From Dipteris shenzhenensis (lineage: Eukaryota), in assembly GCA_047967505.1 (NCBI GenBank), contig CM106538.1: 64,000 nt of DNA. One strand, given 5' to 3'. The translations under genes were made by a program, and so were the position numbers. Positions within the stretch are counted from its first letter, which is position 1. Every line of letters starts with the position of its first letter. Under the pieces are notes generated by a model, which saw only the letters and a list, made by a program, of their open reading frames with translations, did not search any database and was not told where the DNA came from. This document shows positions 1 to 64,000 of the stretch, in pieces.

Positions 1-3000
1 AGATGTTATCGGTATGCTAGTCATGTACGAGCCCAGACATTCATAAGAAGGATCTGCTGACCAAGATAGCCTCATATCCTGGCTGTTGGGTGAAGTCCAC
101 AACTATGAATTTGACGGGGTATGTGAATCTAAATACTTTAATGTTAATACCAGTAAGGACTCCGAAGGGTTCTACAGTTTTGCATCTAATTGTATGATAC
201 GGTTAATCTCATATCGTGGGATCAACTCAGGGGGTGCATCCATATTGTACTGAAAAGGAGGGAGCTTGTCCATCTAAATCCCATGTCTGGCAAACCATGT
301 GGATATACGTGCCCACCCCACTCTCAGCTAGTCGTCTGGATGACTCTAGAGCTAGCCTTAGTAGTCTCCATTGAGGTAAGTCCTAGACTCTCATGTGAGA
401 CTGAGGGCTTTGATCCAAATCATCCTAGATCCCATAGTCACCTGTAGCCGTCCAAATCTCCTTCACTCTACTATTGGTAGATCACATCCTCGGAAGGGTG
501 CTGCATACATGGCAATCGATCATACTAGCGTATCGAAGAGCCAGCACTTCGTGGTGGATCCTGAAAGTGTGCCTAGAAGCACTATCTCTCCAATCGAGCT
601 AGAGCACCACACCCCCATGTGAGTCATGCGTGGGTTGCATGTGTTATAGTGAAAAGGGTCCTATGAAGACTACTCCTAAATAGGTGTAGGACTATACTAT
701 CTCCATTGGCTACCATAACCTTAGTCTTCCCAAGGTTGACTGTCAAGTCTGTCTCCACCTCTAGGGCCTCCAAATGTCTCTACAACCCCTCCACTGAAGA
801 TAAGATAAGGACTATGTCATCAGCGTATAGCAATATCTGTATCATGAGATCAGCCAGTAGTGATCCTTTGCCTCCTAGGTGGTCTATGAAGGAAGTGATC
901 TCATCAATGTAAAGCCTAAAGAGGGTTTGTGAGAGGGGGCAGCCCTGCTTCATTCTAATCGTACTCTCAAACCCAATTTGATATACCACTTGGGGTACAA
1001 ACTCTGCCTCTCACTGACTCATACAAGCTCATCACCCCCCATATCAGTGTCTCTAGAATCTATAGTTCCTATAGTCTCTTGATCATGCAAGACCATGGGA
1101 CAGTGTCAAAAGCCTTTTGAAAGTATACAAAACATCTGTAGAGCTTTTGGTGTCTAGACCTCGCCTCCTCAATGATAGCCCTTAGAGTGAAAATGCAATC
1201 TAGGGTAGAATGTTGTCTTCGGAATCTTGCCTGCCCTAGTGCTCGTTGCCCCTGAGCCTCTGCCCCCTCTCTACAATTGATCCATAAATCTTGGCTAGAG
1301 TGTGGCCAATCATGAGGATATGGTAGTTCCTAGTCTCCATAGGGTCCCCAGCTTTGTGTATCAGTACAATGGCGGTAGTGCTCTAAACAAGCAGGAAGCC
1401 ATGGCACACAGCCTGATTGAACATATGTGCTAGGACACGGCTAGGACCTCCTGCAAAGTGCTCAGTCTGTAGGCCCTCATGGTCATGCGTTCTTTGATTG
1501 TGTAATTGTTGAAGTGCAACCCATACATTTTGTGTGGTGAACAAGTGGGAAGTGATGGGCATGGGTATAGAGGACATATTCAATGGTGAATAAGTGGCAA
1601 GTGGTGGGCTTGGGCATAGAGGACATGTCTGGTGGCGTCTGCATCTGGGCATCATAGAGGCAACATGCATACGTGTGCCACACATGTGGATCGATGATGG
1701 GAATAGGTGGCTTCCCCTCTAATAGAAACCTCCATCCAGTGGTCGGGTCTCCTCCTCAAAAGGATATGACAATCTTGTCCATCCTATGTGTGAAGAAAAC
1801 CTGTCTCTTACAACATGTTAATTGTCAAAAGATCCTCTATGTCTCGAGTGGCGTCAGATGACCCAAAGCCCACTCCTGTGTAAAGTAGGCTCTTGCCTCT
1901 CTGTAATCATCATCTAACCAAGCATTTTGGGGCATCTTCCCATCTCAGATCCGCATGGGTCGGGTTGTGGGAAAGGACTTGGTAGTAGCATCTTGTACCA
2001 CAGAGACAAGGGTGTCGGAGGCACTCGCGAGGTCTATATGATCTCCAAGTAGAACTAGAAGCTCCTTGGCTAAGCGACTCATGTACACTAGGTCAAGGAC
2101 ACGGTCAAAGTGGATCCAGATGTGTGTAGGCATGGGGGGAGCTCTCCCTATGGCTGGCATGGTGACAGAGATATGGAAAGCCAAGTATGAGTGGTCAGCT
2201 CTGAGTGGTGGGGGGGGGTATGGCAAAGTTGTGTATCTGTGAGACAAAGTCTAGTGGGCCTAGTAGATAGTCCACTATACTAGACCCACCGCCATGTGGG
2301 AAGCAAGTGAGTCCTCTAGATGATGGCCATCTCTAAAGATCGGTATAAATGATCAGGTCATGGATTCCTCCCAGCTCAAGCAGCTGTCGTCCATATCTTC
2401 TCACCTATGGGGCATCTATAGAGTGCCTCAATATCCCGCGATCAACTATATCGAGGATTACCAAAAGGCGAGCGACAAAAAGCGAGCGAGCCAAAAAAAG
2501 TGAGCAATAAAAAACAATAAAAGATTTATAAATCCCCCATTTCAGTAGCAAAAAATAATAACTTATTCAAAAGTCCATATGTTTCCTAAATGCTAAAAGG
2601 TTAAATATGCATATAACTTTCTGAGCCACTAACACTAATTTCACATCATCCATGAGATAGTTTGTATGTTCAATTTCCAATTCATTGTTTGTATTAAAGA
2701 CAACCCTGCAGTAACTGCAATCAAGTTCTCTCTTTCCACTAGAGTAATTGAGATCATCGATGCAACCTTCCACACAGGTGGGGTGTTTCCAAGGACTCCT
2801 TGCATGGATTAGTCTAGATTCCATGCATATGTAAATGCTTAGCTTTTTTAGCTCTATTCACTCTTGGAATGAAACCCATGTTTCTTTGTTACTGGAAAAA
2901 TATCCTTCCCTAATGATTTATTCTTAGCTCCCACTAATATAACCAATGCAACAAATTAACCACAAATTCATATTTTGGTGCATTAAATTTTACTAGATGG

Positions 3001-4700
3001 TGCACAAAGACATGATAATCATCTAAAGTACGCCTTGCCATTTGATTTGATATGTAACATGACCCTGTTTGGGCTTGTAAATCAAAAGATACAAGGATTT
3101 GAAAATGCCCTCTTTTGGGCCAAAACAGGGAGTGCATTAACACGCTTCCTATTTTGGCCCAAAAGAGGGCATTTTCACATCCGTGTATTTTTGCAAGATG
3201 TCAACATATTATTTTTTTGGCCCAAAAGATGAGTTTTTAACATCCCTACATCTTTTTATTGTCAAATATAAATGGCATGATGTTACATATCAAATCAAAT
3301 GACAAGGCATGATTTAGATCAATATCATGCCTTTTTGTACCATCTAAAAAAATTGTGTGCATCAGAATATGAATTTTGTGAGATTCTGTCCAATTTTTTG
3401 CACCAAGTTTAAAGCAAGGTCTCCCATAATGGGGACGAGGAGACATTATCTATTTTGGCAAAAAAAAAACCAAAATTTAACATCCTCTACCTTTTAATTG
3501 CACTCTGGGGATCACTCTTCATAAACCCATAAAGCATGTGCAAGCAAGCACGTATTAAAAATTACCCCTATTCTTGCAACTTACATTTTGTCATGTAAAT
3601 GGTTGAACCCATGTATGTGTTTACATTTTAAAATATCTACATATATAAATTACATTAAGTTGCTATTTTATAAATCCCCTCATGCACACAAACAACATGT
3701 AAGTCCCCCCACTAAAAAATACCCCTCAATGCACAAAAGTGGTATGTTACGTGTTTATGAGTGACCCCCCAGGATAATTGCCAAACCCAAATGGGGTCAT
3801 GTTACAATAGTCCTTAAATTTAGACTACTCAATTTCAAGAAATGTGACACATAACCACTCTTTTGAATACTTTATACTTCAAGCAATTATTTTATAAAAA
3901 ACTTAGATTCTTTCTTTACTTGCTTGATTTTCCAATCACTTCAACTAATTGTCGCTCGCTTCTTTGGGCTTGCTCGCTTTTTCTCGCTCGCTCTATTGAC
4001 TATCGCAACTATATCGAGCTCTAGGATTATATGTGGATCTCTATCATTGGAGAGGATTTTGGCATCAGTCATAGGGGTGTCCCCTAGTGGCAAGCCTCTA
4101 GCAAGTACATTTAGATATTTATTGTCCTATCTTTTGTCCTATTCAAGAGCATCTGAAATGATCTCCTTTTTAGGGGCTAATGTGGCTTTCTTAACCACAT
4201 CCTTCTATTCCTGCTTCTTGGCCCCTCCCATGGTGATTTGCTATTTGAGTTCAGCGTGCTTCCCTTGCATTGTGGCTTGCATGGTTGTAATGTCTTTCTT
4301 GAGTTTGGCATTTTCTACTTTGAGCTCTTCCATTGCCTTGCATGCCTCCTCTTTCAGGTCCCTTTTACTTCTTTGATTTGTTGTATCTCAACTTCCAATG
4401 CAAGCACTTTATCCTATAGGCTGGTTTTGTCTTTCTCTCATTCCTCTCTCTTGGCTTTTTCTTTCTTCCATTCTCCCTATATCTTTCCACCCTATTTCTT
4501 CATTTCGGCTACTACCAATACCTTGTCTACAAGTGCTTTCTCTACTAGCAAGGCCATATTACTGTCTTCTAGGTTATCTATATTTTTTATGAGGGCTGTG
4601 CACATCTTATTGAGGCTAGTGAGAACATTTTCTTCCACCTTATTTGGTGTCCCTACTGAGTAAGTTGCCATGGCACTGTCTAGAGCCTATTTAGCCCATT
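1..4700 (-). mobile_element. Degenerate non-LTR retrotransposon (LINE, RTE-X-like) with endonuclease and RT remnants, split by the insertion at 2455-4006
   Basis: RT motifs in ORF 780-989 (KQGCPLSQTLF...ILLYADDIVL). An endonuclease-like stretch reads in frame across the insertion junction (DPHIILELDIVDRGILRHS...YGRQLLELGGIHDLII). Many stops. Outer boundaries approximate. Confidence 0.8.
2455..4006. mobile_element. Non-autonomous TIR DNA transposon, probably Mutator-like
   Basis: Direct repeat CAACTATATCGAG at 2443-2455 and 4006-4018 (11-13 bp TSD depending on termini). Imperfect ~55-bp TIRs rich in GCGAGCGA. Removing the element restores the LINE reading frame. Confidence 0.7.
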
Positions 4701-5499
4701 TGTCTTCAACACAACCACGTGTTGGAATTTTGTAAGCTCGCTCTTGTCCCTATTTGTTTTGCAGAAACATAACAAAGCATATAATTCACATATTTACTGC
4801 CTAGAAGAACTTCAAGCATGCTAGTCTCTCTCCCTTGTCTTTTCCTTGTATTTTCAAGATTGCATTGTGTTGGCATATTGCTGGGATCCCTTCCTCTACA
4901 TTTTCTTGATTTTCCTAATTTCATTCTTGGGTTTCCTAATCTTCTTGCTGGTTTAGTAGGTCCTTGGCTGGTTGGAGCTATGACCAGCCTCCTATGGCTG
5001 TGACCAACCACCTTGGCAGAGGTAGAGGGGCCTAGGCTAAGGCATAGGAGCAAAAGCCCAAGCTTGTTGGAGCGAGAGCAGCAGGTGTGGATGTAGCAGA
5101 AGTAGCAAACGGTGGATGCAACAGCAAATGGCAAGCATAATTGCAATGATCCTCTACATGCTAGTGAAGGGGTCAAGCACAAGGGGGAGCTAGGCGATGT
5201 ATGAGGATGTAGTTAAAACCTATGATAGAGCATTGGTGATGGCCAATATGTGTAGTCTGATGTGGTCTCCTAGTTGTAGTTCTGCATTGGACAAGTGCCG
5301 TTGTCACCTAGGTTGGTTGTGTCTCTGGTTTGGTAAACATCCAAGGAAGTTTCCCAAGATTTGTGCATCAACCCATTGGTGAGTCTATTGTGTCTCTTGC
5401 TTTGGACTTGGCACTATCACCTCCCTTGGGCCTATCGGTCCGTACTATTTTACTAAAAAACCTCAGTCATCATGCTATAAGTGGAGTCTAGATGTGCAT

Positions 5500-8400
5500 G
5501 TTGAGCTCACCTATGTGTCTTGAGCATATGCTCTTTGTGTGGGACACCCTCATGAATGAAAGAAACCATACATCTCTAATGTGGATCCATCCCTAAAGAG
5601 ACAGTGGCAACAACCTCGGACCTTAGAGTACAAGGGCATCTTAAAGTGAATTGATCCTCTGACTCAATCACCTGCCAATCACATAGAGTTTATATGTGAC
5701 CCTCTCCAAGTATGCCCTCAACCCATCCACTCTCAATTCATAAGCAGTGCAACGAGACACATAATCACCCAATCAATATCCTCAAGAAGTGGGGAGTTCA
5801 ACCTATGTATATCCTAGTGGTTCAATGAGGCCCTCCTCCAAAATACACAACTGAGTGCCAACCAGGTCCTAAATGTGTGTAGCTATATGAGATCCTCCCA
5901 AATAACCTCGTTGACCTCTAGATATATGACCCTGATAGAGGGGGCCTCAATGCTAATCTAAAAGGGGGTTAATCTATCCCTACTTAATTGAGCTTGCATC
6001 TCTAGTCGTATCACAAAAATTGGGCCAAAGAAAAGAACCCCCAAGAATGTGTAGGATGCAACAACCTCTTTCCGTAATCTATGTGCATGGATGCTTAGGA
6101 TGTGTTGAAGATCATGACCTTGGTTTTTACCAAGATTGATCTTCAAGCCATGTGTTTGCATAAAGGAGGATATGAGTCAAAGAGCTAGCAAGAGAGTCAC
6201 GTGGCCCCCTAGCATCCCAATGAGAGCCTTGACCTGGGTCTATGCAGAGGCCAAACAAAGTTCAAACAAAGTTTGTGATAGTTGACAATGTTGTTTAACT
6301 CAGTAGTGCTCATGATCTCCTTTGTCCGTGCTACACTCATTTGAACCATGTTTGATACCCTCTCATAGAGTTCCATGAGTGCCCAAGAGATCTCCTAATC
6401 ATACCCCAACTCTTGTAAACATTTGATGAGGCGAGCTCTCAAAACTATGTCAAAAGCTTTGCTAAAATCCACAATGCAGTAATAAACCCTCTGTCTCCAT
6501 GATTTAGCCTCCTCGATGACCCTGCTACATGCAAGTATGTGATCTATATTAATAATCAAGCCAAAAGCTTGTGGGTCCCTTCGCCCCGAGTCCTTAAAGC
6601 TTTTGTAAAATGGCTAACCTTTGTGTTGAGTATTGACACATAGGTGTTGAGTACTGACACATACACCTTAGACATGACATGCACAATCATAGTATGTAGT
6701 CCCTCATGATGTTTAGTCATCATTATGAAGCTTCAAAGCTGCATGTTTGACACTACCTGTTGTGAAAAGATCTTAGAAGTAGGATGATATAGGTGTGAGA
6801 GCTCATGTGATGGCTACTAAGAAATGTCACTTTAGAGCTACATTCAACACTGTCGGTGACTGTGAAAAGAGCTCAGAAGTAGGAAGGTGTAAGTGTGATA
6901 GGTTAGGTGATGGTTGGTGAGCTATGTCATGCAACATGTGTATGTAGGAGTGCCATAGTGTAGTGTCCATGAGAGGAGATGGGGCTCGTTTCTCAAGGAA
7001 CTTTTGCCAAAAGTCCTTATAGTTGTTACTAACTAGGATGTTTATTAACTCCTCCTTGTTTTGGCAAATGAAAGCCTGCTTCTTCCAATGAACCAAAATG
7101 AATGCTACTTGCATATTGGCTCTACATCATTGAGAAGGTGATGCTTATTCTAGAATTTGAGTTGATGCCATGGAGCCTTACACTCATCATCGTACCAACT
7201 AGTGCACTATACGAAGCTAAGAGGCAGTGGATGAGTGGAAGAGGTGGTGTGTGTAGGGCAGCCTGTTGGAGAAAGGGGTTGATCATAGGCAGCTCATTCC
7301 TATATGAGTGATATGTCATTGATATATGTGAGTAGAGTGAAAAGGTGTGCCCTCAGTTGACAAGCTACGATCAAAGTGTATGCCATTATAGGTAGTGTGA
7401 GTGGGTGGTACAATGACGTGTATCGTAAGATGGGGGATGGGTATACTAAAGAAGAGATAGGTGTGATCTGCTCCTAGAGGTCATGGAGTGGCAGAGAAAT
7501 TGGTGATATGAGAGGTAAACGAAGGTGATCCCGTGAGATATTCAACTACATTGAAGCCACCCCCCGTATGGGAAATAAGTGAAACCACCTAAGGAGGGCA
7601 TCAATCCACACTATTATAAATGACAAGATCATGTAACTTGCCCATGTCTATGAATGCATGCCTGTAGGATGTGAGTAGGAATTACCTATCTACAAAAACT
7701 CGAGACATTATTGTTTCATCTAAATCAACCTTTGCCAATAAGATAGAGTCGTTGTGATAACGTATGCTTGTCCTCATGTTAAAGGTTCCAAAAAGGAAAA
7801 CTTCCTCGTGGCTAGGGAAATCTATGATGTCAAGGTATAGGGATGTGTACGGTGAGGTCTTAACCTCCTCGTGTATGTCTTAACTAATTGTGAGGTCTCA
7901 TGAGGGAAGTTACATCCAATGATGGTCCTATCGAGAGGGGTGTCTGATCCAAATCCACATAAATCTAGCAGATTTCACACCTCTCGACAAAGATTGTCCT
8001 AATGAGAGCTAATTTGTACAGTATTGCCACTCCTCTTAATCCATGCACTCCACATATCTCATGACTCTCATCACAGTAGGCTACCTCCCACTTGTACCCA
8101 CTGATTGTGGGTAAAGGGCGCCTAGGGTTCTAATGTGTGTTAAGCCTCTTGGCGAAGATCATCCTTGGATTTGGTGATATGATGCCAATACGGTTCCAAC
8201 TAGTGTAGGTCAGGGCTTTGGTACTCTAAATCTCATATACCCCTTCCCCTATCTAGGGGAGCCACCAGACACTTATTGAGAACCTATCAAGAGCTGCCTA
8301 TATTGAGAGCATGGCCCCCCTTCCCTCCTTGTAGGCAATGCCCTGCCACTATAGAATGGTGAGCCTCTCCTCCACCTATAGATGTGTGAGGTCCTTATTG

Positions 8401-8600
8401 AAGTATATCTCAATGCAATCTTGTAATGTTGATCATATCCATAGTACACTTCCTCAATCTCATTCTCTGGGACTCCAAGGATGGAAGCCATGAAGCTACT
8501 CACATGAAGGCCATCTCCTCACTCTGATCTTGAGATACTTATTGGCTCTCTACTGTTGCTCCATGATGGTGGGGTGAAATGGTGGCCTTTGCTAGCTCCC
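5500..8600 (-). mobile_element. Second, more decayed LINE of a similar family (EN and RT remnants)
   Basis: ORF 5958-6161 (HGLKINLGK...SYTFLGVLF) resembles the LINE RT at 47908-48465. Minus-strand VDFSKAFD-like motif near 6450-6475. Boundaries approximate. Confidence 0.65.
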
Positions 8601-11263
8601 ATTGGTGGATAATTTTGACAAGTGCTTGCAAGATGATTTGTGGATGCTAATTGGCTATGTATGACATCCATTTGTAGCACCTAGGACTTGGGACTAGGTA
8701 GGGGCACTAGCTTTTTTATTTTTAATGCAAAAGCATGAAAAAGGCATGGAGCAAGGCCTAAAAACAAGGGAATTGGTCGCCTCACCTATGCCTGAACAAA
8801 AAGTCATGATTTTTTACTTAAAAGTATGGAGACACTTGGTTTGAGTAACAAGGGAGCTAATTATGGACATGGGAAGCTATTTTTAGCATGAAGAAGGTGC
8901 TAGAACCCCAACCAACAATAGCCCAATCTCTATCTTTGTGGAGTTTTCCTTCTTTGGATGCCAAAAAGCAAGTTCGATTTCAGCTATAAAAGGGAAGGAT
9001 GGGGTGCTTAGTTTCAAGCAATTAGCTCATTTGTCTTTTCGATTGCGAGAGGTAGTAGCTCTCTTCTTGGAGAAAGCAGGAGAAGTTGCAAAAATTGAGA
9101 TAGTCATCTGTTCGATGGTCCATTTGGGGCACTTGTGCTCAAAATTTGGCTCTGAGTTGATCTGAAGAGTTGAAAATCAAATTGAGAGATACACTTTTCA
9201 TATTTTCTTTGTCTCAATCCAAGGTCGTGGTTGGCAAAAAGTTATGGTCAAATTTGTAGACAGCACAGTTGTGGAGGAAGCATGTCGACTTTTCTCATAT
9301 TGCTCTTTTTGTAAACTCCAACAAGGTGGTGTCACCTGAGGAGTACTGGTGAGTAGAGAATCTTCTGCTATACCTCTGATATATTGGTTCTTCCTTGTCC
9401 TTTGCATCTCTTTCTCTATTGTCTATTCGTCGGCAAGATTGTGTTTGAGCGGTGGTTGATTTCTTGCATTCTTGGGTTTGTTTCTTGAGAAGACCTCATG
9501 TAACCTTTAGTGATTGTGGTAGTTGTGAGTGTCATGTGAGCCTGTTGTGTTGGTGGTGTAGTGCCAAGTCGAGTGTGCACTCATCTATCTTTTCCCACTG
9601 TCTTGCAATATCCAGCTATCTCGAATGTTCTACAATAGTCGATTGCATGGTGGCTATCTATGTCTCTACCAACTGCCCACTACAATTGCCGCCTCCTTAA
9701 GGAACTATAATATCTCATTCCCAAGGCTATGGATGAGGTAGTCTTATCATGGACCTCCATGATCGTGTGATCCCACGCCTTGAGTGAGATCAAATGTGCA
9801 TGAGGTCATGAGTATGGGTAGGGCACGAATGGGGGGTGAGTGATGGGGTGTGTCATGGACATAGTGACCTAAGACTGAGAGTGGTAGGGAGGCAGCTGAA
9901 ATGTAGATGAGGTGTAGAGAAGAAAGGTGGCTAGCTTAGGGGTAGGGGTGAGGAAGGAGGATGCACTATAAGGAGGCATAAAGTGGTGGGAGAGTGATGC
10001 AATAGTGGTTGGGCTAGGAGGGCATATCAAGGCCACCATTGATATCGAAAATGATTGTGCTGCCATCTCTAAAGATGATGAAGATCATGCGATGATGTCG
10101 ATGATGATGACCTTGAGGCTGAGGCTGACATCGAAACTAAAACTGCTGAGGTAGAAGTTGTGATGGATACCTTTTGTACAGCTTGCTATGGTTGTTGCCC
10201 TAATTCATGTTCTTTGATTTTCAACTGCCTTTGCTGCTTCTCTTCCTTTTTCTTAGCTTTGTCCCATGTTGCTTGCTACCTTGTCTTTCTCCTTATTATC
10301 TCCTTTGCTGTTGTATAGTTTCGAGTTCCTTATTATCTCCTTTGCTGTTCTAAAGTTTTGAGTTGAACTTGACCATTATATTTTCTTAACAAAATCTTGC
10401 TTTAAGTATCATTCCCACTGCTCGCCCTAAAGTTAACCATTAAATTTTCACATTCCAACTTCTTTCTCTTCTTAAAAGTCCTTATAGTATCTACTTTAAA
10501 GGGGTTAAATTTACAAACATTTTTAACGGCCAGTTAGAAGATTTAACTTACCTACATTCTAAAAATGCTAACGGGAATGCACACTAATGTGGACACTCTG
10601 ATAAGAGCCTTAACTAGTGGTCCATAGCTGGTAATGGAAATAGGCCCTATGAGATCAATATGATGTGCATAAGGCAAGAATGCCGGTTTTTGGTATAGCA
10701 TATGCTCAGTTATTGGCAGTGCTATGCTATTCATAAACTAACTTTTATAGGGCTCTGATGTGCACATCAACATTGTCAAAAATAGGATTGCAGGTGATGG
10801 AAACCAACAAAGGGCTTCATCTACACACTTCATTCCCTACTAGGTGGCATTATCTGGACACCAATGAAGGGCTTCATCAACACTCTCCATTCTAGGTTGG
10901 AATAGAGGTGCCACCTATCAACCACAACACGGAAACACACAGACTTGCATGGAAACATGCCTCTACCAACTTGTAATTCGTCATTTTACTTGCATGTGGT
11001 AATGACCCTTTCAATAATGTTGGTGCTTGCAGCCACCCTTTTGGATGCAACTTTTACCTATCTTAGCTACTTTAAACCATTGCTAGCCATACAGAGGGAA
11101 TTAGATAGAGTAGGATAAGAAAGCTTATTTTTTCAATGCTTTTAACTTGAGTCTTGACACCTTTTTGAATTGAATTTAAGTTATTCAATTTTTTGAAAAC
11201 CTTCCCAAAATAGCACAAACTATGAGTAAGAAACCTTCCTTCGTGAACTATGATTATTCCTAA

Positions 11264-11265
<2 letters not shown>

Positions 11266-11308
<43 letters not shown>

Positions 11309-11329
11309 TGAACTATAATTGCTCCTAAG

Positions 11330-11422
<93 letters not shown>

Positions 11423-11492
11423 AGCCTATTGCACACCTACTTGTTCACCTACCATAGCGGGCTTACTCACCTACCATACTTTTTTGCCCACC

Positions 11493-11531
<39 letters not shown>
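11266..11531. repeat. (CT)n and (TG)n microsatellite cluster at the Gypsy insertion site
   Basis: Directly visible dinucleotide runs at 11266-11304, 11331-11422 and 11496-11531. Confidence 0.95.
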
Positions 11532-11535
<4 letters not shown>

Positions 11536-12513
11536 GTCCCTGTTTTACCCAAGTGCAAGTTCTAAGGGCGTTGGTCACCTACAGTCATGTTGTTGCTCAT
11601 TGTAGCATAGGTGTTCACAAGTGTAGCATAGGCCCTTAGGTCATGTTCCGTTGAGAGGTGTAGGCTAAAGCATGGAAAGCAAATCTCATGGGTACGTGAA
11701 TGAGAAAGAGGGCTTGATTATAACGATTGATGGAGGCTCTCGCCTCCATAAGAGTTCAAGGGTTTAGAAGGGGATTTCAGGGTTAGAAGTGGGGACAGGG
11801 TTGAGATAGTTAACTAGGAGTTCCAGGGTTCAAAGGGGGTTGCAGGGTTTAGGAGGAGTCCAAGGTTGAGGAGTGGAGAGCTAGCCTCCTTTGCAGATTC
11901 GAGGGGTAAGGGTTGAGGAGAAGGGAGGGAGGAGGAGGAGGGAGGAAGGATGAGGAGGAGAAGGGAGGAGGAGGAGGAGGGAGTTCAAGGGAGGGAGGAA
12001 GAGGAGATGGAGGAGAAGGGAGGAGCAGGAGGAGGGAGTTCAAGGGTAGAGAGTGCAAGGGTAAGGGCATGCTAGAACATGATAGTGTAAGAGAGCATGG
12101 ACGCAATGGAAATCAATCACATGAACACAATAGTGAGCTTGAACACTGAATCCTAAAGAGTGGGAGCTTCATTCCATTTGAGAGATATTTATACATGTTG
12201 GTCTCTCCACTTTTGGGGGGGACCTTTTGGGTCTCTACACAAACTGGGGGAACCTTTTGGGTCTCTACACAAAGTGGAGGGACCTCTAAAAGAGTAGGCT
12301 TTTAGTCTTTCTCTCTCTAGATCTTGATTTTGCAAGTATGATTGGATCTTTTCTAGAGAGGATTTTGGTTATCCTGATCCTTTAAGATTTATCATACTAT
12401 CTTTCAGGATCAAGATATCATAAGCGGAGCTTCACCGCTACTCTACACACACAATGCTCTCATAGTTGTTGTCCTAGACTACACTTCTGGCCCTTGTTGC
12501 CATAGGGTTAACA
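11532..12513 (-). repeat. 3' LTR of the Gypsy element (982 bp)
   Basis: Reads TGTTGTCCCTG...GGGTTAACA and aligns with 28714-29809. Confidence 0.92.
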
Positions 12514-12646
12514 ACTACCTTGGACCGATTTGATTACCTATCCTCGGGTTATGGTTGGGTCTTCAGAGGATGTTGTGATGCGGTTTTTTTAACCCAATGA
12601 GTATAGTAAAGATGGCAGTAGTGATAGATGGACCGAGCTTCTTGTG

Positions 12647-13884
12647 TCAATTTTTTCCTTGTAATCCACGAACACCGTAGATTGCTTGCTCAGTTTTTAA
12701 GAAGCCAATGTCAACCATTTCTTCAAACAAACACACATAATGCCCTTGAAGAGATATGGCCCTTTGAAAGAGGCGACTTGTTGTTTGAGCATCTATCTGT
12801 TGATTTGGATTGTTGAGCAAATGGTCATAAATGGTGAGGGACACCTCCAGGATGGCTGCTAAGGCTTCACTGTATCTTGCACTTTCCTTGAGTGTTTTGT
12901 CATCACTGCTTTGCATAATTGATGCATGTCTATCCAAGGCTCTGATGAGTGTTTCCTGGCTTGTCCATTTGATTTTAGAGTTTCTATTGATTAACGGCTA
13001 ATTGCGAGGAGCATCTGCATTATCTAGATCATGATGATTGGCATTCCACCGGTAGCGACGGGGCACCACATCAAATGTGGGATGCGTGCGAAAGGAAGAT
13101 GGAGCTTGCATATATTCAAGGAGGTACTTTTCATTAAGTAGCTTTGGTCTACGCCAAGCAAGCTGTGGCTCCAATTTCATGCTGATGTTTGGAGTGATTT
13201 GTGCTTGGCGGATACTCATTGAAATTCCCGAGAGGTCCCATCATCCTCTTGACTGTATGTTTGGGTATTTTCTCCAAAAACCACCAATGGGATTACCATG
13301 CATGGGAATCCTATCTGTATGTTGTTGCAACTCTCTTGTGGGTGTGCGTATTGGATTATCCAATTCTTGAAGCTCATTGATGGAATCATTAATGGTGTCT
13401 TCCATAGAAAACTCAAGGGAGCTTGAAGGGACATGTGGTCTTGGGGGAGAGGACGATGTTATAGGGGAAAAGCTTGAGGTCGAAGCAAGTAGTGATTTCG
13501 AGAAGTTAGAAGTAGGGATGTTGGAGGAAAGTGGAGGGAGAGCAGGACAAATTGACTTAGCAACTTGATAATCCTCAAGGGATGGATTGTCAAGTGTTGG
13601 GAAAAAGTTAGGTGTAACTGGATGATAGGAGTTAGATTCTTGGATTAGGCGATAGTGTTGAGAGCATGGCAAGGAATATGGATTAGCATGGATTTTTGGA
13701 AAGGTATGGAGGATAGTACTGGAGTTAGGTAGGGATGTTAGTAGATCAGAAGAGAGAGTGGCAAGATAGGGGAGATTAGATTGAAGGTAGACCATATATT
13801 CCTTTGGTAGATCCCTATCGCTTCTGGTAGGCATTGACAACTTTAATTTTGGATTTTTTTGGGAGTTGTATCCCATGGAAGTTA
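12647..13884 (-). pseudogene. 3' part of the Gypsy extra ORF (unknown function)
   Basis: ORFs 13241-13903, 12998-13219 and 12647-12937 lie in one frame, separated by single stops. The frame joins 17127-17369 once the nested element is removed. Confidence 0.7.
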
Positions 13885-14176
13885 TGACAAAGTGATGGAT
13901 CAAGGAGGATCAAAGCACCACAAGAGAGACATAGGGTAGCAAACACTCAATCTATTGCAAATGTATACTCAACAATACATGATAGGCTTCTTATATAGAG
14001 AGAGCCTTTAGAATAGTCAACATCTGTGGGATCCTCTGATCCACATCTCTCCTTGTGGATATCCTTGATCCACATATCTACATCATGTAGTCCACATCCT
14101 AGGGTGGCTACTTTAATTCTTTCCGATACCATACCTTAGCCTTTAATTTATGTGCTCATGGCACCATATCTCAACA
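13885..14176 (-). repeat. 3' LTR of the nested Gag-only element
   Basis: Reads TGAC...TCAACA and is adjacent to the PPT (AGGGGAGG on minus). Confidence 0.92.
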
Positions 14177-14388
14177 CCTCCCCTTGGTGCCATGATCTTT
14201 TGGCTACTACAAGGTGGTCAGCTGTGAGTTACATTACATCACCTCCCCTTAGTGCATGCATTGCTACTTAAGGTGGTCAAGTGTTGTTTCTACATGTCAA
14301 TACCTCCCCTGGGTGCTTTCATAGCTACTCTCAAGTGGTTAGGCTTGATTTACAAAATATAGGCAAGGTTGGCAAGGGTTTTCGTTTC

Positions 14389-15196
14389 TCAATACATTCC
14401 ATTGATGTCACCATTTGGCTCATGGCTTGATGATGATGCTATGTAGTTGACTTGCTGGTGCTTCAATTTGCAATCTTCTTCCTTATGTCCCAGCTTCTTG
14501 CAATGGTGACACTTTGGTTTGTTCTTCAGTCTACAGTCACTTTGATAGTGACCCATCCTTCTGCAATGGTAGCACTTTGTTAATGTTTTACTGAATAGTG
14601 CTTGTTCTTCATTATAGCTATTGTGTGTAGATGTTGATGTCGATGTCGATGCCTTCAACTCTCTTTCTTTTTCAAGAAGAGAGGATACACATTTCTCAAA
14701 CTTTGGATCTGGCAAATTCTTCAAAGTGGTTGTCAGTGCACTGTACTTTGTAGGCATGCTTTTAAGGAGTATTGCAAGTGCATCTTTCTCTCCTACTTTT
14801 GCATTTATGCCCTCTAGTTGGGTCATAATGCTTTTGATTTTGTTGACAAATTGTGCCATGGATTCATTGAAGCCCATGTGCATACCATAGAATTCAATCT
14901 TAAGATGGATTTCTTGGTTTTTGGCATTTGCACCAAACACTGTGTTCAACTCATCCCATGCATCCTTGGCATGATCTATGGAGTCTATATGATGAATTAT
15001 GTTTGGACCCAAGTGCAAACCAATGAGTGATAGTGCCGCTTCATCTTTTTCCTTACAGGCATCATTTTATGCAGTGGGTATTTCTTCTTTTACAGTCTTC
15101 CAAAGCTTTTGATGCATCAGGAGATACCTCATTTGTGTAGACCACGTGTGGAATCCTTCTCCAGTGAACTCAACAGTTGGGGTGCGTATTTGCCAT
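14389..15196 (-). pseudogene. Copia-type Gag with two CCHC zinc knuckles; upstream part has a stop and a frameshift
   Basis: ORF 14389-15018 has a UBN2/gag-like core plus CYHCRRMGHYQSDC and CHHCKKLGHKEEDC. Upstream in-frame sequence reads FTGEGFHTWSTQMRYLLMHQKLWKTV. Confidence 0.88.
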
Positions 15197-15828
15197 TGCA
15201 AATGTCTTACTAGTTGAAGATAATTTCAAATTTGGCAGTGTCTAATCAAAAAATCTTAGTTGACAGGTGCGTAGAGCTCAAAAAACTAGTTATTTTCCCT
15301 TTTTGGATCGTGTGCAAATTCTTTCTGGATTGAGAGTTATGCCTCGTCGAAGATTTTGTGGAGAAGAGGGGGCCTTTGCTAATGTGGCACAGGGATTCAC
15401 ATGCAGAATTCCATACTGTGCTTAGCAAGGGCTATGTGCTTAGGTGGTACTATGCCATGTGGCAACTAACTAAACCAAACTTACAAAGACTTAACCATGG
15501 TAAGGTTAAACTAACCATAACCCTTAACCCAAGGTCATACTTAACCAAGGTCCAAGTCACTTAACCATGGTTAATTTCTATCTTTGCCACGTGTCTTAAG
15601 GTTAGAGAAGAAAAATAGAACTGTGAGGAGGCTTCTATGAGACGACGCAACGCGGCGAGGAGTTTCTGCGATGTAGTGAACGACGGCTGGAGCAACGCGT
15701 AGGTGTTGAGGATGGAGCTGCTTAACATGAGGCGTTTGGAGAAGCTGTCTGTAGTCTTAGAAATGCAGGAGGGTAGATGAAGCTAGAGCATATGCTGAGC
15801 GACGTTGACGGAGGCGCGGCTACTGTAG

Positions 15829-15933
15829 GGAGCGAGAGCAAATGAGGGCAGTCATTTGAAGCGGGATGCTGGCAAGGTTGTTTTGCAGCGTGGAGAGATC
15901 GTTGGGAGCTCCATAGAGGGGCACTTTGATGGC
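15829..15933 (-). pseudogene. Continuation of the same LEA_2 gene in the opposite orientation
   Basis: Minus strand reads AIKVPLYGAPNDLSTLQNNLASIPLQMTALICSRS. This is the family's K(I/V)PLYG...RSR segment, expected directly after VVLQA. Confidence 0.75.
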
Positions 15934-16550
15934 TCCTTAACAACAGTAATCGAGTCCTTCTCCAAGCTCTCCCACCATGCTAGTAGTGCTCCAGGCACTC
16001 TTCAACAACCAATAGCGCTTCTAGCCTCCTGCATGCTCTATCTCCTTGCAAACAGCCTTCAGAGGGAAACCTCACTCGGGCTCGCGTAGAGTCCAGCCTC
16101 AGTAATGGTCGCTCTGAGAAGGGCCTCGTGGGCTAGTCGACCTGCTCTGTTATCGAGGAAGAGCCAGAATCATGCAGAAGCAGCACCGCCTCGTAGATCT
16201 ACATGATCTTGCTAGTCCTCCTCTCCTGTGCCGTCTTCCTCGGCCTCTTCATCCTTGTCTTTTGGCTCATTTGCAAGCCTTGGCATCCTGCTATTTCTGT
16301 GAAGAATGTCATCTTCCACAATCTCTACATGGGACAAGGGACGGACGCATCTGGCATGCCTTCTCAGATGCTTACGGTTGACTGAACCGTGCAAATTGAC
16401 TATAGCAACCCTTCAAAGTATTTTGGAGCTCACCTCTCTCCCCTTCAAGTCGACTTGGACTACTCGCAGCTTAACATTGCAACAAGTCAAACGGATGACT
16501 ACATGCAGGGAAAAAATAGCTATAAGGTAATATCGGTCGTGCTTCAGGCC
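15934..16550 (+). pseudogene. Captured LEA_2 / NDR1-HIN1-like (LEA hydroxyproline-rich glycoprotein family) gene, N-terminal and central part
   Basis: One frame with stops reads SRHSS...CSVIEEE...TM helix (LVLLSCAVFLGLFILVFWLIC)KPWHPAISVKNVIFHNLYMGQGTDASGMPSQMLTV...YSNPSKYFGAHLS...LDYSQLNIA...VVLQA. This matches my recollection of the At1g45688/At5g42860-type family. Confidence 0.85.
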
Positions 16551-16820
16551 GCTATCTATAGATGCACTTGAAGCCTTTTTTGTTGATGGCCTACGCTTGG
16601 TCGTTAGATAGAGGCGGCTGAAGTTCTTGATCTCTCTCAAATGCTCACGAAAGGAGCAGAGATCTTTCAAAGAATGAATACTCAATGAACGGAACTGAAC
16701 GGAATTTTTCTTTCATCAACGGAATGAAATATGGAATCACTCGACACTCGATCTCCTTTGACCTCTCAATCACTCTCTCATGCTCTCGCAAGGATCTCGA
16801 TGTCTCAATGGAAGACAAGG

Positions 16821-16834
16821 GAGCTCTGATACCA
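16821..16834 (-). promoter_or_regulatory. Primer-binding site (initiator tRNA-Met)
   Basis: TGGTATCAGAGCTC on minus, directly after the 5' LTR. Confidence 0.9.
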
Positions 16835-17126
16835 TGACGAAGTGAGGGATCAAGGAGGATCAAAGCACCACAAGAGAGACATAGGGTAGCAAACACTCAA
16901 TCTATTGCAAATGTGTACTCAACAATACATGATAGGCTTCTTATATAGAGAGAGCCTTTAGAATAGTCAACATCTATGGGATCCTCTAATCCACATCTCT
17001 CCTTGTGGATATCCTTGATCCACATCTCTACATCATGTAGTCCACATCCTAGGGTGGCTACTTTAATTCTTTCCTATACCATACCTTAGCCTTTAATCTA
17101 TGTGCTCATGGCACCATATCTCAACA
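16835..17126 (-). repeat. 5' LTR of the nested Gag-only element
   Basis: About 97% identical to 13885-14176. Confidence 0.92.
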
Positions 17127-19611
17127 AGTTGGTGGTGATTGTTGCAATAAAGGTAGGAGTCCAGCTATTATCCGAAGAGGGCTTCCCATCAAGCATTCAT
17201 AATGTAGTATTGGATCAGCCTTTACCTGTATGAGATTTGCATGTACTAAGAGACAGAACACATTCCTCTCATCTTCATCCATGTGCTGGCATAGATCTCG
17301 AAGATTCTTTGTGCTTACTGGTCTGGTCCAATCAAGACCAGATACTGCATGTAACATTTTGATTTGCAAGTGTTTCCAGAGTATGTGTATTCTTCCTTCA
17401 AGGTGATCCTCTTGCTGGAGAACTGCAACAAGCTCTTGGTATAATGTAGTGATCCTTGTATCAAAAGATCTTGTGCTGACCCCTCCGCATCATCATCGGC
17501 TTGGCCTAGTAGTTGAATTTTCAACTTGGAAATTATAGCTTTTTGATTTTGCCACTCCATGCACTTATCTTTATACATACCCAATGTGGAGGTGTATGCA
17601 AGCTTTAGACTATTGAATTGTTGAGCTGCTTTTGGATGCCCTGTAACTTGATCATTAAGCATGCGGAATTGGAGTATCTCTTGTTCTTGAGTGTCTAGTT
17701 CTGCCTTGGTGTGCACAAGTATCTCCCTTGATTCCCTGCCTTCCTTCTCTAGAGCTTGAATTTGATGTTCACCCTCTTTTAGGATATTTTGCAACTCATT
17801 GTTTATGTCTAATGTGGCATGGAGCTAATCCTTTTTAAGTAATAATCTTTCATTTAATTGCATCAATTCCTTTTTGATATCATCACAAGTGGCTTGCATA
17901 CGGGAGAGGGATAACTTGACCTTTTCCTTTTCGTTCAAGGCCTCAAATAGCTATAGGTGTTTATCTTGGAGAGAAACCGTGGCTTGTAGGGCATCCTCTC
18001 TACTTTCTGCTAGAGCATTGTGTGCAAGGAGTTGTTGCTGCATTTGTTTTGCCATGCTTTCCTTAAGCTTCATAATTTCAGTCTCTGCACTTTGCACTTT
18101 GGATTGGAGTGATGGGAGCATCTGTCTTTCCATTTCTCTTTCCTGCTCATCTGACACCATGGTAGCAAATAATTGATACCATTGTTGTAACTGTTGGCTA
18201 TGATGTTGTATGATCTGGAATGTGCTATGGCCTTGCTTGTATTGGTCATACAGTAGATTCCCATGTGCCCATGTGGAATTTTGATCTATGACTTGAACAA
18301 GAGTCTGTTGTATGGTGCCACTAGAGACATTTGTAGGTTGTGACTCTAGAGTCATGGAGTTGTCAATATTGGTGACTTGTGATTCCTGGAGAGGTATGTT
18401 ATTTGGCTCTTTTGCAGTGTCATTATGTGGAATGGTATCCTCTTGGATTTCCATGTTTGAGTCCTTCTGTTGTAGGAGCAAGACTGAACTGAGTTACAGT
18501 ATTCTTTGGCAGAGTTGCACATTGTCATCCTCTGGAGTCTGTTTGGATTGTTGCCCTTCCATGCTGTCCTCATTGAGAGTAGGTGGAGGGTCTAATTCCC
18601 ATTCTAGCGATATTATCAATGCTTCAAAGTCCTCTATATCTTGTGTTGAGCAGGGTGTAGAGTCATCCTCTTGCTCTATTGCAAACCCAATTATTATGGC
18701 CAATAGATGAGCAATGTAGCTTTTGCCATTATGGGTAGTGGATACATAATTGGTTAGTAGCAAGGATATGTGTTGAGCCCAATCTTGTAGTTTTGCTCTA
18801 CCAAGGAGTGTAAGAGTTTTTACTGACATATAGTTTTTTCTCACTCCTGAATGATTGAAAATGTCAACCAAAAACTTAGTTGCCTCTTTGCATATGGGGT
18901 CCGAAATTATTTCATGGCATATTCCCCCGCTTTGTGACTTTGTGTTAGGTGGGAATAAATCCTGAATTTCAGAGAATCTTGCATCCAAATGTTTCTTTGA
19001 ATATTCTTCTTGTGCATCTGGAAATGAGAAAGACTCCTGCATAGTGGATCTACTAAGGTAGATCTATAAGGTATTTTCTTTATATGTTACTGTCCCATAC
19101 TTATCTTTCTCCAACTCTCTGCTTTTATATGATCTTATGAATTGACAAATGTATTTGGTCATAGCAGGTGTTGGTGAGAAGGATTTTAGCTTCTTAAAAA
19201 GACTACCTATCTCTTTGACTGCAAGAAGTTGTAAGCATTGGGTGACATGGCGAACATTCAGACTCGTGGCCATACAAGCTGTATTGTTCCATCTGTTGCT
19301 AGCTCTTTGTTGGTCTGGTCCTCAAGGTGTTTTGCACCAGCATTTTGCATAGTCAATTGCTCTGGCTCCATTTCTCCTACCTCTAGTATCCCTTGGTTCT
19401 GTGGCATTTCTTCTTGGCATGTTGCATTTATTTGCTCATCAATATCACTGTCCAAAACCACTAGTCGTGGTCATTTTGGTGCTGACCTCTGGGTAGGTGA
19501 CTTTGCACCGTGTCCTTCAGGTTGGTGATTTAAGGAGGGCTGTTGAGGTTGAGGATTAGGCTGTTTGGCATGGTGTTGCTTTGTCGATGGCGTTGTAGAC
19601 CTTTTTCCCAT
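17127..19611 (-). pseudogene. 5' part of the Gypsy extra ORF in the env-like position; Q/E/K/L-rich, probable coiled coil
   Basis: Candidate ATG at 19611. ORFs 19064-19273, 18494-19042, 17951-18481 and 17315-17794 share one frame. Two frameshifts link the flanking pieces. Confidence 0.7.
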
Positions 19612-20096
19612 CTTATTGGATTGTCTTCACCCTGGCATTGCACACATGAATCAGGTTCTAGTTTGACAGTGCCAATATAGTATCATGTGCCAAGAGTGCA
19701 TGTTTCTTTTGTGAGTGGCTAACGCATTTTACTCTTTTTGTGATGAGGGTGTTGTGTGTGTGGATTTACAACAAGTATCTCTTGGGGCTTTTATTTTTGT
19801 AATTTATTTGTGGTGCTCAAAATGTGTGGGTGCGCTATGCATGACTAGTGAGGTAGGCATTCCTCCTATATGCTTAATTTGCTAAGGGAATCATAGGGCA
19901 ACTAGGACACAGTCATCACCTCTGAGCCCTAGGTTGAAATCGATTGAAACTACCTATATGTGCGAAGGTGTACATATGCTAGTGAGTGCTCGTGGAACAA
20001 TCTGGTCCTAACTATGGAAGACTTGGGACCCCAAATCTTCATTATTGTCAGGGATGGCTTGCATGTTGATGTAGTAGCGCTTCAGTCAGCTCTCGT

Positions 20097-23000
20097 TTAT
20101 AGCAGCGCAGCTCCGATGGGATTCATTTTTTTGACTCTATAGGGTCCTTGACCTAGAAATTTGAGCTTGCCCTTATGGACTTTGGTATTGTATAGCAAAA
20201 CCAGGTCACCTTCTTTGATGTCTTTGTCTTTGAGGTTTCTATCAAACCATGCCTTCTTCGTTTTTCTGTTGTCAACTAATCTGGTCTCTGTATGCTTCTC
20301 TAATTGGTAGAGTATTTCTTTTAGCGATTCATGATCTCCCATGTGTTCTGTACTACTATGCGTAGACTAGGTATTACAAATTCCATTGGGACCATAGCTT
20401 CAAGGCCGTACAATAATTGAAAAGGTGTATTTCCTGTACTGCCCTTGAGTGTGGTTCTATATGCCCATAAGGCTGCATTTACTTTCTCTACCCAATTAGA
20501 ACGTCTTGGTTCTACTACCTTGGTGAGGACAATACATAGAATTTAGTTGGTGGATTCGGCTTGTCCATTCCCTTGCGGGTAGTAAGGTGTGCTCTTTCTA
20601 TGGATCACCATAAAGTGAGACAAGAGTTCTTGGATGACCTCATTGACAAAATGTGTGCCTCTATCTGACACAATTTCAATGGGACATCCAAATCAAGTGA
20701 TCACATTCTCGTACAAAAACCTTGCTATGCTTTTGGCATCTGCCTTTCTGATGGCTTTAGCTTTAACCCACTTAGTAAAGTAATCTTTGGTCACAATGAT
20801 GAAGCGTGCCTGTGTTCCTTTTGCTGCTGGATGGATGGGACCCACAAAATCAATCCCCCATTTCTCAAAGGGTTTTTGTGCAACGACTGTTGTTCGGGGA
20901 TTGAAGTCTTTGTGTTGTGGTTTAGAAGTTCGTTGGCGTACATCACAGCTTTTGACATATTCATAGGCATCTGACCAAAGTGTTGGCCACCAGTATCCTA
21001 TGAGGACTTTTCTTGCTGATGCTTCCCCTTGGAAATGTCTGCTTGCAATGCCTTCATGTGCTTCACTGAGGATTGGCATGATCTCATGTGGCATCACACA
21101 TCTCCTTAAAACCTAGTCCTTGCCCATCTTATATAATTGTCCTGCAATGAGTTGATAGGGTGCAGCTTTTAGAATTAGTTTCCTAGCATCCACTACTTTC
21201 ATTTCAAGAGGTGGTCTTCCTGCCATTAAATACCCAATGATGTCTGCGCACCAATCAGGCACAGCGTCTATTTGAAATAATGCGGCATCTGGTAGATCAT
21301 CTTCTATTCCTTTCGGCTCTTCTCCTATCCTCAATCGCGACATGTGATCGGCAATGAAATGTTGAGCTCCTTTTCTCACCACAATTTTGAAATTGAATTC
21401 TTGTAACAATAGAAGCCATCGAGTGATCCGACCTGTGGTACATGGCCGATTCACAAGATATAATAAGGCTTGATGATTTGTGTAGAAGATAAAGTCAGTA
21501 GCCAATAGATAGTGTCAAAATTTCTTCACGCTGTAGATCATTGCCAAGGCTTCTCTTTCTGTTGTGGTGTAATTCACCTCCGCATCATTTAGCTGTCTGC
21601 TTGCAAAGTATACTGGGTGGAACCATCAGTATGTACATGAAAGTCTATGTCCCAATTTGGTGCCATTAGAACAGGGGATGTGATCAATAATCTCCACTTG
21701 AGGGTTTCGAATGCTTGTTTGCATTCATCTGTCCAAATGAATTTGATTGTATAGGGACCTTGCAATCATGGCATACCTCAGTATGAATCGTCTATAGTAT
21801 CCAGCAAGTTCCATGATGATCTTTATTTTGTCCATGTCAGTTGTACAATCCCATGTCAAGAGACTATGTGTCCCAAGACTACTCCGTGTGTGACCAAGAA
21901 TTGACATTTTAGAGGATTCAAAGAGATTCCATACTCCCTGCATTTTTTAAGCACTTCTTCAAGGCATTTTAAGTGATCCTTTTTTCTTGAGTGTACACAC
22001 AAGTCGTCGAGCAAGACTTGTAGGAACTTGTTGAGAAATTCCTTGAAGGTGGTGTACATTACCCTTTAAAAAGTAGATGGGGCATTGCATAAGCCAAATG
22101 GCATGACTCTGTATGCAAAAATACCCCATTCTGTGGCAAATGTTATCTTTGCTTGATCTTGAGGTGCAATTTGTACTTGGTTGTACCCGCTGAACCCATC
22201 CAAGAAGCTATACACTTCAAATCCTGCTACCATTTCTAAAACTGTTTCAGTAAATGGTAGGGGATAATGATCTCTGATTGTTGTTGCATTGACGTTCTTG
22301 AGATTCACACATATTCAGAGCTTCTTGTTTTTCTTAGGAACAATCAAATTGGTGACACCCAATCAGTACGCTCGATCTCATAAATGAAACTAGCCTCCAA
22401 TAGTTTTTCTAGTTCTTCATAGACATGGGTGCCATACTTGGGATTTGTCCTGTAAGGTCCACGTACCTTTGGTTTGGATCCTTCCCTTATTGGTATGGTA
22501 TGTACTGCAACTTCTAGGGAAATCCCTTTCATTTCTTTGTAGGACCAAGCCATACAATCTCTATATTCCAATAGCAATGCTTTCGATTCATTTTCTTCTT
22601 CTAGAGTGAGCTGTTCACCAATGTATAATGGCTTTTCTTCTTCACCATCCAAGGCAAGATTCAATTTCCTTGTCTTGGCTGGTCCTTCATACACTGGGGT
22701 ATTCTCAATATTCTCTGTTTCTTTGAGCTCTGATTCCCTGACTGGCCTAGGCATTGCCATTGTTGCTTCTCCTCTAGTGTAGTTTTTGAAGTAATCGGGA
22801 ACTTCCCTTAGGCCTTCATGGCCCTGTGAGGTGAATGCTTGGCTGCTAGCTTCATTGGAATATGTTTGGTCCAATTCACCTATGTTCCCTTGTTCTTCTT
22901 TTTTGTTACCGGTGACCTTTTCACTCTTCATTCTCACATTGGGTTTGAACTTTCTAAGTTTTTTGCTTAGTGAGACCAGTGATGGATTTTCAATAGGAGT

Positions 23001-26000
23001 TGCACTCCCAAGGAGTGGTTCTTCAGCCATACAAAGACCTTCAAGCCCTTCAAGATCCCATTTAAAATTTGGGGACTCAGGTGCTTTTGTGGGCTTAGTT
23101 AAGTACAATTCTACCACTATTGTCTACATTCTTTCAAATTCATTGTAATGCTCTATCTTGGCCTTGTGGCGCTGTATACCCTCCTTCTTTTTCCTAGACC
23201 GCGGTTGCCTTTGGATTGTGATGGAGGGTCAATCTTGGGGAATTCAATGGCCATGAGTGCCTGTAGGAATTGCCAAGTCATTGTCAAATACTTGGCCTTC
23301 CAACGATGCATTATCAACTTCTATTTCCAGATCCCACTCTATGTTAGCACCGTAGCCTTCTATTATGGACTCTTCAGGGTCACTGTCCCATTCGATGCCT
23401 GTCATGAAGACTGGCATTTCCACTACTTCTAATTCATCGTCCCAGATTGGTGCTTCTAGTTGTATCATTTGGGCATCCACATCTGGCAACATGTCTTACA
23501 ATTATCTATTGTAGCCAACATTTGTATCCAATTGTTGATGTCACTCTGTGTATCCCCTTGTATGGGCTTTTGTGCATTGGTAGGTTCAAGGGATGCATGA
23601 CTGGTGGTTGTAGTGGAAGAAGTGTCTTCAACATTTCTAGGAATAGTGGGTTTGATTTCCCCTGTTCCCAGATTTATCTTTACAGCGATTTCTCTATTTT
23701 GGATAGTGATCCTATTGGTGCCCCAATCATGGAGTACCGACGCTTCTCGAAGCCATGGTCTTCCCAACAATAACTGGTATGTTGTGGCACTCTTGGGAAG
23801 ATCCAATATAGTAAACTAGAGTGTGAATCTTACTCCCGCAATTTTTGTTGACACATTGTCAACGATACCTAATGGCTTCATTTTCATGTGGTTAGCTAGG
23901 TAGATGTTAAATGTGGCCTTCTGCATTGGAGGTAGACCCCATTTTTCATATAGCTCTCGTGCCAGAATGTTTACTTCGGCTCCGCCATCCACTATTGTCG
24001 GGTATTGACCAAAGGCTTTATGCTCCAGCTAGATAATTACATTTTTTATGTCATCTCGAGCATCGAATTTTATCGAAATTGTCTTTTCCTCTTCTTCAGG
24101 TGGGGGGGAAGTATGTTGAAGATTCGATCCATCCCTTGAAGCTTTCCCACATTGTAGGGCAATTCTTAGTAAGGTCCCAATTGGCATCGTGATTGGGTAG
24201 TTTATCAAGCTTGCTAGTGCGATGCCATCCAATTGGGGATGTTTTACATGTTGCTCTATTACCTCTTGGAAGTTGTTGGGATCAATCACTGTGTCAATGC
24301 TAGGTGCTAATGGTGCTCTGTCCTCTGCTGCTGCCATTCTGTCTGCCTCAAATTTTTCTTGCTCTTGTTGAACCCATTGCTTCAAGGCTTGTTAGCGCGT
24401 CTTTTTAGTTTCAGCATTGGGGTATGCTTCCTTGGCTCCTTGGGTGGCACTTTTCATGGATATGCTAGGCATGGTCTCACTGTGTTGTGGGATTGGCATG
24501 GCTTGTTTTGCCAGAGGGCTCTTTGCTTTTTGAGCTGAAAGGAGTTTTTGCTGTGCCGCTTCTTTCTGTTGTCTTGTTATGATCAAGATTGGCTGTGATG
24601 CCACACTGTGATTTTCCACACTTATCATCCCCATGGGTACTTCAAGTTTTACTTTCGTGGTTAGCCGAGGCTTTGTTCTTAGTGGGCAATCCATGCAAGC
24701 ATGCCCAACTCTGCATTCCCTGCACACAGGTTGGAATGAAGTGGGGTTACCCTTGTGTGGGCATTCTGCTATGCGGTGGTTTTCTCCGCAACCAAAAAAC
24801 TTGATGGGTGTTCAATATGTGGTGGGTCTTACTTGATTTGCATACACCGGGATGAGTCCTTCAGCACCATCCATGTAGTACATAGGGTATTCTGCTTCAT
24901 ACTCATAATGAGGTTCCTGCACTTCAGTTTAGAGTTGTTGCACCAGAACTACTGGAGCAAGATTGGGAGCCCGTGGATATTGCGGGGGATTGGGATTCCT
25001 CATTAGTTGAGGCACTTGTGTTCTCACCGGGAGTGGGTTGAGATGTGGCACTTGTGCATTAGGTGCCAGTCCCGGTTGTTTGTACACTAGGATTTGCGAC
25101 GGTTGTTGGTATTGTTGGGGCCGGGGTTGTGCTACCCTCATATTGTAGAAGCAAGTATTTACATCATGCCCTGCAGCATTGCAAATGGGGCACCATAAGC
25201 ATGGGGGTTGAGCCACTTCTGGTGGGTTGAGTCTATTCCTCAAGATCGAGCATTCATTGGTTGTATGGTTGGCCATACAATGTGGGCACCAGACATTTTC
25301 TCGCCGTGGATATGTCTGAGTTGGTGGCTGAGACAAGTGAAGTTTTTGTTCCATGGCCTGCATCATGTCTTCTTTCAACTTCATGGTCATGGCCTCTAGG
25401 CGATCTTCATTTGATGTTTCAGCAGTGGACTTTGATTTGCCCTTTTTCAAGCGCTTATCTCGCGCACTAGGTCTACCATCATTACTGCTAGTGTCTAAGT
25501 CAGTCATGCCATCCTCGATGTCAATGGCTGCCGCATGAGCAGCACTGAATGTTTCATAGCTGTTTATCTTTTTCATATCATTTCAGATTTTCTTTCTTAG
25601 TCCCGCAATGAACCAGGCCGTGAGGTACTTTGCATCGGGGCGTGGGTCACATTTGGCAATTAATCTTTTCATTTTACCCAGGTACATGCGTACATCTTCT
25701 CGACGGCCTTATTCGATCTTGCTTAGTTGGAGAGCGGGATCATCTTGTAGCCTCTCCGTTTGAAAGCGTCGTTTAAATTCTGTTTGAAGTAGGTCCCGTG
25801 TGGCGCGCTCTTCCACTGGAAGGTCTAGGTACCATTCAAATGCTTCATCAGTTAAGACCATGGGAAACCAAGCCACCTTGGTTTCATGGGATTGATCTCC
25901 GCCTGCTCGGCATGCGGCATCAAAATGCTAGAGGAATCGGGCTGGATCTCCCTTACCATCATATTTGGGAAGTTCCAGTTTTTCTAAGGGGTGCCTGCCT
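20097..26000 (-). pseudogene. Gypsy gag-pol (gag, protease, RT, RNase H, integrase), disrupted
   Basis: Gag LPKYDGKGDP...EAFEWYLDL. Protease IVDGGAEVNIL...LLLGRPWL. RT FLDGFSGYNQV...VMPFGLCNAP and LLDDLCV. RNase H YTNHQALLYL...RWLLLLQEF. Integrase PFEKWGIDFVGP, with a GPY motif at the end. Confidence 0.93.
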
Positions 26001-27061
26001 TGAGTGTTATTATTTCTTCGATTAAGGAAAATGTCAGCTGTTAAAGGGAGTGATTGAATCTCAGGGGGGGATTCGGGTTAGAGGATTGTCGGGGGCGGTG
26101 GTTTCAGCGGAGTTGTATGTAGATTTGGCAAGCGTTGGAGTCGAAAGCGTTAGCCGGAATGTAGCTGCATGCAGATTGGGCGAGATTTGCAAACGGTATC
26201 TCCGTCATAAGTGCGGGTGTTGGTATAGTTTTGTTTGGAGGGTTAGTTTGTGTAGGGACCATCGTGTTAATAATGTGCCTAAGATTGTCCTACGTGTGAA
26301 GGGAACTGTGCCGGTGCAGATGGATTGTTAATCGAAGGTCACGACGTGAAGATACGAGCAAATTTATGCGAAATGAGGCCTACACGAGGGCGCAAATGAG
26401 GAGTACTAGGGATGTTGAAATGGTGTGCAATGGGTTGGAAAAATATCTCGTAGCGTGGTGTTTTCGTGTGTGAAATTCTGGTTCAATCTGGGTCCCAAAC
26501 GGATGAGTTACGAGGGGTTAAAGTAAGGGTAAAAATGGTCCTTTTTTGTGGGGAGGGTCCTTGCCCTTAAGTTTGGTGTGAATGGTCCTAAACTTTAACT
26601 AGGATGGACTAACTAAACTAAGGAAGTTAAGCTAATCTACTAGTTAAGCTAACTTTGTAGTTAGAATAACTATCCTAACTAACTGCAGTCAAGCCACCAA
26701 CTCAAATATACTTAGTCTAACCTAGCTAACTAAACCGAGGTTTTACTAACCTAACTAGAGTATATCTAACCTAACCTAGGTTATTTAACCTAACCTAGGC
26801 GAACTAACCTAACTATGATTAGTTTTTAGGTTTCTTTACCCTCTCTTTTTTTTTTTTTGGGAAGGGGGGGGGGGGGAGGCCTAAAGCCTTAGCCTCTTAA
26901 GGCTAAGGCTTGGCGTGCGTTATTGCCACGTGGCATGCAAGCGGGCGCCATCGCATAGCGTGGGCATTGCTTGTGTGCAAGCATCGCTGTTGTTGGTGCG
27001 TGGGCGGGCTCCACCTTAGGCGGGCGCCTTCAAGGCCTTATGGCCTTATGGCCTTTGAGGG

Positions 27062-27071
27062 TAGGGGGGGC

Positions 27072-27118
<47 letters not shown>

Positions 27119-28385
27119 GGGGGGGGAAAGGGGGAGGGAGAGAGAGAGAAGGGGTGGAGGAAAAAAGAGAGGGGGGTGAGGGGGATGGAGGGAGGGGTGG
27201 AGGGGGTGAAGGGGGGGGTGGAGGTGGAGATTGGGGGAAAGAGGGAAGGGGGGGTGGAGGTGGAGATGGAGATGGAGATGGGGGGGAAGGAGGAAAAGAA
27301 AAGGGGGTGGAGGTGGAGATGGAGATGGGGGGGAAAGAGGGAAGGGGGGTGGAGGTGGAAAAAAGGGGGGGAAAGAGGGGAAAAAAAAAGGAGAGGGGGT
27401 GGGGTGGAGGGGGTAAAGGGGGGGTGGAGGTGGAGATGGAGATGGAGGGGAAAGAGGGAAGAAGGGGGGGGTGGAGGTGGAGATGGAGATGGGGGGAAAG
27501 AGGGAAGGGGGGTGGAGGTGGAGATGGAGATGGGGGGGAAAGAGGGAAGAAGGGGGGGGGGTGGAGGTGGAGATGGAGATGGGGGGGAGAGGGTAGAAGG
27601 GGGGGGGGGGTGGAGGGGGTAAAGAGGGGGCGTGGAGGTGGAGATGGAGATGGGTGGGAAAAAGGGAAGAAGGGGGGAAGGAGGTGGGGGTGGAGGGGGG
27701 TGGAGGTGGAGGGGGATAGAGAGAGGTAGAGAGATAATGGAGTGTAGGGAGTGGGGGATAGAGAGAGATAGAGAGATGGTGGAGTGGAGGGAGTTGGAGA
27801 TGGGGGATGGAGGAGGAGATGGGAGATGGAGGGGGAGGGGAAAAAGGGGAGATGGGATGTAGAGAGAGGTAGAGAGATAATGGAGTGAAGGAAGTGGGGG
27901 ATGGAGAGAGATAGAGAGATGGTGGAGTGGAGGAAGTTGGAGATGGGGGGTGGAGGAGGAGATGGGAGATGGAGGGGGAGGGGAAAAAAGGGAAGATGGG
28001 ATGTAGAGAGAGGTAAAGAGATGGTGGAGTGGAGGGAGTTGGAGATGGGGGGTGGAGGAGGAGATGGGAGATGAAGGGGGAGGGGAAAAAGGGGAGATGG
28101 GATGTAGAGATAAGTAGAGAGATAGTGGAGATTGGGGGGTGGTGGAGGAGATGGGAGATGGAGGGGGAGGGGAATAAGGGGAGATGGGTTGTAGAGAGAG
28201 GTAGAGAGATGGTGGAGGGAAAAAGGATGGTTGCCTTGAGTGGGGGAGATGGGGAATGGACGGAAAAAGTGGAGGTGGTGGGGAGGAAGATGATTGGAGG
28301 TGGAGATGGAGATGGAAGGGGGGGTGACGAAAAAAGTGGTGGTGGAGGGGGGATTGACACAAAAAAATGGTGGTGGTGGTGGTGG
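27062..28385. repeat. Purine-rich (G/A) degenerate tandem array in the Gypsy 5' leader
   Basis: Repeated GGTGGAGGTGGAGATGGAGATGGGGGG(G)AAAGAGGGAAGGGG units, then longer ~100-bp units. Almost no C on the + strand. Confidence 0.9.
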
Positions 28386-28693
28386 ACGAAAAATAGAGAA
28401 AGACGAAAATTATGGCAGCTTAACGGAATTTGGAGAAGGAAGTCGCTAGCAAAAGGGTGGGGAAAGAAATGAGGGGGGTGGTGTCGCTTTTATAGGATGT
28501 GGGAGGATTAAGGGTTAATTTTGGGTGTTTAGTGTATTAATGTGATTTTGTAAGTTAACATTATCCTTTTGCATTTTTTGGAAGCATTTTTTCACTCCTT
28601 TGCCTTGAGGGATGTATCTAGTATGGTTTTTCGTAGGGGGTTCTTTTTTCACACATGCAAGCACGTGCTTCGCTTTCACTTCACGTGCTAACC

Positions 28694-28711
28694 TCCCAGG
28701 CAACGGCACCA
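28694..28711 (-). promoter_or_regulatory. Primer-binding site complementary to tRNA-Asp
   Basis: TGGTGCCGTTGCCTGGGA matches 16/18 of the Athila-type TGGCGCCGTTGCCGGGGA and sits 2 nt after the 5' LTR. Confidence 0.85.
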
Positions 28712-28713
28712 AA

Positions 28714-29809
28714 TGTTGTCTCTGTTTTACCCAAGTGCAGGTTCCGAGGGTGTTGGTCACCTACAGTCGTGTTGTTGCTCGTTGTAGTATAGGTTTTCAC
28801 AAGTGTGGCATAGGTCCTTGGGTCGTGTTCCATTGAGAGGTGTAAGCATGGAAAGTAGATCTCATGTGTACATGAATGAGAAAGAGGGCTTGATTATAAC
28901 GATTGATGGAGGCTCTCGCCTCCATGGGAGTTCAAGGCTTTAGAAGGGGATTTCAGGGTTAGAAGTGGGGATAGGGTTGAGATAGTTAACTAGGAGTTCT
29001 AGGGTTCAGAGGGGGTTGTAGGGCTTAGGAGGAGTCCAAGATTGAGTGGAGAGCTAGTCTCCTTCGCAGATTTGAGGGGTAAGGGTTGAGGAGAAGGGAG
29101 AGAGGAGGAGAAGGGAGGAGGGAGGAGGAGGAGAAGGGAGGAGGAGGAGGAAGGAGGAGGAGGAGGTGGGAGGAGGAGGAGATGGAGGAGAAGGGAGGAG
29201 GAGGAGGGAGTTCAAGGGAGAGAGGAAGGAGGAGATGGGAGGGGAAGGGAGGGAGGAAGAAGGAGGGGAAGGGAGGGAGGAAGAGGAGAAGAAGGAGAAG
29301 GGAGGAGTAGGAGGAGGGAGTTCAAGGGTAGAGAGTGCAAGGGTAAGGGCATGCTAGAACACAATAGTGTAAGAGAGCATGGATGCAATGGAAATCAATC
29401 GCATGAACACAATAGTGAGCTTGAACACTGAATCCCAAAGAGTGGGAGCTTCATTCCATTTGAGAGATATTTATACATGTTGGTCTCTCCACTTTTGAGA
29501 GGGACCTTTTGGGTCTCTACACAAAGTGAGGGAACCTTTTGGGTCTCTACACAAAGTGGAGAACCTCTGAAAGTGTAGGCTTTTAGTTTCTCTCTCTAGA
29601 TTTAGTATTTCTCTCTCTAGATCCTGATTTTGCAAGTATGATTGGATCTTTTCTAGAGAGGATTTTGGTTATCCTCATCCTTTAAGATTTATCATACTAT
29701 CTTTCAAGATCAAGATATTACAAGCAGAGCTTCCCACTACTCTACACACACAATGCTCTCATAGTTGTCTTAGAGTGTACTTCTAGCCCTTGTTGCCACA
29801 GGGTTAACA
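28714..29809 (-). repeat. 5' LTR of the Gypsy element (1,096 bp)
   Basis: Aligns with 11532-12513 and has a longer GA-rich tract. Confidence 0.92.
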
Positions 29810-30703
29810 CACACACACACACACTCTCTCTCTCGCTTGTTGCACACCTGCTTGTTCACTTGCCACTGCAGCCCGCTTACTCATATACCATACTTCGTTG
29901 CCCGCACACTCTCCTCAGCCGCTCTCCCACACTCTACACAACTAGTGCGAACCAGCTCCCTCACTCCAACCTTGTCCAAGCTTGTACGTGGCCCATTTCA
30001 GAAATGGAAGGTGTGAAGAAGGTTTGCGTGCCCTTCTCGTTTGAAAGGTCTTGCAAAGAAGAATCCATTGTGACCTTAACTTTAAAGAATTGACTTTGGA
30101 TCGATGAACTAAACCATTTTGTATAAAAAATACCCCGAAAGTTTTATTTAAGACCATTGCATAACATAATGGGTTACCGATAGGAATGCAATTTCCATTT
30201 TAAGGTTAACTTAACTAGTTATGTTTAAGCTCACTAACATAGCCTAATTGCTAGTGGGAAAAGGCCCATAGTCTCCTAACATACATGTTTATTGTGATTC
30301 CCGATAAATTGACTGAATTCTAATTTCTGATTCCTCCCTTATATGTGAAATGAGGGCACATGGCTGCCCCATTGGAGAGCATTTTGCATATTAAATGTGG
30401 GAAAGAAATCATAGAGAAAAGGATTTGTCATGAGGCCAATTGTGAAGGGTAGGTGTTTTCCGAGGGGATCCAAAGTGGGGAGCCAGAAAGAAAAGGCCCA
30501 AACCGCCTACTCACTTACCTGAGCACCAAGTGTAGGTGAGCGGCCTGTGTTGACCCGAGCATGTGAGCAGACGAAGGTTATTAGAGATTATCCACAGTTG
30601 CATGCTTGAGAAGACAAATAGTTACCACCAACGGGAACAGAAAGAGATTAGGAGTCCAGTTGCAAGGTCGAGCAGTGATCCCTGATGAGTCGCAGTAAAG
30701 GGT

Positions 30704-30976
30704 GAGATTTGGTAAAGAAAAGCAACGAGGGCGATAGAGCAGTTCTAAGCTCGAGATTTGGTAAAGAAAAGCAACGATTAGACAGAACGATTGCAACCGG
30801 AGAGAGAGCCAGAGAAATTGATTGATAGCCAGAGAGATTCATTGTAAACAATGAGCACCGATTGATTGATTGATAGACAGAGAGATTGATTGATTCATTG
30901 TAAACAAAGAGCACCCATGGAGAGATTGATTGATAGCCCGAGCGATTGATTGATTCATTGTAAACAAAGAGCACCC
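30704..30976 (+). repeat. Tandem repeats just upstream of the MetRS start codon
   Basis: GAGATTTGGTAAAGAAAAGCAACGA occurs twice, followed by three ~45-60-bp units ending GATTCATTGTAAACAA(T/A)GAGCACC. Confidence 0.85.
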
Positions 30977-30984
30977 ACAACGCC

Positions 30985-31326
30985 ATGGCCATCAGGTCCA
31001 GCCCCATCCACTTCCTTCCTCCTCCCTTGCTCCCTTTCCTCCCCTCCCCTCGTTGTTACCCCCTCCCCTGCTCATCCTTTCCCACCCTCTCCAACCCATT
31101 GCGCCTTCGCAGCAGCAGTCGCCAACCAGCTCGCTCTAAATCAACGACGACATTTTGTGTCAATCAGCAGAGCTCTGGCGCACACACCGCAGCAGCAGCG
31201 GATGAAGAAAGGCCTGAAACCGCCAGACCGTTTGTCGTTACCACCCCTCTCTATTACGTCAATGCGCCTCCGCACATGGGCAGCGCCTATCCCACCATTG
31301 CTGCGGATGCTCTTAGCAGGTTTCAG
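30985..31326 (+). CDS. OVA1: MetRS exon 1 (transit peptide and HIGH-like motif)
   Basis: MAIRSS...AADALSRFQ followed by a GT donor. Confidence 0.92.
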
Positions 31327-34300
31327 GTCTTGCCGCAGCCCAAATTGCTAACGAAATCGCACCGTTGTAAGCACCGTGCACTTGATATATGTTGGCCTAG
31401 CTTGTGTAGCTCGTGCATACGCTTCCATGCGCACTTTCTGAAACCGCAAAGCGCTTCAATTTGATTATGGGTCCGTAACCTGCAGAGACTGCAAGGTCGG
31501 AAAGTCGTCTTCGTGACAGGAACAGACGAGCATGGAGAGAAAATTGCTCTTGCAGCAGCTGCCAGTGGTCGTGAACCCAAAGAGCATTGTGATTTAATTG
31601 CAGCCGACTATCGATCATTGTGGAAAGATGTAATGAGCTCGACCATTTATAACTATAATTATAATCGCAGTGTTTTAGCCCAGCTTTCCTCTTTTTATTG
31701 CTCTCATAGTTTATTTCCGAGGAATTTCCCATCCTAACGTTTGTGGCATTGCAGCTAGATATTGCTTATGATAGGTTCATTCGGACAACAGACCCTAGCC
31801 ATGAAAAGATCGTGGCTGAATTTTACAGAAGGGTCTCTGAAAAAGGTGATATTTATCGAGCAGACTACGAAGGTCTCTACTGTATCAATTGTGAGGAGTT
31901 TAAGGTGCCTGTCGTAACCACACATACTGGTCTTTCTTTTGAAAGAAACAACTGTTTTAAAGCTTTCTGCTTACCCTCATGGGGTCGAACAAGTGGTAAG
32001 ATTGTCGTAGTTGTACTGCTTACTGTTGTCTTGCAATTCAGATTGCCTGATTCATTGAGTAATTCTTGAGCTTCAACAGATTATGCAGTTCCCTTTTAAT
32101 TGTATCGCTTATGCAGGGAATAGGAATCCTGCAATCTGTTGCCATGCAGATATTGATACGTGTGCTTATATGAGCTCGAGTACGAGTCACATGGCTATCC
32201 ACAGTCTCCAACTCTCTATGATGGGACAACATTGGTCCATCCAGCTTCTGCGTACAAAACAAAACAAAACAAAACAAGCATAGGCCAGTCTAGTTCCTGT
32301 CATGAGCTCCCGTAAAAGCATAGGCCACATTGGCCTAGTATTTTCACAAAGTCAAGTACAACCTGCTAAGCTAAGAATAAGAGTCAAGCGGCAGGCCTCA
32401 AAGGCTCATGGTAATGTGCTCGGTGCTCACCTGGGAAAGGATGTAGACTCTCTCTCTTCCACGAGGTTGCTTGAGAGAAAGTTGGACCAAGGGAATTTTG
32501 ATAAGTGGAAAAATGTGTGTCTATCAACATCTGTGCTTCCTATGGAGAGACTAGTGACATAGCCATCTCTATCGGACATCAGAGATGAAGTCATGAATAC
32601 TATGGGGATTTGAATAGTGAATGCAAGGAAGTAGCCATTCCATGTATGGGACAAGAACCTTGATCTCCTGCAACCTACATATTTTAAAATTGGATGGCAT
32701 GCTGACGTGCTTAGAACTTTGAAGGAAGGCTGCTTGAGGAATGCATTGGAGTAGGGATGTAATTTGTTGGGTGCAGCATTTGGGGCAAACTGCAGTTTAC
32801 CTATGTAGACCTAGAAGCTAGGAAGGAGGGGTGCTAGTTGAGTTGCAGCAGTAGTAGTAGCAAAATGGGAAAAGTGGGTGGAGTAGTAGCAGCAGTCCGA
32901 GGCTGTTAGAAATGACCCAATAGAGGGTACGCACAGCGGAAGACTGATAGTAATGCCTAGGAGCTCACACAGTGTGGTGTGGGGTGTGGAATCACAAACT
33001 TCTTCAATGTATGTGTATAGAATAGATGTGCAGGCTCATCGATAGACAATGAACCAACCAGATAGAGAAACCACCAAAACAATATATTTCCATCCAAAGC
33101 TATGGACACAATACAAAAGAGATAGATCCAGAGTCCCACCAATGGTGAGGTCCTCTGATCTTACCACAAGGTACTTCTCCTAACTGCTGGCTATCTCTAG
33201 ACTCGAGCCCGCGTGCTCCACCTCAAGCGTCTGTAGACTCTCTGTCCAGAATGGTTCTCTCTACCTTACTGCCTGTAGATCAGCCTAGGTAGGCAGCCCT
33301 TTCTCAGCTTTGTCTGCAGCTTCTATGTGCCTCCTTCACCTCCTGGATGTAGGCCCAAGGAAGGTCCTCCTGCTGCTTCAATCTGCTGGTGGTTGGCTGC
33401 TCCAGAGAATATGATGATCACAACACCTTGCTGCCCTAGAAGACAGCCAAGGTCCAGCCTCTAGGGAACTCAGTCTGCAGCTCACCTTCCACTCTCCTTC
33501 ACCCCCAGTGTGAGGCCCAAGGGAGTGGCTTCTGGCTGCTCCTGTCTGCTCCTGCTCTGGCTGAATGTTGGATATGTATTATGAAATGAGGCCCAGGGCC
33601 TCTCCTTTTATAGGGCTCAAGGCCCCCTTGAACCAACCGACCAGCCAGCCCTAATTGGGCCGACTGGCTGGTCTGTAGCAGCCCTAACCAACCGACCAGT
33701 TGGTTGGCTGGTTGGCTGCCTATCCAGCCCTATTTAGGGCCGTTTGCTGGCCCTTTGTTCCATGCAGGGCCCAGCCCCTTTGGACTGCCTACCCCGCCAC
33801 CTGCCAGCCCTGCTTGCAGGCCATAGACCTGCCCAATACCTGCTGCAACAGTGCGACTCCATGCTGCTACTGTTCTGCCTCTGTTCAGCCCTTGTCCGGA
33901 CCTTGGCGCACCCTGCACACCCTCCATACACTGCCCTGCAGCAGCCCGTACTGATCCGTACAGTGGCTGGCCCCTTTCTCTGGGCATACCTTGCCCTAGG
34001 TCTCCCTCCCCCATGCTCTCCTCATTTGGGGGCTTACAGATGGGGAGGTGACCTTTCCAACAGAGGCTGTGTTGGGGCTCGCTGCCCCTATAGGTAGCAT
34101 TATCTCAATTTGGCCCTCTTGGGCCTTGTGGGCTGCCTTAATTAATCTTACAGAGCTGCGAACTATGGCACTCAATGCTGCCAGAGAAAATGCAAACCAA
34201 ACAATTTTTTTCACAAATGGGCTGCTAGTGGTGGCAACCAACTTTGCTAGGGACAGTCAAGTGCACCCACCACCAGACAAACATCCACGAATAGTCAAAT

Positions 34301-37300
34301 GCGATCGGCCTAGATATTGCCCAAAGCAGCGTCAAGTGAGAGGACATCCACAAATGGCCATCCACGAACGGGCTGCTAATGGTGGCTGGCTTTGCCAGGG
34401 ACAGTCAGGAGCAATTGGCACTAGATGGACATCCGCAAATAGTGGTCAGCCTACCAACTTAGAGGAAAGGTGCTGCAGGCTAGGGTGCATGTTCGGAGGG
34501 GGAAAGGGTAGAGGGTCCCAATGGGATGGAAGGACAGTCCTGCGGAGGGAAGGAAGGAGGCAGGAAGGGAGCAAGGGCAAGAAACAAAGAAAGAAAGGGA
34601 GGGCCGAAAAACCCATGAGACAAGAAACTGATCAACATGAGTGTACCCCCCGGGGGAAAGCAGAGCTGTTTATCACGCCTCCAAAAGAAAGTATTGATGA
34701 GCCTAGGAACAACAAGAAGAAAACTGGAGTTTTTCCTATCCTGTGACGTTGCGTGTTGTGTATCTCGTATCTATCATGTGCAGTTGAGCTCTACCTCATA
34801 GTTACTAGGGAACGCCATTCGCTTCATATGGAACTTGGCAACGTTGTTCTGCTTAGGATGACTATTGGGAGACTAGTTACTAAATGATAGCTTTGTAGTA
34901 GCCAAGGAGTTCCTCTTTTCTTTCTTCTGTCTAACTCGATGCTGTTCGCTTGCCTTTTCAGGGTCTTTGCTAGTTCCCTAGTTTTTGTAGGCCATTTGGC
35001 AAATAGCACAATGCATTTGTGGTTTGGGAAGGAATAACTTTTCTCGAATCCGTGTATCCATTGGTGAAGAGACAGTGATATCCCTATGAATCTCATAGTA
35101 ACTAGGGCATTGCATCATGACATGATTCTCTATCTTCACCTCCTGTGTGTTACAATGAGTACTGAGCCTCAGATCTCTATGAAGTTGATGTGTGCACACC
35201 AGCACTGCTTGTCTCCCTCGGTTGCAACTGCATAGATGATGAGAGGGAAATCCAAGGTAGTCTCTTTCGACTTGCATTTGTCTAGCCGAACTGCTCGACT
35301 TGGTCAAGCTAGGTGATGATTTGGAATGAGTTATCTATGTCAAGGGTTTCATTGCAAATTGTGCTAGGATATCGTCATGTGGGGTACATTGCTTGCTCTT
35401 GATCATGCGGGAGCCAGAGTTGATTCTTGATTGCGTGTTGTGTCGATAAAAGAGGCCAGCTCATCAATGTACATGCCAAAGAGGTTGGGGGAGAGGCTGC
35501 TCACCTCTTCTGACAGGCCTATAGGTGGGCACTCTGCTTGTAACTCTCTCATACAAGGCCTTGATTGTTCGTATAACGACGTGTGCAACACCCAAAACTT
35601 GGGAGTCATGTGATGAGGCGAGCCTGTGGTACTGAATCAAGGCCTTTTGAAGAGTCCACACAGCAGTAGTTTACTCTCACTTTTCGGTGTCGAGTCTCCT
35701 CTATGATGCCTCTAGGGTGAATATGTGATCCAGTGTGGATCGATCTCGTCTGATGCTTGGGTAGTTGCTCGCATCTTTGTACTCCCTGTGTGCATATCTC
35801 GAGAGTTGACCCGTAACCTTGGCCATCAAATACCGACCATGATAGTCTGATAGCTACCTACACCCAGGGGATTCCTTGCCTTGTAAATGGGTATGATGGT
35901 ATTAGTGGTCTAGGAAGTTGGAGAGCCTTTGCAGAAGGCCTCATTAAATAGCTTGGCTAGGCTTGGAGCAAGAGCCGTACCTGGTTCAACCGTGGTTAGA
36001 TAGCGGGTATAGGTGCCTATATATAGGCCCTGGCAGTCCATCTTCCAGGCTGCTATACAGACCTTTTACTCCACAGACCTGTGCTGTACCATCACAGCAG
36101 TTTCTGAGTGTTCCTGCTGCTCCAAACTGATCAGGCTGCTGCGCAAACCTATGCTGCAGGTAGCCCCTTACCCCCTACAGTCTACTGACCCCCTGTCCTC
36201 CTCATTTGGGGGCTCACAAGTGGGTCAGTGACTTCTAACAGATAACACTATCACTTCACCCATGGATACAGAGATATGGGGAAAGTGTCACGGGCATTTT
36301 GGACAGTTCTCAGCAGTGCAATCACTTGGCTTGCTGTTTTGTGCCCTGCCCCTTTGCTGGAAGCTTTGTGCTCTTTTGTGAGCTGTTTGTGGATGAATAG
36401 AGTTTGAGTTATTTCCTCTCTTCTTCTCTTCTATCTGCTGTCTACTTTCTGCAGTGAGACCATCTCTATGCGAGTGCATCTTGAGTGATCAAAGTAAGGT
36501 GCCTGCTGAGCCTGTTTCGTTGGTATGGCAAGTTTCTTGTTATCTCTCTGTGGTTTCAAAAGTGATTTCTACGTCTACTCCCACTTCCGTTCCTTCGTTT
36601 ACTACTGCTTCCACAACCACTCCTGAGTCCTATGACAATTCCAAAATTTAGAGAAGTAGGAAAGCTTTATGGGACAAACTAACCCATCTGGAAGGTGAAG
36701 ATCCATAGCCATTTGGTGGCTAGGAAGATCACAACGGGGGTGGATCCGATGCCCAGGGACATCAAGGATGCTTCAGGAAAGATCACGATGGCTGTAATAT
36801 AGATGAGCTCGAAGCATGGGAAGACAAAGATGCCCAAGCCCTTGCACTAATCATAGGAACGACTGCAGACTTTGTCATTCCACATGTTCAGACTTCTGAG
36901 GCGTGGGTGGCTCTGAAGGATTTGACCGAGATGGAAAAACGTCCAGGATCCTATCTCTCCAGTACCAATTGTTACACAACATGAACATGGAGCAAGTAGT
37001 TCAAGTACATGACCATCTCACGAAGGTGAAGGCGGCGAGAGATCGTTTGGCTTCAGTTGGTCAGACAGTGGACTCAAGCCAGCTAGCATTGTTGGTACTT
37101 GGGATGCTTCCGAGGAGTTTCAAAAGCTTTGTGACTGCCATGACAATGGGAGAGAGGACGAGGCCTTTGACATTTGAGGAACTTGGCCCCTTGTGGCTGC
37201 AGGAGGAGGCTAGGGAGAAACTCTATGAGAACAACAATGACAAGGTGTTTCTAGCAAAGGACAAATGCAATTCCAGCAAGGTAAAGGCAAAAGATGAATC

Positions 37301-38135
37301 CAAGGGTGATAAGCCAGGAGATGCAGACAAGAAGAAAAGAAGCTGGGACAAGAAGTGTTTCTACTATGAGAAATCTGGACGCTTGGCAAAAGACAGCTGC
37401 AAGAAGAAGGCGGATGAAAGCTGGGTGGTTTTTGTGAATCAGATTGGGCAGGTGATTGGGATACTCGGATTTTACTTTTGGCTATTGTTCCATTCTTGCT
37501 TCAGGGTTCATTCATGGCTAAGCAAGAAACAACCAAGAGTTGCCTTTCTTCTAGAGAGGCGGAGTACAAGGCTGCTTATTGTAGCATGTGAGACGTTGTG
37601 GTCGAGATAGATTCTAGAAGACATGGGCGTGCTTTAAGACGAATCACTTGTGTGAGCTTTAATTTAGCTCATCTTAAATGCTGTTCTAGAAGGTCCAGTT
37701 TTTAATGTAAATGCTGGTAATTGTATGCTAGCTCAATAACTCAGGCTTATCATGACAGCGTATCGAGTCGTTCTAATTACAGGATTTGATTGCATTGATG
37801 TTTGTAGCATTATCAAATTAAATATGGGATGTTTGTAGCATTATCAAATTAAATATGGGTTTGGGTGTATGATTCATCCTTTTATTGGCTAATAGGATGA
37901 GAAGGACTTGATTGAAGAGAAATGCTGTCCAATTCACCGGAAGCCATGCGAACACAGAAAAGAAGATAACTATTTTTTTGCTCTTAGGAATTATCAAAAG
38001 AGCCTAGAAGATCTTCTTTCCTCAAATCCTCAGTTTGTGCAACCCAGTTTCCGCTTGAATGAGGTAAGCCCTGGCACATGTATGTATTTGTTTCCGTGCA
38101 TGTCATCCTTGGGCTGCTTGACTTTTACTACAAAT

Positions 38136-38168
<33 letters not shown>

Positions 38169-41100
38169 CGCACACACACCACACACACACCACACACACA
38201 CTTTTTTTGGGGTGAAAATATTGTTGCTTTATATTACAGAATCACTATATGTGGAAAAATACATTGCGAGAAGATCTCAGCATAAGACAGATACACGTCA
38301 GGATCTATGTACTTAGTTTGCAAGCAATCATAGAAAGATTGCTGCAGAGAGTGCCTGAAGAAAGATGGTGCACACACACACAACACACACACACACAAAA
38401 CTGCTTTGCTCTCGGCTTCCTCCCTTGAAGAGGAACAAAAAGCCATAAAATGTGCATGTATGTTTATACAGGTGCAAGGTTGGGTCAAGGATGGTTTAAG
38501 GGATTTTTCAATCTCTCGTGCAGAAGTTCGCTGGGGTATTCCTGTCCCCACAGACCACAAGCAAACTATTTATGTCTGGTTTGATGCTCTCCTGGGGTAA
38601 TGACCATTCACTCAATCCTCCTCATGCATAAGAGATTACCAATTTACATAGGGTTATTTGGTGAATTTCACATGTATGGTAATTTGTTGAAAGCTAAAGA
38701 CAAGAAAAGGTGTAAATCATCAAAAGTTGATTGGGTACATGCTGAAACATAAGTGTTTTCAAACTTTAAAGCCTCTCTATTGACTCTTGCTTTGAATTCT
38801 ACAGTGCTGTTCTACTTTGTTTTTAGAGTATGACATTGAAGATTACAACAAAATCTAGATTTTGTTAATGTCAATAATTAAAAAATTTGCATCTAAGGTT
38901 TGACTGTGAGAGTTCATCAAATCAAAGAGCTGGACTCATATGTAAGTGCAACCAAGTATATCATACATGGGGCCCCCTTTGCCCTCGGAGAAAGCAACCT
39001 TTTATTCTATTTGACGAAAACAATACAAAGTCAGCAATTTGTGACATTAATACATCTTTCTTTCTTTCTTTCTCTACAACATTGTTCATTTACTGTCTGC
39101 ACCTCTCTCTCTCCACACTAGTACACATCATGGAAAGAAGTTGGGTTTGAAATTAGCTCTGTGTAGTTCCTGGGCACTATCTTGTTTTATCTATCTTCTG
39201 CTGCGTGGAGCATTGGCTGTAGCAAGCAACCTCTGCCACTCTGTCTTTTCTAACAGTTTGGTCTCACAAGTACAGGTGCCCTTGTTTCTGAATGTAACCA
39301 TTCGATTTGCAATAAGCATGCTTGTGCTACTCCACATGTGGTCAATAGCCAGTTGGTGTTTCTCTTTCCTCCACCCTCTTGTGGGCATGTTACTTCTCCT
39401 TGCTCCTTGGATTACAATTTCCTCTTGTCATGAAATTTCACTCCTGTTTGAATTGAATGGTGTCTGCTGTAGGTCTGCAAACAGGTCTTCCCTTTTGACT
39501 TGCACTTCCTGGAATGTATCATAGAAGGGAGACCTGTAATGTGCCATGAACAAATCTGCCGATCCTGTATATTCTTATCTTGTAGGCAGATATATCTTGT
39601 GTTTATCTGTCTTTGCAACTTTTCCTTCCAAGGTTTTCAGGTCATGCATGTTACTTCTCCTTGTCCGTGTCTGTTTTACTTCTTATTCCATATTGAGAAG
39701 ATGTCGAAGTCTAGGAATCCTTCAATTCTCATGCTTTGAAGTCTTGGCCAAGAATTTCACATCACAGTCTGGTATAATGTGATAGGTAGCTCCTTTTTCC
39801 CATGGATGCCCCTTGCAATTCCAAAACATCGATGCTAATGTGTGCCTTTGTGCCTTGGTCCCATTGACCGTCTCCCTATGTTTGGTTTGTGGATTTGCTG
39901 TCTTGTAGCCTCTATAGGTGCAATCATTTCCTCGTGTTGCCTTAGGGTGAGACTTTCATCTATGAAGAACCTTGAACCGTTGAAGTCCCTGACTTTTTCT
40001 TTAAATCTCTGTCTAGTCTGCTGTATTTCCTAGCATCACAGCTATCATTGTCCCCCTTCTCTGTTCTCTGCTTTTACGGACGCTCCTGGCCCCTTTACTA
40101 CTGCATTTGATAGCTTAAATTTGTTTCATAAGCATGTACTTTAGCATCAGCTCCCTCCCATCCTGTCTTGACTATTTATCTGACTATGTTGGTTCTGTCC
40201 TTTCTTTCACTTTCTTCCTTCAGAGCTGCGTACTATTCCTTTGTTATCTTCATTTTGTGTCTGCCAACCTTGGTGACTTGAGTAATAAATCTGCTAGCAG
40301 TTTCTCTGGGATGCATGGTGTTGATGCTGCCAAGTGTGGTGTTCCTTATCCACCCTTTACCTTTCCATGCGCATTGTTTGGGTGCTTGTGGTCTTTGACA
40401 GGTTCACCATGTTTGGACCCTTACTCGAATTGTGATTGTTAGCCTGTTTTGTACAGCCCTATTTGAGCAAAGGTGGTCGTATTGGTGCTCTTATTTTTTC
40501 TTTTTGTGCAAATGATTTGACCCCATCCTTTTGCCATGGAATTGAAGCACCCCCATTACAGTTTTAGAATCACGCTTTCCTTTTTACAAGTGTCTTTATT
40601 CATACTACATCTGAAAGGCTGTAAATCTGATGTCTGAGTAAATTTTCCTTGGTTTCAGGTACATCTCTGCACTGTTGCAAGAGGGTGTGGAACCTACTTT
40701 GGAGAATGCCGTAAATGCTGGCTGGCCAGCCTCTGTGCACATTATAGGGAAGGTAAAACATCTCATGAAGGCCAAGTTGCTTTTGACATGTATATACAAA
40801 GATTGGATCAGCATTGATGATTGTCTCATTTTGCTAGTATCCTTTATTAAAATCTCAACAGCCAAATTGATTAGTTGTTTTTAACATACTTCCTTGCAGG
40901 ATATTCTGAGGTTTCATGCAGTGTATTGGCCAGCCATGCTCAAATCTGCAGGTTTTCCATTTCCTGGCACTGTATTTGGGCATGGATTTCTAACAAAGGC
41001 AATCTACTCACTTATTCCTCTTGTTTAGTGTTATAGAGTTACTTTATTATTCCCTTTTTTGGGAGATCAAGTTCGGTGGTTGTAAGTATGACTAGTGCCA

Positions 41101-44100
41101 TTTTTCTTATTCATTTTTTCCCCGCTTTTGTCTAGAAAGTGACTATAGAAAACCAAAGCTTTGTTGTACAAATCTTGGCAGTGAATCCAAAACAACCCAA
41201 GGTGGGCCACAAGAAAGAACAAAATTACTTTCTTGTATGGCAAACAGGGCAAACAACCCAACCAATCATCAAAAGAAAAACAAAGAGGGAAACAAACAGC
41301 ATGGGGAACAGAATAAAAGCCAATGAAGCTTTGATTGTGTGCAAAAAATAAAAAGCGATCATGACGAGTCTAAAAGAATGCCTTATGTTGATCTTATGCA
41401 GCTCGAGATTCATGGGGACACTGAACCCTTGTTTCATGAAGAAGAAAAGACAAATTTGTTAATTTAAAAGAGCAAAATGGCCTATGCTGTGAGACAGCAT
41501 TTTACAATGAACAAATACCAACTGAAGCGTCTAAAGGCTTTGTCCACCCACTAGAAAAACCACACAACAAAATTTCAAGTGCGATTTTGCTAGTGTAACT
41601 CAGGCTAACTAGGTAGATATGCGATGCTAAAGAATAGATGAGCATCTGCCCTTCAGATGTTCTAGGCAGCCAAGCTATACATGAGCTTTCACCTTGTATG
41701 CATATGCACTTTGTGAAAAGGAGGTAAGTACATGATTGCATGAAAAGGGAAGTTACATGTTTGGAAATATGTAACCATGCCACAACACACCACGTATTTA
41801 AAATATGCAAGTTGTGAAGAGAAAGGAGGGTACTGACATCCTTTCAAACATAGTGGAGGGAAGTGCAATCTTATAGACAACTACACATACTTCATGCAAC
41901 CGCTACACATGCAACCGACAACGATATGATTGGGTGCTTACTATCACAAAATTTCTGCCAAAATTTGTGTGCAATGAATCAGTGTCAGGAATCTTAAACT
42001 AGATTGTGTGTGAGTTATGATCTCTAATGACAAAGTTGTACGTGGTGATCTAAGCTCTAGTTTAAGAAAACAAGTTTGTGGCCTTAGAAACGGCAGTATG
42101 TGGAGGATAGGCCCCACTTTGGGATACCATTGCTTGTGTGTGAAAGGTTGGACCGCTCCCATAGGCAAATTCTCTAGGCAATATAGTAATAATCTTGTTT
42201 GTATCAAGATCACCATCCCCTTGATGGTCCAAAATGAACATTTTCAAAAGGAGACTAGGGAACATAGAGTCACCCAACATTCCCAAGGACATCTGTTCAA
42301 GTGTGCGTCAGTCCCTACCTTGGGCGATTTGTAGACATGTGCATGTTGCCATCAATTAACGGTAGACCACGATTAGTAGTACATCACGCGATCCTTCAAA
42401 GCGGAGATACCACTTACAAATTGACCGGTCCTTATCCAACTGTACCTCTTGGAGTTGAGAACAATGTCCAAGTTAAATTACAAATGGTCGTGGATGAGAT
42501 CATGAAAAGGAATCGATTCATGTTCTATCTCATCGTGTGTGCAAGGAGAAACATGCGAAAGGCGAATCTAAAAGGAGAGGAGAGAATGTGGATATAGACT
42601 AACATGAAGGGAATATCAATGGAGAGTAGGGTGGCAAGAACTGCGTAGGTGTGGAGTTACTTGCTTTATGCATGATGGAAAAGCTACTTCCAAGGTTGAT
42701 CCCTTGAACTCATTGCACATAATGTATAGAGGAGAACAAAAGTTTTTGTCTTTGGGTATATAAGGTCCAGTTTGCCTTGGAAGATAGGCATGCGATACTA
42801 TTTCAAGCAATATTAAAAGTGGGGATCCTACCCCAATCCTATGTAACTATGAATAAGGCACCAAGTTTGATCCATGCAGTCTCAAGAAGAACACCAATAT
42901 GATGTAATATATTACATAGTAGCCAATAGCCAATAAGACTTGGTTGATAGTAATACTCGCTTAGCACAAGCAACATACAAGTGAAACTCAAAGAAGTTAT
43001 TTTCCGATACATGAAGGAAGTTCATAAATTGTGGCTTTGGAAGAAATCTCAATACCAGCTGACGTCCTAGGTAACATATAGAATGCCCCTAAACAGTCCA
43101 ATTGTACTAAACATGTTGGCCTATTGTGGAGCATCTAGAGACTTAGTCCAAAAAAACCCACTTTTGCTAGCTTATTAGGACACCTGACACCTAACGTAAA
43201 GTAGGAACCATAGCACTGAAACAGTTCGATGTATATTTCAAAGCCATCAAGGAAAGTTCTTGAGTAATTTGCGTGACCTGTATCCAAACAACCATCTATA
43301 AATGCTAAAACAAAGGCTACACAAAGCAGGCTCATAAAGAAAATAATTATAGCCTCTACTATGAAAAGGAAAGGTTGTGAGCCAAAGGATAGAAAACCTT
43401 GCCGTGATGATTTGTCAAGTGAAATAGTGACTACATCATGCTCTTTGAAGTACATTATTGCTAGCCATAGTGTTAGTTGCAACATAGTTGATTTAAAATT
43501 CAACAGATTTTCAATCACTAGAGATTCTCTTTGAAATCATAGTGCACTTTGATCATTGGAATTTTAAATCCAGAAGTAATATAGGAAGCTCATGATGGTA
43601 GGGGAGGAGTTGACCTTTATCCATGCTTAGGACTTCATGGGACGGTGTGGACACTTGGACAATGTCATAGATGGGAGCTAGTGGCGACCATCATTGCTTG
43701 GTACATATGGACAGCTAGATGTAGGCATGTCGTAGAGCAACAGACCACATCAGTTTTAGAGACAGTGGCCGACATTTGGCTAGATATCATTCTTACTCTC
43801 AAGGGCAGATGGGATAGACTTCTAGGGAGACTTGGATCATGCTTGGTGGAGGAGGGAGGCTTTAATTAGTATATGGGAGCAAGGCTGATCCTTCATTTCA
43901 CAGATGGTGGTATAATATGGCATTATAAACCACTGCAGTGGCTAATCCCTCATAGATTGGCCATCCAAGGGGATATCCTTGTATTTTTTTATATTGTACC
44001 CGTCATGGGGAGTTGTTTTTCCCTTGGTGTCCGTTTGGTAAGGAGTTTTTTTAATAGAAATGTTCTTTTCTTTGGACCAAAAAGGAAGCTCTTCCAAGTT

Positions 44101-47100
44101 GGTGTAATCACTTCTTACATATCACAGCGGAGGGTTTCATTGATCCACCAGGATACACAAAGATTCACCTACCCCACTTGCTGAGGATCTCTCTTGGGCA
44201 GTTCCAGGTCTCTTCTCACAGTCTTCGTATCGAGAGCGGCAGAGCAGAGCGGTTACCCAGGGAGAGGCGCATATGCACACTGTGTGACATGTAGGAGAGG
44301 AGCATTTCATATTCAGATGTCCTGTTTACCATGAGATCCGAGGGCGTTTCTACTGCCTCTTCAGGGATAGTTATGGGGTTTTGGCCCGTTTCCTCTCCTA
44401 CCCAGACCAACGATGTTTGGCTGGTTTCATTCATGAGGTGCTCAGACACTGCGATAGGATACTCTGAGCACGGAGACAAGAGCAGACTTCTCCCTCGAAT
44501 GATACCTCTTAGAGCTCTATCACGGAGTTCTTTCAGCCAGATCACATAGAGCCCCACGAGGCGAGACCTCGACATGACCGTGACCCGGAGCCTGTGACCT
44601 GACAGCTCAGATAGAGGGTTGGTTCACAGATCATACTTGGGGACATCCCCTCCTTGTTCAGGGTCGAGCCCGATTGACGGGGGTCACAGTGGCCCTGGTT
44701 AGATATAGAGCTACGACGAGGAGACGTACCAGGACTGCACCCTTGGGGGGGCGACAGCGCTCTATTGCTGACCTCATGCCTCCAATTTCACAGCCTCATC
44801 CATCCTGATGTCTTGCTTCTAATGATGATGATGATGATGTCGACGATGATGCTGAGATTGATTGATTGATATATACAGTTGAGATATGACTATGTTGTAC
44901 TTAGGATTTAGTACTGCCATTTTGCATTTTTTTGCATTCTGCATTGGTGTGGATGCTCATTTAGTAGGTCCACTAGGTTTTTCATAGTCTCATAGACCCA
45001 TCGGTCTTCCGAAGACTTTAATAAACTTTCTTTCTTTTCTTTCTTTCTCATATCATAGGTTGCAAGACCAGATACATGCTATTGGACTTCCTCTTTGCTG
45101 GCTTCGATGAAGATCTGTAAATAATGCTTGGATCCAACATGGTGAATGTGCGAGACCATGTGATCATCTAACAAAGCTCAAACATTGTCATGAAAGATGT
45201 GAAGAATTCCTTGCACATTTCGTCTCCTTGCTGAAGTCGGAATTAACAATGAGAATGGTAGAAAAAGACTAAAGTTATTCTTTAATAGTAAGTGACCATG
45301 TGCTAGAGCATGCTGGGCAAGAATCAAAGTGTCACGAGCTTGGTGCTACCAAATCATCCAAGAGATGCTTATGTTCTAAAACAAATGTTGAGGATCTGCT
45401 TCACCACCCAACCACGGATGCAATACATGAGAAATCTAAGCTAGATGGGTAGGCGAGAAAGGGATTTGATGCAATATGTCATCTACCACTCGAGATATGT
45501 TGCCATGCCAATATAAGGCATCCCGTATCCATAGAGTACTTTGGGAAAGGGGTCATGCATTGGCTCCACTAGGTGTTGTAATAATTGGAAAGCAATTATA
45601 AAATATGTGCCTATCTATATTTCTATCTTTTCATCTTGTGCTAATGCCCAATCCTTGGCCTAGAAGCAATTGTGGCATTTCCAAATGGGTCTTGCAAGAG
45701 GTTGCCACCTTCAACTGCAATGAGACCACTTTAAGGAAGATTGCAACAATGTGTGGATCTAGTCCAATTTGGGAGTCGTAGAATAAAGAGCGAGGATCCT
45801 AACTATGATGGCATCAAATTGAATCCGTATCCACTTGGATCTTATAGGAACTTTCTCCCCATGGTCCACCATAGGCCCATAAAAGTGCAGACACCCCCTA
45901 AAGTTACTTTGGTGGTGCTGAAAAGGTATGGCTCCATCTTGTAAGAAATTTACAAGTTTTTTCTTGCATTTGTGCATTGATGCTTTTGATGAAATTAAAT
46001 AATAATTAAACTATGAAGAAAGGAGGCAGATAAATTTGAGAGAGAACAAGCTTTGAACGAGCTTTATCCCCATTGAGAGACATGCAATGAATTCCAAGCA
46101 ACTACGACAATGCTCATGAAAAAGAGACTGCAAAAGATAAATGTCTTCACCACAGGTGTATGGCTCAATAAGATCCATTCATAAGAGTTGTTGAATTATC
46201 ATACTACATCCGGACATTTATTAAGTAATGCAAAAATCACATTAAAAACAATCAAGAATGATTGATTCATAAATTTTGCAAAGCATAGTTAAAGCTCTAG
46301 CAATCATTTCAGTTTTACATGATAAGTTTGGGCATGTTTCTAAATTCATATGGATGGACAAGGAAAATACAACCTAGCATTATTTCCTATGAGTTGCAGC
46401 TCTATGCAAGTTGTCAGCCACCTAGTTCTATGTATGTGTTTGTTTTCGGTAACTACAATGGTTTTTAAAATATGTTTCACATGGAAGTCTTTTTTATCCC
46501 AAAATTCTGAATAAAGATACACTTTTTGGTGTTTTTTTCCAAAATGGAGTTGAGTTGTCGTCTGCATGATTTTGTTGTCATTTTTTATAACTCATTGTTC
46601 TCCCTGTTAAGAGGGAATCCTACCCTCTGGGGAGACCTCTCAAACTGGATGGACGGACAATTCCTGCCCCTAGTACCTAGTAACCCCAGGTTCGATCAAC
46701 CGCAAGAGGAAGGTCAAAACTTACCCAAGGTCCCCATCAATAAGTTGGGCCAATACTTTGAAGGCGATGATACTAATGTGGCTATCCCCATAACCTACCA
46801 GAACCAAAAGTTTGATGCCATCTTGGATGGGGGAGAGGGTGTGAGTGTTTGTACCAAGGAATGCTGGGAGAGGTGGGGAAAACCTACTCTCGAGCAAACC
46901 CACCTGATAGTGAAGTTAGCCGATGGCGGAACTGCTGAACCCTTGGAAGTCCTCACCGGTATTAACATAAGGTATTTTGCTTCACGTATCCCGTTAGATT
47001 CGTAGTCATGGACTTTATCCAACAGCCGGGGCATGAAGCCATCCTAGGCAGTCCCTTCTTGCGAATGTCCAGACTCGTATACGATTGGCGCACTGACAAC

Positions 47101-50100
47101 ATCTATTGGGAAATTAGGTCAAGGGAGGGTAACATGTCTACGTCGTAGTCTTGTTTTCCTTGGACAATTATTCAGGTGAACATGGAGATGGAAGGGGAGC
47201 AATTTCAAGTGCCTCATGAATGAAACCTACCAGGGTAGGAGAGGAAACGGGCCAAAATCCCATAACTATCCTTGAAGAGGCAGTGGAAACGCCCTCGGAT
47301 CTCATAGTAAACAGGACACCTGAAGATGAAATGCTCCTCTGTCTCAACCTCCTGCATGTCACACAGTGTGCATATGCGCCTCTCCCTGGGTAGTCGCTCT
47401 ACTCTGCCGCTCTCGATGCAAAGTCTGTGTGAAGAGACCCGGAATTGCCCAAGAGAGATCCTCAGCGAGTGGGGTTGGTGAATCTGTGTGTATCTTGGTG
47501 GGTCAATGAAACTCTCCGTTGTGATATGTAAGAAGTGATCTCTGTAGAAGCTAAGCTTCACTAGGAGTTCACTCGGTCCCAACTAGGTTTGAAATGTGTG
47601 TAGCTGTAGTAGATCCTCACAGATAACCTGGTTGACCTCGTGTGACTAGTCGCTCAAACCATCTCTCTGTACGTGCATTCCAGCACCTCTGGTCCCCTCC
47701 TGTTGCAAGTGCCATAGAAGAGGATAGAGCTATCCATGGTAGCCTGCTACGCCCCGAGGTGTAATCCCCATATTCCCTAACTCGGTACAGATACGTGATG
47801 ACCTGAAATGCAGCATCTAGCTGTAAAGGGGGTGACCCAAACTTAGCCTGAATGATCTGGTGAGGAATGGATGGCTTACCACGAATCATCCGTGATAACA
47901 TGAGAACCTATAGCCGCTCCACAAGGGCCCACTCTGTATCCGACAAGTCTGGCCCCCAACAAGGGCTGCCGTACGTCCCCGCTGGGCGAACCAAGGAGTC
48001 AAAAAGCAACCCCTTGGTGCGTGGATCTTGAAAGTGTGAGCGGAAGCATTGCCTTTCTAGTCTGGCCAATGAAGCATACCCTTTGCTCAAGCGTGCCTGC
48101 ATCGTGGGTCTCATAGTGAAGCTGGGTCCGAAAAAGATAACCCCAAGATAAGTGTATGATGAAACTATCTCAACAGGCGACCCCTCAAATGTGAACTGCT
48201 TCTGATGCATGATGGCTCGAGATGTATTGAAGATCATGACCTTGGTTTTACCTAGGTTGACCTTCAAATCATGAGACTCACAAAAGGACTGTAGTGCATC
48301 TAGGTGTCTCTGGAGCCCCTCTGCCGAGGAAGACAAGAGAGCCACGTCATCTACGTAGAGCAATATCTGGATCAGCGTGCCCGCAAGAGAGCAATCTACA
48401 CCCCCCTGTGTCTGCATCAGTGTCTCAAGCTCATCAATGTAGAGGCCAAACAAGGTAGGCGACAAAGGACACCCTTGTTTGACCCCGATGGTGCTCAGGA
48501 TCTTGTCTGTCCACCCGGATCCTGCCCAAACTAAGGTTATGACTTTAACACGTATATTTCTTCACCCCATGTGTATGGATCAATAACTTGGTTGAAAGCT
48601 TTGTTAAAGTAATCCACTCAATCTAAATGTTTGTTGAAGTAATGTAGAAATCGAATTTGAAAAAACCAAGGTGGTGGAATCTAAAATATGGGTCTCTGGT
48701 ATTGTGGAAAATTAATGGATTTCTACTTACGTTAGTGTTATGGAAATGATTTTAACTTTACTATAACAGAAAATTAATGTATATTAATATGAATTGCATT
48801 TTATTTTTCAAGGGTATTCATTAATTCAAAGTTAAAATCAAAGTGGTTTTAGCACAATTTTTTTAATTGTTTCCCATTTGCTATGAACGGTTCGTTTATT
48901 TGCAGGATGGTTTGAAGATGGGGAAGTCATTAGGAAATACAATTGAACCAAGAGAGCTTGTTAGCAAGTTTGGTTCAGATGCAGTTCGCTACTACTTTTT
49001 AAAAGAGATCGAGTTTGGAAAGGATGGAGATTATGCTGAAGAGCACTTTGTCGATATTGTCAATGCTCATCTTGCAAATACAATTGGTAAGTGAATCCAC
49101 TTTGGTCAGCATTAATGTTGGAGTAGACTAATTGTAACTTCTACAATGTTGTCCATATTGAACTTCGTAATTGTGTAAGCTAAAAATTTGTAAAACTTAG
49201 TAACTGCAGCGACCCTGTGCAATTTTTATATAGGGAACAAAGCAATTTCAATTGGAAAGTTTGATCAATGTTGGTAAACGTGAATTAGGGGTGCTAGTAT
49301 GCCAAGTAATACATGATTGAATTGGGGTGCATGTGGGACAAAAGGTGGAAAAAGTCACGACTTATGCGTCTACTTGTTTTTGAGTTGCAGTTCTTTTCTT
49401 GTTTAAAAAATAACCACCTGTGGGAAAATGGAATCTTTTGCGCCCAGAATTGAAAATTTGATTCGTGCTACCCACAAGTACCTACTTTCAATGCTTCGCA
49501 CCTTTAGGAGTGAGAGTGGAGAGAATGGGAGTGAAGCAACACAAGATCTGATGTTGCAAGGATGGAGAATGAGGGCAACCCAAACTTGGATTAAACTCAC
49601 ACCCTTCTAAACACAGCCATTAACTGTGGTTAGGGGGAAAAACTTTAGATAAGGCAAAAAGTGTCTCCAACCCTTCTAACTAATTATTACATTGGCATTG
49701 TCCCCCTCCCCCCCTTGCCTGCCCTCCTTTCCCCCGTGATAATGTTCTGATGTACAAGGTGTCATCTCGTGTACCAAACAGAAGTAAGTCCAAAGCTTTG
49801 CGAAAAGCTTCAAACTTTTCTCTAGGTAAAGCCTTGGTGAAAATATCTACAGCATTTTGATGTGTAGCACAGTAGATCAAACTGATCTCTCCTGCATGTA
49901 ATCTCTCTTTGACATAGGGATAGTGTATCTCAACGTGTTTTGTGCGAGATGATGTTGGAGTTGAGCATCTCCTAGTGTACTATGTGTAGATCATGAGTGA
50001 GGGCCTTTGTTGAGGGTGTGCCTGCCCCATGTGAGGATAGAATAGGATAGGGTTGGCTGCATACCTGGGCATGTGTGTCTGCCAGGCCGTTGTGGTGGAT

Positions 50101-50572
50101 CTGGCCACCTTTGGTGCAGGTCTGGCTGTTTGGAGGCTGAGCTAGGGCCTTGTGCACGTGCCAAGAGGGGAGCGGACCAGTCTGGGCCAGATTTGGCACA
50201 GACCAGGGCACGGATTGGAGCCCTGAGGGTCTGCTTGCAGGCTGTGCCTTGGAGTCGCCCTGGCTGTGGCTGTTTGCGGGAGGGTGCAGGGCAGATTAGG
50301 GCCGGCCCTTGGCTTGTGTGCTGCTGCCAGGTGGTCGCCATATGGGCTTGACATAGGCACCTTGTTGGGGTGGCCAACAGGGCCCTCAACCATTCAGCAA
50401 ACCCGACCTGTAGGTTACCAGCCACCCTGGGTCAGCCAGCCTGGTCAGCTGGTTGGCCTAGGTCGGCTGAGAGGGGGACCCCTATTTATAGGCCCCTTCC
50501 CCCATTGATGTACCATCTCTTGTGTTGGAGGTTTTTCCCAGCAGATCGAGGGCTTTTCCTTGAGATCCCTTG

Positions 50573-50616
<44 letters not shown>

Positions 50617-52703
50617 GCAGTTTGGTGGTGGTGTGCTCTCTCCTTTCTTTTTGTTCAGTTTCGGCTGCACTCTCATATGGTATCAGGGCCAAGGTTTGGC
50701 TGAAGAGCTGAGACGTGGAAGGGAACTAGGAACCAGCGAATTGCTTGGAGTTTAGTGCTGCTGTTCGGAGGTGTCTGAAGAGGAGTGTGCAAAGGTGTGG
50801 ACTGTTTAGGTGTCCAGCAAAGGGTGGTGTTTGAAGGGTGTTTTCAGATCCAGAAGGAGGTGTTTCGAGGGATGGGACAGTGAAGGCATGAAGGTGCCTT
50901 AGGCTTCGAGCCTCTTCATTGTCTTCTCCAGCCCTCTCCTATCTTTCTCCTTCAATCCCCTTCTCTACTCTCCTCATCCACTGTCCTTTCTTTGTCCTAC
51001 TCTTGCTTTTCTCCGACATGGCTACCCTGGCTAAGATGGTGGAGAGCAAGGTGAAAATTCTCGTATTACTCCCCTTTCCCTTGGACTATCAATTGGATGG
51101 GCTCAATTATGGTTTATGGTGGATTATGATGGAGTCCATCTTGCAGTCATATGATTTAGCAGATTTCATTTTTGTGGGGGTGCCCAGACTAGCTTCCTAG
51201 GGATCCTGGAGCAGGAGGAGGCCGAGATCATGTCTCAGCTCTGGACTCGGGTCAGACTCGGGTCAATGCGAGGGTATGTTCATTCATTTTCCTAAACTGT
51301 ACTCCTCAAGTTATGATCATGTAGAGCACATTATGATAGTAAAAAATATTTGGGAGCACTTGGCGTCCTTGTAGAGGGTGTGTTGGAAGGTCAAATGAGC
51401 TTGTTGGATCCCACGAAGTCTTCATTGATGCGGGAGCACACCAACAAACTCCAGGAGCTTCAGCAATAAATTCTTTAGGTGGGGAAGGAGACATCATCTA
51501 AGGACGTGGCCATTACATTGCTGTCCCACTTGTGTTCCCTGTACTTTACCTTTTACTCGTCCTTAATTACCAATGGAAGGATGAATACGTGGACCTAGGA
51601 GGAGTTGGTACCCATGGTGCTTGACCAGAAGGAGAGATTTTAGAGTCTTCCAGGGCAGTAGCTTAGAGACCTTGGTAGCTGAGCAGAAGGGAAATGCAGA
51701 AAGGGAAGCTCTCAAGGCTTCACGCACGTGTAGTCATTGTGGCCAGAAGGGTCACTATTGGTGGCAGTGTCCTCTGAGAAAAAGTGAGAGGACTGGTCGA
51801 CGGTTAGAGAAGACGGAAGCTAACTCTGCTGCTATCACTGCCTTCTAGCAGCACACGGCAGGATGCGCCGCCAGTAGGCATTTTGGTTGCAGATGAAGGA
51901 TTGCTTGCTTGTGTGTGGCTGCTGGATGGTGCAGTGGCGGATTGTTTTTGTTCGAGGCTGGCTTTGAGGCAGGACCTCAAGCCATATGGAGTTGTTCGCG
52001 CTGACTCGGGTGGCCATTTGTATATCAATATGTATTAGTTTGGATGCTATGACCTGGCAGACCTAGAGGGGGTTTCCTCAGTGTTTTTCTACAACTGTTG
52101 TATGATGAGCTGTTGGAAACCCGGATGGTTCAGCTGATTGCTAGTGCGGGATTCTAGACACCGCAGTTTGATCTTAGTGAGTAATTTGGATGCCCATTGT
52201 TTTTGGAGCACAACGGTTCATCGATCTGGCGTCAGTCTACTTGTTTGGACCCGAGAGGGGGCTGTGTAGCTTAGTGATGCAGTGGCCATGTTGGAAAGCA
52301 GATCTTGCACGGCAGCATCAGTATTGTGCAATAGTGCTTTGGATTGAATGCAATAGATGGTAGCATTGAATACATGTCTTTATGGTCTTATGCAATAGTG
52401 CTTTGGATTCAACGCTAGATGGTATCATATTCTGGCAGCTTGCAAAGGAGTGACTTTAAAAAAGATGTACCTCTTGCTTGTTCTTGAGTTTGGTGCCTTA
52501 CATTAGAAGATAGGCTTCAGTTAGGGTTTCAACAGATTTTTGGGATTAATTGATTATTATGAAAATCAATGTGAACTCTTGATTCAGGTAATCTTCTCAA
52601 TCGGACACTTGGCTTGCTCAAGAAAAATTGCAACTCCCTTATTGGTGTGGATTCTGTGTCGTTGCCTAATGACAACCCTGTGAACATAGTGGCAGCTGAA
52701 GCA
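30985..52703 (+). CDS. OVA1: Organellar methionyl-tRNA synthetase (MetRS1/OVA1-like), exons 1-9, 473 codons; 3' exons beyond the window
   Basis: join(30985-31326, 31486-31629, 31755-31904, 37896-38063, 38472-38596, 40659-40752, 40900-40998, 48906-49086, 52588-52703) gives an open frame. It has a transit-peptide-like N-terminus, [15 protein letters not shown] (HIGH), GTDEHG, a CxxC...CxxH knuckle, YVWFDAL, GKDILRFH and KMGKS. Confidence 0.95.
31486..31629 (+). CDS. OVA1: MetRS exon 2
   Basis: [22 protein letters not shown]...LWKD|GT. Confidence 0.93.
31755..31904 (+). CDS. OVA1: MetRS exon 3
   Basis: [15 protein letters not shown]...[11 protein letters not shown]. Confidence 0.93.
32904..34062 (-). 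mobile_element. Solo LTR (1,159 bp) in intron 3
   Basis: Termini TGTTAGAAA...TTTCCAACA with a perfect 5-bp TSD GAGGC on both sides. TATA-like TATAAAAGG on minus near 33603-33612; strand is inferred from this. Confidence 0.85.
34750..35980 (-). mobile_element. Decayed LINE fragment (RT and C-terminal Cys/His region)
   Basis: [13 protein letters not shown] (35403-35609) and [18 protein letters not shown] (34978-35307). Boundaries approximate. Confidence 0.7.
35980..36240. repeat. Partial LTR related to the solo LTR at 32904-34062
   Basis: The end CCTCATTTGGGGGCTCACAAGTGGGTCAGTGACTTCTAACA parallels 34020-34062. Confidence 0.55.
36500..37640 (+). mobile_element. Internally deleted Copia remnant (gag plus short 3' pol pieces), same family as 55084-58915
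   Basis: ORF 36903-37610 ([29 protein letters not shown]...TFEELGPL) is closely similar to gag 55774-56523. Confidence 0.8.
37896..38063 (+). CDS. OVA1: MetRS exon 4
   Basis: [21 protein letters not shown]...FRLNE|GTAAG. Confidence 0.93.
38472..38596 (+). CDS. OVA1: MetRS exon 5
   Basis: [19 protein letters not shown]...[14 protein letters not shown], phase 2. Confidence 0.93.
40659..40752 (+). CDS. OVA1: MetRS exon 6
   Basis: CAG|(G)YISALL...[15 protein letters not shown]. Confidence 0.93.
40900..40998 (+). CDS. OVA1: MetRS exon 7, ending at a GC donor
   Basis: [17 protein letters not shown]...[14 protein letters not shown]. Confidence 0.92.
43570..44080 (+). mobile_element. Probable L1-type LINE 3' fragment
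   Basis: ORF 43645-43869 ([20 protein letters not shown]) resembles the W..W..RN-type C-terminus of plant L1 ORF2. Confidence 0.5.
44128..45048 (+). mobile_element. 5'-truncated RTE-X-like LINE with a (TTTC)n tail
   Basis: C-terminal remnant ISLGQF.VSSH.L.IESGR...RICTLC. The 3' end reads AATAAAC(TTTC)n. TSD CATATCA(C/T)AG at 44118-44127 and 45049-45058. Confidence 0.8.
46620..47150 (+). mobile_element. Gypsy aspartic-protease fragment
   Basis: [14 protein letters not shown]...LIVKLADG...EPL, followed by an ILG.PFL-like motif. Confidence 0.7.
47210..48530 (-). mobile_element. RTE-X-like LINE fragment (RT plus C-terminal zinc finger)
   Basis: [20 protein letters not shown]...[10 protein letters not shown] and [17 protein letters not shown]...RICTLC...[13 protein letters not shown]. 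Confidence 0.9.
48906..49086 (+). CDS. OVA1: MetRS exon 8 (KMSKS-like motif)
   Basis: [14 protein letters not shown]...AHLANTI(G)|GTAAGT. Confidence 0.95.
49690..49952 (-). mobile_element. Copia RNase H C-terminal fragment with a purine tract
   Basis: [12 protein letters not shown]...[29 protein letters not shown]. Confidence 0.8.
49953..52265 (+). mobile_element. Decayed Gag-only-like LTR element: 5' LTR (49953-50675), PBS, gag and PPT; 3' LTR missing
   Basis: TGTTGG...CA, then TGGTATCAGGGC at 50678. Gag remnant LDGLNYGLW...[14 protein letters not shown] with a stop at 51848. GAGAGGGGG lies about 400 bp later, with no recognisable pol in between. Confidence 0.65.
52588..52703 (+). CDS. OVA1: MetRS exon 9
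   Basis: CAG|(G)[14 protein letters not shown]...VAAEA|GTAAGT. Confidence 0.92.
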
Positions 52704-53776
52704 GTAAGTTTTCCATGTGAATTACATTCTATTTATGCTTCAATTTGGATTCTTTTAATGTACTGGGATTGAATAAATGTTTGACAAATCTCTAATAATG
52801 TGTGACAGGCATTAAACGCTTAGACATTTGTCTTGATGACTGGGTATGAGAGCAATTTCTGTCTTTCTGTTTTTCTTCCGACCTAGTGTGACTTTGTGAC
52901 CTTGAGTCATGCTTATGATTGGTGCTCTGTACTATTCTAGTATCAAATTTATCACTAGAATGGCATGGCCTATGTTAATGAAGCCAATTGTGAGATTCTA
53001 AGTTGAAAAGGGGCATTTGGGGCTATTAGTGCAGCCTTAGCTTGAGTCTCTTGCTGTGACGGTGGCAGGGCAGCACCTTTGGCGTGGTCGTGAGTTGGCA
53101 TGATGGTGAGTTTGTGGGCATCATGCTTATGATGAGCATTGACTTGTCTTAATTCTGCATATTTATATTAAAAGGGGTAGATTTTAAAACAACAAGAATT
53201 CTAAATTTGTACGATTGGATATATTCGAGTCTTACAAAGGTATATATATATGATTTTAGGTCAATGGGACTAGCTGTTGTCATCTATTTGATCAATGATG
53301 TCCTCAGGAGACTTTTGTGTGACAGCTTAAGTTTGACTGACAAATTGCCAACGTAGTCCTAAAAAAACTGCTGTTCTAGCTGATGTGTATCCCTATACCC
53401 ATATAGTGTAAGATGAACTTCTGAGGTCTGTTTCTGCAACTTAGATTACTTTGTGTAACTCCTGAGCTATTTAGATGGATGCTACAGCATGTTGTAAAGG
53501 CTTTTGGGTTAATCCTTAAACAAACATAGCTCTTGCAATGCAAAAATGCTCCTGGTTTTGATGTCTTTGACCTGCACATCCTACAAATCAATCCTGTTGG
53601 CCTGATTCCATAAGGGCATTAAATCTAGCCTACACTTTGCCTATTTGCTGCGACATCCCAAAGACTGGGTTGATACCTTTGTTAATAAAAGAAGCAATGT
53701 TTGGCACCAGGGTGAAAATGCTCCCCAAATTGGCTCAGTCACAAATTTTTTGATGGCACATTGAGCCAGTTTTCCA

Positions 53777-54138
53777 ATGGATGCGGTAACAGCAATCAGA
53801 TGTTCTCTGTTCGGATCATTACTATCGTCTTTTTGCTTGCAAATGTTATGCACAACTCGACAGGAGTTCCCTACCGTCATTGACATTCTCTGGCTCATGA
53901 TGTCTTCATGGTGGTGTGCAATCACAGAGAATGGATGCGGTAACAGCAATCAGATGTTCTCTGTTTGGATCATTACTGTGGTCTTTTTGCTTGCAAAAAA
54001 TTATATGTACAGTGGCTGCATCACTGGGGATTCTTTAGAGATGTTATGCACGACTCTTGACAGGAGATCCCTACCATCATTGACGTTCTCTGGCTCATGA
54101 TGGCTCCATGGTAGTGTGCACTCACAGAGAATGGCTGC
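53777..54138. repeat. Tandem duplication (154-bp and 200-bp units)
   Basis: ATGGATGCGGTAACAGCAATCAGATG... begins at both 53777 and 53931. The second copy has about 45 extra bp. Confidence 0.9.
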
Positions 54139-55083
54139 TCTTAATGGCATTTTACAGAAAATCGCTTGTGCACATGATTGAAATTTTATCTAAAGAGGAG
54201 GATCTATCCTGACCTACAAAGGAAAACACCATATAAATGTTTCGCTTGGTCAGAAGGTTCCTATAGTGCTCTCTCACCAAAAATAAATATTTTCTTAGCA
54301 AATAAGACATGGATGCTGACCTGGTGGGAGCTTATTTCTTTGGATGGCATGTCATGCCTGTGGTCCGTTGTTTTGTTTGCAGTCATTCATACAATATGCA
54401 TGCTAGGAATTGAGTTGTGCTTCTGCGGACAAGTATGAAAATTTATAAAAAATGAGGGTTAGCAAAAATGTAAAAAAGACCCCTGCCTCGAATGCACATG
54501 TTTTAGCTCAATAACAAGAACAGAGGCTGATTTACAAGCAAAGTTGAATCGAATGCATCATGTGTACTAGCAAAAACCTCTAAGCAAGTCTTATCCGAGT
54601 GTGAGATCTTAAAAATATTATTTCTTTAGGAAACATGGTTTTTGCTTTCACTAGAACTAGATCCCTTTATCATAAGAATATATAGAATAGTCAGTCATTC
54701 ACTTCCACATAAGTAAATTCTCTTGTTCATAGACATCCTTTGTACCCTTATAATTACCTAGCAAGGGTGTTAAAAAGGAATTTCACATCCCTTACAATCA
54801 CTCATAATGTAATAATATTATACATATATAACTACTTATTAAACGCATTTATATCAATATGACAAGAGATTCCTAGTGTATTTATAGCATAAATAGCAAG
54901 ATATTTATGGATTTGTTTCTAAAAAAGTTAAAATTACTATGAATAAATATTAAACTTGGGCTCATATATCTATTCCTAAAAAGTAATATTTAAGACTATA
55001 TATCCAAGATTTTGTAAAATATAACCCTATAAATGTTCTCAAATAGCATTTTTTCAATTTGAGTGGTTGAATGACTACATTTG

Positions 55084-58000
55084 TGTTAGAATTCGTGGTT
55101 AATGCCCCACATGTTTTGCCCCCCCATTTATGAGGAGAAGGGCAAGGGGCTTAGGCGGTTAGAAGGGGGAGTGATTGAGAGGGGGTCGCTGACCGGTCAA
55201 GGTCAATGCCTGGTGGCCAAGGTCAATGGTTGGTGGTCAAGGTCAATGGTCGGTGGCCAAGGTCAATGGTCGGTGGTCAATCCACCACCCCTTTGCGGCC
55301 TCTCCCCTCTATTATATAAAGCCCCCTTCCCCCTCACTATCACATAGCACTCAAGCCTTCAGCCTTTCACCACTGAAGTTGATCCAGCAGCGCGCACTTA
55401 GTAGGGAGAAGGCGACTTGTCTAGCTCACCGTTGGTGGAAGAAGATTGCAGCAACTGCTGCTCTTTGTAGCTACTCCTCTTGCAGCCTTTTGCCGTTCAT
55501 TCTAGGAGGAGGAACTTGTTCAGTTTTGCCATCTCCTTTGTTACTTTGTTGTTGCACTTTTGTTGAGTTGTTTTCTAGCAAGTATTCATCTCTTTTGCTT
55601 CCGCTGTACCGTGATTTCTAACATGGTATCAGAGCCCATGTTCTAGGGCTCACTTGGGAGCATGAAGGAAGGGACTAACACGCGATAATCTTCGCCGAAG
55701 ACGGTCCCGGTTCAAGTATTACTTGCTGCCCTTGCTGTCCGAACAGTAAGGAAGAAGATTTCTACTTCCAAACATGTCGACAAAAGCCTCATCCACGATT
55801 GCCCCCTCTCCCTCTTCTTCTCATCTTCCTTCTTCCTTCATCCCCAACTTTGGAGAAAGCAGGAAGCTCGATGGTACCAACTACCCGATATGGAAGGTGA
55901 AGATCCGGAGTCATCTTGTGGCCCGGAAACTATGGAGGCTCGTCACGGGAGGTGATCCAAGGCTGGTAGACACCTTGGACAGCAAAGGAAACATAGTTAC
56001 CCTGGCGGATCCGGATGATCTCGAGTATTGGGAAGACCGAGATGCTCAAGTTCTTGCCATGCTTATTGGGACGACGGCAGACACGGTCATCCCACATATC
56101 CAGATGGCAGAGACTTCTGTAGAGGCATGGGCAATTTTGAAAGACCTCTACGAGACGGACAAAACGGCCTGCATCCTCACTCTCCAGCATCAACTTCACA
56201 ACATGGATATGAGTGAGGGAGACAAAGTACACGACCGGCTGACGAAGGTGAAGGTTGTGAGAGACCAACTTGCGGCAGTTGGTCAAAAGGTGGATTCAAG
56301 CCAGTTGGCATTGATGGTGCTACATAAGCTACCCAGGAGCTTCAAAGGTTTCGTGACGATGGTCACAACAGGTCAAAGAACAAAGCCCGTGACTTTTGAA
56401 GAGCTTTGCCCTCTTCTCATCCAGGAGGAGGCTAGAGAGGATTTGTACTCCCAGGCAGACGAGAGAGTCCTAACTCTGAAGGACAGGTCCGGCAAGGGCA
56501 AGTCCAAGGACTTCCACGACTAACGATTAGGAGCGCAAGAACATGAAATGCCTCTATTGTGAGAAGCCTGGTCATATGGCGAAGGAATGCCGCAAGAAGA
56601 AGGCAGACCTAAAGCGAAAGAAGCAGAACAAGGACAAGGAGGAGTCAAGCGGGGAGGTGGCAAATGTTACCACAGAGAAGCTCTTCATGATCTCATAAAC
56701 ATGCTATGCTCTCTTGGTAGGAGAGAACAACAATGGCTGGTTCGTGGACAGCGGTGCCTTGAAACACATGTCCTTCGAAAAGGATTGGTTCACCACCATG
56801 GAGTCTACTCATCCAAGCTTTAAAGTAATGGTGGGGGACAGCAGAACGTGCCCGGTCAAAGGTGTTGGAAGTATTCCTTTCGTCACGATCTCTGGCGAAG
56901 AGAAGGTAATATCTGGTGTACTTTATGTTCTTGGCTTATGCAAAAACCTTCTCTCTGTGAGCGAGATGGACTAGCATCAAATGTCGGTTCTCTTCAACAA
57001 AGGTCAAGTCACAGTAAAGACCAAGGACGGAAAGGTGGTTGCTAGAGGAGTACAGGATCATTGTATCCACTCAATGCCCTACTTGTTCATGGAGATCAAG
57101 GCCGGTCCAAACTCTGGCACGAATGGTTCGGGCATGTGAATTATGGCACTTTGACCGACATGCAGAAGACCAAAATGGTGGATGGACTTCCGCCAATCAC
57201 AGGCAAAGTTGGTGTCTGTCGAGCTTGCTTGGAGGGCAAGCAGCATTGAGAGAAGTTTCCTCAGGAGGCTTCATCCAGGTTTAAGGCCCCTCTAGAGTTG
57301 GTCCATTCCGACTTATGTGGACCGATGTCAACAAACTCCTTCGCAGGTTCAAGGTATTCTCTTTTATTTGTTGACGACTTCAGCAAGATGACTTGGGTTT
57401 ACTGTATTTGCGAAGAAATTTTAGAGCTTTGAAAAGTTTAAGGAATGGAAGGAAAAGGTGGAGAAAGAAACAGGGAGGCAGGTCAAGGCTTTCCGTACCG
57501 ATTGGGGAGGCGAGTTTACATCAACTGAATTCAACAGCTTCTGCAAAACACATGGAATCAAGCAACAATTGACTACAGCTAGGACTTCTTAGCAAAATGG
57601 TGTAGCTGAAAGGAAACACAGGACCTCAGTTGAGATGGGATTGACTATGTTGCAAGGCAAGAATCTTGTCAAAGCCTATTGGGGTGAAGCCCTTGCAACC
57701 GCAATTCATATTCTCAACCGGACGAGGACAAAGGATGTGGAACACATGACTCCATACGAGGCATACTATGATAAGAAACCAACAATCTCTCACTTACGGA
57801 TTTTTGGTTCTAACGCCTATGTTCATGTGCACAAGGATGAACGGAAGGAGCTTGATCCCAAAAGCCAGCACTGCATCTTTGTTGGCTACAGTGAAGAGTC
57901 TATGGCATACAGACTCTTTGACCCCAAGAAGAAGTAGATCATTGTCAGCTGAGATGTGGTGTTTGAGGAGACATTGCCAGAGACAGTTGATGATGATCAG

Positions 58001-58915
58001 GAATTCAAAGCTCTTCCCCCTCCCCCACTCAAAGTTGTCATTGAGGAGGTCCCCCAGGAGGCCCTAGAAGCCGAAGACGAGGAGGAGGAGCAACCAGCTC
58101 CAATACCCACTTTAGAGGATCCTTAGCCAGCGAGGAAACTCCCAAAGTGGTATCTCAGGACTTTACAGGAGTCCCGAGTGACAGATATACCTGAGAGCAG
58201 TTCTGGCCTTCGGAGGTCCCAACGGCATGCTTCGGCTTCATTTGCTTGCTATGCGTTGGTGACTCAGGTCACAGAACCTACGTCCTTTGAGGAGGCCAAG
58301 GACATCCCAGAGTGGCAGGCGGCCATTCAGACAGAGATGGACACCATCCAGAAGAACCACACATGGGAGTTGGTGGATCGACCTCGCAAGAGGAACGTCA
58401 TCGGAACCAAATGGGTCTACAAGCAGAAGTTCAAGTCCGACGGGAACTTAGACAAATACAAAGCTAGATTGGTGGTGAAGGGATATGCTCAGTCAGAGGG
58501 TCTTGACTTTGATAAGACCTTTGCCCCACTGCTCGGATGACATCGATCCAAACAGTCATAGCTTTGGCTGCACATCACAGTTGGTCCATCTTTCAGATGG
58601 ATGTCAAATCTGCATTCCTTAATGGAACCCTGGAGGAGGAGGTTTATGTTGAGCAACCCCCAGGGTTTCATGTTCCAGGGTCCACATCACAGGTTTGCAG
58701 ATTGAGGAAGGCACTATACGGGCTGAAACAGGCCCCCAGAGCATGGTTCCAGTGGATAGATGAGTTCTTTGATAGGATTGGGCTCGAGAGGAGTCCTTTT
58801 GATCCCAACCTCTACTTCTTCATTGAGGGAGGGATGATGCTAGTTATCATTGTGTATGTGGATGATCTCGTGCTCACAGGGAATCACAAGGACAGAATAG
58901 CCCAAGTCAAGAATG
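55084..58915 (+). mobile_element. Ty1/Copia retrotransposon, 3'-truncated within RT
   Basis: LTR 55084-55623 (TGTTAGAA...TTCTAACA) and PBS TGGTATCAGAGC. Gag from 55774, PR WFVDSGA, INT LWHEWFGH/VHSDLCGP, RT KARLVVKGY, QMDVKSAFLNG and VYVDDL. The sequence breaks after this and no 3' LTR is seen. Confidence 0.93.
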
Positions 58916-61900
58916 TTTTTATTGGGAAACCAGTGGCATGTCATGCCCTTGTTCAGTTGTATCTTTTGCAGTCATTTACTGAGAAAGTGCACAGGAAGTT
59001 AAACAATGTAATGTGGTGGCCATTGTAAATGTTTGTATTTTTGCATCCGGATCCTTTATTGCAGGTGATGCTTGTAATATTGATGCTATCCATGACTTTC
59101 CTATAATTTTCGAGTCTTCTCCCTTAAGTTGGCTATTCCCAAGTTGACACTGTTTTAAGCACCAATAAAATAAGAAGTGCATATGTCTCAAGCATGAACT
59201 TTCATATACCTATTTGGCAGAATGCATGTTATTGGAGAATAGTCACCCTAAATTTGGCCTTTTAGAGGTCGAGGGTCATAACATTGGTAAAAATTGGATG
59301 TGTGATGCTATGCGATTTGTAAAATTCATCTAAAATTTGATGATTACCTTTGTTTTGAAAAGGCATAGCCTGCATCAGACTTCTCATGCAAATTTGTGAA
59401 ACCAAATATTTCAAACTGATCTGCAGCCAAACAGAAAAAGTCATGGACTACTATTTCTGTTCTGGTTTGCCTACTGGTATCTCTATAACTACTTAAAGCT
59501 CTTGATAGTGTTGCGTTGAACTGAGAACATAGTGTTGTTAAGCTGTTTTGTATATTGTTTTACTTTGCTTTGATATAAGTTCCACATAGTCTCCTTCACA
59601 AATGCTTAAACCATGCCACGAGAATCTCAAAAAGACATCTGGCAGTGGTTGTCATTTCATATATATTAGGCAATATCTCCCAGGCATGCCTAAGTAGACT
59701 ACTGCATTTGGACTTCAAACTCATTTTCTCATAAAGAGCAATAATAATCATTGCTCCTCCATCTTTCTATTGCCTCTCTCAAGGTTTTGAATATCTGCTT
59801 TTGTTGCCTTTCTGCTACCTCTAGCTTCTTATCCTTTGCCCTCTACCATTCTTTACACATTTTAGCCACAATTATACACACACAAAAATTTCTTGCTTTC
59901 TAGCTCAAGGTTTGGAGTACTTGTCTTGCATCTATCTCCCAACCTTGTACCAACTGCAGAGAAATGCAACCAAAAAACTTCGCTATAAAATTTCTCTGTT
60001 GCTATGATAGGTACAACAAAGTCTTGAATAGAGCTCATGCGGCTTGCTTGTTGTGAGTGCACTGTCCTGCACCTATTCCCCAACACTGTAGCAAATATAG
60101 ATAAAATGCAAGAGAGGAGGCACAAGACCTAACGGTAATTCAAAATGCATCTTTGCTCTGATCAGTACAGCACAATCTTGAATTCAGCTTGTATGAATGG
60201 TTTACCAAAGGTGACAGTTTAGAAGAGCTGCAAAATGCCTTCTTTCCCTGTGTTTTAGGTGGCTTCCAAAATAACGGGCTGCTGGAGAAACTGCACTTGA
60301 TTTGTGTGCAGCCTTCAGAATTAGACCAATTTGTGTGCAAGATGCACACATGTGACAAACAATGCAGTTTTCCCCAATCTAGTACTTTTTGAGCTTCTGC
60401 CTCAAGCTACCTGCAAATAAATCTTGTATGCACAACTGTGCCTATTCCATACAGCTGCACAGCTTCACAGCTTCACACGTGAGAGGATGCTGCTAATGTG
60501 GGATCTGTGCACAGCAATAAATGCTGTTTCCAATTATCAAATGCAATCAATGCAGCCACTTACTATTTGCTGCTGTTCTGATGTCGAATTTGCTGAACGT
60601 GCGGCTGACACCTGCCTTGGGCTGAATGTTAAGAGAGAATCTTCCATTTAGGGATGTTTCCTGCAATCAGCCTCGGATGCTGTTGTCCCTTCGCAAAAGA
60701 TATCTAGTTCAAACCGCCTCTTGATGCAAAGCCTTGGGATGCGAGCTTGATAAGAAATCCCTGAATTCATGCTGATTTGCTTTTTTTGCAGCCTGGAAAT
60801 GGCTGAAATTGGCTGCAGGTGTTCTTGTATATTGAAAAGTATAGTTCTTTTTTCCTCCTCACAGTATTGCTTGCGAAGGATTATTGACCATAGTTTTTTT
60901 GCAGGAGGACAGCCTGGCAAGATTCATGAGTGTGGGGAGGCATGGCTCTAATTTGGTAGGTTAGCATTACAAAAATCTAAAAAATGACAATCTTAACAAG
61001 AAGTGAAATGAATTGAATTCACAATAGTAAATGCTAGAATGAGGCAATGTATACGCTTTAAGCCTTTCAAGATGAGGTTAATACAAAATTCTAATTTAAA
61101 ATGCATCTAAGAGGACATGTTGCAGAGGATGCACCATATGCATATGTTCGAAAGCTCTTTGAAAGGGCTGTCCAGCCATCAATTTAGAGGTATATTTATC
61201 ATATCATAATAAGATGGGAAAAACATGTTGAATGCATAGCTATCCTATATGAGATTCACATGGCATTATCCTTCACTAATTGAGTTTCTAATGGTTTATC
61301 TGGATACAGAGATGCTACATACATTACCCACCCCCTAGCTCTATACTGTAATGATCATTTGTAATAATAATTCGAATGTTTCCTATCTCCTTGTCTAACC
61401 CTACACTCCCTCTTCCTACTCCTCCTGGCTCCTTCCCACTCCCCTCGTCCATTCTCACTGCAGCCTGCTTTTAAACGTACATGCTACATATGAGAGGATA
61501 GCTTGCATGCATGATAGGAATCTCAACTAGTAGAGAGCTTCGAATTTAGAAGCATGTGGTTAATTGAGATACAAGACAAGGTTTATGAGTTCTTTGCATG
61601 ATGCAGATTTGATGTGAAAGTATCTCCTTAATAAAAAATGGCTTAAAATGATGTGTAGTCAGGGCAACTAATGACTTCAGGCCCACTAAGGATTCACCAA
61701 GGAACCACTCTTTGCATCACAAATAATGATTTTATTTTTTCCCATTCTGACTTCACAGCAAATGGTGAGTGTGTGTGCAGGCGTGTGCATGTGTCTTGAT
61801 GTTTCTTCTCAAATTGAGCTTCATAAAGTAGAGATTAGCTTAGCTCAACAGCCTCCCAGTTGAGCTAACTTTTCAAGTCTAATAAATGGGATGCTGGCTT

Positions 61901-62911
61901 CTGGACCAATTTCACTTCTAGACACTGTTATAGTATCTCATTGTATATTTAGAAGTTTGGGTTACATTGCTCAAGGAAGCGATGGCTTCTTCCTCATTGT
62001 CACTTCAAAATGCATCGATTGTTAGATATTAGCCAACAGACCTACTACTGGTTTGCAGCTGAAAGTAGATGAACAAAAGAACTTCAAACTAGCTGTGCTC
62101 TTGCATAAAAAATGTGCGCAAGTACACAGACTGACATCTTTCCTAGAACAACAAATAACTACTTTAATACATGCTCCTCTGAATCATAGGTAAAATACAA
62201 GCTGCTTTGTACTCAGCTTCTATCGAAGAAATAGTGATGGTACGTTTCTTCTTGCAAAGCCACACGATGGCCCTTGACCCCAATACAAAGCAATAATTTG
62301 AGTGGACTGTTTTGTTCCAAATCACCAGTTCATACTAAATCATAGTATCCACTCAAAGTGCTGTCCTTTTGCAAGCGATCTTATAGCTGCATTTACGTTG
62401 AGATACTTGAGTATTCTCATGGACACGTGGAGAGTCTTCAACAAGCTGCCCTCACTTCAGCACCACTCATCACCAATGCTTGCAAGGCACTTATAGACAT
62501 ACTCTGCACATTGACACAGCTATACTCCTTGATTTGGCATTAGGGGGCAGATAATATTTAGAGTAGACAGATTCAGTGGCTGGGTATCTTGTCAGGCACC
62601 TTATAGATTATTTGTATCCTCTGCAACCACAGAGGAGAGAGAGTTTTTATGAGATGGTAGAGGGTTAGAGACTATTCAAATAGACACTCCATATGATCAG
62701 GCTAGTTGGCTTCAATGATGGCCAATACATAGATCCTCACCCCTATCTTATCATGGGTAATCCATAGAGTCTTTGGCTTTATGATAAATGCCCTTCTAGC
62801 ACCTACCATGGGAATCAACAAGCGTGGTGATGGATTGATGCAGTGTCTCCCATGGGACATGCTTCTTCTTCGACTTCTAAGTCAGCAATGCTAGACGAGC
62901 TACAAAGGATA

Positions 62912-64000
62912 TGTTGGTAAACTGAAAGGAAAGAGAAGAGTGGACACAAATTCAGAATACTTGCATATAGAATGAAGAAGAGTGAGGTCCTTATGTAGGC
63001 ACCTCTTACATGCTCATTGACATCACTGATGACTTCAGAGCTCCACAATCATCTCCTCAATCTGCTCCTAGATTCTCTCAATCATCCTATGTGGCTTTCC
63101 ACCACCTAACTGTGCTTATGGGCACCTAACTGTGCCTCTAGCACTCACACATAGAAACCAAGGTGTGCCTGAGGCATACACCTTGAGATATCCCAACAAA
63201 CCCCCCCTCAAGGGAATGCCTCAGGCTATGTCAAGGATACAACTAGCACAAGGTGTCTCATGCCATCTCATGGTGGTCATGGATCTATCAATGGCTAGGA
63301 TCTCAAGCTAGCAAGGGTTCCCATGGGTGTAAGGTAAACAAAAGGGATACAAAAGACCTTCCAATGGTTATCTCCCCTGCATGTACATGCACACAATGTG
63401 TGCAGGAGATACCATGGAGCATAAACACATACACATGGCCTACATCATAAGGTGACCAGAGGTGTTTACAAAACTCACAAAACACAATAGTTTATTTCAT
63501 TCATTTTGGAGGACTATCGAGGCTGAGTACCTTGACTCAACATAAAAAGAGAGATCTGGAGCATACATAGAGATGATTTAAAATGCATAATCTTCAAAGG
63601 ATGCCTCATCTTGTGGAGGCACATCAACTGAAAGTAGATTGGCATTTTCTGTCTTTGCTTTGGCTTTGCAAAACTTCTCATGATGATTGTTTTTGCCACA
63701 GTGTTTGCATGGATTGATTTTGAAGCAGTCCTTTGAAAGGTGATTTGTCTTTCCACAATGATTGCAAGGTGTAAACTTGCCCTTCTGGATTTTTACAGCA
63801 TAAGCTGTGTCATTGCCTTTCCTGAGCTCCATGTGCCTTTCTTCTTCTTGGAGAGCAGAGATAATACCTTCAAGATTAGGATTAGGAAGATTTTTCAAAG
63901 TGGTAACAATATGATCATAATCTTCAGGCATACTCTTAAGCAACACTGCCATAGCATCATCTGTAGTGATAGGAGAGTTAATGGAAGCAAGTTGAGTCAT
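62912..64000 (-). mobile_element. 3' end of another Gag-only LTR element: double-knuckle gag, PPT and 3' LTR (62912-63198)
   Basis: ORF 63578-64000 resembles gag 14389-15018 (AVLLKSMP...TTLKNLPNP; CNHCGKTNHLSKDC and CKHCGKNNHHEKFC). The stop lies about 370 bp before the PPT GAGGGGGGG and the TGTTGG LTR start. Confidence 0.82.

What the first reader, a model, noticed from the sequence alone, without database searches (positions are those of the whole stretch)
15829..16550. Host LEA_2/NHL gene captured inside a Gag-only retroelement and split into two oppositely oriented pieces
Seen: the leader of the 3.2-kb element holds a LEA_2-family coding sequence on + ending ...GTG CTT CAG GCC (VLQA, 16550). 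Its expected continuation, GCC ATC AAA GTG CCC CTC TAT GGA (AIKVPLYG), starts on minus at 15933, sharing GCC at the break. Read in element sense, the layout is [inverted 5' part][sense 3' part], and no introns are visible over about 240 codons. Known: this geometry is the signature of twin-primed 5'-inverted retrocopies, and LTR elements can capture spliced mRNA by template switching. Inference: a processed host transcript was captured and rearranged. Element transcripts would then be mostly antisense to the parent gene and could act as a mobile source of trans-acting siRNA. The cargo has several stops while the LTRs differ by only about 3%, so it was probably propagated with the family rather than inserted here.
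Basis: partly seen in the sequence, partly recalled or inferred. Interest (0 to 1): 0.75.

Follow-up and report, generated by a model that had tools for sequence, protein, structure and literature searches.

The report
Split host gene inside gag-only retrotransposon
A small plant jumping gene that encodes only a capsid protein carries a dead, intron-free piece of a host stress/defence-type (LEA_2-like) gene, cut at one codon with the larger part flipped; this is a neat example of a known kind of gene capture.

Summary
Window 13885-17126 (minus strand) is a complete 3,242-bp Copia-type LTR element. It has 292-bp LTRs with 8 mismatches, TG..CA ends, a tRNA-Met-type PBS, a PPT and a 4/5 target duplication. 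Its only protein domains are gag-type.

Its leader holds two pieces of one host protein. Plus 15951-16550 matches residues 79-276 of a fern homologue. Minus 15933-15832 matches residues 276-306. All 7 homologues hit by both pieces place the break at the same residue.

The cargo does not hit Pfam LEA_2 itself, but 19 of 28 rows of the family alignment do. Fragmentary relatives point to two conserved phase-0 introns. The cargo runs uninterrupted across both sites, so it most likely derives from spliced RNA. It has 3-5 in-frame stops, against 0.25-0.6 expected from the LTR divergence, which modestly favours carriage before this insertion.

The twin-priming geometry is real, but the copy is 3'-truncated and has no poly(A). 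The flanking repeat is only marginal.

No sister copy or parent gene lies in the window, and no plant genome could be searched. The mechanism of the inversion, family-wide carriage and any siRNA role remain open. This is a new member of a known kind (Bs1-like capture in a TR-GAG-type element).

The parts
13880..13884 (.). Left copy of the 5-bp target-site duplication (AGTTA).
   Evidence: Read. It matches 4 of 5 bases with AGTTG at 17127-17131.
13885..14176 (-). 3' LTR of the element (292 bp). In element sense it starts TG and ends CA.
   Evidence: Direct repeat with 16835-17126: 97% over 293 nt, aligned, and 8 mismatches in 292 bp (5 transitions, 3 transversions).
14177..14185 (-). Polypurine tract (AAGGGGAGG in element sense), immediately upstream of the 3' LTR.
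   Evidence: Read. Similar motifs recur in the imperfect repeats at 14172-14339.
14389..15225 (-). gag open frame. It has one internal TAA at 15067-15069 and no in-frame ATG ahead of the first domain.
   Evidence: Pfam hits: Retrotran_gag_2 (5.3e-28), zf-CCHC (2 stretches, 2.2e-6) and DUF4219 (3.8e-6). A six-frame scan of 14177-16834 finds no other family at E <= 0.01.
15226..15831 (-). Leader segment between the cargo and gag, of unknown origin. The part at 15600-15831 is GC-rich (50-55%).
   Evidence: Composition profile. There is no Pfam match and no match to the cargo's family profile. Short TTAACC/CCATGG-rich repeats lie at 15469-15574.
15832..15933 (-). Cargo piece B. It is in the sense of the element, corresponds to residues 276-306 of the fern homologue and includes the conserved VPLYG motif.
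   Evidence: (profile positions 239-272).
15934..15950 (.). Internal junction between the 5' end of piece A and the 5' end of piece B. It cannot be assigned to either.
   Evidence: It lies between the tblastn ends. The family's N-terminal region is too poorly conserved to place the end of piece A more exactly.
15951..16550 (+). Cargo piece A. It is antisense to the element and corresponds to residues 79-276 of the fern homologue, covering the membrane anchor and most of the LEA_2-like domain. Counted from 15939 it has five in-frame stops.
   Evidence: (profile positions 52-239). It is contiguous across the putative intron sites at 16304/16305 and 16490/16491.
16551..16822 (-). Leader segment between the PBS and the cargo.
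   Evidence: No protein-family match. Its first bases take part in the marginal repeat at 16546-16562.
16823..16834 (-). Primer-binding site, TGGTATCAGAGC in element sense, directly after the 5' LTR.
   Evidence: Read. Passages of PMC3852365 give the same 12-mer as the tRNA-Met-complementary PBS of plant Copia elements. The window holds no tRNA gene to test this against.
16835..17126 (-). 5' LTR of the element (292 bp).
17127..17131 (.). Right copy of the target-site duplication (AGTTG).
   Evidence: Read.

Best explanation
A non-autonomous, gag-only Copia-type LTR retrotransposon (TR-GAG type, minus strand, 13885-17126) carries a 5'- and 3'-truncated fragment of a spliced host mRNA in its long leader. 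The mRNA encodes a membrane-anchored LEA_2-like protein.

The fragment most likely entered the element lineage during reverse transcription, when reverse transcriptase switched between the element RNA and a co-packaged host transcript. This is inferred, not shown. The break at one alanine codon and the inversion of the 5' part probably arose in that same aberrant event, because no recognisable element sequence separates the two pieces.

The cargo then travelled as a non-coding passenger and decayed. This copy integrated later.

The cargo encodes no protein. Transcripts from the 5' LTR would contain about 600 nt antisense and about 100 nt sense to the parent gene. Any regulatory effect is unshown.
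For: Shown:
- The LTR element is complete: LTR pair, TG..CA ends, PBS, PPT and a 4/5 TSD.
- Only gag domains appear in six frames of the internal region.
- The two pieces are exactly contiguous in the family. The same break residue is found in 7 of 7 homologues, and both pieces meet at profile position 239.
- The fragment covers profile positions ~48-272 of 312, so both ends of the CDS are missing.

Indirect evidence that the cargo is spliced:
- Among 150 representatives, 27 have a match boundary at profile positions 216-224 and 22 at 154-161.
- 10 of the 16 proteins that end near 220 and have a residue aligned there show Val followed by S/R/N, as a read-through GT donor would give. Only 15 of the 102 proteins that span the site have Val there.
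- 6 of 8 ends at position 157 run into Val, and 2 of 8 skip straight to position ~220.
- A 64-aa relative with 54% identity to the cargo is exactly this middle exon.
- The cargo is ungapped across both sites.
- The break (position 239) and the fragment's 3' end (position ~272) do not coincide with these boundary peaks.

Evidence for carriage before this insertion:
- The cargo has 3 stops in the well-aligned 175 codons, or 5 in 199, against 0.25-0.6 expected from the LTR divergence. This gives P 0.002-0.02 and <= 5e-4 respectively.
- gag has one internal stop.

Precedent:
- Bs1 of maize, and LTR-mediated retroposition by template switching that yields partial mRNA copies flanked by both LTRs and able to retropose again (passages of PMC13317346 and PMC5131818).
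Against: - Template switching on RNA templates predicts cargo in the sense of the element (model passages of PMC5131818). Here about 85% of the cargo is antisense, so an extra step is needed and is not identified.
- The cargo sits upstream of gag rather than replacing coding sequence as in the Drosophila cases.
- No sister copy, cargo-free copy or parent gene could be examined.
- The intron positions are inferred from unnamed fragmentary relatives, not from the parent gene.
- The stop-codon excess could also reflect faster methylation-driven decay of the GC-rich cargo, capture of an already dead copy, or LTR homogenisation.
- A marginal ~17-nt direct repeat flanking the cargo fits insertion into a pre-existing leader better than replacement.
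Confidence: 0.5

Rival explanations
1. LINE-mediated twin priming. A host mRNA was reverse-transcribed by a LINE enzyme at a nick in the leader of an ancestral (or this) element copy. The second DNA end primed internally at the alanine codon, giving a 5'-inverted processed pseudogene inside the element.
For: - The geometry is exactly that of a 5'-inverted retrocopy, with only a 3-nt overlap at the break.
- The cargo appears spliced.
- An imperfect ~17-nt direct repeat (15812-15829 and 16546-16562) flanks the cargo. Only 4.4-4.6% of random 30-mer pairs score as high.
- A LINE-type reverse transcriptase remnant lies in the same window (47908-48558, RVT_1 1.2e-18).
- 5'-inverted structures are a recognised class of L1-mediated copies (abstract of PMC2912911).
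Against: - The sense piece stops at profile position 272 of 312. The rest of the CDS, the 3' UTR and any poly(A) tract are absent.
- The flanking repeat is marginal and was noticed after the fact.
- No T-rich nick-site motif is apparent at the flank (my reading; the nick-site preference is recalled).
Confidence: 0.15
2. Two separate events. An ordinary sense-oriented capture of one contiguous mRNA fragment by template switching came first. A later DNA-level inversion (two breaks, end joining) then flipped about 617 bp in a progenitor copy or in this copy.
For: - A single inversion of 15934-16550 restores one contiguous sense-oriented fragment, which is what the template-switch model predicts.
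- The 3-nt shared GCC is compatible with a staggered break or microhomology.
Against: One inversion breakpoint would have to coincide, within about 20-55 bp, with the original cargo/leader junction. No element-derived sequence is recognisable between the 5' end of piece A and piece B. For random breakpoints in a 1.6-kb leader this is a chance of a few per cent (my estimate).
Confidence: 0.15
3. One-off patch. After this copy integrated, a double-strand break in its leader was repaired with filler DNA copied from a host cDNA in two pieces of opposite orientation. In that case the family as a whole does not carry the cargo.
For: - No other copy could be inspected.
- Scrambled filler in both orientations at plant repair junctions is known (recalled, not checked in a paper here).
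- The marginal flanking repeat could be repair microhomology.
Against: - The cargo has more in-frame stops than the 2.7% LTR divergence predicts. This points to an age greater than that of this insertion, unless the source was already a pseudogene.
- No local donor is present in the window.
Confidence: 0.08
4. Functional reading (not exclusive of the others). The mostly antisense cargo makes the element family a mobile source of small RNAs that silence the parent LEA_2-like gene in trans.
For: - Transcription from the 5' LTR would give about 600 nt antisense to the parent (geometry).
- Captured gene fragments in maize TEs are reported to act as siRNA reservoirs against donor genes (passages of PMC13317346; abstract of bioRxiv 10.1101/777037).
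Against: - There are no expression, small-RNA or methylation data.
- The parent is unknown, so sequence identity to it is unknown.
- Pieces A and B do not overlap, so the element RNA forms no hairpin from them.
- The cargo shows neutral decay.
Confidence: 0.07

Closest known systems
Bs1 of maize: an LTR retrotransposon that transduced fragments of host genes (passages of PMC13317346 and PMC5131818)
   Same: - Host coding fragments lie between two LTRs.
- The fragments are partial, exonic sequences.
- The chimera can itself retropose further.
- The element is small and non-autonomous (Bs1's size and gag-only content are recalled, not read here).
   Different: - Bs1 combines three genes into a transcribed, translated chimeric frame. 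Here there is one gene fragment, riddled with stops, split at one codon and mostly antisense to the element.
- Copy number and spread are unknown here.
TR-GAG elements: terminal-repeat retrotransposons with a GAG domain (PMC4350172, abstract and passages)
   Same: - The element is under 4 kb.
- It has LTRs, a PBS, a PPT and a 5-bp TSD.
- Its only protein similarity is to GAG of the Copia (UBN2/Retrotran_gag_2) type.
   Different: - In the text searched, the TR-GAG paper has no occurrence of 'captur' or 'Bs1'. A 1.6-kb leader holding a host gene fragment is therefore not part of its description.
- The criterion of at least two copies in the genome could not be tested.
- gag here has an internal stop and no in-frame ATG.
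LTR-mediated retroposition by microsimilarity-dependent template switching (Tan et al. 2016, PMC5131818, passages)
   Same: - An internal retrocopy is flanked by both LTRs.
- Only part of the mRNA is copied.
- Further retroposition as a pseudo-element is possible.
   Different: - The model gives sense-oriented cargo that replaces element ORF sequence. Here most of the cargo is inverted and sits in the leader.
- Microsimilarity at the fusion points cannot be scored without the parent gene and a cargo-free element.
Twin-primed (5'-inverted) L1-mediated retrocopies (abstract of PMC2912911; mechanism recalled)
   Same: - The layout is [inverted 5' part][sense 3' part].
- The two parts abut in the source RNA with a tiny overlap.
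- Introns are absent.
   Different: - There is no poly(A), and the copy does not reach the mRNA 3' end.
- The target duplication is only marginal.
- The copy is embedded in an LTR element.

Membership tests
LTR retrotransposon, Copia superfamily | Two long terminal direct repeats with TG..CA ends | tested here: met
   The LTRs at 13885-14176 and 16835-17126 are 292 bp with 8 mismatches. The termini were read.
LTR retrotransposon, Copia superfamily | PBS next to the 5' LTR and PPT next to the 3' LTR | tested here: met
   The PBS 12-mer at 16834-16823 is identical to the tRNA-Met-complementary PBS listed for nine Copia families (PMC3852365 passages). The PPT at 14177-14185 was read. The window has no tRNA gene for a direct pairing test.
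LTR retrotransposon, Copia superfamily | 5-bp target-site duplication | tested here: met
   AGTTA and AGTTG match at 4 of 5 bases.
TR-GAG (PMC4350172) | Length under 4 kb, with similarity to GAG only and none to protease, integrase, RT or RNase H | tested here: met
   The element is 3,242 bp. A six-frame Pfam scan of the internal region finds only Retrotran_gag_2, DUF4219 and zf-CCHC at E <= 0.01.
TR-GAG (PMC4350172) | At least two copies in the genome | not testable with these tools
   There is no second copy in the 64-kb window, and no plant genome collection was available.
LEA_2 (Pfam PF03168) / NHL-type proteins | Match to the LEA_2 profile | tested here: inconclusive
   The cargo pieces and the fern homologue give no LEA_2 hit even at E <= 10. 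However, 19 of 28 rows of the family alignment (26 homologues plus the 2 window pieces) match LEA_2, with best E 5.9e-7.
LEA_2 (Pfam PF03168) / NHL-type proteins | Single N-terminal membrane anchor ahead of the domain | tested here: inconclusive
   A hydrophobic stretch of about 25 residues precedes the conserved W..(R/K)P motif in the cargo and in all aligned relatives. No membrane-helix predictor was run.
Twin-primed LINE-mediated retrocopy | Inverted 5' part joined to a sense 3' part, contiguous in the source RNA | tested here: met
   The same break residue is found in 7 of 7 homologues.
Twin-primed LINE-mediated retrocopy | The sense part ends at the mRNA 3' end with poly(A) | tested here: not met
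   Piece B ends at profile position 272 of 312. No remainder is found in any frame, and there is no A-run downstream.
Twin-primed LINE-mediated retrocopy | Target-site duplication flanking the whole insertion | tested here: inconclusive
   The imperfect ~17-nt repeat is at 15812-15829 and 16546-16562. Of random 30-mer pairs, 4.4-4.6% score as high.
LTR-mediated retroposed chimera (Bs1 / Tan et al. type) | Intron-less partial mRNA copy between both LTRs | tested here: met
   The position between the LTRs and the partial coverage are shown. Absence of introns is inferred from boundary clustering in relatives, not from the parent gene.
LTR-mediated retroposed chimera (Bs1 / Tan et al. type) | Cargo in the same orientation as the element | tested here: not met
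   Only 102 nt (piece B) are in element sense, and about 600 nt (piece A) are antisense.
LTR-mediated retroposed chimera (Bs1 / Tan et al. type) | Microsimilarity between the mRNA and the element at the fusion points | not testable with these tools
   This needs the parent gene and a cargo-free element, and neither is available.

The most novel reading that the evidence does not exclude
The split, mostly antisense cargo records a two-primer (twin-priming-like) reverse-transcription accident that took place on or inside an LTR-retrotransposon intermediate. The resulting TR-GAG family has since spread antisense copies of a LEA_2/NHL-like host gene around the genome, where they feed small RNAs that cross-silence the parent gene.
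Probability: 0.1. Interest if true: 0.6.

Novelty: new member of a known kind. Interest (0 to 1): 0.3.

Why it matters
It is a clean, fully delimited example of a plant LTR retrotransposon carrying host coding sequence, with base-level resolution of an internal rearrangement. If sister copies and the parent gene were examined, the three junctions could show whether inversions of captured sequence arise during reverse transcription or later. The same data could show whether gag-only elements, like Bs1, act as vehicles for host gene fragments outside the angiosperm cases read here. As it stands, it adds an instance rather than a principle. Gene capture by LTR elements, gag-only non-autonomous elements and siRNA cross-talk from captured fragments are all in print.

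Tried and rejected
- **Direct Pfam assignment of the cargo and of the fern homologue to LEA_2:** no hit. The label rests on relatives only.
- **A longer duplication at the break:** none beyond GCC.
- **The missing N- and C-terminal parts of the gene anywhere in the window, in six frames, with a family profile:** none found. Other matches have E >= 0.8 and tblastn E >= 3.5.
- **Other copies of the element or cargo in the window:** none.
- **Homology between the GC-rich leader part (15560-15831) and the cargo:** only a 15-nt inverted match that does not extend (9 of 300 shuffles reach its score). I treat it as probably chance.
- **Names and sources of the closest unnamed relatives:** The taxa of P0003-P0151 are therefore unknown.
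- **Close relatives of gag, to gauge copy number or find the autonomous partner:** 3 unnamed hits at 51-63% identity among proteins of 152-487 aa. Longer proteins were not searched.
- **Literature on intron positions in NHL/LEA_2 genes:** two NHL family papers contain neither 'exon' nor 'intron', and a ryegrass LEA paper has nothing relevant.
- **tRNA genes in the window, to test PBS pairing:** none.
- **Collections not used:** the bacterial, phage, plasmid and E. coli collections cannot hold this plant sequence.
- **Tools not run:** no structure prediction or complex prediction was run, because neither would bear on the questions left open.

Full report
**The element**

A direct repeat of 293 nt at 97% identity joins 13884-14176 to 16834-17126. 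Alignment and base-by-base comparison set the LTRs at 13885-14176 and 16835-17126. They are 292 bp long with 8 mismatches, 5 of them transitions and 3 transversions.

Read on the minus strand, each LTR starts TG and ends CA. The right-hand LTR is followed at once by TGGTATCAGAGC (16834-16823). This is the 12-mer that a study of nine plant Copia families lists as the tRNA-Met-complementary primer-binding site (PMC3852365, passages). The left-hand LTR is preceded by the purine run AAGGGGAGG (14185-14177). The flanks AGTTA (13880-13884) and AGTTG (17127-17131) form a 4/5 target duplication.

The only coding potential is a gag frame at 15225-14389:
- Retrotran_gag_2, E 5.3e-28.
- Two zinc knuckles.
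- DUF4219.

A six-frame Pfam scan of the whole internal region (14177-16834, stops read as X) finds nothing else at E <= 0.01. The element is therefore a complete, 3,242-bp, gag-only Copia-type element on the minus strand.

It meets every criterion that the TR-GAG paper lists, except the copy-number criterion, which cannot be tested here (PMC4350172, abstract and passages). gag itself is slightly damaged. It has one internal TAA and no in-frame ATG ahead of the first domain.

**The cargo**

In one plus-strand frame, 15939-16568 reads through five stops as a 210-residue sequence (P0001). The word-based protein search returned a single hit, a 350-aa hypothetical protein of the fern Adiantum nelumboides (P0002; E 5.5e-45, 46% identity).
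- P0001 aligns to residues 79-276 of P0002.
- The 36-residue translation of minus 15936-15829 aligns to residues 276-306.
- tblastn of P0002 against the whole window finds only these two places.

An exhaustive phmmer search with P0002 found 327 representatives at E <= 0.001. A profile built from 26 near-full-length representatives places the plus piece at positions 52-239 and the minus piece at positions 239-272, out of 312.

In the multiple alignment, the minus piece supplies the nearly invariant P, Y and G of the VPLYG motif, directly after the column where the plus piece ends. In 7 of 7 homologues hit by both pieces, the break projects to the same residue.

The two pieces share only the GCC codon. 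Beyond it there is no similarity above shuffles.

**Family label**

Neither the cargo nor P0002 matches Pfam LEA_2. However, 19 of the 28 rows of the family alignment do, with a best E of 5.9e-7. The cargo therefore belongs to a divergent, membrane-anchored branch related to LEA_2. 'NHL' as a name is not tested here.

**Was it captured as RNA?**

The parent gene is not in the window, and no plant genome could be searched. An indirect test was possible.

Among the 150 listed representatives, many are fragments or carry insertions. Their match boundaries pile up at two profile positions:
- 27 proteins have a boundary at positions 216-224.
- 22 proteins have a boundary at positions 154-161.
- 102 and 98 proteins respectively span these sites in one stretch.

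Several features mark these as intron sites:
- Where a match ends near position 220, the next residues are typically Val followed by Ser, Arg or Asn and then unrelated sequence. A read-through GTAAGT-like donor would give exactly this. It occurs in 10 of the 16 proteins with a residue aligned there. Among the 102 proteins that span the site, 15 have Val there, and it is then followed mostly by Lys.
- Three proteins carry 22-35 unrelated residues between the two flanking blocks.
- At position 157, 6 of 8 ends run into Val, and the other 2 jump straight to position ~220, as if the middle exon were skipped.
- A 64-aa representative that is 54% identical to the cargo consists of exactly that middle block.

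These patterns indicate two conserved phase-0 introns in the family, including the cargo's closer relatives. The cargo aligns without a gap across both sites, at window 16304/16305 and 16490/16491.

The break (position 239) and the 3' end of the fragment (position ~272) do not coincide with boundary peaks, and the 5' end (~48 or earlier) cannot be placed precisely.

I conclude that an origin from spliced RNA is likely, but it is not proven for this genome's parent gene.

**Age**

The frame of piece A has five in-frame stops, three of them within the 175 well-aligned codons. At the divergence implied by the LTRs (1.4% per copy, or 2.7% as an upper bound), 0.25-0.6 stops are expected. This gives P 0.002-0.02 for three stops and <= 5e-4 for five.

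Two of the three interpretable stops replace Gln and Trp columns of the alignment. They are consistent with C-to-T or G-to-A changes (the codon inference is mine).

Three alternatives remain open:
- Faster decay of a GC-rich, methylated segment (GC 50-55% against about 40%).
- Capture of a dead copy.
- LTR homogenisation.

**Mechanism of the split**

In element sense the order is [antisense 276->79][sense 276->306]. A single inversion of 15934-16550 would restore one contiguous sense fragment. This geometry is the same for three routes:
- LINE twin priming.
- A multi-switch accident during reverse transcription in the particle.
- A later DNA inversion.

*Against strict twin priming:* the sense piece stops 40 profile positions short of the C-terminus, and no remainder, 3' UTR or poly(A) follows.

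*For some insertion-type event:* an imperfect ~17-nt direct repeat flanks the cargo, at 15812-15829 and 16546-16562. However, 4.4-4.6% of random 30-mer pairs score as well, and I found it after looking. A LINE reverse-transcriptase remnant lies elsewhere in the window.

*Against a separate later inversion:* one breakpoint would have to fall within about 20-55 bp of the original cargo/leader junction, because nothing recognisably element-derived lies between the two pieces.

*Against simple template switching:* that model yields sense-oriented cargo (PMC5131818 passages).

I therefore favour one complex reverse-transcription event in the element lineage. I hold that only at moderate confidence. 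The empty-site comparison with sister copies would decide the question.

**Function**

Nothing indicates a function.
- The cargo cannot encode a protein.
- Its two pieces do not overlap, so the element RNA forms no hairpin from them.
- Antisense transcripts could in principle feed small-RNA cross-talk with the parent gene. This is described for captured fragments in maize (PMC13317346 passages; abstract of bioRxiv 10.1101/777037). No relevant data were available here.

**Comparison with known cases**

The nearest precedents are Bs1 of maize and LTR-mediated retroposition generally, together with TR-GAG elements.

My three literature searches on twin priming or orientation of cargo in LTR elements did not bring up a 5'-inverted retrocopy inside an LTR element. 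These were narrow searches of an open-access library, and I do not claim that none is in print.

**Left unchecked**
- Copy number of the family.
- The parent gene and its introns.
- The taxa of the unnamed relatives (one search was not available).
- Longer gag-bearing proteins, that is, the autonomous partner.
- The origin of the GC-rich leader part at 15600-15831.

Noticed in passing
window 15812-15829 and 16546-16562: An imperfect ~17-nt direct repeat brackets the whole cargo block. Its right copy overlaps the last cargo codons. Of random 30-mer pairs, 4.4-4.6% score as high. It could be a target duplication, switch microsimilarity or chance.
   Followed up: partly
window 15600-15831: The leader segment next to cargo piece B is as GC-rich as the cargo (50-55% against about 40%) and has a strong G excess on the plus strand. 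It matches neither the cargo's family profile nor any Pfam family. It may be a second foreign fragment or untranslated sequence.
   Followed up: partly
window 15763-15777 and 16020-16034: A 15-nt inverted match (14/15) links the leader and cargo piece A. It does not extend, and 9 of 300 shuffles reach its score.
   Followed up: yes
window 14172-14339: Between the gag stop and the 3' LTR, a unit of about 65 bp carrying a polypurine-tract-like motif occurs about three times in imperfect tandem. Copies at 14172-14277 and 14237-14339 are 73% identical. The motif was read.
   Followed up: no
window 15469-15574: A cluster of short direct and palindromic repeats rich in TTAACC and CCATGG lies in the leader.
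   Followed up: no
window 47908-48558 (minus): An open frame has a LINE-type reverse transcriptase domain (RVT_1, 1.2e-18). It shows that non-LTR elements exist in this genome.
   Followed up: no
window 55750-59025 (plus) and 36900-37607 (plus): Other Copia elements are present: gag (Retrotran_gag_2, 1e-26) with RVT_2 (4.3e-39) further on, and a separate gag fragment (3.4e-10). Neither shares DNA similarity with the gag-only element.
   Followed up: no
window 30964-31461 (plus), best around 31234-31329: An open frame contains the start of a class I methionyl-tRNA synthetase domain (tRNA-synt_1g, 2.3e-6). It is apparently an exon of a host gene in this otherwise repeat-rich window.
   Followed up: no
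window 26959-28489: A low-complexity tract of about 1.5 kb gives long spurious open frames on both strands (Gly/Glu/Arg-rich and Pro/Ser/Leu-rich).
   Followed up: no
window 13241-13906 and 17315-19060 (minus): The sequence into which the element inserted carries long minus-strand open frames on both sides. None has a Pfam match above the curated cutoff. It is probably part of another, unclassified repeat.
   Followed up: no
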